NCBI GenBank assembly: GCA_036630325.1
Contig: CP142732.1
Location: 930,001 to 994,000 of the forward strand
Source of the DNA: Vairimorpha necatrix
Lineage: Eukaryota
Length of the DNA: 64,000 bases
Direction: 5' to 3'
Numbering within the stretch: the first letter of the stretch is position 1; every line of letters begins with the position of its first letter. Positions 1-64,000 of the stretch are shown one piece after another. Position numbers and translations under genes: made by a program. The notes below the pieces were generated by a model. It was given only the letters and a program-made list of their open reading frames with translations, did no database searches and was not told the origin of the DNA.

Positions 1-454
1 AATCGTCTTTCTTAATTAAAGTTACGCTGGCTCGACTATTATAAAATAGTGACTGTATTTCGTCTACTATGTCTCTTACTTCATTAAGTTCTAAAATTAT
101 ATCGAGTTTAAAACCATTGTTATACACAGGGTAGTGACTCACGTATCCGACTATACTGGCCAATTTACTAGGATCTTCTTCTAAATCGAGATCATTAATT
201 AAAAAATAAGAATTTTTAAAATCAAAATTCCATGTCTTCAAAACATTTTTATTTAGAAGATATTTTTGACTAAACCAAGGGAAGTCATAATTCCTATTAA
301 AAAGATCTATAAATCTTCTTCTATAGAAGCCTTTAATGTATTCGGCGTAATTTTCCATGGGAAGAAGTTTCTGTAATTCTGATTTTGTAAGAATTTTATT
401 CTCGTTCAAAAGGAAAAAGATGTCAATGTTTTCATGGTTTAGATTTCTTTTCAT
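1..454 (-). CDS. SERRATE/ARS2-like protein, N-terminal part (runs off window start)
   Basis: Not in the ORF track. ATG at 454 follows CCCCCCTCAAA. Manual translation MKRNLNHENIDIFFLL...YAEYIKGFYRRRFIDLFNRNYDFPWFSQKY resembles the ARS2 N-terminal motif (Y..Y...F......FF..H....WF..KY). The frame stays open to the window edge. Confidence 0.55.
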   Translation of the reverse strand, partial: MKRNLNHENIDIFFLLNENKILTKSELQKLLPMENYAEYIKGFYRRRFIDLFNRNYDFPWFSQKYLLNKNVLKTWNFDFKNSYFLINDLDLEEDPSKLASIVGYVSHYPVYNNGFKLDIILELNEVRDIVDEIQSLFYNSRASVTLIKKDD

Positions 455-1236
455 TTTGAGGGGGGTAAATTAAAAATAATTAATATTGTAACTGACAAAT
501 TTAAAAACAAAAAAAATTATTGGATCTAAAGAAAATAAAATCAAGATATTTTATTAGTAAATGACAATAAAATTAAACTTTAACAGTTTAAAAGCTCTTT
601 GGAGTGTTTACTAAGGACGATTAAAACAATTTATAAAAAAGATCACATGAGAAACGACCTTACCTTTTCCCGAATTTACCAAATAGCGCCAATTCGAACA
701 TAAATTCACATAAATTAATTTAATTGATTTTTCACTATATTTATTAAACATCATTAAGTCTTGTTAAACAACTCGGAATTACTTTCACGAACAGAAATTA
801 TTTGAGGCTTCTAATTCTTAAATAAACACTCTCTTCCTATAAATTACGCCAATTAAGTGATTAAAACAGGAAAATCATCTTCATAATACGATCGGTATCA
901 ATACGCGTTAACACTTCATTCTTCACACAACGAGAAAATTCACCTTGTCCTGTCAAAAATATCGTCATTTTTTTATAAGAGACAAATCTTAGGGAAAGAG
1001 TTCAAATTCTTATTTAAATTGGAAAATCTTAAGACAATTGAAATCAAAATTACAAAAATTTGATTTTCATGATGTAAATAATATAATAAAATATACAAGA
1101 TATTTTATGATTTAGAAATATTTGTTAATATTGATCATTGTTATATATGATGAGAGGTGATTATCATATAAACAACAATCTTAAATTGTATAAATTAGGA
1201 TAGAAACTTTAATTATAAGAAAATTTCAAATTAATT

Positions 1237-1248
1237 TTTGGCGGGAAA
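1237..1248. promoter_or_regulatory. E2F-type site TTTGGCGGGAAA upstream of RNR1
   Basis: Reverse complement TTTCCCGCCAAA matches the E2F/DP consensus. It lies ~100 bp upstream of an S-phase gene in very AT-rich DNA. Confidence 0.45.
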
Positions 1249-1272
1249 TAAAGAAAACTATTTTATGCAGAG

Positions 1273-1298
1273 AGTTTGTTTGTTAAAACAAACAAACT
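1273..1298. promoter_or_regulatory. Recurrent palindrome, copy 1 (AGTTTGTTTGTT-AA-AACAAACAAACT), with TTTATGCA at 1262-1269
   Basis: Near-identical palindromes at 36286 and 46431; all three lie shortly upstream of a start codon. Confidence 0.55.
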
Positions 1299-1345
1299 AA
1301 TTTTCAAAAAAAAAACTATAAATAAAAAAAAAATCCCATAAATTT

Positions 1346-3643
1346 ATGGAAGAGAAGAGAAGGAAAAAAAATTCAAATCTTTCTTTTGAAATAATAAAAC
1401 AAAGAATAAATAATTATATAAAAGATATGTCATTGATTAATATTGACAAGAGATATTTTATTGACAAAGTTTCCAGTGGTTGGTGTGATGACATGACACC
1501 CAAAGAGACGATTAATTACGTCTGTGATACAGCAGCATCAATGATGACAATTCATCCCGAATATGGAAAATTGGGCTCCAGATTATTAATTTGTCATCTT
1601 CATGAAATGACATTAAATAAATTCAGTGAGAAAGTATTTTACTTACAGAAACACAGAAATCTATTTAATCCGGAGATTTATGATATAATAGTTGTGAATA
1701 AAGATATTATAGACGACATGATTGATTACAGTAGAGATTATAGTTTGACTTTTTTTTCATTAACAAGTTTAATGAAATCATATCTTTTGAAATTTAATGA
1801 TGAAATAGTCGAGAGGCCCCAAGATGTTTTTATGAGAGTGGCTTTACAATTGCACAGAGATGATTGGGAAAAGGTAAAAGAAACATATAATTTGATAAGT
1901 AATTTATACTTTACACATGCCACTCCTACACTTTACAATTCATGCACAAATAAAAACCAACTTGCTAGTTGTTTCTTAATGAATCCTCTTGGGGATTCAA
2001 TAGAAGGAATTTACGACACTTTAAAGCAATGTGCCATAATTTCTAAGTTTTCGGGTGGGATAGGGTTGAATTTACACAGTATTAGGGCCAATGGAGCAGA
2101 TTTAGTATCAACAGGAGGAAAGAGTAGAGGAATAATACCACTTATTCAAGTTTTAAATCATACTAGTAAATATATCAATCAAGGAGGAAGTAAAAGATCT
2201 AGTAGTATTTCGATTTATCTAGAGCCTTGGCATAAAGACATTTTCGATTTCTTAGATTTAAGGAAGAATACGGGGAGTGAAGATATAAGGGCTAGAAATA
2301 TATTTATAGCCTTATGGATTAATGATTTATTTATGGAAAGAGTAGATAAAAATGAAGAGTGGTCTTTATTTTGTCCAAATGAAGCCCAAGGACTTGATGA
2401 TGTCTGGGGCGAAGAGTTCAATAAGTTATATTTGAAATATGAGAAGACTAAGAATAGAACAGTAATAAAAGCAAGGAAGTTATGGAAATCCATAATAGAA
2501 GCTCAGATCGAGACAGGGACTCCTTATATGCTTTATAAAGATACTTGTAATCGACTTAGTAATCAACAGAATCTAGGGACAATCAAATCTTCTAATTTGT
2601 GTGCTGAGATTGTAGAGTATTCAGATAAAAATGAGATCGCAGTTTGTAATTTGGCGAGTATTTGCCTTTCTAAATTCGTCATTAATGGGAAGTTTGATTT
2701 TCAGAAATTATCAGAGATAGTAAAAGTCATAGTGAGAAATCTTAATATTTGTATAGATAAAAATTTCTACCCTGTCAAGGAATGTAAAACTAGTAATTTA
2801 AGACACAGGCCTATTGGCATAGGAGTCCAAGGACTAGCTGATGCATTTGTCCTTATGAGATATCCATTTGACAGTCAAGAAGCCAGAGATTTGAATTTTA
2901 AGATTTTCGAGATGATTTATTTTTCCGCACTCGAAGAGTCGGTAAACCTGGCCAAAGAATTTGGCCCATACGAGACATTTGAGGGTTCTCCATTGAGTAA
3001 AGGAATATTCCACTTTGAGTTATGCCAGAAGAAGATACCAGACATGGAGAAGTGGGAGATATTAAGAAGTAAATTGAAAATGTATGGAGCTAGAAATAGT
3101 CTCTTAGTGGCTCCCATGCCTACTGCCAGTACATCTCAGATATTTAATAATAATGAGTGCTTTGAGCCTTTTACTTCTAATATTTATACTAGAAGGACAC
3201 ATGCTGGTGAGTTCCAAATTGTCAATGAATATTTATTACAAGATTTAATTAAATTGAACTTATGGTCTCATGAGATGAAAAATATGATCATTGAGTTTGA
3301 AGGGTCAATACAGAATATTAAGACTATTCCTCAAGAAATTAGAGATCTTTATAAAACAGCCTGGGAAATTAAGATGAAGCATGTTATTGATCTGGCCGCA
3401 GATCGTCAAATATTTATTGACCAGTCCCAGTCTCTTAATCTTTTTGTGGCTCAGCCCACATATTCTAAGTTAAGCAGTATGCATTTTTATGCCTTTAAAA
3501 ATGGCTTGAAGACTGGAATGTATTATTTAAGGACTAGACCAATTACATCTGCCATAAAATTTACAGTAGATCAGAAATTATTAGAGAAATCAATGAGTAG
3601 TATAAATGATATTGATGAAGTATGTGATGCATGTTCAGCATAA
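1346..3643 (+). CDS. RNR1: Ribonucleoside-diphosphate reductase large subunit
   Basis: N-terminal ATP cone, QLASCF, SSNLCAEI, APMPTAST, KTGMYYLR and C-terminal CxxC (CDAC). Confidence 0.98.
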   Translation: MEEKRRKKNSNLSFEIIKQRINNYIKDMSLINIDKRYFIDKVSSGWCDDMTPKETINYVCDTAASMMTIHPEYGKLGSRLLICHLHEMTLNKFSEKVFYLQKHRNLFNPEIYDIIVVNKDIIDDMIDYSRDYSLTFFSLTSLMKSYLLKFNDEIVERPQDVFMRVALQLHRDDWEKVKETYNLISNLYFTHATPTLYNSCTNKNQLASCFLMNPLGDSIEGIYDTLKQCAIISKFSGGIGLNLHSIRANGADLVSTGGKSRGIIPLIQVLNHTSKYINQGGSKRSSSISIYLEPWHKDIFDFLDLRKNTGSEDIRARNIFIALWINDLFMERVDKNEEWSLFCPNEAQGLDDVWGEEFNKLYLKYEKTKNRTVIKARKLWKSIIEAQIETGTPYMLYKDTCNRLSNQQNLGTIKSSNLCAEIVEYSDKNEIAVCNLASICLSKFVINGKFDFQKLSEIVKVIVRNLNICIDKNFYPVKECKTSNLRHRPIGIGVQGLADAFVLMRYPFDSQEARDLNFKIFEMIYFSALEESVNLAKEFGPYETFEGSPLSKGIFHFELCQKKIPDMEKWEILRSKLKMYGARNSLLVAPMPTASTSQIFNNNECFEPFTSNIYTRRTHAGEFQIVNEYLLQDLIKLNLWSHEMKNMIIEFEGSIQNIKTIPQEIRDLYKTAWEIKMKHVIDLAADRQIFIDQSQSLNLFVAQPTYSKLSSMHFYAFKNGLKTGMYYLRTRPITSAIKFTVDQKLLEKSMSSINDIDEVCDACSA

Positions 3644-3840
3644 ATAATAAAAAGATATATATTTAATATAATCTTATAGGTATATTATTTTTATATATTG
3701 TTTTTTCTATATTTTATTTATATTGGTTTTCAATATTTTATTTAATCTATATTGTTTATTAAATATACATTTTTTCATGTATCGTTTATTAAATATAATA
3801 TTCTTGTTATTATTCATTATGTTTTTTTTTTACCGTGAAA

Positions 3841-5655
3841 ATGAGCTTTGAAGATGAAGCAAATATTTTAAAAAACAAATTTAATAATTTGGTCAAATTA
3901 TATAAAAAACACGAAAAAATCAAGAAAGATAAAAACATCTCTGATCCTGATTTTTTCACTAAAGACAATGAATTGAATAATTCTATTTCTCTTTTTTTCC
4001 AAGAATATGGAAAGTTTATCAAACCAAGGAAAAATGGTCTTGGTATTTTTAATAGTGAAGATTTTATATCTTACAAGATGATCTCACAGATCAAAAGCGC
4101 ACGAGATGGCGTATTTAGTCGACAAGAAGTAGAAAGAAAGGCTTTTACAGTTGGGGAGATATTTGAGAATAAAGATGACGAACCAGAATACTTTAATGAA
4201 ACTAAACCTATTTTAAATGATCAGAAACCTATTTATAATGAGACTAAACCTCTTTTTAAGGAAGACATTCCTTATATTGGCGGCATTTATTCGAGTCGAA
4301 GTCCAGGCCACTCTATGCGCATAAATAATCTGAAAGACAAATCACCAGGAATCTACAATGGTAGATTTATAGGGACAAATCAACCACCAAAGATGAATTA
4401 TAGTATGAATATGCCTTATAACCAGAGTTATAGTTATAAACATATAATCCAGCCAAGGCCGTCTATTAATTATGAGTCAAATAAAACTGTGCCCAGTATG
4501 AGCGGCAAGTCACCTACTTATTCTAGAGGAGGAAATAAGTCTCCGACTTATATGAGAGCAAATAAGACTTCTCCCAGTTATAACAAGCCAAGTGTCTCAC
4601 CTACTTTTAACAGACCAAATGTCTCGCCCACATTTAATCGGCCTAATGTTTATAGCAGGCCCGATGTGGCACCTTCTAGTTTTAATAAGCAAAATGTCTC
4701 GCCTACATTTAACAGACCAAATGTCTCGCCGACTTTTAGCAGACCAATTGTCTCGCCTACGTTTAACAGACCAAATGTCTCGCCTACGTTTGATAGGCCT
4801 AATATTTACAGTAGGCAGAATATTCCTTCTTCTTATATGAGGGAGAATAATTTAAACTCTTTTGATAGGCCACCCGCTTTTGACAGGTCCCCTGCTTTCG
4901 ATGGATACAACAGGACAAATGAGTCAAATATTTATAACAGGCCCAATATTCCTTCGTCTTACATGAGATCAAATGTCTCGCCTTCTTTTAATCGGCCTAA
5001 TGTCTCGCCTTCTTTTAATAGGCCTAATGTCTCGCCTTCTTTTAATAGGCCGAATATTCCGCCCGCCTACATGAGACCAAATATCTCCCCAGAAAATACT
5101 TATAAACCCAATTCATACTCGTCAAACTTGTCATTTACTTCTATGAAGAACATCCAGACACTTTCTAATCCTTCAAAATTCCGGAATGTACAAAGCCCGA
5201 TACTAATTTCTAATACTAAAAGAACTGGACAATATTCGAGACAGACACAAATTCCTTACAGTATTAGACCAGGAATAGGATCAAGTGAGTACCACATGCT
5301 TGATACAAATAGTAATACATCAACATTCTACGATAAATATGTACAGAACCAGATTTCTATAAATGACATTATAAAATCAAAAAAGGCGAAAAACACGGAG
5401 AGTAAACCAGTAATCTTAAATAGTTGTACTGTGAGTAACAAGAAGGTAGACACATATGTCACAAAGAAGACGACATTACAAGATCTAACAAATAAAAAAA
5501 TAGAAAACGAGGCAGAAGAATTATTGTATGAAATATGTGATAATTTTATGGAGCACATTATAGTAGCGAGCGGGGAATACGCTAGGGAGAATAAGAGACT
5601 AAATAAAGAAGATATAAAATTTATAATGAGAATGGAATTTGGATTAGAAAAATAA
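3841..5655 (+). CDS. TAF12: TFIID subunit TAF12-like protein with a long Ser-Pro repeat region
   Basis: C-terminal histone fold (KKTTLQDL...IENEAEELLYEICDNFMEHIIVASGEYAR...EDIKFIM). First ATG is at 3841; the track begins at a GTG at 3835. Confidence 0.7.
   Translation: MSFEDEANILKNKFNNLVKLYKKHEKIKKDKNISDPDFFTKDNELNNSISLFFQEYGKFIKPRKNGLGIFNSEDFISYKMISQIKSARDGVFSRQEVERKAFTVGEIFENKDDEPEYFNETKPILNDQKPIYNETKPLFKEDIPYIGGIYSSRSPGHSMRINNLKDKSPGIYNGRFIGTNQPPKMNYSMNMPYNQSYSYKHIIQPRPSINYESNKTVPSMSGKSPTYSRGGNKSPTYMRANKTSPSYNKPSVSPTFNRPNVSPTFNRPNVYSRPDVAPSSFNKQNVSPTFNRPNVSPTFSRPIVSPTFNRPNVSPTFDRPNIYSRQNIPSSYMRENNLNSFDRPPAFDRSPAFDGYNRTNESNIYNRPNIPSSYMRSNVSPSFNRPNVSPSFNRPNVSPSFNRPNIPPAYMRPNISPENTYKPNSYSSNLSFTSMKNIQTLSNPSKFRNVQSPILISNTKRTGQYSRQTQIPYSIRPGIGSSEYHMLDTNSNTSTFYDKYVQNQISINDIIKSKKAKNTESKPVILNSCTVSNKKVDTYVTKKTTLQDLTNKKIENEAEELLYEICDNFMEHIIVASGEYARENKRLNKEDIKFIMRMEFGLEK
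4592..5060 (+). repeat. Coding 27-bp tandem repeats encoding (NV)SP(T/S)FNRP units
   Basis: Repeated aatgtctcgccNNcNtttaaYagRcc units in two arrays (~4592-4800 and ~4970-5060). Confidence 0.9.
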
Positions 5656-5954
5656 AAAGACATGTTTATTAAAAAACAGCTATGTAATTTATAAAAAAAC
5701 AGCTTTTAATTATTTCAGGCCTGATTAAGATTTAAAATGACATTTAGAATAGCCTATCTCTAATTCCCGAATCAGGCTTCTTTATTAATAATGCATCAAT
5801 TTTTTACTTGGAATTTTAAACACAAATTGTGTCTTTTTTATTTTAATACATGCCGAGTTCTTGAGCTTCGACCAGGAAAAAATATAAAGTACAAGTGTAT
5901 TTACTTATAATATAGTCCATTCTTATATCTTTAAAAATAAAAAAAAATTAAAAA

Positions 5955-6036
5955 TAGCCAGAGCGGGGTTCGAACCCGCGCCTCCGAAGAGAATGGCACC
6001 TTAAGCCACCGCCTTAGACCACTCGGCCATCTGACT
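5955..6036 (-). tRNA. tRNA-Leu(AAG)
   Basis: Acceptor AGTCAGA/TCTGGCT, D-arm TGGCCGAGTGGTCTAAGGC, anticodon arm GTGGC-TTAAGGT-GCCAT, long variable arm and GGTTCGAACCC T-loop. Confidence 0.95.
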
Positions 6037-6699
6037 GGTAAATAAAATAATCTTCTTTATAAACCATATCAAATTAAACAAACAATAATTATAGAAAAAA
6101 AATATTGAGACATTTAGTCTGGAGACACAATTAGTAATAAAAACACAATAACAACTCCCTAAATTGAATTCGATTCTTATGGAAAATACTTAATCAAGTA
6201 TCTACTCTTTAATATGTCTAATTGATAAGAATATAAAAAAACATAACAGGTTTATTTTAGTACCTCTCTAAGAATAAATAAATTATAAAGGATACATGAA
6301 GACCTTTTATTACTTATCAAAAATTAATATGTAAAAAACTTAATTATACTTATCAAAAAGACCATATTGTAATCTAAATACCTATAGTGCATTATAAAAG
6401 AATTATTTAAAGCTTACTTAATTAATTATTGATGAAAAAAAGATAAACGAGAAAATAATAGGAAAAAACATAAAATTCTTTAATATGTCATTAATCATCA
6501 GTAGAAAAGAAAAATTAAAACTATTTCGTCAAAAAACTGGAAAAAAACAAAAATATATCTTCCACTTGGCAAAATAAAAAGCTTAATAGAGGGATCAGGA
6601 TCTGAGCCCGGACCTTTTCCTCTTTAAGGGCCCTTCGAGAAAAACTAAAAACAAATAAGAAAAGCATTTCCTTCTGAGAAAACTTTGTTATTATCAATA

Positions 6700-7680
6700 A
6701 AAAACCATTGAAACTCTTGATGTTTTTATAAATTGCCCCTTTTCTTTATTTAAATTATCTAACAAATCCGTAATCGCTCTATCTTTTAACTCTTTTCTAG
6801 TTATATATCACATTTACGATGTAATTATGATTCTTCTAAACTTGTAGTCTCTCCTGCTTTATTTTTAGAGCTCTGTCATGAAATTTAATGCGGGGATCTC
6901 CTCTGACAGATATGACTGCCGCGGAAAAGATTTGTGTTCATTAGTTGTACAAATAGTTTCGTTTTTTTGTTGCTTTTTTAAAACCGAGTCGTCGTCTGTA
7001 TAGTCCGGCGAGGTACTATTTCGATTCTAAATTCTAATGTTCGCTCGTCTACTGTACTTACGAACCATGTACAGTTTTTGACTGAGTCGTATCTTTTCGA
7101 TGGCGATTTGGCAAATTTTTCGTTAATATGACCGTTTCGTCGATCTGTGTCACTTCTTCAAATTCTTGTATTTTTTTGGTGTTAAAAACTTCCCTTTCTA
7201 TGCTTCGCATATTTTTTGGCTGAATACACTGGAAGCTGACAAACAGGAATTTAAGTTTATGTTTAATGTAGACAAATTTTCAGTCAATATATACAGAATA
7301 TACAAATAGGTATTCAGAGTAGTAGAAAATAAAGGTTTATCGAAACCACCAATTGATGTTCCACATCCCGTCTTTTTTCCTATTTAAACTGTTGCAATCT
7401 ATGTATGAATCGCAAGGTTATTAATCTATCTCAGGACGATTCATACATTCTATGTTTGTTTTTTTGTGAATTTTCAATCACTAGCCAACATATTGTCTCA
7501 AGTGTGTCTTGAAAGTTTTTTGCTTTCTGTCAAGTGGACCTAGACATACAATAAAGGTGAAATATTCTTGAAAAAAATCATTAAAATAAAAGGTAAAACT
7601 CAAGAAATGTATATTCAAATGAAATTTTAACAAATCTGTAAATTTTTGACTTCTGGGTATATGATTTGTAAAAAACATTT
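6700..7680 (-). mobile_element. Degenerate Merlin (IS1595/ISXO2-like) DNA transposase remnant
   Basis: Manual translation across frameshifts gives VTQIDET...SPSKRYDSVKNCTWFVSTVDERTLEFRIEIVPRRTIQTTTRFL...TICTTNEHKSFP...KNKAGETT. This follows the ISXO2 motif order QIDE..W.VG..IVP.R..TDG..SYP..G.TTN. Boundaries are approximate. Confidence 0.7.
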
Positions 7681-8379
7681 TCCCACTTTACGGTCTGATC
7701 CCGGATCTTAGACGTAAAAAATAGGTAAAGCCGAACTCGGCCTGTTGCGCCAATAAAATTATTAAAGGCAAAAAACGATTAAAATAGTAAAATGTAATTA
7801 ATAGATGTGTTAAAAGTAAGGTTTTTACATACAGATGGATGGAAAAGGTGTGAGTTATGATCACATAGTTGTATACATAAGCAATTAATATTAAATTTTA
7901 CTTTTTAGGCCCAGGAACAGAAATTTATACAATTTTGACAGAACATACCAGGTCAACACTTTAAAAAGTTAATTTTTACACTAATCCCCTAATGCTTAAA
8001 ATTGTTTATATTTACAAATAAATATTTACACGCAAGTTTTTTTTACCTCTTAGTGAATTAATTTAGAATAATCCTGCTTTGATTGTGTGTTATTTACATT
8101 TTAGCCGTAATATAACATAATAAAAACTGTAAAAGAGTAGCATTCATTTATTTTTTTGACCAATTTATTGTAATTACTTCTATAATAAAAAAACATCTTT
8201 AATTAGAGCTATATATGAGATTTATCAACGCGTAATGCTAATATCTTTAGTTTTATGTTAAATTTATGGGTTAAATTAAAAGTGTTAAAATTCTTGTCCC
8301 GTTCTTGCCTATCTTTTTTAAAATCATTTTCTGTAGTTAAATGAACCTCTTACAGGATCGTTACTGGTTTTGCGCTAAG

Positions 8380-8380
<1 letters not shown>

Positions 8381-8410
<30 letters not shown>
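8381..8410. repeat. (TA)15 microsatellite
   Basis: Read directly from the sequence. Confidence 0.97.
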
Positions 8411-8414
<4 letters not shown>

Positions 8415-8989
8415 TCTTCTAATGCTTAAAGTTCTTAATCCACTGCTTAAATTAAAAATATGGTAATAACCTCTCCAAAACATTTAGTGTTAGAATTTGC
8501 AAGCATGACGGTTCCGTCGTATGCTAGATCGTCTATTGTTTGATAAACAGTAGCAAATTCTATTGTATTGACACATAATAGTTCACTGTGGGTTTTCTAT
8601 AATACGTATTGAGGATTTTTATTAACGCAGGGCTATGAAATCATTATATTTTAGACATCTAAATATGACGCCAAGCCTTGGCTTTTTGCATTGTGCTATC
8701 CTAAATACTAGCTACCCTCAACAGGTCAGCTTACTATAACAGACTACAATAAGAAGGTTGTGAGACCTAATTGTATTGATTCGTCAATTTACCGTTATTT
8801 CAGATTAAAATTTCTGCAATATTATGTCCTATAATTTTTTGATACGTTTGCAAATATAAACAAATATTAATTTTACAGATTTATGTTAAATTTTAACCTA
8901 AAAAAATTCATCCCCGACACTGTTCTTTATACCTGTGCTACACACAGGTTTTTTAAAAATAAACGATTATCGAGATATATTTTATAGTC

Positions 8990-11650
8990 TATTTATTGTA
9001 TAATTTTAAAATAATTAAAAATAAGTTGTGTTGCAACTCATTATGTACACTAAAATAACCAGTTGGATAAAATACACATTTTTTTAAAAGACTTTTACTT
9101 TTTTCTTTTGTGAAAATCGGGTCCACATTTATATTTGTTGTAAAAATTTTTAAGAATGTATATAATAAGATTTTTATGGTGTTAATAGAAATATTATGAG
9201 GATTATCGACGATATTGTACACAAAAATCACAATAAAAGTACAAATTTATCTAAATAATAACTTCATCCAGATTTTTTTGAATTATAAAAGGTAATATTT
9301 CATTTGATAGGGAGTGTATAGTATCAAAAAACCTGGTATAGTATGCATAGACATCTACATGTGTAAAAAAGATTTCTTTGTTTACATCTTAAAGAAATGT
9401 TCAAACTTCTTTATAGTGTTCTAAAAAATTGCAGATTTTAATAAGTTGACCATATATTTGCGAAGTTTACTTACGCCTTAGCTTGATTTTCAACACTTTT
9501 ACAAAATCACAAATAATTGTTCAGCTACTTCATTATACATAATAACAAAACATCGTTCCCCTAATATTAATTGCATGATGTTTAAATTTTTTCACACATT
9601 GTCATTTTTGTTGATCATCATTTGTTTCATTTTCTAATAATTTTATTGAACTTTGATGCAGGGCCCTGTCGTAACTTTTTTCGATATTCTCTGTTATATA
9701 TTTTTTTTTCGATACTCTCTGTTATATAATTTTTTATAGATAGAGATTGATCTTTTATTGTTTTGTCTAATAAATAGATTTTTTTACCCTTCATTTATTT
9801 TTTCTTAATTATAGGATCTTTACAAGTCCAATCGATATAAACCATTGATGCAACAATTGGTCCTTTTTCAAGGTCCAATGAGTGTTTCGTCAAATAAATT
9901 TTCAATATTAATCTGTAAAGTTTTTCTTAGTATATCGTTTAATTTAAAATGTTGCACTGTGAATTTGTAACATTTGTATGCGTTTTGAACTTCATCATTT
10001 TTTTTTTCTCTTGAAATCTTTATATTAAACATCTTCTTAAGTATTTTTTAATAATTTAGCTCTAATATTAGTTTTAATATTTTTTAACAGGTTGACATCA
10101 AGTTTATGGTCTGTAATGAAGCGATCCTCTGATATCAGTGTAATATCATCTTTAAAGAGATTGTGTCATCCAATGTTACAAATAGTGATTATATTTCATA
10201 GATTCGTTATATAATGTTATTTTAAGTTTTTTTTAATATATCGTCGTAAAACCTTGCTAAATCTTCTATTGTTACGAATAAATCAATATTATTTTTTGTG
10301 CTATAATCCGATACAGCAATTTATAGATGTCTTGTAAATCTTTAAATATTAAATCATCACTCATGCCGTTTTCATTGATATATCATTTCGCTTAATTAGT
10401 AGACAAACTTGAATTAAATAAAGTACAGGTTCCCCGATTAAGCAGCTCGTAAAATTAATCTATAAGTTCAATCTTAAAACTTTCAAAAAACTTATGTTTT
10501 AAAGTATTTTAAATAATCTATCATTGTTTATTGAATCATTGAGCCTAAATAAAACTTTAAATATAATATTTAATGCAGATCCGGAATTTAATAATTCTTT
10601 CTGCGAGAAATTCTATTTTCTCATTATCTTTTAACAATTAATAGATGATTTTACCTAATTTATTATTTTTCTCATAAGTCATTTTATTTAAAATCGTATA
10701 AATTTCATGGAATTTCGTAAGACATCTCTTTTCTATATTATTTTTATTCTTATTATCTTGCAAATAATGTTCATAATCTTCATTGTTTTTTAAGCATATT
10801 TTGTCTGGTTCTATTGACATTTTACTTCATAATTTATCAATTCATTTGTGTTTGTTATAAAATTTATAGGCAATGGCTGTGTTTCCATAGAAAAATCATT
10901 AAAGTTATCTTGTGAATATGTGCATAATTCAACAAATTTTTTTAATTTTTCATTTTCAACTGAATTTTCCGAAACTTTTTTTATATCAGCAATTTTATTA
11001 AGATCTTCAATACACAATTTAAATTAGTAATTTTCGGTTTATGATTACAAAAAATTTAATTAATATTAAGGCTCATCAATGTTTTTTTAAAATTACATCG
11101 ATGTACAGTTTGACCATATTTGTCTTAATATTAAACAGTTCTACTTTGTGAATTATTTCTGTAAAATATGACTCTTGAATAAAAAAAATTTTCATAATAT
11201 AGTATAAACCCATTTTTTTCTATTATTGTTTATTTGTTAAATATGCGATATGATATCGCCGATAGTAAAAGTATTTTTCATTACAAAATTGCATTTAATT
11301 CACTTTCTTTATATACTAGTGATATCTGTTTAGTATCTGGAAAATCTATAGTGTATTTTACCTTATATTCAAGCTCATCAATTCTATTATTTATGAATTT
11401 ATCCACACAATCAATGTAAAAATAACGATTTATATAACCTTTATTATTCCAAAACTACACTCTACCTTTTATCGATGAAATTAATCATTACTTTTAATGT
11501 TTTAGATATATAAAAATTAATTTTAGAATTTGGATCAAATGATAAGTAATCTTTAATTTTGATTTTTTGCATTATCAAATCATTTATTTGATTGAATACA
11601 AAAATATTTGCTTATACAATAAATATTGTGAAAAAAAAATTGATCGCCAT
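8990..11650 (-). pseudogene. Decayed lineage-specific gene with a signal-peptide-like start
   Basis: CCCCAAT-ATG at 11650 reads MAINFFFTIFIV*. Co-oriented K/N/I-rich ORF fragments follow (10811-11017, 10638-10820, 8989-9231). The 3' extent is uncertain. Confidence 0.4.
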
Positions 11651-13003
11651 ATTGGGGATAAAAAATTTATCATAAACATTATTATATAACATACATCGAA
11701 TTGTAATAATGTTATTAATACCACATAGGGTTATCAATTATTATCATAAAATTGCATTTGTCTAAATAAAAAATTAAGAAACATTTGTTAAATTACGAAA
11801 TTTGTCAAAATATCTTGATAGCAAAGGTAATGTCGTAACAGGAATGGGAAAAACGAGTATCCTAGATATACCTTATGTATGTAAGACGAAAAAAAAATAA
11901 GCGGGACAACATGGACTGTAAAAGATTAACTACGATTTCAGACATAGTAAATTGATAGAAAAGGTAGAGCATATTAAAGTATTATTCTTAATTTTGCATA
12001 GGAAGATTGAAATTATTGCGGTTTAGTTTCGTTTATTTAAATGATAAAGTAAAAAACACAAAAGAATCCAATGATAACTTTCACTAGAGCATATACCTTA
12101 GAAAAAATTATTACTAAAAAAGCACAAAATTAATATCTATTGCAATATTTTTAAATAAAAATTTTTATGTAGAGCTTAAAATCGTTTAGATATAAAGTAT
12201 TTACAGGTATCTATAACTCCACTTTTCTATTTTTAATTGATAGTGAGATATTAGTTTTTATAAATATTCTGAATTATTCATTATAAGCAAGTTTATACAT
12301 ATTAGAGAGGATTTTGTTTGATAGTTAAATGATATTTTTACGTAATAAACACAAAAAGTTGCAAAGCAAATAAATAAATTTTTTCAGGCGAACCCAATAA
12401 TAAATATTTTTAATGTAAAATTTGCCTTGGCCGTAAGAAGGCATAATACTGTATATATGCTACATTATTTTGACGTTGTGCAATAAATATGAAAATATAT
12501 GGTGAATATGAGGAAACTTAAAATTTAAATATCTCCTCGTATATGTGAAGCAGATAGAAAAAGATCTAGAATTTCGTGTCGATTAATGGCAACAATTGCC
12601 TTTACACCATATTGTTTCGCTAAACAATTTTAATCAAACTAAAGTCCGATAATGTTTTTTATGTAGTTGTGGTAAATATTATCAACTCCTAACAGAGTAA
12701 AACGCGATCAATGATCAAATGAAGCCTCTTTTGTATGCAGTATCAAAAAATTAAAAAATTTAATTGGAGAATATGTTTGCTGTTAAATAAGCATAAATTG
12801 AATGTAATTCATATACGACTAGCCTAGATTATAGAAGGTATGCCAACGATGTGAACGATCTAATGACATGTGTCAATTTAAATTAACACCCAAGTTTTAA
12901 TCAATGAATAAGTAAACAGGACAATAATTATTAGGGCCTATATTAGATACTATAAAAGAGACCTATAGTTTATATGTAAAATTTTTACCCCCAAATAAAT
13001 ATT

Positions 13004-15140
13004 ATGAAAATATTTTCTATCATTTTAATAGTACAAACTAGTCGACTTAAATATGCTATATTGTATGATAGAATTATGAGAAAAATAGAAAATAGAAATT
13101 ATATACCTATTAATTCAAAGAAAATGCGTGATTTTGTACATGTTTTTAAGAATAAAAATAAAATTTTGGTAACAATTATCGGTAATTGTGATTATAAATA
13201 TCGTTTTTTATATAATCTGCGAGGATATGTCTTTAAACAATATTCTAGGCATGATCAAAGGTATTGTAAAAAATGTTATCAATTTTCCAACTGATAACAA
13301 AATCATTTTGATGTATGAAGAAAGTGAAATAGATGAAATCATTAACTTTAGTAGCTCTATTACCACGGGTAATGTTATAATCATATTAAAGAAAGAAATA
13401 ATAATAGAAAAGACGAATCTGAAATCTATTATGATAAAAAACATAAAAAATTCTGTTCTGGAAAAAACGATTTATGAAGAAAAAATTTATAATAAGCATC
13501 TAAATAAAAAAATATCTTCTATTGGAGTACATTTATTTCACATGGATATACGTAGACATTACATTAAAATGCGTATTCTAACGGAAAATAATAGCCACAT
13601 ATTTAGACTTTGTATTGTTGATATCTTTAATTTGCCGAAATACATATGTATTTGCAAATACAATGAAATCGAAATATTTAATAAACTAGTTGAGTTGAGT
13701 AAGTTATCTGACGATAATTTTACTAGAGTTTTATAGAAGTAAACTTCTTGCCAATAATATGTACATCTAGTACGTTGAAGTTATGGATAGAAAGGAAAAT
13801 TTTAAATTGGAGATAGGATTGAGCATTATATGCTTTCAAAAAACCTATAGAGAATATTTTTTATTCTTACGTGAAGAACAAAATGATTTTTTTGAATACG
13901 AAACATGTTATATAGAATTTCAAAAAATTTTTCCAATACTAATTATAATGAATACGCGAAAAATATTAGAGTAGTTAAGCTGTTTTTATATTTGTAAAAA
14001 TATATAGACAAACTTGAAATTCTCATACAGAGAATTCTTGATAACCCCGGATTGAGTTTATGTATTTTGTTTCATTTATGCTTACAAAATGATGCATTAG
14101 ATCGAGATAAATTTGAATTTAAGCTAAGAATATAAACATTCTGAAAGATATAAGTTGATGGTTATAAATACATTTTACGAACAAATGAAATTAATTAGTC
14201 AGCCAAAATTATATTTAACACGAATATGTCTGCTAATCGAAGCAGAAGGATATATTAATAGAAATGAGGCAAGTACTGATAGTATATAAAAAAATATACA
14301 AGACATTTATAATCTTATTGGTTTAGAAAATACTACAAGTAAAAATTTTGATTTTTGTAGAACAATAAAAGAATCAAGAAATATTTACATAGATAAATTT
14401 AAAAAAAAATTAAGAAATATTTTTTTAAGAGAATCTGTAAAACAACATCATTATTTGTAGAACTGAGTGACAATATTTACTACAAATATTATACAGATCC
14501 TTCTAACAAGGATAATATCATTAAAAGTCTAAATCTTGATAAAAATTACATAAAACGATATAAAAAACTATTAGACGCGAATTATTGGAAATACCTCAGA
14601 TGATAGGAAATATGAAAATTTTAGAAACCTAAAGAAAAATTTATACATATAAGCAAAAAAATAATACAAAATCAAAATTTGACGCAAGAATTACAAGAAA
14701 TACTAGAAAAGGCCGAAATACTAATATCAAAGGTTTTTTAATATATTAGCATGTGAGAGTTTCAAAATGGATTATTCGATTCGTTCTTAGAAGTGATCGA
14801 TAGAACGTTTAATAACCCTATGATAACAAAAAAAATAAATAAATAATTAAGAAATATCATGTCAGATAAAAAAAAAAATTATTATCTACGCATGAAACAT
14901 TATCTAAGAAAAAACTTAAAATTAAATATTAACTTTATTTTTCATCGAGGACTATATAAATCATTTAGAAATGAATTTAATGATGATTGGCACAAAAAAA
15001 ACAATATGTGACGAAAATTATATCTATTTTCGAGTATTATTGAGCGAAAAAAATTATAAAGATGCTTAACGATAAGGGAAAAATTCATAAAGGGTTGATA
15101 AAAACTCGAAAATCAGAAGAAAATCATGCTGGCACTTAAT
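13004..15140 (+). pseudogene. Frameshifted lineage-specific gene with a signal-peptide-like N-terminus
   Basis: CCCCC motif then MKIFSIILIVQTS. Overlapping fragments 13004-13294, 13188-13736 and 13783-13974 are followed by coding-like but stop-ridden sequence. Confidence 0.5.
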
Positions 15141-15292
15141 AAATAATCTTATCATTTAACAATTTTCTATTTTTTAAGATTTAGTGCTTATAACGGGTTT
15201 CATTTGATAGAGACCTAAAAAATATAACATCAAGATTAGAATGTTGTATCACACTGTATCCTCTGAAATTCTAAAATAATTAACATAATACT

Positions 15293-17030
15293 TGTCACCG
15301 TTCGGATTGGACGCCCGTTCGGACTGGACGCCGGGGAAAATGCTTATTTGAGAAGGGTAAAAAATTAAAAAAAATTGGTGTTTATTTTTTATTTGTTTTT
15401 AAAATTATTTTAAAAATAAGGGCATGAAAACAAAATTGAATAACAATGAAAGACAAGAAGTTTTTGTCTTTTTACAGACTGGTGTTGTTCCAACAAGGTT
15501 GGTAACAAAACAAGAAAGAGATGCTTTCAAAAAAAAAGCACAAAAATTTATCCTTTTTGAGGATGTAATTGACGGCATCACAGAGCTCACGGTGAGATTT
15601 AAAGTAGGTCTATATAGATCATTAAGATTCTTTACCACCAACGAGCAACGATTCAAAATCGATTATATAAAATTGATCCACGTCTCAAATGGGCATGCGG
15701 GACGGGACAGATTGTTTCCATTATTGCAAACAAAAGTCTACGACGCTTCACAAAAAGATATCCAGAGGGTCTTGAATAGCTGTGATATATGTCAATCAAA
15801 GAGAAATCTAGTAACTAGACCAGTTATTAGACCAATTGTAGCAAAGTATCCAAGGGAAAGATATGTTGCAGACTTGATTGATCTCCGGCTATATCACGAA
15901 CTCAATGAAGGATATAAATGGTTATTGAATATTGTAGATTCATTTACCAAATTTTGTTGGACGGTACCACTGTTTGACAAAACAGGTATTAGTGTGGGGA
16001 ATGCCTTTGAAACATTGTTTAGAACATTTGGTTCTTGTTATATACTTCATACTGATAACGGCAGAGAATTTGTAAATCAAACACTCGTCGATTTATGTCA
16101 GAAATATGAAATAAGACACGTAAGGGGGAGAGCTAGATGTCCATGGATACAAGGACAGATAGAACGATGCAATCAAACAATAAAGTGGATGATTGCATCT
16201 ACTCTCAGGACAAAAAATATTTTGGGGCAATGGACCAAGGTAAGAGAAGAAGTTACCTGGTCATATAATAATTTAAGACACTCTACTACGAGACAAACAC
16301 CATTCTCTTTAATGTTTGGTAGACCCATTAGGAACATAATGGACGAGTCTAGAATCATGGATATTCTAGAATCGATTAATAGCGAAAATCACGAACAAGA
16401 GCGTGAGGACGAAGAACGCACTGGAGAAAGTTTAGTAGATGTTCTAGATTGCAATACTAATGAGGAAATCCAGCAACTATATGCTCTTAATAACACAAAC
16501 CTTTTTTTAAATGAAATTTATCATGATGCAGCAAGAATTCATACACAAACTGCTGCAGATAGAATGGTACAAAGAAGTATGTGGAGAAATGATTTCTTAG
16601 AATTTAAAATAGGAGATAGAGTCCTTATAAGACCTTACTTGGACAACAACGTAAATACCCTAAGACATTCTCTTTATGAACATTTAGATGCTGAAGTCTA
16701 TATTGTAACAGACATAATTCAAATTTAAAAAGTAAAATTATGTAAGAAGATGATAATGGCATTATAATAGAAGAAATAAGTACTAGAGATCTAAGGTTGC
16801 TTGGTATTGAATAAAGTACTAAAAATTTTGTTTATTTTATTTTTCTCCTTTTTTCATTATTCCCTCCCATTATTATAAAAAAAAAACAAAAATTCCCCCC
16901 TCAAAAAATCAGAAGAAATTTGAGCTGTCTTAAAGACGAACATTTATTTGTTCTTATTTTCTGGTTCGCCCCTGACTGAAGAGATTTTTTTTTAATTTTT
17001 TACCCCCGGCGTCCAGTCCGAACGGTGACA
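15293..17030 (+). mobile_element. Ginger2/TDD-like integrase DNA transposon with TIRs and a 5-bp TSD
   Basis: Ends are TGTCACCGTTCGGAYTGGACGCC...GGCGTCCAGTCCGAACGGTGACA. ATACT flanks both ends (15288-15292 and 17031-17035). One integrase ORF; no RT or LTRs. Confidence 0.88.
15424..16728 (+). CDS. Retroviral-type DDE integrase/transposase (KRBA2/SCAND3-like)
   Basis: HHCC finger (HVSNGH...CDIC), DDE triad (ADLID, TDNGREF, ERCNQTIK), HSTTRQTPFSLMFGR and C-terminal FKIGDRVL. The extreme C-terminus is probably frameshifted (alternative frame ends at ~16814). Confidence 0.9.
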   Translation: MKTKLNNNERQEVFVFLQTGVVPTRLVTKQERDAFKKKAQKFILFEDVIDGITELTVRFKVGLYRSLRFFTTNEQRFKIDYIKLIHVSNGHAGRDRLFPLLQTKVYDASQKDIQRVLNSCDICQSKRNLVTRPVIRPIVAKYPRERYVADLIDLRLYHELNEGYKWLLNIVDSFTKFCWTVPLFDKTGISVGNAFETLFRTFGSCYILHTDNGREFVNQTLVDLCQKYEIRHVRGRARCPWIQGQIERCNQTIKWMIASTLRTKNILGQWTKVREEVTWSYNNLRHSTTRQTPFSLMFGRPIRNIMDESRIMDILESINSENHEQEREDEERTGESLVDVLDCNTNEEIQQLYALNNTNLFLNEIYHDAARIHTQTAADRMVQRSMWRNDFLEFKIGDRVLIRPYLDNNVNTLRHSLYEHLDAEVYIVTDIIQI

Positions 17031-19042
17031 ATACTTTTTCTTTAAAAATGAGTACTCTATATTTTTCGAACATTAGAGGATCTTCCTAATTCTATGTAGT
17101 AATTAATGACATGTAAATTATCAACTATATAAAAGGCAACGATTTTTCGATGCTGACAAAATTAACAGGTGAATAAAATTGAAACATAAACATAAACACA
17201 CTCTTAGTCTATATTAAAACAAAGTTTGCCGCTTACTTCACCTCCCAACGCTTTTATATTACGTTTACCCCTTGTTTTTATGTTTAAAAAATTGCCTTAT
17301 AAATATTCTATCATTTATAACCTTTTATATTGCGAAAAAGCGATAAAGTCGCTGTATTACTTTTAATAAATAGATTTTATATATCTTGTTATTTTATTGT
17401 ATATTAAGAGTGAAATTAAATTCTATGTTTTTTTTGGTAAAAGAGGTACCAATATGGCACTTTATACTATATAAAATTGATTATATGAATCAAATAAGAC
17501 TTTCTAACTTCTGTGAATTTACGTTTTTTTAAAATTATTTTGAAAAGACACATACAAATAAAATTCTGCTTTTTCAAAACATAATTTATTTGCAACCAAT
17601 ATGCCCATTAAGCTTCCTATTCGGGGTTCGTACAAATTAAATACATAAGTTTAATCAAATTTGACTTAAAAGCTATAACATATAAAAACTTGTTCCTGTA
17701 GTTTTTTAGTCAAGTCATAAATACAATAAGTATTTATATCATTGATTTACAATTGTTTTGTATAAGTCAAAAGTTGTAGGCAATTGACCCCGATACAATT
17801 TTTTACATCAATTACATTTTTTTGCCAGGGCATTTTTTGCAACAAATTTTCATATATGAACAATAATAAACTTTTATGGCTATATAATGTATAATACTTC
17901 ATTTGAACAAATATTTGAGATTTTTTATATCTCACATTTAGACATATTACTTTTCATTTTTTTTTAAAAGTCTATTTAAAAAATATTATATTCTTAAATT
18001 ATCGGAACTTTTCGATTTTAAAATCAAATAGTATTAAATTTCACGTTTTTTAAACATAAACACGACCTACATGCTAAAGATACAAGTAAATTAGAAAAAT
18101 AAACCTTTTGCATTTAAAATTCAAATCATGAGACGCATAGAATACAAATACCCCATAAGCTTCAAAAAATTATTCAAATTTTTTACCTAATCGAGGAATA
18201 TATAATTCTATACTTTGAAAAGTCTCTATAGAACATTTACTAATATAAAAAAAAATCGACGACGTAAACCAACGTAGAGACAACTTACTGAGTTTACTTA
18301 GCAAATCATACAACTTATGTACCAAATAAAAATTTTTAATTTCCAGTATCAATGCGTATTTTGAATTATAATAGAGATTAGTTTATTTACATTGCAATTG
18401 TACTAAAATTTGTTTTCTTACTGCAATTATCTTCTGATTATAATAAATCAAAAAAACAGGCTATTATAAAATTAAAAATGTGAAAATTTTAATATTACAA
18501 TGTAAATGTATCAATTTTAACGCTCGAATGAATCTTGTACTGGATATAATTAATCTGAATACACTACTAAATTATTCATATATTTTCTATCCCGTATGTA
18601 ATGTTTAGGTAGGATTGTTATTAAGATTTTTTAGTTTAGACCAAGTAAAAATATGTTTGCGCAAGTATTTTTCTTAAGCAAATGAAGTCTCTTGTATAAA
18701 TTGAGCAGACAATGGTACTTAAATCAAGAGTAGCAAAAAGTAGAGTTTTCTGCAAACTTTATTTAAGACCAAAGTAGATTAACCGGGATATTAAGAAAAA
18801 AATAATATGAGTAAAAAATTCATTCTAAAGGCAATTTTGGAGCATACCGTTTATAAATGATGATAAAACTATTAAGTTGTTACATAAAATAATTAGTAAA
18901 GAAGCTCTTAATATAAATTCTAAAAAGTACTTTAATATCGAGAATATACACAAATATTAACTCTGATATTACGCTCTGTAAATAAAAAAAATGCAAAATT
19001 TTTTAAAAAGTTTATTTTTAAATATTTGTTTTTTTATTTATT

Positions 19043-19573
19043 TTACGCTATATCTTTTTCTGATCTCAAATATTCCCCATTATCCCCTTGACGTATTACA
19101 GTCAGTTGATATCCCTTGGCTTCTGGATATTTTTCTGGTTTTACCGCACAAATTCCATATCCAAGGCAGACATCTGCTTGATTATAGACAAACACTCCTG
19201 AGTTGATAGGTATATTCTCAGATAATCTATAAATATGAGATTTCAGAGCATTATTTCCATATAAAAAATTCATCTCTGCGCTATTTTTAATCCAGACTTT
19301 ATTAATTGCGTATTGTGAAAGTACTCGTATGCCCGACACGCAGATTCTAAATTTTTCGCTTTTTGTAAATTTCCCTATGACTGTGCCAGCGTAGACAATA
19401 TTGTCTTTGGGGATTGACGACATGTATTTGATAAGATTATTAGGAACAAGAAGCACTCTTTTATGATGTAGAAAAAAAGATTTATCTTTGAGAAGGAAGT
19501 TTATATTGTCGCCAATAAAAAATTTTAGTTTGGCGTATAATTTTGTTTTTTCGTCTAAAGTTAATTCTTTCAT
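19043..19573 (-). CDS. NIP7: 60S ribosome biogenesis protein NIP7
   Basis: MKELTLDEKTKLYAKL...GKFTKSEKFRI...KVWIKNSAEMNFLYGNNALKSH...RQGDNGEYLRSE (PUA domain). Start placed at the ATG after the CCCC motif. Confidence 0.93.
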   Translation of the reverse strand: MKELTLDEKTKLYAKLKFFIGDNINFLLKDKSFFLHHKRVLLVPNNLIKYMSSIPKDNIVYAGTVIGKFTKSEKFRICVSGIRVLSQYAINKVWIKNSAEMNFLYGNNALKSHIYRLSENIPINSGVFVYNQADVCLGYGICAVKPEKYPEAKGYQLTVIRQGDNGEYLRSEKDIA

Positions 19574-19764
19574 TAAAAAGGGGATGAAAAAGAAATTAGA
19601 AGTAGCAGAAATTTGACTTATCGAAATAGCGCTTTTTAGTCTCGTGTAGATATAACCATATATTTTATATAAACACCCCAACTTATAATTATCTAAAAAA
19701 AGACTGTTTATATTTTTTTGAAATTTTCATCTTCAAATTTTTTCTAAAAATTTTACCCCATAAA

Positions 19765-20235
19765 ATGGTAAGGGGAAATTTTGTAATTTAGTTAAAACAT
19801 GTTAAAAAGACCAGAAAATTACGTGGACACGTTTCACATGGACATGGAAGAGTAGGGAAGCATAGAAAACATTCTGGTGGCAGAGGAATCTGTGGTGGTC
19901 TTAAGCATATGAAGACTTGGTTCCAGAAATATCATCCAGATTATTTCGGAAAGAGAGGACACAGAATTTACCACAGAAAGAAGAATGACGAATGGGCAAG
20001 ATGGATTTCTGCTGCTAAATTGTGGTCTTTAATTCCTAAAGAGACAAGATACGAGTTAATTGATAAGCAACAAGAAGGTGTCCCAGTGATCAATTGTAGA
20101 GATTTCGGGTATCATGTAGTTGTAGGTGGAGAACTTTCTCTTGATAGGCCAGTCGTAGTCAAAGCAAGGAAGTTTACAGAAGGTGCTAAAGAGCAAATTG
20201 AGAAGGTAGGAGGAAAATGGATAATTTGTCCTTAA
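19765..20235 (+). CDS. RPL27A: 60S ribosomal protein L27a (uL15); exons 19765-19767 and 19792-20235
   Basis: Spliced product [33 protein letters not shown]...[11 protein letters not shown], in frame with track ORF 19909-20235. Confidence 0.95.
19768..19791 (+). other. 24-nt spliceosomal intron GTAAGGGGAAATTTTGTAATTTAG
   Basis: GT..AG immediately after the ATG, with a TAAT branch motif adjoining the 3' AG. The unspliced frame stops at the intron's terminal TAG. Confidence 0.85.
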
Positions 20236-20593
20236 AATAAATTTTATTTATTTTTTGACGTACTCCCTTAAAGACTTATATTATGTCGATTTGGGTTTAT
20301 TTGGTTTTTTCAAATTTGTTCTTCTTATTGACGCAACTGTTACGTTTATATTTTTTTATTGGCGCTGCTTTTTTTTTTATATTTGCACTTATAAATTTAT
20401 TAAATAGTTTATTACATAAGAATATTTAAAGCACAGTATGTCTTGGCATTGCTCATGGGAATTGGCTCTTTACAAATAATGTTTCTATGTACTTTTTTCA
20501 ACGACACCTCTTCTTTGTAAGTCGCCATTCTGGCTAGTGCGCTTTACATAAAATTTTAAAAATACTTTTCATTTTTTATCTTCCCCTTTTGCT

Positions 20594-21097
20594 ATGACCA
20601 CTTGGTCTTTTAATTCTCATACTTTTACAAAATGTTCAATCACTGAAATTCTTGTAATTCCATCTATAGAAGTTCACAAAATTTTAGTAGAAATTAGCAG
20701 TCAATTTTCCTCTGTTTTTTTTCTTGACACTATTGGAAATTTGACTATTTACAATGATTTTTATTCTCTAAATCTCAATATAGTCACAGTCACTAGTATA
20801 AGGAAATTTCTTAGAGTTCTTAAAGGCTTAAGTAATTCAAATACTGAATTATTAATCATTGATTCCGTTTCTTTCCTTTCTGATGTAAATGTCCCCGTCT
20901 ATACACATTTTTATTCTTTACTTAGTTCACTTTGCACTAAAAACAATTTAACTATAATTTGTACAAATCATTACAGAAATACAACAAAAAACTGTTTTGG
21001 GCCAAAGCTGGGCGTCGTATGGAACAATTTAGTCACCCATAGAATTTTTTATAAATATGAAAAAAATAAAATAACTTATGAAATTACTACTAATTAA
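20594..21097 (+). CDS. Short divergent RecA/RAD51-family paralogue (RAD55/57/XRCC3-like)
   Basis: VFFLDT, Walker B LLIIDSVS, IICTNH and PKLGVVWNNLVTHRI. No recognisable Walker A. Confidence 0.6.
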   Translation: MTTWSFNSHTFTKCSITEILVIPSIEVHKILVEISSQFSSVFFLDTIGNLTIYNDFYSLNLNIVTVTSIRKFLRVLKGLSNSNTELLIIDSVSFLSDVNVPVYTHFYSLLSSLCTKNNLTIICTNHYRNTTKNCFGPKLGVVWNNLVTHRIFYKYEKNKITYEITTN

Positions 21098-21148
21098 AAT
21101 ATCTTTGTCCGTTATTCATTAAAAAGTTATTTTTTACCCTTTTTTATT

Positions 21149-21487
21149 ATGAATAGCGAATTTTGTAAGGAATGTAATAATATGCTTTATCCTAAGGAAG
21201 ATAACACAGACAGTGCTATGATGCTCATTTGTAAATCATGTGAAAATGTACAAGAATCAACAACTAACAGACTGTGTTCTACATATTTTAAAAGTAGAAA
21301 TGTGGGGTACAAGTCATACGCCAAAGCCTTGGCCCACGACCCGACACTCCCTAAAATCAAAATGAATTGTAAAGAATGCGGGAATAATGTGGTGGTATAT
21401 TTCCAGAATAAAGATATAGAAGAAGAAGTGGCCTTTGATTTGGCGTACATTTGCACAAAATGTTATAATTATTGGACAAAACAATAA
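21149..21487 (+). CDS. RPB9: RNA polymerase II subunit RPB9
   Basis: FCKECNNMLYPKED, HDPTLP and two zinc ribbons. Confidence 0.93.
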   Translation: MNSEFCKECNNMLYPKEDNTDSAMMLICKSCENVQESTTNRLCSTYFKSRNVGYKSYAKALAHDPTLPKIKMNCKECGNNVVVYFQNKDIEEEVAFDLAYICTKCYNYWTKQ

Positions 21488-21526
21488 AAAATTAATATTG
21501 TAAAAATTTTTATTTTTTTTAACCCT

Positions 21527-22126
21527 ATGAATGACAAATCAATTTTATTGAAAAAAATACATGAAGCACTTTCAATTAGAGACACTTTAAAAAAGAATTT
21601 AGAAGATAGAGAAAATGATCTTGTAAATATTGAAGCCCATATACAAGCATTTAATACAATTTTGTATGGTAAAAATAAAAAAGAAATTGAGACCTACAAT
21701 GTAGTGCCAAACTACCACATTACAACATTTCCGATATTTTTGAAAAATAATAAACACATTTTGTCTGTTTTTAGCATCGGCGTACCTACCAAATTTCCTT
21801 TAAAAAGTAAAAAACTTGAACAAATTTTTTACACGGTAGGTTACAAAAGTAAAAGATTGTATTATAAATATAAAGGATATCCTGATGTAGATGACGACTA
21901 TATAATTTACAATTGTAGAACATTATATGAAGATAATCATCTCATTTTTGAGATTAAAACTGATGACGGGTTGACAATCAAAGGAGATGGACGAACAGTT
22001 TTTGAAGAATTTAGAAGTTTGATGATTTACCCATTTGAATATACGACGACTGAAGAATTCTTTGGAATGTGCAGTGAAGAAGTGAATTTACTTATAAGAG
22101 ATAAATATGACTTAGGAATAAATTAG
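21527..22126 (+). CDS. FYR (FYRN/FYRC) domain protein, TBRG1-like
   Basis: IFYTVGYKSKRLY...YNCRT...IFEI (FYRN) and EEFFGMCSEEVNLLI (FYRC). Confidence 0.65.
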   Translation: MNDKSILLKKIHEALSIRDTLKKNLEDRENDLVNIEAHIQAFNTILYGKNKKEIETYNVVPNYHITTFPIFLKNNKHILSVFSIGVPTKFPLKSKKLEQIFYTVGYKSKRLYYKYKGYPDVDDDYIIYNCRTLYEDNHLIFEIKTDDGLTIKGDGRTVFEEFRSLMIYPFEYTTTEEFFGMCSEEVNLLIRDKYDLGIN

Positions 22127-22240
22127 AAAAAACTTGTATTTATAATATTAAATTTAAAATGAACTTTATTTTATTTAATTAAATAACCGTATTAGACAAT
22201 ATTTTTTTCTTTGTCTTCTTGATAAATTTCTACCCATAAA

Positions 22241-24178
22241 ATGGATAAAATAAAAATTAAACCTTTGGGCGCAGGATGCGAAGTTGGAAGATCTTGCATT
22301 TTAGTTTCTTACAACAATAAAAATATTCTTTTAGATTGCGGGGTACACTCTGCCCATACAGGAATTGCGTCTCTGCCCTTCTTAGATTTAGTTGATCTCA
22401 GTACCATAGACGCGTGTTTTATCACACATTTCCATTTAGACCACGCCGCCGGTCTTCCCTACCTAACAGAAAAAACGAATTTTAAAGGGAAAGTGTTCAT
22501 GACACACCCAACTAAGGCGATTTTACGCTGGATGCTCAACGACTACGTGAGAATTATAAATGCAAGTTCAGATGTAGATTTTTATACAGAAAAAGATTTA
22601 ATAAATTGTTATAATAAAATTATACCTATAGATTACCATCAAGAAATTAATATTGAAGGTATAAAAATCATTGGCTTAAATGCTGGCCATGTTTTAGGCG
22701 CGGCGATGTTTTTATTAAAAATCGAAGAATCTGTTTTACTTTATACTGGTGATTATAGTAGAGAAGAAGACAGACATTTAAAAGCGGCAGAAAGTCCTAA
22801 TTGTAAAGTACATGGGCTTATTACTGAAAGTACTTATGGGGTACAGTGTCATTTGTCTAGAGACGAAAGAGAAAGTAGATTCACTGGTACTATTACTAAA
22901 ATAGTAACGAGAGGCGGTCGATGTCTCTTGCCAGTGTTCGCACTTGGGCGCGCCCAAGAATTACTTTTAATTTTAGATGAGCACTGGGCTAATAACCCGC
23001 ATCTTCATAATATTCCGATTTATTACGCGTCTGCGCTCGCTAAAAAGTGTCTTGGTATTTACCAGACATATATAAATATGATGAATGATCGTATAAAAAA
23101 GATTTGTCTAATAAAAAATCCATTTGAATTTAAACATGTAAAAAATTTAAAAAGTATTGATTATTTTGAAGATAATAGTCCGTGTGTAATTATGGCCAGT
23201 CCTGGTATGTTGCAAAGTGGCTTGTCTCGTGAATTATTTGAGAAATGGTGTGGAGATCGACGAAATGGAGTCATAATTCCTGGGTATTCTGTAGATGGCA
23301 CATTAGCTAAAGAGATATTAAATGAGCCGAAAGAAGTCATGTCAATGAAAGGAAATGTTTTAAAGCTTAATATGTCGGTAGATTACATTTCTTTTAGTGC
23401 TCATGTCGATTTCGCTCAGAATGCTCAATTCATCGAGGAATGCCAACCTGACCACTTGTTTTTCGTTCACGGTGAAGCGAATGAAATGAATCGACTTAGG
23501 AATGTCATAGCGCAGAAAAATGAAAAGAATAATGTTCAGATGGAATTATACACTCTCAAGAATTGCGAAGAAGGATCTTTTGATGTAAAAAAGAAGACTG
23601 AGGCCAGTATGATCGGCGATGTAGAAGGCGAATTCGAAGGAGTTTTAGTTGAAAATCTTGGAGACATACAAATTTACAAGAAAAATGACTTGTCAGAGTT
23701 AAAACTTAAAGAAGTCGTTTTTGTTCAAAAACAAAAGATTCCTTACAATTGTACGCCGTTTTTAGTTAGACAAGTTTTATTTGATTCATTCGATGAAGTC
23801 GTAGAACAAGGCGATACATTGAAAATTAGAAATATTAATATAAGTATAAGAGACGATGACGTCATATTAGAATGGAAGAGTAATTATGTAGATGACGTCA
23901 TAGCTCTAAGTATAAATAATAAGATACAAAATATAACAAATAATGTTAAAAATATTAAGATGAATAAAAAGTCAAAGAAAGATATTTTAGTTGATTTCTT
24001 AAAATCTTCATATTTTGTCGAAGAACAAGAAGGAAGAATCAAAGTGTCTTCTATAAACGAAGAATTATTTATAAATTTAAGCGACCTTACAATAATAAAT
24101 AAACAAGAAGAGAGTAAATTACATGAAGGAGTAAGTCGAATAATTAGTAAGATCGAGAATATATTTAAAAAGGCTTAA
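22241..24178 (+). CDS. YSH1: Cleavage and polyadenylation endonuclease CPSF73/Ysh1
   Basis: LGAGCEVGRS, THFHLDHAA, AGHVLGAAM, TGDYS, beta-CASP PVFALGRAQEL and SFSAHVD. Confidence 0.96.
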   Translation: MDKIKIKPLGAGCEVGRSCILVSYNNKNILLDCGVHSAHTGIASLPFLDLVDLSTIDACFITHFHLDHAAGLPYLTEKTNFKGKVFMTHPTKAILRWMLNDYVRIINASSDVDFYTEKDLINCYNKIIPIDYHQEINIEGIKIIGLNAGHVLGAAMFLLKIEESVLLYTGDYSREEDRHLKAAESPNCKVHGLITESTYGVQCHLSRDERESRFTGTITKIVTRGGRCLLPVFALGRAQELLLILDEHWANNPHLHNIPIYYASALAKKCLGIYQTYINMMNDRIKKICLIKNPFEFKHVKNLKSIDYFEDNSPCVIMASPGMLQSGLSRELFEKWCGDRRNGVIIPGYSVDGTLAKEILNEPKEVMSMKGNVLKLNMSVDYISFSAHVDFAQNAQFIEECQPDHLFFVHGEANEMNRLRNVIAQKNEKNNVQMELYTLKNCEEGSFDVKKKTEASMIGDVEGEFEGVLVENLGDIQIYKKNDLSELKLKEVVFVQKQKIPYNCTPFLVRQVLFDSFDEVVEQGDTLKIRNINISIRDDDVILEWKSNYVDDVIALSINNKIQNITNNVKNIKMNKKSKKDILVDFLKSSYFVEEQEGRIKVSSINEELFINLSDLTIINKQEESKLHEGVSRIISKIENIFKKA

Positions 24179-24209
24179 TTATAAATTTGTAAATATTTTT
24201 TTATACATT

Positions 24210-24755
24210 TTAATATTTATTTTTATAATATCTGTCTGCTTGTATGAAAGGGTTGTTACTTAGACAAGGAATTATGTCTTCTTCAATTCTCATGTGAATA
24301 ATATTTCTCTCCTCGTTTTGATCGTCATTTTCTTTTTCCATTGAGTTCTTATTTTTCTTATAATAATATTCAAATTTATTTTTAGGGTTGAGTTCCCGTT
24401 TCTCGATTTTATTGCACCATTCCAGTAAACCTGAAAAGGAGTAAGTTCTTTCTTCTTTCTCAGTTAATTTTTCCTCTTTTTTAACGGGTGTGTTATTAAA
24501 TAAAACTTTAGTACCAAATATTTCTTCAATGGGCATTTCTTTCCTTTTATTATTTGTTTCTGCCTTTTTATTTTCGGGTTGGGTTTGTGTTATTTCTAGA
24601 TTAATAGATTTATTTTCAAGTTCGTCATCTTTGACATTATTTTTTGTCGTTTCCAATCTTAAATTGTTAATTTCTTCCTTGTTAAAATTAATAAATTGTG
24701 TTTTACTTCTTGTTGACCTCCTGGTAAATTTTCTGATTTGTTTATCGTCTTGCAT
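24210..24755 (-). CDS. Hypothetical charged protein
   Basis: 181-aa ORF with CCCC motif before the ATG and coding-like composition. Confidence 0.7.
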   Translation of the reverse strand: MQDDKQIRKFTRRSTRSKTQFINFNKEEINNLRLETTKNNVKDDELENKSINLEITQTQPENKKAETNNKRKEMPIEEIFGTKVLFNNTPVKKEEKLTEKEERTYSFSGLLEWCNKIEKRELNPKNKFEYYYKKNKNSMEKENDDQNEERNIIHMRIEEDIIPCLSNNPFIQADRYYKNKY

Positions 24756-24867
24756 TTTCGGGGTGCAAAAAAAATTTATAAAATTAATTTTTAAATATTT
24801 TTTATTATTAATTTATGTTTTTTTAACTAAAACATTTACATTTTTTTCAAGTAACAATCTTCATTTA

Positions 24868-25030
24868 TTTTTTTATACATTTTGTTGAAATTTATTTATA
24901 TTTTGTTTTTTGTATTTTTACTTAACTAATCTATTCTGTTTTTTATTTTTTTATATATTTTGTTGAAATTTATTTATATTTTGTTTTTTGTATTTTTACT
25001 TAACTAATCTTTTCTGTTTTTTATTTTTTT
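24868..25030. repeat. ~78-bp tandem duplication
   Basis: GTTGAAATTTATTTATATTTTGTTTTTTGTATTTTTACTTAACTAATCT at 24884 and 24962. Confidence 0.85.
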
Positions 25031-25055
25031 ACATTTGACTAACCTATTTTGATTT

Positions 25056-26423
25056 TTATTTTTCTATTTTTTTTAATTTCAAATTAAACATGTGTTTTTC
25101 TAAGATGAAAATGTCCTTCATATTTTTATTTGGACATTTCTTAAACATGTTTATTATCATTTTCTCTAATGTTTCTATCCTGTCTTCATACAATTTTATC
25201 TTTTTATTTTCTAGTTCTTTAAATGGCTTAACATCTTCAACAATAAAATTTTCTTTTATTTCTTGTTTTTTAATAATAAATTCTTTCATTTCTTCCATGT
25301 TCATTCTCTCTGATATTTTTGGTTGATGTTTCATTTCTTGTTTCTCAATATTAATGTCTTGTTTTTGTTTCATTTTTTGTTTCTCATTTTTTTCAATATT
25401 ATTAGAATTTGCCTTTATTTTTTCTTTAAGATCTTTCACCTCTGGCTTTTCCACATCATTAGAGTCATTGTCTTCTATTTTATCTGCAATTTTGATCTCT
25501 TCCGGTATTTTTATTTCTTGTTTTGTTACGATTTTCTTAAGATCTAAATTTGATAATCTCGCTCCAAAATTTAATGTAGATATTGTCTCCTCAATACAAT
25601 CATCACTCGGCGATATAGCGCACAGTGCTACAATATTCGTATTTCCATCTAAAGAATTCTGTAATAATCTCGTAAGCTTCGAATCTCTAAATCCCAAATA
25701 TTTATTATTTTTTAAATTATTCACTACCGTACACAGTGCCAATAAGCTTTTATTTATAAACGCGCCTTCTGCTCTTCTATTAACATTTAATGATGCCTTC
25801 TCTGATCCAGCTAGATCTATTAAGTTAATTATTATTTCTATATCGTCTTTCTTATACTTGATCTGGAATATTGTGTGTGACCTACTACTTCTATTATTGT
25901 ATTCTGTACTTCCATATCGCCTATTTACTTCGCATTTGTCTATAAACTCTTTAGCATCTTTCATATCTTTGATATTTGTCAAAGTTAGATCATTTATAAC
26001 TGTTTTGTTATTAACATTATATATTTTAAGTTCTTTGCCTGTTGATAGATCAAATATTTTCTCGTTATATATTTCTATATAAGACACTTGTAATAAATAG
26101 TCTAATAATAAATCTTGTAAAGATAATAAAATCATACCATTGGATTTGTCGCCCAACATCGTGTAGGTCTTGCCACTTCCTGTTTGGCCATAGGCGAAAA
26201 TAGTGCAGTTTGAATCGCTTTTGATTTTTTGTTTTATACATTTTTTATAGACTTCGTAGTTGTTTTCTTTATATAAAATGTTTATAAAGTTGTCATATAA
26301 TATCTCTTTATCTTCGTATAGTCTAATTAGTCTATTTTGAGTGTGTTTCCAGACTCTGTTAGTTTTCATGGGATTAATACGTATATGGACTTCTATTTTG
26401 TCAGACATGTAGATGAAGTGCAT
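25056..26423 (-). CDS. Kinesin motor protein (possibly kinesin-7/CENP-E-like)
   Basis: FAYGQTGSGKT, SYIEIYNE, SSRSH, LIDLAGSE, FRDSKLTRLL and a C-terminal coiled coil. Confidence 0.93.
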   Translation of the reverse strand: MHFIYMSDKIEVHIRINPMKTNRVWKHTQNRLIRLYEDKEILYDNFINILYKENNYEVYKKCIKQKIKSDSNCTIFAYGQTGSGKTYTMLGDKSNGMILLSLQDLLLDYLLQVSYIEIYNEKIFDLSTGKELKIYNVNNKTVINDLTLTNIKDMKDAKEFIDKCEVNRRYGSTEYNNRSSRSHTIFQIKYKKDDIEIIINLIDLAGSEKASLNVNRRAEGAFINKSLLALCTVVNNLKNNKYLGFRDSKLTRLLQNSLDGNTNIVALCAISPSDDCIEETISTLNFGARLSNLDLKKIVTKQEIKIPEEIKIADKIEDNDSNDVEKPEVKDLKEKIKANSNNIEKNEKQKMKQKQDINIEKQEMKHQPKISERMNMEEMKEFIIKKQEIKENFIVEDVKPFKELENKKIKLYEDRIETLEKMIINMFKKCPNKNMKDIFILEKHMFNLKLKKIEK

Positions 26424-27564
26424 CTTGAATTTATTTGATGCCTAAATATGAAACTAATATGAAATGTGTTTCATATGTGATTGTATAATTTAGATACAGG
26501 TGAAACGACATATTACAGAAAATTAGATTTTAATATTTTAAAATATCTATCTTTTAAAAAAAAATTATAGTAATAATTTACTAGATGTTATTAGAATGCA
26601 TATTCTGAGCGTCGTCCATAAGAATATTTTTACAGGTGTTGATAGTATATATTGTTTACCTAATAAGCTCTATAATAAAATGATATTTTGGCCTACAGGA
26701 TTTCTACTTTAGCATTTGTATTCCAGACCAGTGAATTACAGCTAGCCCCTTTCGGCGCCTGCCTTTTCCTTGAAGTATGCTAGTTGTCATTTTAGATAAA
26801 CTCTAAAGTACTTTCCAGCACAAAAAACTGAATATACGCCTCAAGGAAGAGTTAAGTTTCTCTACAATATTTACTATATTTTTAGCCAAATTATATCTCC
26901 TAACGAATATTCCTGTACAAATTTTGTGTTTTAATTGCAAGAATAGAAGGGGTTCTTTAGCTTTTCTTTTTCAAACATAGTAAGTCGATCCTGGTTGGTT
27001 AGTCCAACTTTTTTATAGATATTTCACCTTTATTCTGCTCTTTTTGCAATAAAGATTTATATTTTATCTTGAAAAGTACCATGTTTTTTTTCCTATATAA
27101 TTGTTACTCCAATATAAAATATCTTTCAGGTGTCTAAAAAACATGGATCTGCAATTCGCTCAGTAATAATCTATAATTGATCATCAAGAAGTCTAAAAGC
27201 GGCATTCCGATTTAGAAAGTATTTGTAGATTCTATTTGAAGACAATATAATACTTTATATCTAAAATTCAATGTACTTTGTTCTTTTATGGGGTATAAAA
27301 ACTTCCTTATATAAAAAAGTCCCATAATAATTACAAATCTTACCTGATGCATTATTAAATTTATAACTATGGAAATATTCTGGCTTAAGCAAGCATATCC
27401 TTTTTTTTGATTATGTCGATAATAGGCACATTCCGAAGTTAAACTTGTCTATTTTTTGTGCTTATATTGCCTAGTATCATAGAATATGTCATTTCCTTAA
27501 ATGCTAAATTTTAATATTTTGTTTTCTTTATGCTGTTTATTTTTTTCTTTTTTTATAATCCAAA

Positions 27565-28431
27565 ATGTTTGATGTTCAAACCAAAAGGAATCAGAAAAAT
27601 GAATTACTAAAAAGAAAGAGAGTTTTAGAAGATTTAATCAGACAATTAGTAAAAGACAATATCAATAAAGTTAAACAAATAATTTCCACTTATAAAGATA
27701 CAAATATTTCTATACCTCATGATTTCCCTGATTCTGTTATAATCAACAGACTTGATTCTTGGATTTTGCAGCTTAAAAATTTAAGAAACAAACAAATTCT
27801 AAATGAAATTTACACCAAACAAGATGAAGATTATAATGAACACATTACAATCTACAAATTACTAAAAGATACAATTTTATCTCCAGTTAGTTGTAAGAAT
27901 GATGTTATTATTAAGACTTGTAGTATTAATTTACTAAATGGGAATATAAAATATTCCCATTTGGATTCTTGTTCTGAGTTCGTCTCTCCTGTAAAATGCC
28001 CCGATTTTCCAAATATTAATAATTTATTTGATAAACCTTTTATTCTTAAAATCAAGGAGAAAGAATATTTTCGTAATTTGTTTAAGATTAAAGTAGAAGG
28101 AGTAATTTCCTTGTTTTCTAGTCTCGAAGAATTTAGTGAAGACGAATTGGTTTGCATTTTTAGCGAAAGAAACAAATTGTCAAATCATGCGCATAATTTT
28201 ATAAATTTGGATGAATTGACAAATTTAGAAATGCATGAGTATTTGGAAAAAGAAGTTTTAAATTACAGAAATTTTTTGTTTTCTAAGAATTACACAGTTA
28301 AAAAGAAGGCCGTTCTTATTAATTTGTTAATTTTAGGAATTCCTTATTTTATTGGGAAATTTGATCTTTCATATTTTCAAGATACTGATGAATTTTATGA
28401 TGTTTATTGGATCAATGAACAATGTAAATAA
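27565..28431 (+). CDS. Hypothetical protein
   Basis: 288-aa ORF; no family recognised. Confidence 0.75.
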   Translation: MFDVQTKRNQKNELLKRKRVLEDLIRQLVKDNINKVKQIISTYKDTNISIPHDFPDSVIINRLDSWILQLKNLRNKQILNEIYTKQDEDYNEHITIYKLLKDTILSPVSCKNDVIIKTCSINLLNGNIKYSHLDSCSEFVSPVKCPDFPNINNLFDKPFILKIKEKEYFRNLFKIKVEGVISLFSSLEEFSEDELVCIFSERNKLSNHAHNFINLDELTNLEMHEYLEKEVLNYRNFLFSKNYTVKKKAVLINLLILGIPYFIGKFDLSYFQDTDEFYDVYWINEQCK

Positions 28432-28500
28432 AACTTTTTCTTGCACTTTTAAGTTTTAATTTTATTTCTTAATTTTTGTTTATTTTTTTTGTCCCTAAAA

Positions 28501-30066
28501 ATGTCTTCCATTTTAAACTGCATAAATGAAGTCGCTCTGCTCGTCAACAAAAAAGAAGACGAAGTGACATGGTCAAAAATAGACAAGATCTTCTCAATCT
28601 TGAAAGACGATCTTTCTACTAAGGAAGATTGTAAAATCTTCCTTAATAAATCCATGGATTTACTTTTAAGATCAATTTTATCTGAAAGGTCTAAATTGTC
28701 TGGGACTTCTCTAAATCTTCTTAAAAAGATTTTTGATATTCTAAAAGAAGAAGTAGGAAATATTCAGAATATTTTGTCAATATTATTTAGACTAAGTGGT
28801 AGAAGTAACAAGATAGTTTACAGTAGAGCACATGATGCTATACAACATATTAGTGAATATATTAATTTATCAGAGTATTATAAAGTACTTACAGAATATT
28901 ATGAATCAAATAATAAAAACATAAGACTAGGAGTAATAAAAGCCATAGAAAAAGATCAAAGCAAAGAAGAGAGACCAGATAAAAATAAAAACATTTTACA
29001 AATTGAGAAAATTATAGAAAAAGGGAAAAATGACCTCTTTTTAGAAATAAGAAATATTTGTAAAAATATGAAAAAAGAAACAGAAATTTCAAAAAATCCC
29101 ATAGAAAATATACAAGAAATAATTAAGTCGCCAATTAGACACTCTCCATTTAAAAAGATACCAAAAATGGAAGAAAGCCCAAGTTATAATAAAATTATAG
29201 AATTAGGAAGACAAGTAAAGACGATCACGAAAGAGAAAAAAATAGAGAAAAAAGTCAAACCAATAATTTTCAAATCAGAGGTGAAATTTATAAAAAAGAA
29301 GAAAGAAATTCAAGACGAATTGACTCCTAAGAAATTAGACAAATATTTGAATAAATATAGAAACCTGTATGGGAATATTTTAGAAGAGAAAGAAGAAGAA
29401 ATAGAGATGAGTGATTTAAGTAAAGAAATAGAGAACTTGTCACTTGTAGAAGAAAATAAATTAGAAGAATTAAATTATGAGTACACAATAATGAACTCAG
29501 ACAAGACCAAAACCAAACTAGAAGAAGACCTGAAAATAGAAGATATAGAGAATGAGATAGTAGAAGAAGAAATAGATAGAGATGTACTTGAGATAGTAGA
29601 AGATGAAATAGAGAGAGATGTACTTGAGGCAGTAGAAGAAGAGAAGGTAGACAAACATGCGATGAACGAGCATGAGGCAGTAGAAAATGGGATGAAAGAG
29701 CACGAGGCAGAAATACAAATCCAAGAAAAAGAAATAAAAGTAAAGAAATCAGAAATAAATCAAAATAGATTCTCGTCTCTTCTATTTGCCGACAAAGACG
29801 AATGTGTAATTTACGACATAAATGTAGAAAGCCCAATATTTAAAAAAGAAGAAAGTAAAAATCAAGAACCCCCTACGGAAAAAAATGAATTAAAAGACTC
29901 AGTAGATTCTACGCCTAAAAACTGCCCAAATTCAACCCTAAAAACTGTAGTAAATACGGCAGTAAGCTCGTCATTTTTATATTCAAATGAAAATTCAGTA
30001 GATTATACGAAAATTGACTCTGTAATTGAAGTAGATAAAAATTTATTTAATATGAAAAAAAATTAA
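28501..30066 (+). CDS. CLASP/Stu1-like microtubule-associated protein (CLASP_N/TOG)
   Basis: KEDEVTWSKID...SILSERSKLSGTS...LFRLSGRSNKIVYSRA followed by an acidic tail. ATG follows CCCTAAA. Confidence 0.7.
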   Translation: MSSILNCINEVALLVNKKEDEVTWSKIDKIFSILKDDLSTKEDCKIFLNKSMDLLLRSILSERSKLSGTSLNLLKKIFDILKEEVGNIQNILSILFRLSGRSNKIVYSRAHDAIQHISEYINLSEYYKVLTEYYESNNKNIRLGVIKAIEKDQSKEERPDKNKNILQIEKIIEKGKNDLFLEIRNICKNMKKETEISKNPIENIQEIIKSPIRHSPFKKIPKMEESPSYNKIIELGRQVKTITKEKKIEKKVKPIIFKSEVKFIKKKKEIQDELTPKKLDKYLNKYRNLYGNILEEKEEEIEMSDLSKEIENLSLVEENKLEELNYEYTIMNSDKTKTKLEEDLKIEDIENEIVEEEIDRDVLEIVEDEIERDVLEAVEEEKVDKHAMNEHEAVENGMKEHEAEIQIQEKEIKVKKSEINQNRFSSLLFADKDECVIYDINVESPIFKKEESKNQEPPTEKNELKDSVDSTPKNCPNSTLKTVVNTAVSSSFLYSNENSVDYTKIDSVIEVDKNLFNMKKN

Positions 30067-30270
30067 AAAAAAAAATTTAAAGAAAATCTTAAATAAAAAT
30101 TTTATAAGTAAATTTATTAAATATTTGCGGATTGAGTTATATTTGAAAATATTTTAATACTCAAAAAATTTTGAACGAGCGAAACAACATTTAAAAAGAA
30201 ATTATTAAATGTAACTCATTCAAAAAAAAACAATAAAATTTTTAATATTTTTTTTTCTAATTTGTCCCCT

Positions 30271-31650
30271 ATGTCAAAACTCCTTTTTTCAGAAACTTCT
30301 TTAAATTCAAAACTTAAAGAAATCTTAGAAAAAAACAACTTTCTTACTCTAACTAACGTACAAGAAAAAACACTGCCACTAATGCTAAATAATAAAGACA
30401 TAGTAGTACAATCACAAACAGGATCTGGTAAAACTCTGAGCTTTGTCTTACCAATACTCCACAATTATCTAAAAAACCAAACATTCTATAAAAATCATCC
30501 TGTCTGTTTAGTTATCGTACCAACCAGAGAACTCGCTTTACAAATAGAAGAAGTTTTTAAAATGTTCGAAATAAAAACTAGATCATTTATAGGAGGATAT
30601 GAAATAGAAGAAGACTTAAAAGATATAAACAATGACTATAAAATCATTGTAGGAACGCCTGGGAGATTATTGGAAATTATAAAAAAAAATTCTAAAATTT
30701 TTTCAAAAATATCAAATTTAATACTTGATGAAGCTGATAGACTTATAAATCTAGGATTTAAAGAGAAAGTACTTGATATCGTCTCATTATTACCAAAATC
30801 GAAAAGTTGTAGCTTCTTTTCTGCGACTATAAACGAAGATATAAAAAATTTATCAAAATCAATACTAAAAAATCCTGTGTTTGTTGATAATGTAGGGAAC
30901 GAAATACCTGACAACTTACTTATAAGATATTTAAATCTTAAAAGTAACGAGAAACTGATTTATACTTTGGAATTGGTAACAAATAAAAAGAGTATTGTGT
31001 TTTTTGCAACTTGTAATCAAGTGGATTTTTTTTATGATTTTTTAATAAAATTTGGCAAAAAAAATATCTACAAAATTCATAGAAAAATGAAACAAGACGA
31101 TAGAAACAACGTCTATAAAAATTTTTATGACCAAGGTGAAGTGTTATTGTGCACTGATGTGGCAGCAAGAGGCATAGATTTTAAAAATATAAATTTAGTA
31201 ATACATTTTGATATACCAAGTGACTATAATAATATAATTCATAGAAGCGGGCGAACAGCGAGAAATGGTCTAAAAGGCGAGTCAATATTATTTGTCATGC
31301 CTAATGAGACGAGTTATTTAGATTATTTGAGTATAAAAAAATTAGAAATAAAAGAAATTCAATATAAAAATTCTTTACAAATAGAAGAATTGAAAAAGAT
31401 TATGGATGACGAATTGTATAAATTATCAGTTAAAGCGTTTGTGTCGTATTTTAGATCTTATAAAGAACATTCTTTGTCTTATATATTGGATTATACGACA
31501 TTAAATTATGATGAATTGGTAGATTTGTACATGTTGAAAAAAATACCAGGAATGACAGAATTAAGAAATGTGGAATTTAAGAACTTTCCTAGAGAGAAAC
31601 CTATTGAGGAAAAAAGACGAAAGTCAAAAAAGTCAAAAAAAAATAAATAA
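30271..31650 (+). CDS. SPB4: DEAD-box rRNA helicase Spb4/DDX55
   Basis: QTGSGKT, PTRELA, DEAD, SAT, HRSGRTAR and C-terminal KAFVSYFRSYKEH...KIPGMTEL. Confidence 0.88.
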   Translation: MSKLLFSETSLNSKLKEILEKNNFLTLTNVQEKTLPLMLNNKDIVVQSQTGSGKTLSFVLPILHNYLKNQTFYKNHPVCLVIVPTRELALQIEEVFKMFEIKTRSFIGGYEIEEDLKDINNDYKIIVGTPGRLLEIIKKNSKIFSKISNLILDEADRLINLGFKEKVLDIVSLLPKSKSCSFFSATINEDIKNLSKSILKNPVFVDNVGNEIPDNLLIRYLNLKSNEKLIYTLELVTNKKSIVFFATCNQVDFFYDFLIKFGKKNIYKIHRKMKQDDRNNVYKNFYDQGEVLLCTDVAARGIDFKNINLVIHFDIPSDYNNIIHRSGRTARNGLKGESILFVMPNETSYLDYLSIKKLEIKEIQYKNSLQIEELKKIMDDELYKLSVKAFVSYFRSYKEHSLSYILDYTTLNYDELVDLYMLKKIPGMTELRNVEFKNFPREKPIEEKRRKSKKSKKNK

Positions 31651-31860
31651 AAAATTTTAAGTTATTTTTTAGATTTTTATTTAAAAAATAACAAATGTAA
31701 TAAAAAAAAACAAATTTGAAATAAAAAATTTTAAGTTATTTTTTAGATTTTTATTTAAAAAATAACAAATGTAATAAAAAAAACAAATTTGATAAAAAAA
31801 TAACAAATTTGAAATAAAAAAAACAAATTTGAAATAAAAAAAACAAATTTGAAATAAAAA
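31650..31860. repeat. ~74-bp duplication plus ~20-bp AAACAAATTTGAAATAAAAA units between convergent genes
   Basis: Read directly from the sequence. Confidence 0.8.
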
Positions 31861-31888
31861 CTAGCAATTAAAATAATTATAATTTAAT

Positions 31889-34123
31889 TTATGAAATCCA
31901 ATCTTTATCAATTATTGTTATATTTTTCATATATAATTTCTTACTACCTTTTACCAAAAAATCAAATATCACATATTCCCCTTCTAAATCAATACTAGAT
32001 GTAGAAACATAAACAGGATTTTTCTTATGCCAATAACAAGCCTCATATGGAATAGCAATCCTATCAAAATAAACTCTATAAATAACTTTCCTTATTTCTG
32101 TCTTTATATCGTCAGTCAAAATATTTTTTTTCATATTTTCGATCCCAAATTTTTTATATAAAAATTTTTGAATTTTTACAACTTCACTGAAAGTAGTAAA
32201 ATTGATATTTAAATTTTTACAAAAATCTTTTTTGTTTTTGGATTTTTCAAAATCTCTAAAAATTTTTAAAATTACAATTAAATCACTTTTTTCGGACATA
32301 TAATACGATTTTGTTTCTTTGATACGATCAATTTCCAAATTAACAGACATAATACAAGATAAATCTATTAGTTCTGTAATTATATTAGATGTATTAGAAA
32401 TACAAAGCATTTTTGCTAGTCTTGGCGGTAGAGGTAGTTTATTAATATATTTGCCTACTTTAGTTAAGTTTAATTCGTCGTTTAATATTCCCAGTCTTTT
32501 TAATTCATTTACTGATTTTTTAATAATAGTTTCATTAGGTCGATTGACATATGGGAATTTGTAAACATCTTTTATACCAAGAGATACTAAATCGAGAATT
32601 ATTTCGTCTAGAGATTCGTACAATATTTTCGGAGTTTCTAGATCTTCAAATTTCTCGTAAGTTGGTCCACTGTAAAGCCTGTAACAAATGCCTGGTTTTG
32701 TACGGCCAGCTCTTCCTGCTCGTTGTAATGCGCTAGATTTCGAAATATATTCTATCGAATATTCGATAGTATTCATCATGCCGACAATCTTACGCTTGAC
32801 TAATCCAGAGTCTACTACGTAATAAATATCCGGAATTGTTATACTTGTCTCGGCTATATTAGTAGACAAAATAATTTTGTGTTGGTTGTAGTTTTTATAA
32901 ATAAGTGACTGGTCGTATTTTGACAACGACGAATGTAAAGGAAGAATGACGCAGTCATCAAATCTTTCTGTCAATTTATTTAGTAAAGAGTAAATATATT
33001 TTTTATCTGGTAGAAAACATAATATTGAGTCTCCTACTTGGCATTTGTTGCTTTTTAATATCTTAGAAATTCTGTTAAAAGCCAGTTGCACTGTGTCTGA
33101 AGAATCTTTTTCTTCATAAAAAATTTTTACCCGATGAGAATTAGAAGGAATTTCTAATACTGCGATTCTATCGAAAAAGTTGTTTAATTCGCTAACCATG
33201 GAAGTCGCACTCATTAAAACAAGTTTAAGTTCGTCATTTCGTTTTTTTCTAATTTTTACTATACGAGACAGTAGAGAAATTAAAATGTCCATGTTGGCAC
33301 TACGTTCGTGTATTTCATCAAGAATAATCACAGAATATTTTGACAATAAAAAGTCTCCTTGTATTTCTTTGAGTAAAATCCCATCTGTCATGATCTTTAT
33401 TTTAGTATTTTCATCTACAGTAGAATCGTATCTTATTTTGTACCCGCACTTTTTTTCGCCTAGTTCTTCATTTATTCTATTGCATATGCTTATAGTTGAA
33501 ATCCGCCTTGGCTGTGTCACGCCTATGTATCTTTTAAATCCGCCTTCGTAAAGAAATTGAGGAATTTGTGTCGTTTTACCACTACCAGTTTCTCCTTTGA
33601 CAGAAATTACAGTGTTATTTCTTATTTTAGAAATTATCTCTGTTTTCTCATAGTAAATAGGTAGAGTTTTACGGAATTCTTCATTTTCTTTTGGTCTGCG
33701 TAGACATTCAACATTTTCCCAATGTTGGTTTTCTCCCAAAAAATCATCAAGATCGTCGATATTTGCCTCGTCTTCTTCTGAGATACTTTCTTGATATTTT
33801 TTTATATTTAGTTCTGGATCTTGTTCTTCGTCTGTTTCTATATCAATTGGTAGAATGCTATTGTTTTCTATAACATGATTATCTTTAATTTCTTCTGTGG
33901 TATTTTCTTGTGTGACCATTTCTAGTGTCACCTCTTCGTTATTTTCCTCACTTTTGTTATTGTCTTCACTTTTGTTACTTTCTTCCACTATCATTGAGTT
34001 TTTAATGTTCTTTTGTCTTTTTTCTTCAATTTCTGCTATTTGTGCCAAAATATCATCTCTTTTTCTTTGTTTTCTTTTTTTTTCTAAATATTTGTTAAGT
34101 AACTTCTCTTTCTTTTTAGACAT
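31889..34123 (-). CDS. DHR1: DEAH-box RNA helicase Dhr1/DHX37
   Basis: GETGSGKTTQIPQFLYE, DEIH, SAT and QRAGRAGR; the N-terminal KKKEKLLNKYLEKK...L is typical of Dhr1. Confidence 0.8.
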   Translation of the reverse strand: MSKKKEKLLNKYLEKKRKQRKRDDILAQIAEIEEKRQKNIKNSMIVEESNKSEDNNKSEENNEEVTLEMVTQENTTEEIKDNHVIENNSILPIDIETDEEQDPELNIKKYQESISEEDEANIDDLDDFLGENQHWENVECLRRPKENEEFRKTLPIYYEKTEIISKIRNNTVISVKGETGSGKTTQIPQFLYEGGFKRYIGVTQPRRISTISICNRINEELGEKKCGYKIRYDSTVDENTKIKIMTDGILLKEIQGDFLLSKYSVIILDEIHERSANMDILISLLSRIVKIRKKRNDELKLVLMSATSMVSELNNFFDRIAVLEIPSNSHRVKIFYEEKDSSDTVQLAFNRISKILKSNKCQVGDSILCFLPDKKYIYSLLNKLTERFDDCVILPLHSSLSKYDQSLIYKNYNQHKIILSTNIAETSITIPDIYYVVDSGLVKRKIVGMMNTIEYSIEYISKSSALQRAGRAGRTKPGICYRLYSGPTYEKFEDLETPKILYESLDEIILDLVSLGIKDVYKFPYVNRPNETIIKKSVNELKRLGILNDELNLTKVGKYINKLPLPPRLAKMLCISNTSNIITELIDLSCIMSVNLEIDRIKETKSYYMSEKSDLIVILKIFRDFEKSKNKKDFCKNLNINFTTFSEVVKIQKFLYKKFGIENMKKNILTDDIKTEIRKVIYRVYFDRIAIPYEACYWHKKNPVYVSTSSIDLEGEYVIFDFLVKGSKKLYMKNITIIDKDWIS

Positions 34124-34306
34124 AGACGGTTAGAAAAATATGATAAAAACTTCAGTTTTTTTCTGACCGTATGTTATTTTAAAGTTTTTAGTTTGAATAA
34201 TTGCGACTTCTTTTATAAAATTGATAAAAATTTTATTATTTTTTATTACTTCCACGAGATATTTTAATTTTATTTTTTTACTTTAAATGTACGATTTTTT
34301 TTACCG

Positions 34307-34504
34307 ATGAATGAAGTTTATTTAATAATTTTAATAGTAAATGTGACTCAAACTATTTTAAAAATTGGATTATTTACTGTTTATATAAACTTTATACATT
34401 ATAAATATGATTTTACACAGGAATATGTAGCTAAAATGTTTTTTTACTGTTATATGACTTTTAGAGTTATTCTTAAAATTTTTATTCTTTCAAAAAAAAC
34501 TTGA
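34307..34504 (+). CDS. Possible small membrane protein
   Basis: 65 aa with two hydrophobic segments; ATG after ACCG; sits in an intergenic gap and overlaps no gene. Confidence 0.35.
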   Translation: MNEVYLIILIVNVTQTILKIGLFTVYINFIHYKYDFTQEYVAKMFFYCYMTFRVILKIFILSKKT

Positions 34505-34597
34505 ATATCAAACAAAACTTCAGTAAAGATTTTTAATATCAAACAAAACTTGAATAAATTTTTCTAAAATGTATAATTTTTACTTACTATTTGTTTT

Positions 34598-35707
34598 TTA
34601 AATATATCTTAGATATTTCTCATTAAGCCTTTTTTGCTTAAATTTTTTCGCTCTTGTTTTTATTTTATCATCTAAGGCGTATATAAATGTTCCTTTATAC
34701 AATTTTAGTACATTATAATAAGTCAGTGTACTTATTATATCTTCTACTGTTATATGTGTCGCCTTACTTATCTCGTCCACTGAACTATTACTATTTTCTA
34801 TTAAATAATCTACTATTACATCAAGCCAGTAAGCTCTATAACTTAAAAGACCCAAGTCGCTCAGCGGCTTCTCTGGTCCACTAATTAAATTATCTTTTTT
34901 ACTCAACATATAAGAGAAATCCATTAATATTCTCCCGTATCCTTTTCTCTGTTCAAAAGGCAGTGTCAAAATACACGCTAAATTGTAGCCTTGTTCGCTT
35001 ATTTTTTCTTTACTAAAGTAGCCGACAATAGTAAAGCCAAAATTGTCTACCCGACACAAGACATAAAATAAGAAGACGTCTATGTCGTAATATAAAGATT
35101 TATGATCTAAAAACAATTTTGATAAAAGTGCCAAATTTCTACAATATTTTTGCTCTGTGTACCCGTCCATTTCAAAGAAGCTTAGGCCGTTGTTCCTGTA
35201 GATTTCCCGCCCAGGCGGGTGGCACATTTCGCATTTCTCGATGTGTTCGCTGTAAATTTTTTTATTATTAAAATAGTAGAGACATTTTTCACAAATAAAA
35301 ACCACGTCTGCGTTTGTTATCGACTTGGGATAGGGGGAGAAATACCAAGGCTCTACTAAATATTTACCAAATTGGATTTTCTTAATATTTTTGATTTTAT
35401 ATTCTTCATCTTTCATTTTGACTGCTTCTTTCTCGTCGTCAACGCTGTTAAGATCAGTCGTCTTTTTATGGACTTCTTCTATCTTCTTCTTCTTTTTTGG
35501 TATCTCAATTGTCGAGATATCGTCTAAGCATAAAAATGAATAAGAAATCCATTCGTCCAGTCTTCTATTCTGGTCTATATAATGAATATAAAATTCTAAT
35601 TTGTCATTTACTAGACGGATGCCTAATATTTCGGCCTTTTGTTTGTCTTTGTGCTCTGGTTTCTGTACAAATAATTTGTATCCAATATTTATAGTCTCTG
35701 GATCCAT
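34598..35707 (-). CDS. ESA1: MYST histone acetyltransferase Esa1/Tip60-like
   Basis: Tudor-knot FYIHYIDQNRRLDEW, PWYFSPYP, HPPGREIY, NLACILTLP and PEKPLSDLG. Confidence 0.9.
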   Translation of the reverse strand: MDPETINIGYKLFVQKPEHKDKQKAEILGIRLVNDKLEFYIHYIDQNRRLDEWISYSFLCLDDISTIEIPKKKKKIEEVHKKTTDLNSVDDEKEAVKMKDEEYKIKNIKKIQFGKYLVEPWYFSPYPKSITNADVVFICEKCLYYFNNKKIYSEHIEKCEMCHPPGREIYRNNGLSFFEMDGYTEQKYCRNLALLSKLFLDHKSLYYDIDVFLFYVLCRVDNFGFTIVGYFSKEKISEQGYNLACILTLPFEQRKGYGRILMDFSYMLSKKDNLISGPEKPLSDLGLLSYRAYWLDVIVDYLIENSNSSVDEISKATHITVEDIISTLTYYNVLKLYKGTFIYALDDKIKTRAKKFKQKRLNEKYLRYI

Positions 35708-35869
35708 AGGGACAGAAAAAAAAAGAAAAATTAAAAAGAAGACAAATTTCTTAAAAAAGCAAATTATTTATTTTTTAACCCTTAGAGAAAAACATCAAAA
35801 AAGGGAAAATTAAAAAATGACCAATAAAAATTAAAAAGAATGAGCAAAAAAAAACGCAATAAATTAAAA

Positions 35870-36000
35870 TAAGATTAGAGCATGAAAAAAAAACACATTA
35901 GATAAATAAAAGATCAGAGCATGAAAAAACGGTTAAATTAAATAAGATCAGAGCATGAAAAAACACACTAGATAAATGAAAGATCAGAGCATGAAAAATA
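35870..36000. repeat. Four copies of AAGATYAGAGCATGAAAAA
   Basis: Spaced ~33-38 bp apart, upstream of ESA1. Confidence 0.85.
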
Positions 36001-36285
36001 AATGACAAATGAAATTTAATAAATTACAAGATAAAATAAGTAATATAAAGTATTAGGTTTACAAAATCTTATTTATAATTATCAATTTATAAATTATTTA
36101 CAAAATATTAGGGCTTACATTACATTTTATTAAAATGTCAAACCTATCAGTTGCATCACCATAATAGTCTATTATTCAACTACTATAAAATGATAAACTT
36201 ATTCCTTAATTAAATATAGAAATCATAAATACAATATAACTTCCCATTTAAAAAATAAAATAAATCTTATTTTGCATAAATATAC

Positions 36286-36311
36286 CAGTTTGTTTGTTAA
36301 CAAACAAACTG
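36286..36311. promoter_or_regulatory. Recurrent palindrome, copy 2 (perfect 26-bp CAGTTTGTTTGTTAACAAACAAACTG), with TGCATAAA at 36273-36280
   Basis: ~90 bp upstream of the eIF2B-epsilon ATG. Confidence 0.55.
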
Positions 36312-36403
36312 ACAAATTTAAATATTTAAATAATTTTTAGCATAAACTTTAATTGGTTCCCTGGTTTTATTTATTTTTTCCATCCCCTCCAAATTATAAA
36401 AAC

Positions 36404-37963
36404 ATGGTCAAAAACATACGAAATTTTATAAGAAACAACGACAACATAGTTTTACTTGTAGTTGACTACTACGAGACAAAACAAATTCCTATAGAAATGA
36501 CAAACATTACAGAGAATCTTGCTCTATTCCCTGTGGCAAATATCCCACTTATTGATTATATTATAAAATCCTTACTTTCGAAAAATCTCCAAAATTTTAT
36601 AATTTGTGGATTACAAATTAAGAAAATTGAAGAACATTTAAAATCAATTTATAAAGATCAAATTAATTTTATTAGTATTGATAATCAGAAAAATCTTGGA
36701 GATATTTTTAGATTTTTACATGAATCTGTTTATGATTTAAAAGATTTATTAGTAGTTTATGCTAATCATTATACGAATATTGATTGTAAATTAATATTTG
36801 AAGAACATAAACAAAATGATAATTTGGTTACATTTTTCGTACATGAAAATTTTTCAAATTCCCAAATTAATCATTTTTATGGTACAAAAGATAAAAAGAT
36901 AGTTTTTTATGAAAAATGTATAAATGATAAAATTAATTTTAACAGAGTTAAAGAGACAATAGAGAAATATGAAAATATAGATTTTAATTATAAAGGGAGT
37001 TCTCCAAATTTAGCAGTAATTTCTCCTAAAGTTTTCCAGATTTTTTCAGATAATTTTGATTTTTCTTGTCTTTCAGATTTCTTAGAGTCAATTTTAGCTT
37101 TTAATCCTTTTGATTTAAAGATTGGCTTTTTTGAATATTTTAATTTGTTACCTTCTTTTACACCAGTTTATAGTAGAGAGATATTAACTTTATTTGATTA
37201 TTATAGATTTAATGAAGATAATATTAAGTTACAGATAGAAGATATTTCCCAGTTTTCTCAGAATATAAATTTACTCAAATCTGATAATAATTATTTCTTT
37301 GAGTCTCCAGAAGGCTTTTCTATAGAGAATGTTGTTTTAGGGTATAATAATAAGTTAGAAGATGATTTTTATATAAAAGATTCCTCAGTAGGAAATAGAT
37401 GTGTTATATCTGGGAATATTAAGAAGTGTATAATTTGGGATGATATTTCTATTACAGAAGATTTAGAAGAGAATATTGTATTTGGGACAGGCCATAAGTT
37501 TGATGTTCATTATCTTGAGATAGAAGTGGATATTGAGGAACCAGATATTAAGAAGAATAATTTCTTTGAGGATATAAATGATTATTTAAATGATTTAGAT
37601 ATTAATAGTGATATAGATAATATGTTAAGACAGATAAGTTTAATTAAGATTGTATGGAATGCGTCTAATCTTGATTTTATAGAGGCCTTTGTTATATTTC
37701 TGATTAATCTTATAGACGAGGAAGATATGGAAATGTCGACTATAAATGCGTCAGTCTTTTTCCCGCTTCTACAAGGGAATATTAACAGTACAGAAGATCA
37801 AGAAGAGTTACTTCTTATAATGTATAATCTGACCTTAGACCAAGATATAGAATATAGGAAACAAGTATTATTCAGATTTGGATATCTTTTTATAGAAGAT
37901 GGAATAATAAATAAGAATGTATTGAAGAAATATACCAAGATGATCAAAAAGGGAATATTTTAA
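36404..37963 (+). CDS. GCD6: Translation initiation factor eIF2B epsilon subunit
   Basis: Nucleotidyltransferase-like N-terminus (LFPVANIPLIDY), FSDNFDF, left-handed beta-helix repeats and an acidic W2-like C-terminus. Confidence 0.8.
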   Translation: MVKNIRNFIRNNDNIVLLVVDYYETKQIPIEMTNITENLALFPVANIPLIDYIIKSLLSKNLQNFIICGLQIKKIEEHLKSIYKDQINFISIDNQKNLGDIFRFLHESVYDLKDLLVVYANHYTNIDCKLIFEEHKQNDNLVTFFVHENFSNSQINHFYGTKDKKIVFYEKCINDKINFNRVKETIEKYENIDFNYKGSSPNLAVISPKVFQIFSDNFDFSCLSDFLESILAFNPFDLKIGFFEYFNLLPSFTPVYSREILTLFDYYRFNEDNIKLQIEDISQFSQNINLLKSDNNYFFESPEGFSIENVVLGYNNKLEDDFYIKDSSVGNRCVISGNIKKCIIWDDISITEDLEENIVFGTGHKFDVHYLEIEVDIEEPDIKKNNFFEDINDYLNDLDINSDIDNMLRQISLIKIVWNASNLDFIEAFVIFLINLIDEEDMEMSTINASVFFPLLQGNINSTEDQEELLLIMYNLTLDQDIEYRKQVLFRFGYLFIEDGIINKNVLKKYTKMIKKGIF

Positions 37964-37980
37964 AATCCCATCAACTATAA

Positions 37981-38116
37981 TTGATGGAAGAAATATTATA
38001 AAGTATAGTAAGAATTATAAATATCTATATAATAATTTTATATGGTATAAATTGATGGAAGAAATATTATAAAGTATAGTGAGAATTATAAATATCTATA
38101 TAATAATATTATATGG
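37981..38116. repeat. 71-bp tandem duplication
   Basis: TTGATGGAAGAAATATTATAAAGTATAGT... at 37981 and 38052. Confidence 0.9.
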
Positions 38117-38174
38117 GGATATTATTAAATAAAGTATTAAATAGTAGACCTTATTCTTCATATTATTATGTTTA

Positions 38175-38453
38175 TTATAGTAACTTCATAAAGGGTATTG
38201 TAATTGGTAGAAATATAGACAGTAACATTAGTGGACTATAAATCCTTAGTATTTTAAGGGGCTTTATTTCTAGTCTCTCATATTCTTCTTCTATGTCTTC
38301 TTCTTTGGGATATATTCCATGACGAATTAGTGTCTCTAATTTATAATTAGTCCCGTATTTATTTTCTATTATAAGGTCTCTTACTAGATCCTTAAAATGA
38401 TGAGCCATGAGAAATAAGACGCCTACAATGTAAAGGGCTTTATCGAGAATCAT
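38175..38453 (-). CDS. Small two-TM hypothetical protein
   Basis: 92 aa, CCCCTT-ATG start, hydrophobic termini. Confidence 0.7.
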   Translation of the reverse strand: MILDKALYIVGVLFLMAHHFKDLVRDLIIENKYGTNYKLETLIRHGIYPKEEDIEEEYERLEIKPLKILRIYSPLMLLSIFLPITIPFMKLL

Positions 38454-38560
38454 AAGGGGTCAAATAATGAAGAACTATTAATCATTCCATATCTATGTCA
38501 TTATTTTAAGCTTTACTTAAATCATATTATTTCTACACTTTATAGTTCTACACACTATAA

Positions 38561-41500
38561 TTAAATTGGTGTTATGTTCATGACTTTTTCTTCATCTTCC
38601 TCGTCTAGTTTATTTTTATAAACTAAATATCTTAGATATTCCATGCTTATGGTCTCTTTATAATTTATTATTATCTCTAGATCTCTTACACTGAATGTAT
38701 ATTTCTTCTCTAAATTGTGTCTGTATAAATTCCCTATTAATTTACAGTGGTATTTTATTATCTCTTGATTCTCTGTCCCATACAGTCTCCTGTATAATTC
38801 CAGACTTCTCTTATAATTATATTTATATTTCATATAAATGACTCTACAGTCTTTTATCATCTTCCTGCTTCTACTGTATTCACTTATATAAACAAATTTG
38901 TTCTCTGACTCATCTTCTACTAATTTGTCATATAAGTCTATATTCTTTATTAAATATAAATCTGATCCTCTTTTTAATAAGTCTGAGTATATTTCATTAC
39001 TCTTCTTATCTCCTAGACTTATTATATTCTTGAATTTTATATTCTTCTCTAAGTAGTAGACATAGTCGTCAGTATTAGTAATAATCAGGATATTAGATTT
39101 ATATTTCTTTATATCTTCAAGGTCTAAATGTGTACAGTACTTTATGCATTTATCTAATAAAACATTACCTTCATTATGTTTTATATTTACATTATCAAGA
39201 ATGTTAATATTAAATGTATCTGTAACATCTTTCCTTATAAAATTAGATTCATATGTATCATTCTTACTTATATAAAGATCTTCATTTCGTATAAATTCGT
39301 CGTATACTTTAAATGATAATTTATATCTCGTATATAATATCTTATACACTCTATTAAGCATATCATAATATTCTCTTATTCGTCTTATTCCTTCTAATCT
39401 CTTTCTCTCTAAATCTAATACTCTCTTTGTCCCTAATATCTTATTTATATCTCCAAGTACAATATTTCTTAATAATTCATCCTGTAATTCCTTAATATTT
39501 ATATCTTCCTCATGGGGATATTCCTCTACTACTTCATGAGTGTAACCAATACACTCATAGAAATCAGTATCTTGGTTTATTATTATAGAGAAATCTTTTT
39601 CTCTTATGAGATATTTACAGAGTCTATAAATTTCTTCATCTTGTGTCACATTATTGATCTTTATATTCCTCTTATACTTGTAAATATTAGATATTATCTT
39701 CTTATAATTCTTATCTTTCATACTAGTCTCTAAATAATCCCCAGTGTGGCTACTGGACAGTAAAATCTTATTTATGAATAATTTAGGTAAGACGAGCTCG
39801 AGGCCGAACTCGGACTCAGTCCAATTTGACTTCTCCTCGTTGATCTTTGAGATCAAGTCGTCATATTTTAAGATCTCGTCTTTTAAGTTTGATATTTCTC
39901 TCTGTGTCTTGACTAGTAAAACTTGACACTCAGAATATTCCCTTTTATATTCACTGAGTCTCTTCTCTAATATTTCATATTTCTCTTCTTCTTCTTTTAT
40001 ATTGACGAGTGCTAAGTTGCCCTTCTTTAATAAATCCTTGATTTCTTCCTCTAGTGGTTTAATGTCTTCTTTAAGTCTTTTATATTCATAATTGTGTAGT
40101 ATCCACTCGTATAAAAGATAGCAGACATGAGAAGATTTAGATATTTCAACTTCTTTATCTTTTAATTCTTCAATATCCAAATCAAATATGTCTTCTTCAT
40201 TATCATTAATAAGTTTATAATCATTATTTACGTCATTAATATTGTCATCTTTACTTCTTTGATTATTGCTCTTACTTATGCTGTTGATGTCAAATGTCTT
40301 AAGAAATACTAGGCACTCTTGCCATGTCTTCTTCTCTTTCCTCTTATTTACCATATTATATATTATATTAATAATATAATGCACTGCCTTGGGTGGGCTA
40401 TTCATACTTCTTATCTCTGCTATATTCTTCTTAGTGATCTTATTTATCTTCTTTATACTTTCTTGTAATTTGACTTCTCCCTCTTGTAAATTATTCTTTA
40501 TAAAATTCTTCTTTTTCTCTATTTCATTGTAAAATGCAAGATGTTCTTGCTTTTTATTTTTTATTATATTTTTCTCATACTCGCAGTCCTTTTCTAGTGA
40601 CTGAATTTTTAATATTTTCTGGTTTATTTCTTCTTGATATTTTACTAAAATTAAATCGTGTTTATGTAAATTTATCTTTTTATCTTGTGAAATATTGTGG
40701 AAAATCTTGATTTTCTCTAATCCGTCTAAAATGAATTTGTTGGATTTTATAAACTCTTTGTATGTTGAGACTGTAGTTTGTATAAAATCTACTAATTTAT
40801 AAATATTTTTAAATGATAATAAATCAACATCGTCAATATTCTTAGATGATAATTTAACATCGTCTTTCTTATTGTAATTTTCGTCATTATTAAGTTTACT
40901 GATGTCATTGCGCATTATATCTTCTACTGTTATATAATTATTCATTATAATCTCTTCATTTATACAACATCCACATGTTTTATATTTCAAATTTCTTATA
41001 TATTTCATGAAGCTTGTCTCTTCATTGTTGTCTAAATCTTCTATAAAATATTTCAGGTCTAATAAATAATGTCTTGGTGTAAATAATCTTATAATCATAT
41101 TCTCTTTTATAATTTCATTACTCAGGAGATCTAAACTTGTCGTAAGTATCCCAGTAACTTTCTCTGTGTCGTATTCTATTTTACAAGTCTCATTAAATAT
41201 TTCTATCTTTCTTATATTGTAATTTCTCAAGATCCAATTTTTCCCTGTTAGTCTTCCTCCTAGAAGAATAAAATTGAATTTATTTTCTAGGCAAAATTCT
41301 ATGATTTCTCTGTTACAAATCGGCGAATTCACGTTTAAAATGTCTCTGAAGTATTCCTTGTTAATGTGTAGATTTCTCAATATTTTAAAGCATTCGTAAA
41401 ATTTGATATCTCCTTGTTTATAATATTCATAAATATCTCTATGCGTAATTTTATCATGGTTTTGGATTATTTCAAGATTATTTTGTATTGTCATGTCGTG

Positions 41501-44500
41501 ATCTCCTTGAGACATTTCCAATATTTTTTCATTTGGTCGAATTTGGAGTATTGGACAATTTATTCTTCTCTTGAAATTATAAATATTTAAATCTTCTGAT
41601 CCATTGTAGCTACAAATTATTTTCATATTTCTTTCTTCGTCTTTTACTGTTCCATGCTCATGAAGTTCCTTAATTTCCTGGATGACGTCATCTGACGCTT
41701 TTTCATATTCCTCTAAATAAATTATGTCTTTTTTATAGTTCTTTAAAGATTTGATTTCTCTACAATTAAGATAAAGCACTTCTTCATTCTTGACTATTTC
41801 TTTGAATTTTGATTTTTTCCCTATTCCCATTTCTCCTTCTAGAAATGTAACTGTATTGTTCTTTATATCATTGATATTTACAATATTCTTGTTAGATTGT
41901 GAAATGTCTCGCTCAAAATATATTGTAAATACTCTTGTCAATGAAGCGGGTGTCAATTTACTGATATCATTGGTCTCAAATATAAATCTTACGTTCTCTC
42001 TTATTTTTATTACTTCTCCATTCCTCATACATAATATTTTATTATCATCTAATACTGAGTTTAGATTCTCAATCCACTTGCTTTCTAAAATACAATCATA
42101 AATAATCCATAAATCTCCATTTGTATTCTCTTTTAAGATTCTGTATAAGATATCTTCATCATAGTAGTGGAAAATATAATGATTAATATTTCGAAGATTA
42201 ATCATCTTCCTTAATATTTCTGATTTACCTGACAAACTCTCTCCGAATAATAAAATCCCAGTACTACTAGAAATTCCATATTCAAAAACTTCTTCTTTAG
42301 TCAGAGAAGGAAGATATTCTGACAATAAAGATTTATCTTTATCGCTGAACAGAGCATAATAATAAATTAACATATTCTGAGTCACATCTGAATCTTTAAG
42401 ATTAAATAGGATCGTGTTTAAGGCTCTTAATGAGAAATTATAATGCGAAAGATTTTGACTCTTCTCTTTTAAATTTCTAAAAAGTGTTTTCATTTCTTCA
42501 TTAAAATACACATCAAGTATATCTTCAATATTTGGATTATCAACTCTGATCTCCGCGAAAAGAGACTTAAGCGTAGTCGGCAACTTGTTCCTTCCTAAAT
42601 ATCCAATGTTCAAAGTCAAGAATATCTTGATTTTATCTTTATGTTCTACTAATAAATCACTCAATTTACTCATGACATTAAAGCCGAGTCTATTACACTC
42701 GTCTAAACATAAATACCAATTATTCTTTATACAACCCTGAATGATATTCTCTAATAAAATAATATTAAGATTCTCATTACAACAGAAAACATAAAGTGGT
42801 CTCCCTATACTCTTACAATAATATTTTACTGTCTCTGTCTTCCCTGTACTACTTTCCCCGTACAAAATTAAACCTGGGTAGTAAAAAAGACCGAGTGTAA
42901 TTTTATTGAAAATTGTATTAGTCAATCTCGTGTATAAAATATTTGACGGAGGATAATAAATCATCTCAAAAGGCAAGAGATTTAAACTATCTGTAAAACA
43001 CTCTAAGGAATCTTCAGATTTGGAAATCTGCGGCTTAGGATACAATAAAGTAAAATCTGGGCCAAGAATCTCTTGGTGCTTTTTTATAAATTTGATCTTT
43101 GTTGTCTCTTCAAAATCTAAATCATTAAAGAACTTATATTCATTTATAAAATCATCTAAAAATTGAATCTTGTTCTTGTCTTTCTTATTGAAATAACTTA
43201 TTAAGACATTTTTAAACTCTAATTTAAATCTTCTGTAAAATAATTCAAAATCTTCTGGTGCTTTGAAAATGGAACTTAAATCTAATTTAGTAGAAAAATA
43301 AATCTTCTCTTTTTTGCTTTCTACTCCCAGGCACTCATTATTTTCAATAATGAGTTTATCAATATTGTATATATTCTTCAATAAATCTTCTATGGGCAAC
43401 TTTCCATTTACAAAATTAATTAAATCGTCATTAGATACGAAATATAAATCACTAATCCGGTTTTTTAGATCTTCTATCTTTTTAGTAAATTTTTCTTTGT
43501 AAATTTCTTTTTCTCGTAAAATCCTGTCGAGTTTGAGCTCAATTAGAGGATTTTGTAATTCATATAAAAAATCATCAAAAAGGCTTAGATTTGTGTATTT
43601 GCAAATATCAACAAATAATGAACAAATTTCATTATTCTTAGAAATTAAATCTTCTACTTCTGATTTTAAATCTGAAATTATAGTGAGAAGATTTTGATCT
43701 GTCGAGTCGAGCCCATTATTTATCAGGTTATGATTTAAGAAGTCTAAATCCACATCTAAATCTTGTAATTCGTCACCTACTCTTTCAATGATCTTAAAAA
43801 ATAAGTTTCTATTTTCAAAATTCAATAATTCATCACATGAGTATTTGATCTTCTTAATATCATTTTCTATCTTCGTAAGTTTCTGATAAATTTCCATAAT
43901 CAAGTTTATCTTTCTAGAATATTCTCTCATTTCAAATTCTGAAATATTTTTTATGACGTCACAAATATATTTGTGTTTATCTAAAATATTTATAAATGAT
44001 TTATCTTTATGATTAGACAGTTCTTTGATGAATTGTAATGCGTAAATATTTTCAAAATTTTCAGGTGCATGGAGAAAAAGCCAGTCTAATATTTTTTCTG
44101 ATTTAATATCTGAAAAAATATATTTTGTAAATTTGAGATGATTGCACAATGTCCTTATTTCATTTGTCTTTTTATCTTCATTTATTTTTAAATCCTTAAT
44201 CTTAACATTTAAATCATTTTTGGATTTCAAAATTTCATATAATTTTTTTGATTTTTTGTATTGCGACATCTTATGTTTAAAATCTGAGTAAAATATTTTA
44301 AATTCTGAATAATTGAAATTTTTTTCTTGATTTGATATAAACTTACTAAATGTACAAATCCATTCTTCTGCAAATTTTATAATTTCTGAGAAGGATTCAA
44401 CATGTGGTAAATCAATTACAATATCTTTTTTTAGTATCTTAGTCCCGATTTTATAAATTAATATTGTGTCCTTAATATTGTCAAATGGTCTCTTAATTAT

Positions 44501-46360
44501 GTCCTGATTTTGATAAAAATGTCTTGTAAGTTTCGTTTTCAGAGTGCTCAATTTTGTTGTACATGACAAATTTACATATTGTGGAAGGTCTTTTCTAATT
44601 TTATGTAACTTTTTGAATGTTTTAAATATTTCATAAACATTCATATTTCTGGATTTATAAATTAGATCAATGTATTCAGTTAGTCTAGTATGAGTATCTA
44701 AGATATTGTCAATTATAGATGACAAATTTTTAGTAAATAAATTTTTATCAAAAAATATTTCATGAATCAAATCTAAAATCTTATAAAGATCTTTTTCTGA
44801 GGAAATATTGACTTTTAGATTTTGATCCTTGAAAATATTATTCAGGTACGTGTCTGCTATTCGATTAATTTTACATAAGTGCGGATTTGACATAAGTAAA
44901 AATTTCATGCTTGATTTGTTCATCTCTTCAAATTTTAAAATCATCAATCTGTGTTCAATTAATTTATAGTTTAAATTATTAACTTCTTTTTTTAAATCCA
45001 AATCATATCCTCTGCTAATGTAAAACTTGATTTTCAAATTAATAATCTTCTGTAAAATATTAAATATTTCCTCAATCTCATCTAAAAACATTTCATACTC
45101 AACATCGTCGATAGTTTTAGTAATTTCTATAAAACATTCTATAGATTTTTTTAGTCTTTTAATGCTATCAATCTTATAATCTTTTTTGAAATAATTTAGT
45201 AGGTCATTGAAGAAAGGATCACAATTAATTTCCAAATCATAATCTTTTGTAGTGACCAATATCGAATTTAAAAGGTACTTAATATCTTTCTTTTGATTTT
45301 GTTTGTTTATAATTTCTTCATAATAACATATCTTTCTATTAAGAGTTTCAACGAATAAATTATTTTCTTGTCTAAAGAACAAATGAAGTAACTGCTTGGT
45401 GTATCTAACGATTTCTATAATATGAGAAATTTCTGAAGTTTTAGTTTGTAAAATACAAATCAGGTGCTCATAAATTTTCATCCTTTCTGCTGAAGTATTG
45501 TCTAAAAATTCTTTGTAGGACATAAATATAGAAAAATCCTTCATGAGTGTGATCTGCTGGTTTATATTTTTACAAGAGACAAATTCCCTTTTTAATATCG
45601 GAAGTATCAATTTGATATTTTCTTCGACATTTTTTATTTCTAAAAATAAATCATTTGCTTTATATTTATGTACAATATTTCTCAAAGAATTTATCTGTTC
45701 AAATTTGAGGAATTTTTCTTTGTAAAATTCAATATTTTCGTCATTTGTAGTAAATAATAAAGATTTCTTATTAATTAGATCTAGTAATCTTTTATATTGC
45801 GGAATTTTCTTTGGTTCATTCGTGGCATATTTGAGAATTTTCAGTATATGCTTATGAATATCCAAATTGTACACTTTACATGCATCGAGTATCCCTAATA
45901 TATCAATAGGATTTTTAGATATTAGACAATTTTCAATATCTAAAGTCCGATAAAATAATTCTTCAAAGTCGTAAAGCATCTGATGCCTTTTAGTAGAAAC
46001 ATAATCTAATTTGTCGATTAAATCTTTATAAAAATCCGATTTAAAAAATATTACTAGGTAAGATAAATCAATTAATCGAATAGAACTTGAATTGTAAAAA
46101 TCTTCTATCTGGCGGCGAATATATTCACCTTCTTGCTTGAAATATTTCTTCTTGTTATTTAAATATTCTTTGGAAACTTTTATAGAGAATCCACTTTCTT
46201 GTAAAATTCTTAATTTTATATAAGAAGCATCTGAGAAGTTTAGTAACATCTCTAAAAAAGGTATATCATCTGTAGACTTTGGTATAGAAATTGCAGATTC
46301 TGATTCTGATATCTTTGATACTGTTTTTATAAAATCTTGATAGTTCAATCTATGTATCAT
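38561..46360 (-). CDS. DYN1: Dynein heavy chain, strongly reduced
   Basis: LYFVSNDDL linker, AAA1 GESSTGKTET/LDECNRL/GYLGRNKLP, WIENLNSVLDDNKILC, TPASLTR and stalk/MTBD EIRSMNSPPKAV. Confidence 0.93.
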   Translation of the reverse strand: MIHRLNYQDFIKTVSKISESESAISIPKSTDDIPFLEMLLNFSDASYIKLRILQESGFSIKVSKEYLNNKKKYFKQEGEYIRRQIEDFYNSSSIRLIDLSYLVIFFKSDFYKDLIDKLDYVSTKRHQMLYDFEELFYRTLDIENCLISKNPIDILGILDACKVYNLDIHKHILKILKYATNEPKKIPQYKRLLDLINKKSLLFTTNDENIEFYKEKFLKFEQINSLRNIVHKYKANDLFLEIKNVEENIKLILPILKREFVSCKNINQQITLMKDFSIFMSYKEFLDNTSAERMKIYEHLICILQTKTSEISHIIEIVRYTKQLLHLFFRQENNLFVETLNRKICYYEEIINKQNQKKDIKYLLNSILVTTKDYDLEINCDPFFNDLLNYFKKDYKIDSIKRLKKSIECFIEITKTIDDVEYEMFLDEIEEIFNILQKIINLKIKFYISRGYDLDLKKEVNNLNYKLIEHRLMILKFEEMNKSSMKFLLMSNPHLCKINRIADTYLNNIFKDQNLKVNISSEKDLYKILDLIHEIFFDKNLFTKNLSSIIDNILDTHTRLTEYIDLIYKSRNMNVYEIFKTFKKLHKIRKDLPQYVNLSCTTKLSTLKTKLTRHFYQNQDIIKRPFDNIKDTILIYKIGTKILKKDIVIDLPHVESFSEIIKFAEEWICTFSKFISNQEKNFNYSEFKIFYSDFKHKMSQYKKSKKLYEILKSKNDLNVKIKDLKINEDKKTNEIRTLCNHLKFTKYIFSDIKSEKILDWLFLHAPENFENIYALQFIKELSNHKDKSFINILDKHKYICDVIKNISEFEMREYSRKINLIMEIYQKLTKIENDIKKIKYSCDELLNFENRNLFFKIIERVGDELQDLDVDLDFLNHNLINNGLDSTDQNLLTIISDLKSEVEDLISKNNEICSLFVDICKYTNLSLFDDFLYELQNPLIELKLDRILREKEIYKEKFTKKIEDLKNRISDLYFVSNDDLINFVNGKLPIEDLLKNIYNIDKLIIENNECLGVESKKEKIYFSTKLDLSSIFKAPEDFELFYRRFKLEFKNVLISYFNKKDKNKIQFLDDFINEYKFFNDLDFEETTKIKFIKKHQEILGPDFTLLYPKPQISKSEDSLECFTDSLNLLPFEMIYYPPSNILYTRLTNTIFNKITLGLFYYPGLILYGESSTGKTETVKYYCKSIGRPLYVFCCNENLNIILLENIIQGCIKNNWYLCLDECNRLGFNVMSKLSDLLVEHKDKIKIFLTLNIGYLGRNKLPTTLKSLFAEIRVDNPNIEDILDVYFNEEMKTLFRNLKEKSQNLSHYNFSLRALNTILFNLKDSDVTQNMLIYYYALFSDKDKSLLSEYLPSLTKEEVFEYGISSSTGILLFGESLSGKSEILRKMINLRNINHYIFHYYDEDILYRILKENTNGDLWIIYDCILESKWIENLNSVLDDNKILCMRNGEVIKIRENVRFIFETNDISKLTPASLTRVFTIYFERDISQSNKNIVNINDIKNNTVTFLEGEMGIGKKSKFKEIVKNEEVLYLNCREIKSLKNYKKDIIYLEEYEKASDDVIQEIKELHEHGTVKDEERNMKIICSYNGSEDLNIYNFKRRINCPILQIRPNEKILEMSQGDHDMTIQNNLEIIQNHDKITHRDIYEYYKQGDIKFYECFKILRNLHINKEYFRDILNVNSPICNREIIEFCLENKFNFILLGGRLTGKNWILRNYNIRKIEIFNETCKIEYDTEKVTGILTTSLDLLSNEIIKENMIIRLFTPRHYLLDLKYFIEDLDNNEETSFMKYIRNLKYKTCGCCINEEIIMNNYITVEDIMRNDISKLNNDENYNKKDDVKLSSKNIDDVDLLSFKNIYKLVDFIQTTVSTYKEFIKSNKFILDGLEKIKIFHNISQDKKINLHKHDLILVKYQEEINQKILKIQSLEKDCEYEKNIIKNKKQEHLAFYNEIEKKKNFIKNNLQEGEVKLQESIKKINKITKKNIAEIRSMNSPPKAVHYIINIIYNMVNKRKEKKTWQECLVFLKTFDINSISKSNNQRSKDDNINDVNNDYKLINDNEEDIFDLDIEELKDKEVEISKSSHVCYLLYEWILHNYEYKRLKEDIKPLEEEIKDLLKKGNLALVNIKEEEEKYEILEKRLSEYKREYSECQVLLVKTQREISNLKDEILKYDDLISKINEEKSNWTESEFGLELVLPKLFINKILLSSSHTGDYLETSMKDKNYKKIISNIYKYKRNIKINNVTQDEEIYRLCKYLIREKDFSIIINQDTDFYECIGYTHEVVEEYPHEEDINIKELQDELLRNIVLGDINKILGTKRVLDLERKRLEGIRRIREYYDMLNRVYKILYTRYKLSFKVYDEFIRNEDLYISKNDTYESNFIRKDVTDTFNINILDNVNIKHNEGNVLLDKCIKYCTHLDLEDIKKYKSNILIITNTDDYVYYLEKNIKFKNIISLGDKKSNEIYSDLLKRGSDLYLIKNIDLYDKLVEDESENKFVYISEYSRSRKMIKDCRVIYMKYKYNYKRSLELYRRLYGTENQEIIKYHCKLIGNLYRHNLEKKYTFSVRDLEIIINYKETISMEYLRYLVYKNKLDEEDEEKVMNITPI

Positions 46361-46430
46361 TTAAGGGTACCAGGTCCAATAAATTTATGCAGTTTTATTT
46401 TTTTTTGCATATTTATGTAAAATTAAATTG

Positions 46431-46452
46431 GTTTGTTTGTTAACAAACAAAC
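46431..46452. promoter_or_regulatory. Recurrent palindrome, copy 3 (GTTTGTTTGTTAACAAACAAAC), with TTTATGCA at 46455-46462 and 46384-46391
   Basis: ~70 bp upstream of the dynein ATG (minus strand). Confidence 0.55.
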
Positions 46453-46525
46453 TGTTTATGCAAAAAAGCTTAAATACAGATGATTTTTTATGAAATAGCA
46501 TAAATTTAAAATATTTATTTGGTTC

Positions 46526-49345
46526 TTAGAATTTCTGTTGTATCTTTGACTTATTAGTAAATACGTCTTGTATTTTATTCATCTGTTCTTTAGACATACT
46601 TGATATAACAAGATTCCCTATAGTATTTTGAGAAGCAGAAGCAAATATATTATAAATATAAGGATAAGGATCAAATTTGTCCAAGATAGAAGAGAAGTAG
46701 ATGTCTTCTTCTAGATCGTTATATTCCTCAGATTCATATTCAGCACTTTCTTCAGATTCCTCACTGCTTTTATCTTTCTTAGTGAATAATTTATTCCTGG
46801 CTTCAATAGCATCAGGCAGAGTACAGAAAATTGTAAGAAAACTTTTGGCTATTTTTTCTATATTTAGTCTTACTTGAATATTTGTTTGTGGTAGACTAAA
46901 TAATTTCCCTAAGAATCTCAGACATATTTTTTTATCATGAACCCGACAGAATTCCTTTCTTTTTTCATATAGACGATTAAAGAAAATGCCATCAAAACCT
47001 CTAAGTTTCAATATTTGGAGAGTTTCCAATGGTAAAATGTAGAAGCAGTTCATGATGATTTCCAAGCCATAAATTATTGCAGAAGAATCTTCTTCTAAAA
47101 GTGGAATTGCCTCTGCTATTAATTTTATAAAGATGTCTAATTTTTCAGGATATAAAGAAAATAATTTTTCTCCGACATTTAAAAGTAGAGTTTCCATGAT
47201 CTTGCACCCAGAAATGAAATCTTCGTCGTACATGCCGTCTTCGTCAGCAATACAAAGTTTTACACTAAAAGAGAGTATTTTATCTAGAATATAATTGTCT
47301 AAGACGACTTCTTTCCCATTACAAACCACATTGTCAATGATTTCAGAAATTTCATTAGGATAAACCAAAATGTCCTCAATGGGCAAATTTAAGATCAGAG
47401 TAAATAAGTTCCACATAGAATTATCAAAGGTAGTTATTGAGTAGAAGAAGCAATTTATAATGTCTAGTACTTCCTGGTAAAAGTTGTCTTTTTTTTCTCT
47501 AATAATAATTTCCAAGACATTATAGAAGTTTTGATATAGTCGAAGTGTCAATTCCTGGGGATGATTTTCTGTGTTTATGACAGTCTCGACATTTCTTAAG
47601 AATCCTGAAATGACCATCATTTTGTCGTCTGACTCAGATTGTTCATTTGCTAAATGAGATAAGATCAAATTTCCCATAGACCTGACTAGATCTGGGGCGA
47701 ATACAGCGATTTCATTCGTAAATGACTGCATGATATTGTCCAGAAGATAAGTCAAGGGTTCAATGTCATAATTGGCACTCAAAGTCAAGACACTTTGGAC
47801 AAGTTCGCCAATGTAGACACTGACGTATTTCGTCAGATCCTTGTTACTAATGAAGAAGTTCATAGCCAAAGTTGAGTCCACACTGAGAATTGGATGTTTC
47901 CCCCTGACAATATTGATGACATCACCAATGGCGTCTAATAAATTCTGACTGACAGTGACTTGTTCTTCAATAAAAGACAGTAAATAGCAGGCCTGAGATT
48001 TCATGATCAAATTTCCATATTTTATATCGTAGAAGACATAATTCGTCAGAATATTCTCGAATGAACTTTTCGAAGATTTGAAAATCGTGTGTGTCACGTG
48101 ACTGAGCAGGAAATATATTCCGTAACTTTTCTTCAAATTTTCTGCCACTGGATTTTTCTTAGCATTTTCCAAATTTTGTATAAAAAATTGACAAATCCAA
48201 TTCATCCCTTGCTCGGTGTGTTTTAGAGTCTTCATTATTTCTGTAAAAAGTGTGCCACATTCATTTCTTATGTCATATCCGAAATAATGATATTTTTCTC
48301 TGAGAAATTTCTCTGGGTCATTTTGGAAATCATCTTCTTCATTTTCATTTAATTCATGCATGTATAAAATATATTCTGTAATCAACCAAATCAAGTCTTT
48401 CTCCATAAATTTGTATGTTTCTTTATCAGAGGCGCATAAAGTCATAAATTCCACAGCGTACATTTCTACTGGTTCAGATTTATTACCAAATTTCTCCATT
48501 TTCAATTGAGAAAGAAATACTTCATAAATATAAGAAAATCTATCTGGTACAATTATAAATTTAGACATTTCTTCATTTTTATAAAATTTCTTGACTCCTT
48601 TGTTCGCTGCTTTGAATAAGAAAAATGCTGTCCATTTCTTAGTTTTCATAAAATAGAAATCTGAATTATTTTGAATTTTCAATATTTCTGTAGAAATATT
48701 TATGACGTAAGAGAAAACATCTAATCTTTGTAAAAATTCGGGAATTGAATAATAATTGTAAGATTTAGAAATAAATCTCAAAATTCCTGATGCTGTTTTA
48801 TAGTCATTTTTAGAAATGACAGTATGCAAATTTGTAAGAAGTTCTTGTCCTGAAGTTTTGTAAATTAATTCTAAAATGTCTTCTAAATTGTATTTGATCT
48901 TTTCAGCGTGGAAAATCTGTTCGATGATATTCAAGGCCACAGTAAATTGTAACATGTCGTAAGATTTAATCATATTTGATACATTAGTCAATAATTCATT
49001 AGTGACATTACTTGGTTCTTTATTGTAAATATGAATAAGAATACCATTGTAAGAGACAATATTATTTTCATCAGAAGACATGAAAAAATCTACCAAATTG
49101 GAAATTATGATTTTCTTGGTGTGCTCAAATTCCAAATTTGACCATTCGCTGATCACTGCATTTTTAAAAAATAAAGAAGAAGTCTTTTTGATCATCAAAT
49201 CCGAATCTTTCATAAATGTAGTAGGTAAAGATAAGAGAAAGTTATAATCTTTTTGTAATTGATTTAATCTTTCTTCTGATTTTGTTCTGGCTACTATGTC
49301 AGGATTCAAAGTATTTCTAAAAATTTCTTTTATTTCTGAGTTCAT
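46526..49345 (-). CDS. Importin-beta family karyopherin (Nmd5/Sxm1, importin-7/8-like)
   Basis: IBN_N (TLNPD...SEERL...FFKNAVISEW), KTKKW, DPEKFLR, RVHDKKIC and an acidic C-terminal loop. Confidence 0.85.
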   Translation of the reverse strand: MNSEIKEIFRNTLNPDIVARTKSEERLNQLQKDYNFLLSLPTTFMKDSDLMIKKTSSLFFKNAVISEWSNLEFEHTKKIIISNLVDFFMSSDENNIVSYNGILIHIYNKEPSNVTNELLTNVSNMIKSYDMLQFTVALNIIEQIFHAEKIKYNLEDILELIYKTSGQELLTNLHTVISKNDYKTASGILRFISKSYNYYSIPEFLQRLDVFSYVINISTEILKIQNNSDFYFMKTKKWTAFFLFKAANKGVKKFYKNEEMSKFIIVPDRFSYIYEVFLSQLKMEKFGNKSEPVEMYAVEFMTLCASDKETYKFMEKDLIWLITEYILYMHELNENEEDDFQNDPEKFLREKYHYFGYDIRNECGTLFTEIMKTLKHTEQGMNWICQFFIQNLENAKKNPVAENLKKSYGIYFLLSHVTHTIFKSSKSSFENILTNYVFYDIKYGNLIMKSQACYLLSFIEEQVTVSQNLLDAIGDVINIVRGKHPILSVDSTLAMNFFISNKDLTKYVSVYIGELVQSVLTLSANYDIEPLTYLLDNIMQSFTNEIAVFAPDLVRSMGNLILSHLANEQSESDDKMMVISGFLRNVETVINTENHPQELTLRLYQNFYNVLEIIIREKKDNFYQEVLDIINCFFYSITTFDNSMWNLFTLILNLPIEDILVYPNEISEIIDNVVCNGKEVVLDNYILDKILSFSVKLCIADEDGMYDEDFISGCKIMETLLLNVGEKLFSLYPEKLDIFIKLIAEAIPLLEEDSSAIIYGLEIIMNCFYILPLETLQILKLRGFDGIFFNRLYEKRKEFCRVHDKKICLRFLGKLFSLPQTNIQVRLNIEKIAKSFLTIFCTLPDAIEARNKLFTKKDKSSEESEESAEYESEEYNDLEEDIYFSSILDKFDPYPYIYNIFASASQNTIGNLVISSMSKEQMNKIQDVFTNKSKIQQKF

Positions 49346-49614
49346 TGAAAGGGGCAGAAAAAAAAGTAAATTTAAAAAAAAAGCAAATTGAGACTTAAAA
49401 TTAATAACTTTTAATATAATTTAAAAGTCATATTTAAAATTAAAAAATATAATTTAGGTGAAAATTTGACTGCAATTTTCTTTTAATTTTGTTGCAAAAT
49501 ACAAACAAATTCGAAAGAAAGTTGACTGTACAAAAATTGCCATTAAGAAATGTAAAGACCCATTTTATTAGAAACATTTAAATAAACTTGAATTTTAAAA
49601 TTGAAGTTTAATTT

Positions 49615-49806
49615 TTATTGATTTACATTCTTTCTTATAAATTCTGAGAATGAAAAGGGATACTCTTCTTTTTTATTTAACTCTGACAATGGTATATTAA
49701 AAACTGGAATAAAATCTTCTTGTTCTATAAATTCCTCAAGTGTCATTTCCTTGTCATTTTTTTCTTCATTAAATTTTTCCACCTCGAAAAATTCATTCTT
49801 CCCCAT
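49615..49806 (-). CDS. Possible small acidic protein, head-to-head with CCT7
   Basis: 63 aa, purine-rich coding-like strand, GGGGCACAAA-ATG context. Confidence 0.45.
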   Translation of the reverse strand: MGKNEFFEVEKFNEEKNDKEMTLEEFIEQEDFIPVFNIPLSELNKKEEYPFSFSEFIRKNVNQ

Positions 49807-49821
49807 TTTGTGCCCCTAAAA

Positions 49822-51351
49822 ATGAATCAACTTTTTATAGAAACAGAAAAAATACAAGACCCGAGAGAAGGGAAACTACAAGTCATTTCTAACATCGACA
49901 CATGTGTGAAAATATCGGAAATTTTAGAGTCTACGCTCGGACCTTACGGGATGGACAAATTGTTCACTGGTGAAAATTTTTTAATAACCAACGACGGCGC
50001 GACAATTTTAAAAAAATTGAAAATTATCCATCCAGTAGGTCAATTTTTTGTAAAATTGGCTGAATCTCAAGATAACGAAGTAGGAGACGGAACTACAAGT
50101 GTCGTCATTCAGACCGCGTCCATTTTAAATATGTTAAAATCAATTATTAAAGAAGATTTTCCCCTTGATGAAATTTATGAAACATTACAAGAACTAAAAA
50201 ATCTTTGTTTAGAAGAAGTAAAATCTTATAAAGTCGAGTATAACGACGAACTACTCGTCAGTTTAGCAGAGACTGCTATAATTTCTAAAAATATTAGAAA
50301 TGTAAAAACAAAATTTGCGAAAATGATAGTAGAAGCTGTCAAAAATGTCAAGGGAGATTTGAACAAGATTGGTATCAAAAAGATATCAGGAGGAAGTATT
50401 TCTGATTCTTTTCTTGTAAATGGCATCGCATTTGAGAAATGTTTCACCTACGCGGGCTACGAACAACAACCAAAAAAAATTTTAAATCCTAAAATTCTCT
50501 GTATAAACGTAGAATTAGAATGGAAGGCCGAACGAGACAACGCTGAACTTAAAATTGACAGTATTGAAGAATATAAAAAGATTGTCAATACAGAATGGGA
50601 TCTTATAAAAGAAAAATTAGATAAAATTATAAAAAGTGGTGCGAATGTCGTCTTGAGTTCCCTGCCCATTGGCGACTACGCCACGCAATATTTCGCAAAA
50701 AAGAATATTTTTTGTGCTGGTCGTGTCGCCAAAGAAGATTTAACTCGAATTTGCGGCGCATTTGGCGGTCAAATCGTAAGTAGCACGAATTATCTGGAAA
50801 ATTGTGTAAGCACTTGTAAGTTATTCGAAGAGAGACAAATTGGCAAAGAAAGATACAATTATTTCGAAGGAGAATCTACTGGTGGGTGTACTTTAATTTT
50901 AAAAGGACCAGGTATAGAAGTAATAAATGAAGTAGAAAGAAGTGTCAATGACGCCTTGAATGTTATAAAAACAGTAGAAAAACATAAAGAAGTCGTGACA
51001 GGAGGCGGTTCTGTAGAAATGAGAATTTCTAAATTTTTTAAAGAAATTTCTAAAAATTTTTCAAATCGAAAATATTTTATTTGTAAAGCCGTGTCTCAAA
51101 GTTATGAGAAAATTCCTTACGTTTTAGCAAAAAATTTTGGCCTTGACACGACGATCACAATTCCTCTTTTAAGGAGAGATTTCAAAAATGGCAAATTTAC
51201 CTCAGGAGTTGGGATTAAAGGAGTCGTAGACATGGTCGAGAAAAAAGTTTATGAGCCACTACAGACAAAAATTAATATTATTAAAACAGCATTTGATGCT
51301 GCTTCTATGATTATTATGATTGATTCTACTATTGTTTTTGGTAATAATTAA
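49822..51351 (+). CDS. CCT7: Chaperonin CCT/TRiC subunit eta
   Basis: STLGPYGMDKL, GDGTTSV and eta-type FTYAGYEQQPK...ELEWKAERDNAE. ATG follows CCCCTAAAA. Confidence 0.93.
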   Translation: MNQLFIETEKIQDPREGKLQVISNIDTCVKISEILESTLGPYGMDKLFTGENFLITNDGATILKKLKIIHPVGQFFVKLAESQDNEVGDGTTSVVIQTASILNMLKSIIKEDFPLDEIYETLQELKNLCLEEVKSYKVEYNDELLVSLAETAIISKNIRNVKTKFAKMIVEAVKNVKGDLNKIGIKKISGGSISDSFLVNGIAFEKCFTYAGYEQQPKKILNPKILCINVELEWKAERDNAELKIDSIEEYKKIVNTEWDLIKEKLDKIIKSGANVVLSSLPIGDYATQYFAKKNIFCAGRVAKEDLTRICGAFGGQIVSSTNYLENCVSTCKLFEERQIGKERYNYFEGESTGGCTLILKGPGIEVINEVERSVNDALNVIKTVEKHKEVVTGGGSVEMRISKFFKEISKNFSNRKYFICKAVSQSYEKIPYVLAKNFGLDTTITIPLLRRDFKNGKFTSGVGIKGVVDMVEKKVYEPLQTKINIIKTAFDAASMIIMIDSTIVFGNN

Positions 51352-51400
51352 AAAAAATCTTTTTTTAATTTTTTTTTTTTTCTTGTTTTTTTACACACCC

Positions 51401-53137
51401 ATGAAAATCGAAGAAGGAACAATTGAAGTGATTTACAACAATCAAAAACAAAATCCACTTTTTAATAAACCAGTTTTACAAATTACTAGTCTCCAAAAAA
51501 TTGGAAATAAAGCAGGTGAAAAATTTAGATACAGGGCGAATGTGTCAGATGGGAAGTTTTACATGAGAGCAGTTTTTTCTAGTGATTTGACACCTCTTTT
51601 TGACAGTGAAAAAGTCGATAAATACACTTTAATAAAATTAAATCTTTGGAATATTCGAGCTCTAAAAGACAGTAATTATATTTATATTCAACAAATAGAA
51701 GAATATGAGAAGTGTAACGTAGAAATAGGCAAGTCTGTGAATTATGAGACAGGAAAAGCGAGTCTAAATGAAACAAGAAGTCAAGCGCCCAATATAACAG
51801 AAAATGTAAAAAAATCTAAAATTTCTGAGACTGAGAATTTGGTCAATACAAAAGTCCCGAGAGTAAAAGAGACGACAGATTTGAATAAATTTACACAAAT
51901 TAACGCGATAAACCCGTTTCACAAGATGTGGATAATTAAAGGAAGAATAGTGTCAAAAAGTGAAATAAAAAAATTTAATAGTAAACGAGGAGAAGGCAAA
52001 CTTTTCAGTTTTGAGTTTGCGGACGAAACTGGGCAAATCAAAGTCGTGGCCTTTTCTGAGGTGGTAGACATGTTTTACCCGATAATTGAAATAGGACGAG
52101 TTTACACGATACAAAAAGGCCTAGTGAAAATGTCTAATAAACAATTTAGCAATAACAACAACGACTACGAAATCCATTTAGACGTGAATTCTGAGATAGA
52201 AAAAGTCGAGGATAACGAGACGCCGAAATATTTTTTCGATTTTGTAAAAATTAAAGACATGGTTCCCAGTCCAAATCCAGTGGACGTGATTGGAATTGTA
52301 AAAGACGCGGGCGAAGCCGTGTCTTTTGTCGTGAAATCCACTCAAAAAGAGTCAGTAAGACGAGACATTACTTTGATCGACGAAACTGGCAGTATACGAG
52401 CCACTTTCTGGGGCGGCAAAGCCGAGGAAGAAATCGAAGTGGATTCTGTTTTGGCTATAAAAAATATAAAAGTCTCTGATTTTGGTGGTCTAAGTTTGTC
52501 GAGTGTTTTTTCGTCTCAACTTCATAAAAATCCAGACATTCCCGAGTCTCATTCAATTTTAGGCTGGTACAATGAAGGCGGCAAAGATATGAAAATTTCC
52601 CTACCAGAGCGAGACGTGAAGATTTCTTTGATTAGCGACGTAAAAAACCAAGAGATGCCTTTTTCGGCAGTGCGCGCCACATTGATGTTCATTAAAGAAG
52701 ACAATATGATGTATGACTCATGTAAAGAAGAAAACTGTACAAAAAAGGTCTATAAGAATGAATTTGAAGAGTACAGATGTGAGAAATGTGATAAAACATC
52801 TTATGAATGCAATTACAGATATTTAATAAATGCTAATATTAGTGATAGTACTGGTCAAATATGGGGAACATTATTTAATGATCAAGCACTTCTTCTACTA
52901 GGCCTTAGTGCCTCAGATTTCAGAGAAATGGCAGACAATGACGCGAATCAGTCTCAGATGTTTATAAAGAAGTTTTTATATAAAGATTATATTATTAAAC
53001 TGAGATCTAGACAAGATAATTATAATGATGAAATAAGAATGAGAAATAATATAACAGATATTAAAGAAGTGAATTATAAAGAAGAAGCCATGAAAGATAT
53101 TTATAATATTGAGAAATATTTACTAAATAAGAATTAA
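51401..53137 (+). CDS. RPA1: Replication protein A 70-kDa subunit
   Basis: Four OB folds (SDGKFYM; GEGKLFSF; VDVIGIV; C4 zinc motif ...YRCEKC, DSTGQIW). ATG follows ACACCC. Confidence 0.95.
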   Translation: MKIEEGTIEVIYNNQKQNPLFNKPVLQITSLQKIGNKAGEKFRYRANVSDGKFYMRAVFSSDLTPLFDSEKVDKYTLIKLNLWNIRALKDSNYIYIQQIEEYEKCNVEIGKSVNYETGKASLNETRSQAPNITENVKKSKISETENLVNTKVPRVKETTDLNKFTQINAINPFHKMWIIKGRIVSKSEIKKFNSKRGEGKLFSFEFADETGQIKVVAFSEVVDMFYPIIEIGRVYTIQKGLVKMSNKQFSNNNNDYEIHLDVNSEIEKVEDNETPKYFFDFVKIKDMVPSPNPVDVIGIVKDAGEAVSFVVKSTQKESVRRDITLIDETGSIRATFWGGKAEEEIEVDSVLAIKNIKVSDFGGLSLSSVFSSQLHKNPDIPESHSILGWYNEGGKDMKISLPERDVKISLISDVKNQEMPFSAVRATLMFIKEDNMMYDSCKEENCTKKVYKNEFEEYRCEKCDKTSYECNYRYLINANISDSTGQIWGTLFNDQALLLLGLSASDFREMADNDANQSQMFIKKFLYKDYIIKLRSRQDNYNDEIRMRNNITDIKEVNYKEEAMKDIYNIEKYLLNKN

Positions 53138-53311
53138 AGAAAGTAAGTTACAATGAATATTATTAATAATATTTTAACAAGTATTTAAATTTTGGTTAAT
53201 AATATTTATATATTCAAATTTACTTTTATTTGTATACAAATATTTTATTCATTTAAATTTGTAAATTTAAATATACTATTTCTTTAAATTGTATCTTTTT
53301 ACAAAAACTTC

Positions 53312-53382
53312 CTCTCCCACCGGGACTCGAACCCGGGCCACCAGCGTGACAGACTAGCATGCTACCACTGCACCATAGGAGA
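53312..53382 (-). tRNA. tRNA-Asp(GTC)
   Basis: Acceptor TCTCCTA/TGGGAGA, anticodon arm CTAGT-CTGTCAC-GCTGG and GGTTCGAGTCC T-loop. Confidence 0.95.

Positions 53383-64000: not shown

Follow-up and report, generated by a model that had tools for sequence, protein, structure and literature searches.

Gene content and host of the window

The window, i.e. the whole 64,000-nt stretch of DNA analysed here, has a GC content of 23-41% in a 2-kb profile, and the genome was taken as 27% GC. Pfam gave assignments for 21 of the 29 ORFs scanned; the assigned set includes dynein, kinesin, RPA1, CCT, CPSF73 and a MYST acetyltransferase, together with LINE-type RT/endonuclease ORFs, a retroviral-type integrase and a transporter:

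61055-62764: NTT/TLC ATP/ADP transporter (Pfam)

The ciliate genetic code (table 6) was considered and dropped, as true genes stop at the first TAA or TAG. Even in table 6 translations, RNR1 and the importin-like gene are free of in-frame TAA and TAG before their natural ends, and the standard code therefore applies. Nearly every ATG in the window is preceded, within ~20 nt, by a CCC(C) box, which is a published microsporidian signal (PMC2803860; PMC11592040). The NTT/TLC transporter, the CCC boxes and the standard code together identify the host as a Nosema/Vairimorpha-type microsporidian.

An invariant dyad in three copies

Two perfect 11-nt arms, GTTTGTTTGTT and AACAAACAAAC, form a dyad that is present three times in the window. 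The exact 22-mer GTTTGTTTGTTAACAAACAAAC was found twice, and a search allowing a spacer of 0-12 nt between the arms added a third copy, in which they are parted by AA:

1274..1297, no strand assigned: dyad copy 1, arms at 1274-1284 and 1287-1297, spacer AA
36288..36309, no strand assigned: dyad copy 2, no spacer
46431..46452, no strand assigned: dyad copy 3, no spacer

A preliminary description of this DNA had reported three near-identical palindromes at these places, and all three are confirmed. Copy 2 is palindromic without a mismatch over 26 bp (36286-36311); the AA spacer of copy 1, being asymmetric, breaks the symmetry there. The arms stay perfect while the centre varies (0 or 2 nt). None of 100 dinucleotide-preserving shuffles contained any match, either in the exact 22-mer search or in the 0-12 nt spacer search, in agreement with the earlier claim that the copies are not due to chance.

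The dyad is all-or-none, and its invariance is unusual. The 11-nt arm has six exact occurrences in the window, all within the three dyads, and with one mismatch allowed it has 16 matches in all vs 3.7 expected. No degenerate dyad was found in the window at up to 3 mismatches and spacers of 0-8 nt, every hit being one of the three perfect copies, read either in place or in a shifted register. The dyad is also the sole dispersed word of at least 14 nt present at least three times in the window, the other such words being local tandem repeats. Membership of a longer repeat family, which the preliminary description had named among the findings that would speak against its proposal, was checked in the window, and the dyad is not part of a longer repeat.

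With a spacer of 0-2 nt, the dyad pattern had no occurrence in prokaryote genome contigs or in viral contigs, and was found at four loci in metagenome contigs, with spacers of 1-2 nt. These loci have 39-47% GC and unrelated flanks, and none comes from a relative; two of the four sit within longer (GTTT)n/(AAAC)n tracts. Dyad strings of 14-22 nt were absent from the literature searched, which covered articles without their supplementary files. On microsporidian cis-regulatory motifs, transcription-factor repertoires and co-expression motifs, the library searched held the CCC/AAATTT work alone, and as a gene-specific signal in microsporidia the dyad seems to be undescribed.

Position relative to genes

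Each copy lies in 5' DNA free of ORFs, shortly upstream of a gene:

1346..3643, plus strand: RNR1 (ribonucleotide reductase large subunit), downstream of copy 1; Pfam E = 5e-211
36404..37963, plus strand: eIF2B-epsilon-like gene that follows copy 2; matches solved eIF2B-epsilon chains at E = 1e-14
38561..46360, minus strand: dynein heavy chain, downstream of copy 3; AAA_6 domain of dynein motor

Pfam and the eIF2B-epsilon chain matches uphold the identities first proposed for these genes. The distances to their ATGs, originally put at ~50-90 bp, were measured as 48 nt between copy 1 and the RNR1 ATG (1346), 94 nt between copy 2 and the eIF2B-epsilon ATG (36404) and 70 nt between copy 3 and the dynein ATG (46360, minus strand); from the dyad centre to the A they are 60.5, 105.5 and 81.5. 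The ATGs of all three genes carry a CCC box within ~20 nt. Non-ORF DNA lying within 120 nt 5' of a listed ATG makes up 4.8% of the window, and under uniform placement the chance that all three sites fall there is ~1e-4 window-wide and 2e-3 over non-ORF DNA.

The intergenic regions hosting copies 1 and 2 are divergent, with lengths of 892 and 697 nt, and copy 2 is 580 nt from the ATG (35707) of the divergent MYST acetyltransferase gene. Counting ORFs of at least 30 aa, those overlapping these two regions are only 35-64 aa long, with none of 65 aa or more. Copy 3 is within the 165-nt gap from the stop codon of an importin-7-like gene (46526-49345, minus strand), which is 73 nt from the dyad, to the dynein ATG. 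No tRNA gene and no Rfam family was found near the dyads.

The dyad is present at 3 of the 29 listed ORFs, and the RPA1, kinesin and CLASP-like genes of the window have no copy. The three genes that do have one differ in role: DNA precursor synthesis, translation initiation and microtubule motor.

Companion boxes and flanks

Further short motifs accompany the dyads, on both the gene-distal and the gene-proximal side:

1262..1269, plus strand: TTTATGCA box, 4 nt gene-distal of copy 1
1337..1345, plus strand: CATAAATTT box, 40 nt gene-proximal of copy 1
36273..36280, plus strand: TGCATAAA box, 7 nt gene-distal of copy 2
36340..36346, plus strand: GCATAAA box, 31 nt gene-proximal of copy 2
46381..46391, minus strand: TGCATAAATTT box, 40-42 nt gene-proximal of copy 3
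46455..46462, minus strand: TGCATAAA box, 2 nt gene-distal of copy 3

The octamer TTTATGCA/TGCATAAA is gene-distal of every dyad, just as first described, with gaps to copies 1, 2 and 3 of 4, 7 and 2 nt. Its orientation varies, reading TTTATGCA at copy 1 and, in gene orientation, TGCATAAA at copies 2 and 3. On both strands of the window it occurs 10 times vs 4.8 expected, and its presence within 12 nt of all three dyads has a chance of ~5e-8. Likewise, 6 of the 27 GCATAAA sites in the window are within 100 nt of the three dyads vs 0.28 expected. Six further GCATAAA sites cluster in the NTT/proteasome intergenic region, where there is no dyad, so that the box counts as a motif in its own right which co-occurs with the dyad. 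A CATAAA(T/C)TT box lies gene-proximal of dyads 1, 2 and 3 at 40, 32 and 42 nt. At RNR1 this box, CATAAATTT, overlaps the CCC box (1335-1337) and abuts the ATG, and at the dynein gene the TGCATAAATTT box is followed downstream by the CCC box (46365-46367) and then the ATG.

The preliminary description had also stated that the copies share no flanks or target-site duplications, which it took to argue against a MITE, and the two observations stand. There are no target-site duplications, the flanking 2-4 nt being unlike on the two sides of every copy, and in 11 of 12 comparisons the flanks of different copies were no more alike than shuffles. The exception was RNR1 vs dynein promoters (p = 0.027), which have ...CATAAATTTAT in common at near-equal offset (40 vs 42 nt). 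By eye, the promoters of eIF2B-epsilon and dynein seemed alike over a longer stretch (GCATAAA..TTTA..TTGG..CC..TGGT), but this was rejected when alignment vs shuffles gave p = 0.13. The parts vary in how they are spaced and oriented, which argues against one block having been copied and fits a module of separate sites.

Two other features near the dyads, an E2F-like site and a tandem repeat, were rejected as elements common to the dyad loci, since each is at one copy only. The first, TTTGGCGGGAAA at 1237-1248, precedes the RNR1 ATG by 98-109 nt and stands 25 nt from the dyad on its distal side, and by consensus we take it to be a textbook E2F-type site. GGCGGGAA has no second intergenic instance in the window; a looser E2F-like match, TTTGCCGC, at 17225 falls in transposon-rich DNA free of ORFs, and all others lie within coding sequence. 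The second, at 35828-36002 between the MYST gene and copy 2, has units of ~36-39 and 70 nt containing AGATCAGAGCATGAAAAAA. X1, a closely related public run, has contigs of very high summed depth that pile up on this repeat, which is probably a multi-copy satellite.

The dyad in a close relative

The X1 data consist of contigs only and are ~1% diverged from the window; they leave 44340-46040 uncovered. The contig over 36277-36817 has five differences, all in the coding region, and an identical copy 2, an identity that is uninformative on conservation because the divergence is just ~1%. Four X1 contigs match copy 3 from 46432 onward, with a differing loose end ...ATTTTTTATGCAGTCAC before the match; the four contigs matching the dyad core continue into an unlike flank ending ...TTTATGCAGTCAC. 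One contig matches up to 46451 and then continues GTATTTCTT.... The loose-end flank is absent from the window, and the contigs therefore point to at least one further locus in the close relative with the 20-nt core TTTGTTTGTTAACAAACAAA. At this locus the TTTATGCA box accompanies the core at 4-nt distance, as at copy 1. Should both loose ends come from a single locus, its outermost pair would read C..G in place of G..C, with the symmetry kept.

The pieces obtained from runs X3 and X4 were all spurious, AT-rich and ~40 nt long. A search for the RNR1 loci of relatives returned 51 matches in genome contigs and 23 in viral contigs, all bacterial or viral and none microsporidian, with identities of at most 55%. 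The closest prokaryote RNR1 matches are from Saprospiraceae and Chitinophagales (Bacteroidota), at 52-54% identity over nearly the full length, and RNR1 in other bacteria matches at only ~30-35%.

Likeness to forkhead sites and other known systems

Each arm of all three copies holds one TGTTTGT/ACAAACA, a structurally validated form of the forkhead core TRTTTRY / RYAAAYA, and as far as this heptamer goes the half-sites do resemble forkhead RYAAACA, as had been pointed out before. The heptamers of a dyad are inverted relative to each other, 2 nt apart in copies 2 and 3 and 4 nt apart in copy 1. Microsporidia probably keep forkhead genes; no Pfam match to a forkhead domain was obtained among the 29 ORFs scanned. 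According to the available text of PMC10719092, the FOXP3 forkhead domain sits on TGTTTGT in the same manner as on the consensus TGTTTAC, TGTTTGT is what each FOXP3 forkhead subunit occupies in T3G repeats, and forkhead motifs arranged as inverted repeats (IR-FKHM) bind head-to-head dimers. The dyad looks like such an inverted pair of forkhead-type sites: its heptamers are inverted as in IR-FKHM, and its arms read as short T3G repeats. The two systems differ in that an arm amounts to 2.75 units vs 4-11 repeats in the pull-down series in PMC10719092, and the dyad lacks the long tandem TnG repeat used in FOXP3-type multimerisation. Further differences are that its host is a microsporidian, without a FOXP family on record here, and that its conservation reaches 3-4 nt past the heptamer on each side.

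Among microsporidian promoter signals, the CCC-like/GGG-like and AAATTT-like boxes (PMC2803860; PMC11592040) resemble the dyad as short conserved signals in compact 5' regions. As described in the available text of these sources, however, they are near-universal, 3-12 nt long and within ~20 nt of the ATG, whereas the dyad has 22-24 nt, is 48-94 nt upstream and marks 3 of 29 listed ORFs. A core promoter element would be expected no more than ~20 nt upstream and at most genes; the dyad is neither, and each of the three genes has its CCC box apart from the dyad. The published CCC-like and AAATTT-like signals lie between dyad and ATG (PMC2803860, PMC11592040).

A different parallel is offered by the general regulatory factor sites of budding yeast promoters, and the dyad is like them in being long and upstream of functionally unrelated genes. 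Abf1, Reb1 and Rap1 have long conserved sites ~100 nt upstream of unrelated housekeeping genes, and some of these act at origins. Their sites are unlike the dyad in being other sequences and not perfect palindromes.

A putative upstream promoter site

The reading that we rate highest, at about even chances, is that a dimeric factor, of forkhead type or a general regulatory factor, has its upstream promoter site in the dyad. Starting from the observed sequence, recurrence and position of the dyad, from its co-occurring boxes and from the lack of shared flanks, we infer binding, the kind of factor, the direction of its effect and a placement upstream of the transcription start, as follows. The dyad would act as DNA, as an upstream promoter element, its inverted 11-nt half-sites with TGTTTGT/ACAAACA being bound by a sequence-specific protein, either a dimer or two facing monomers. 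It stands ~30-40 nt upstream of the CATAAA(T/C)TT box and the core promoter, with the CCC box right before the ATG. The one or more GCATAAA/TGCATAAA boxes beside it would probably bind a second factor, and dyad and boxes together would activate the proximally placed gene or hold its promoter open. As these genes are functionally unrelated, the factor may be a general promoter organiser and not a one-pathway switch. Such an organising factor fits as well as a regulon switch does, and a proliferation or cell-cycle programme (RNR1, dynein) may also be at work.

Several points count against the promoter reading: (i) There are no degenerate copies, and ordinary factor sites usually show degeneracy; perfect 22-nt identity is as compatible with recent copying as with an unusually long footprint. 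(ii) The dyad genes have no obvious common pathway, and the other replication and mitosis genes of the window (RPA1, kinesin, CLASP-like) are without a dyad. (iii) The gap between the arms varies (0 vs 2 nt), as does the octamer in its orientation and distance, so that a rigid complex is unlikely. (iv) Forkhead-like A-rich cores are common in a genome of 27% GC. (v) The dyad could be within the 5' UTR.

Alternative explanations

The identity of all arms and the absence of degenerate copies are also what recent copies would show, and the dyad could be a dispersed palindromic micro-repeat spread by copying, consisting of the abutting TIRs of a DNA transposon or resembling a REP element, and functionless or later co-opted; we regard this as rather unlikely. 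TTAA, the target site of some DNA transposons, is at the centre of two copies. The X1 contigs break or continue unlike at the dyad, as they would at a multi-copy sequence, and the genome is transposon-rich, with integrase and LINE-type RT/endonuclease ORFs in the window. MITEs, which are dispersed short inverted repeats like the dyad, have been reported in Nosema, in the same parasite group (PMC4405373). The dyad is unlike them, however: it lacks internal sequence, target-site duplications and shared flanks, and its 22-26 nt are far below the length of any MITE. Neither hallmark of a MITE or DNA transposon, i.e. TIRs with target-site duplication or a shared internal or flanking sequence, was found. 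The available text of PMC4405373 reports no insertion bias towards genes, whereas the dyads are all promoter-proximal, with every copy 48-94 nt before an ATG. Octamer spacing and orientation change between copies, which means that the composite is not one copied block, and the extra AA between perfect arms in copy 1 likewise speaks against copying. To bacterial REP elements the dyad is similar as a palindrome in the range of 20-40 nt, intergenic and in a compact genome. REP elements are imperfect, often clustered and tied to a RAYT transposase.

Were the dyad transcribed, it could function as an RNA element of the 5' UTR (and, for copy 3, also of the importin-7-like 3' UTR), forming a hairpin of 9-11 bp with control over translation, stability or 3'-end formation. 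Folded as single strands, copies 1 and 2 reach -9.6 and -9.9 kcal/mol, with 0 of 200 shuffles as good; copy 3, placed 73 nt past the importin-7-like stop codon, folds weakly (-7.3 kcal/mol, 3 of 200 shuffles as good), and no upstream gene ends near copies 1 and 2. A search for runs recorded as RNA came back empty; an X1 contig, from a run not recorded as RNA, is unbroken from 36277 across the dyad into eIF2B-epsilon coding sequence. Against such an element, microsporidian 5' UTRs are reported as very short, under 7 nt in E. cuniculi as given in the available text of PMC2803860, and a CCC box is directly before each ATG; a start upstream of the dyad would bring upstream ATGs into the RNR1 and dynein leaders. 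Identical arms leave no room for covariation to show, and the dyad had no match in Rfam. We consider an RNA element quite improbable.

A very improbable but broader form of the promoter reading is that the dyad, a perfect T3G-repeat palindrome, is a genome-wide, sequence-defined chromosomal landmark, at which a forkhead-type factor organises promoters and also marks replication origins. For the dyad to be a sequence-defined replication origin or a like element of chromosome function, the alternative raised in the preliminary description, seems highly improbable; its inverted T-rich sites would then load the replicative helicase both ways, possibly marked by forkhead proteins as are early yeast origins. 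ORC sites are quasi-symmetrical, and Fkh1/2 are found at yeast origins. The copies are intergenic and spaced 35 and 10 kb apart, two of the three are at divergent gene pairs, and the symmetrical T-rich dyad has an AT-rich centre able to extrude a cruciform. Three sites are too few to define a spacing, however, the 2-kb profile of composition skew has no evident shift at the sites, and the tight link to ATG distance and to GCATAAA boxes is more simply explained by transcription.

Finally, a chance junction of (GTTT)n and (AAAC)n microsatellite tracts, which the arms (2.75 units of a 4-nt repeat) and two of the four metagenome matches bring to mind, is effectively refuted by the shuffles (0 of 100 with a copy), the equal arm length in all three copies, the confinement of the six exact 11-nt arms to the dyads and the octamer association.

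Significance for microsporidian gene control

Microsporidia have some of the smallest eukaryotic genomes and very few transcription factors, and do not grow outside host cells. In the literature consulted, the promoter signals described for them are confined to near-universal CCC-like and AAATTT-like boxes by the start codon (PMC2803860, PMC11592040). If the promoter reading is true, a long, invariant and gene-selective dyad, accompanied by its boxes, would be a first handle on gene-specific transcription control in this group, usable as bait for its factor and with a regulon predictable from a genome scan. If the landmark reading is true, no origin or general-factor consensus would have been defined in microsporidia before the dyad, and in an extremely reduced genome a regulatory site would have become fixed as an invariant 22-mer. 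For a eukaryote, it would be even more unusual if the dyad turned out to be a mobile micro-palindrome or to mark origins.

Other features of the window

Transposon-rich stretches, with long ORF-poor DNA in them, extend over 5700-19000 and 54694-58300; the retroviral-type integrase ORF is at 15424-16728 and the LINE-type RT/endonuclease ORFs, in pieces, at 54694-57560. Three tRNA genes are interspersed in the window: Leu (5955-6036), Asp (53312-53382) and Met (58634-58706). The apparent start of RPL27A is the ATG at 19765, with a CCCC box before it; right after this ATG is a 42-nt intron (GTAAGG...AG, 19768-19809), and exon 2 is in frame with the listed ORF. A 604-aa ORF has in-frame coding tandem repeats at 4600-5035, with periods of 27 nt and ~54 nt, and its C-terminus weakly matches TFIID 20 kDa (TAF12-like).

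Repeats are also found between genes. Between the convergent genes for a DEAD-box and a DEAH-type helicase, a ~20-nt unit (AAAAAACAAATTTGAAATAA) stands in tandem in 4-5 copies (31700-31860). The NTT/proteasome-alpha intergenic region (62900-63060), with its six GCATAAA sites, has several of them in repeated units of ~50 nt, of the form TTGTTTATGCAT..AAATCTATCTTT, and within these units lies a 12-nt palindrome, TTTATGCATAAA, at 62961-62972. A 45-nt stretch (34484-34528) is skipped in contigs of X1 and X2. One X1 contig goes back 129 nt, from 49763 to 49635, the joint holding 14 other letters, and over 49635-49763 the same contig has a 15-nt insertion behind 49710; this rearrangement, in the intergenic region of importin and CCT, may be a local duplication.
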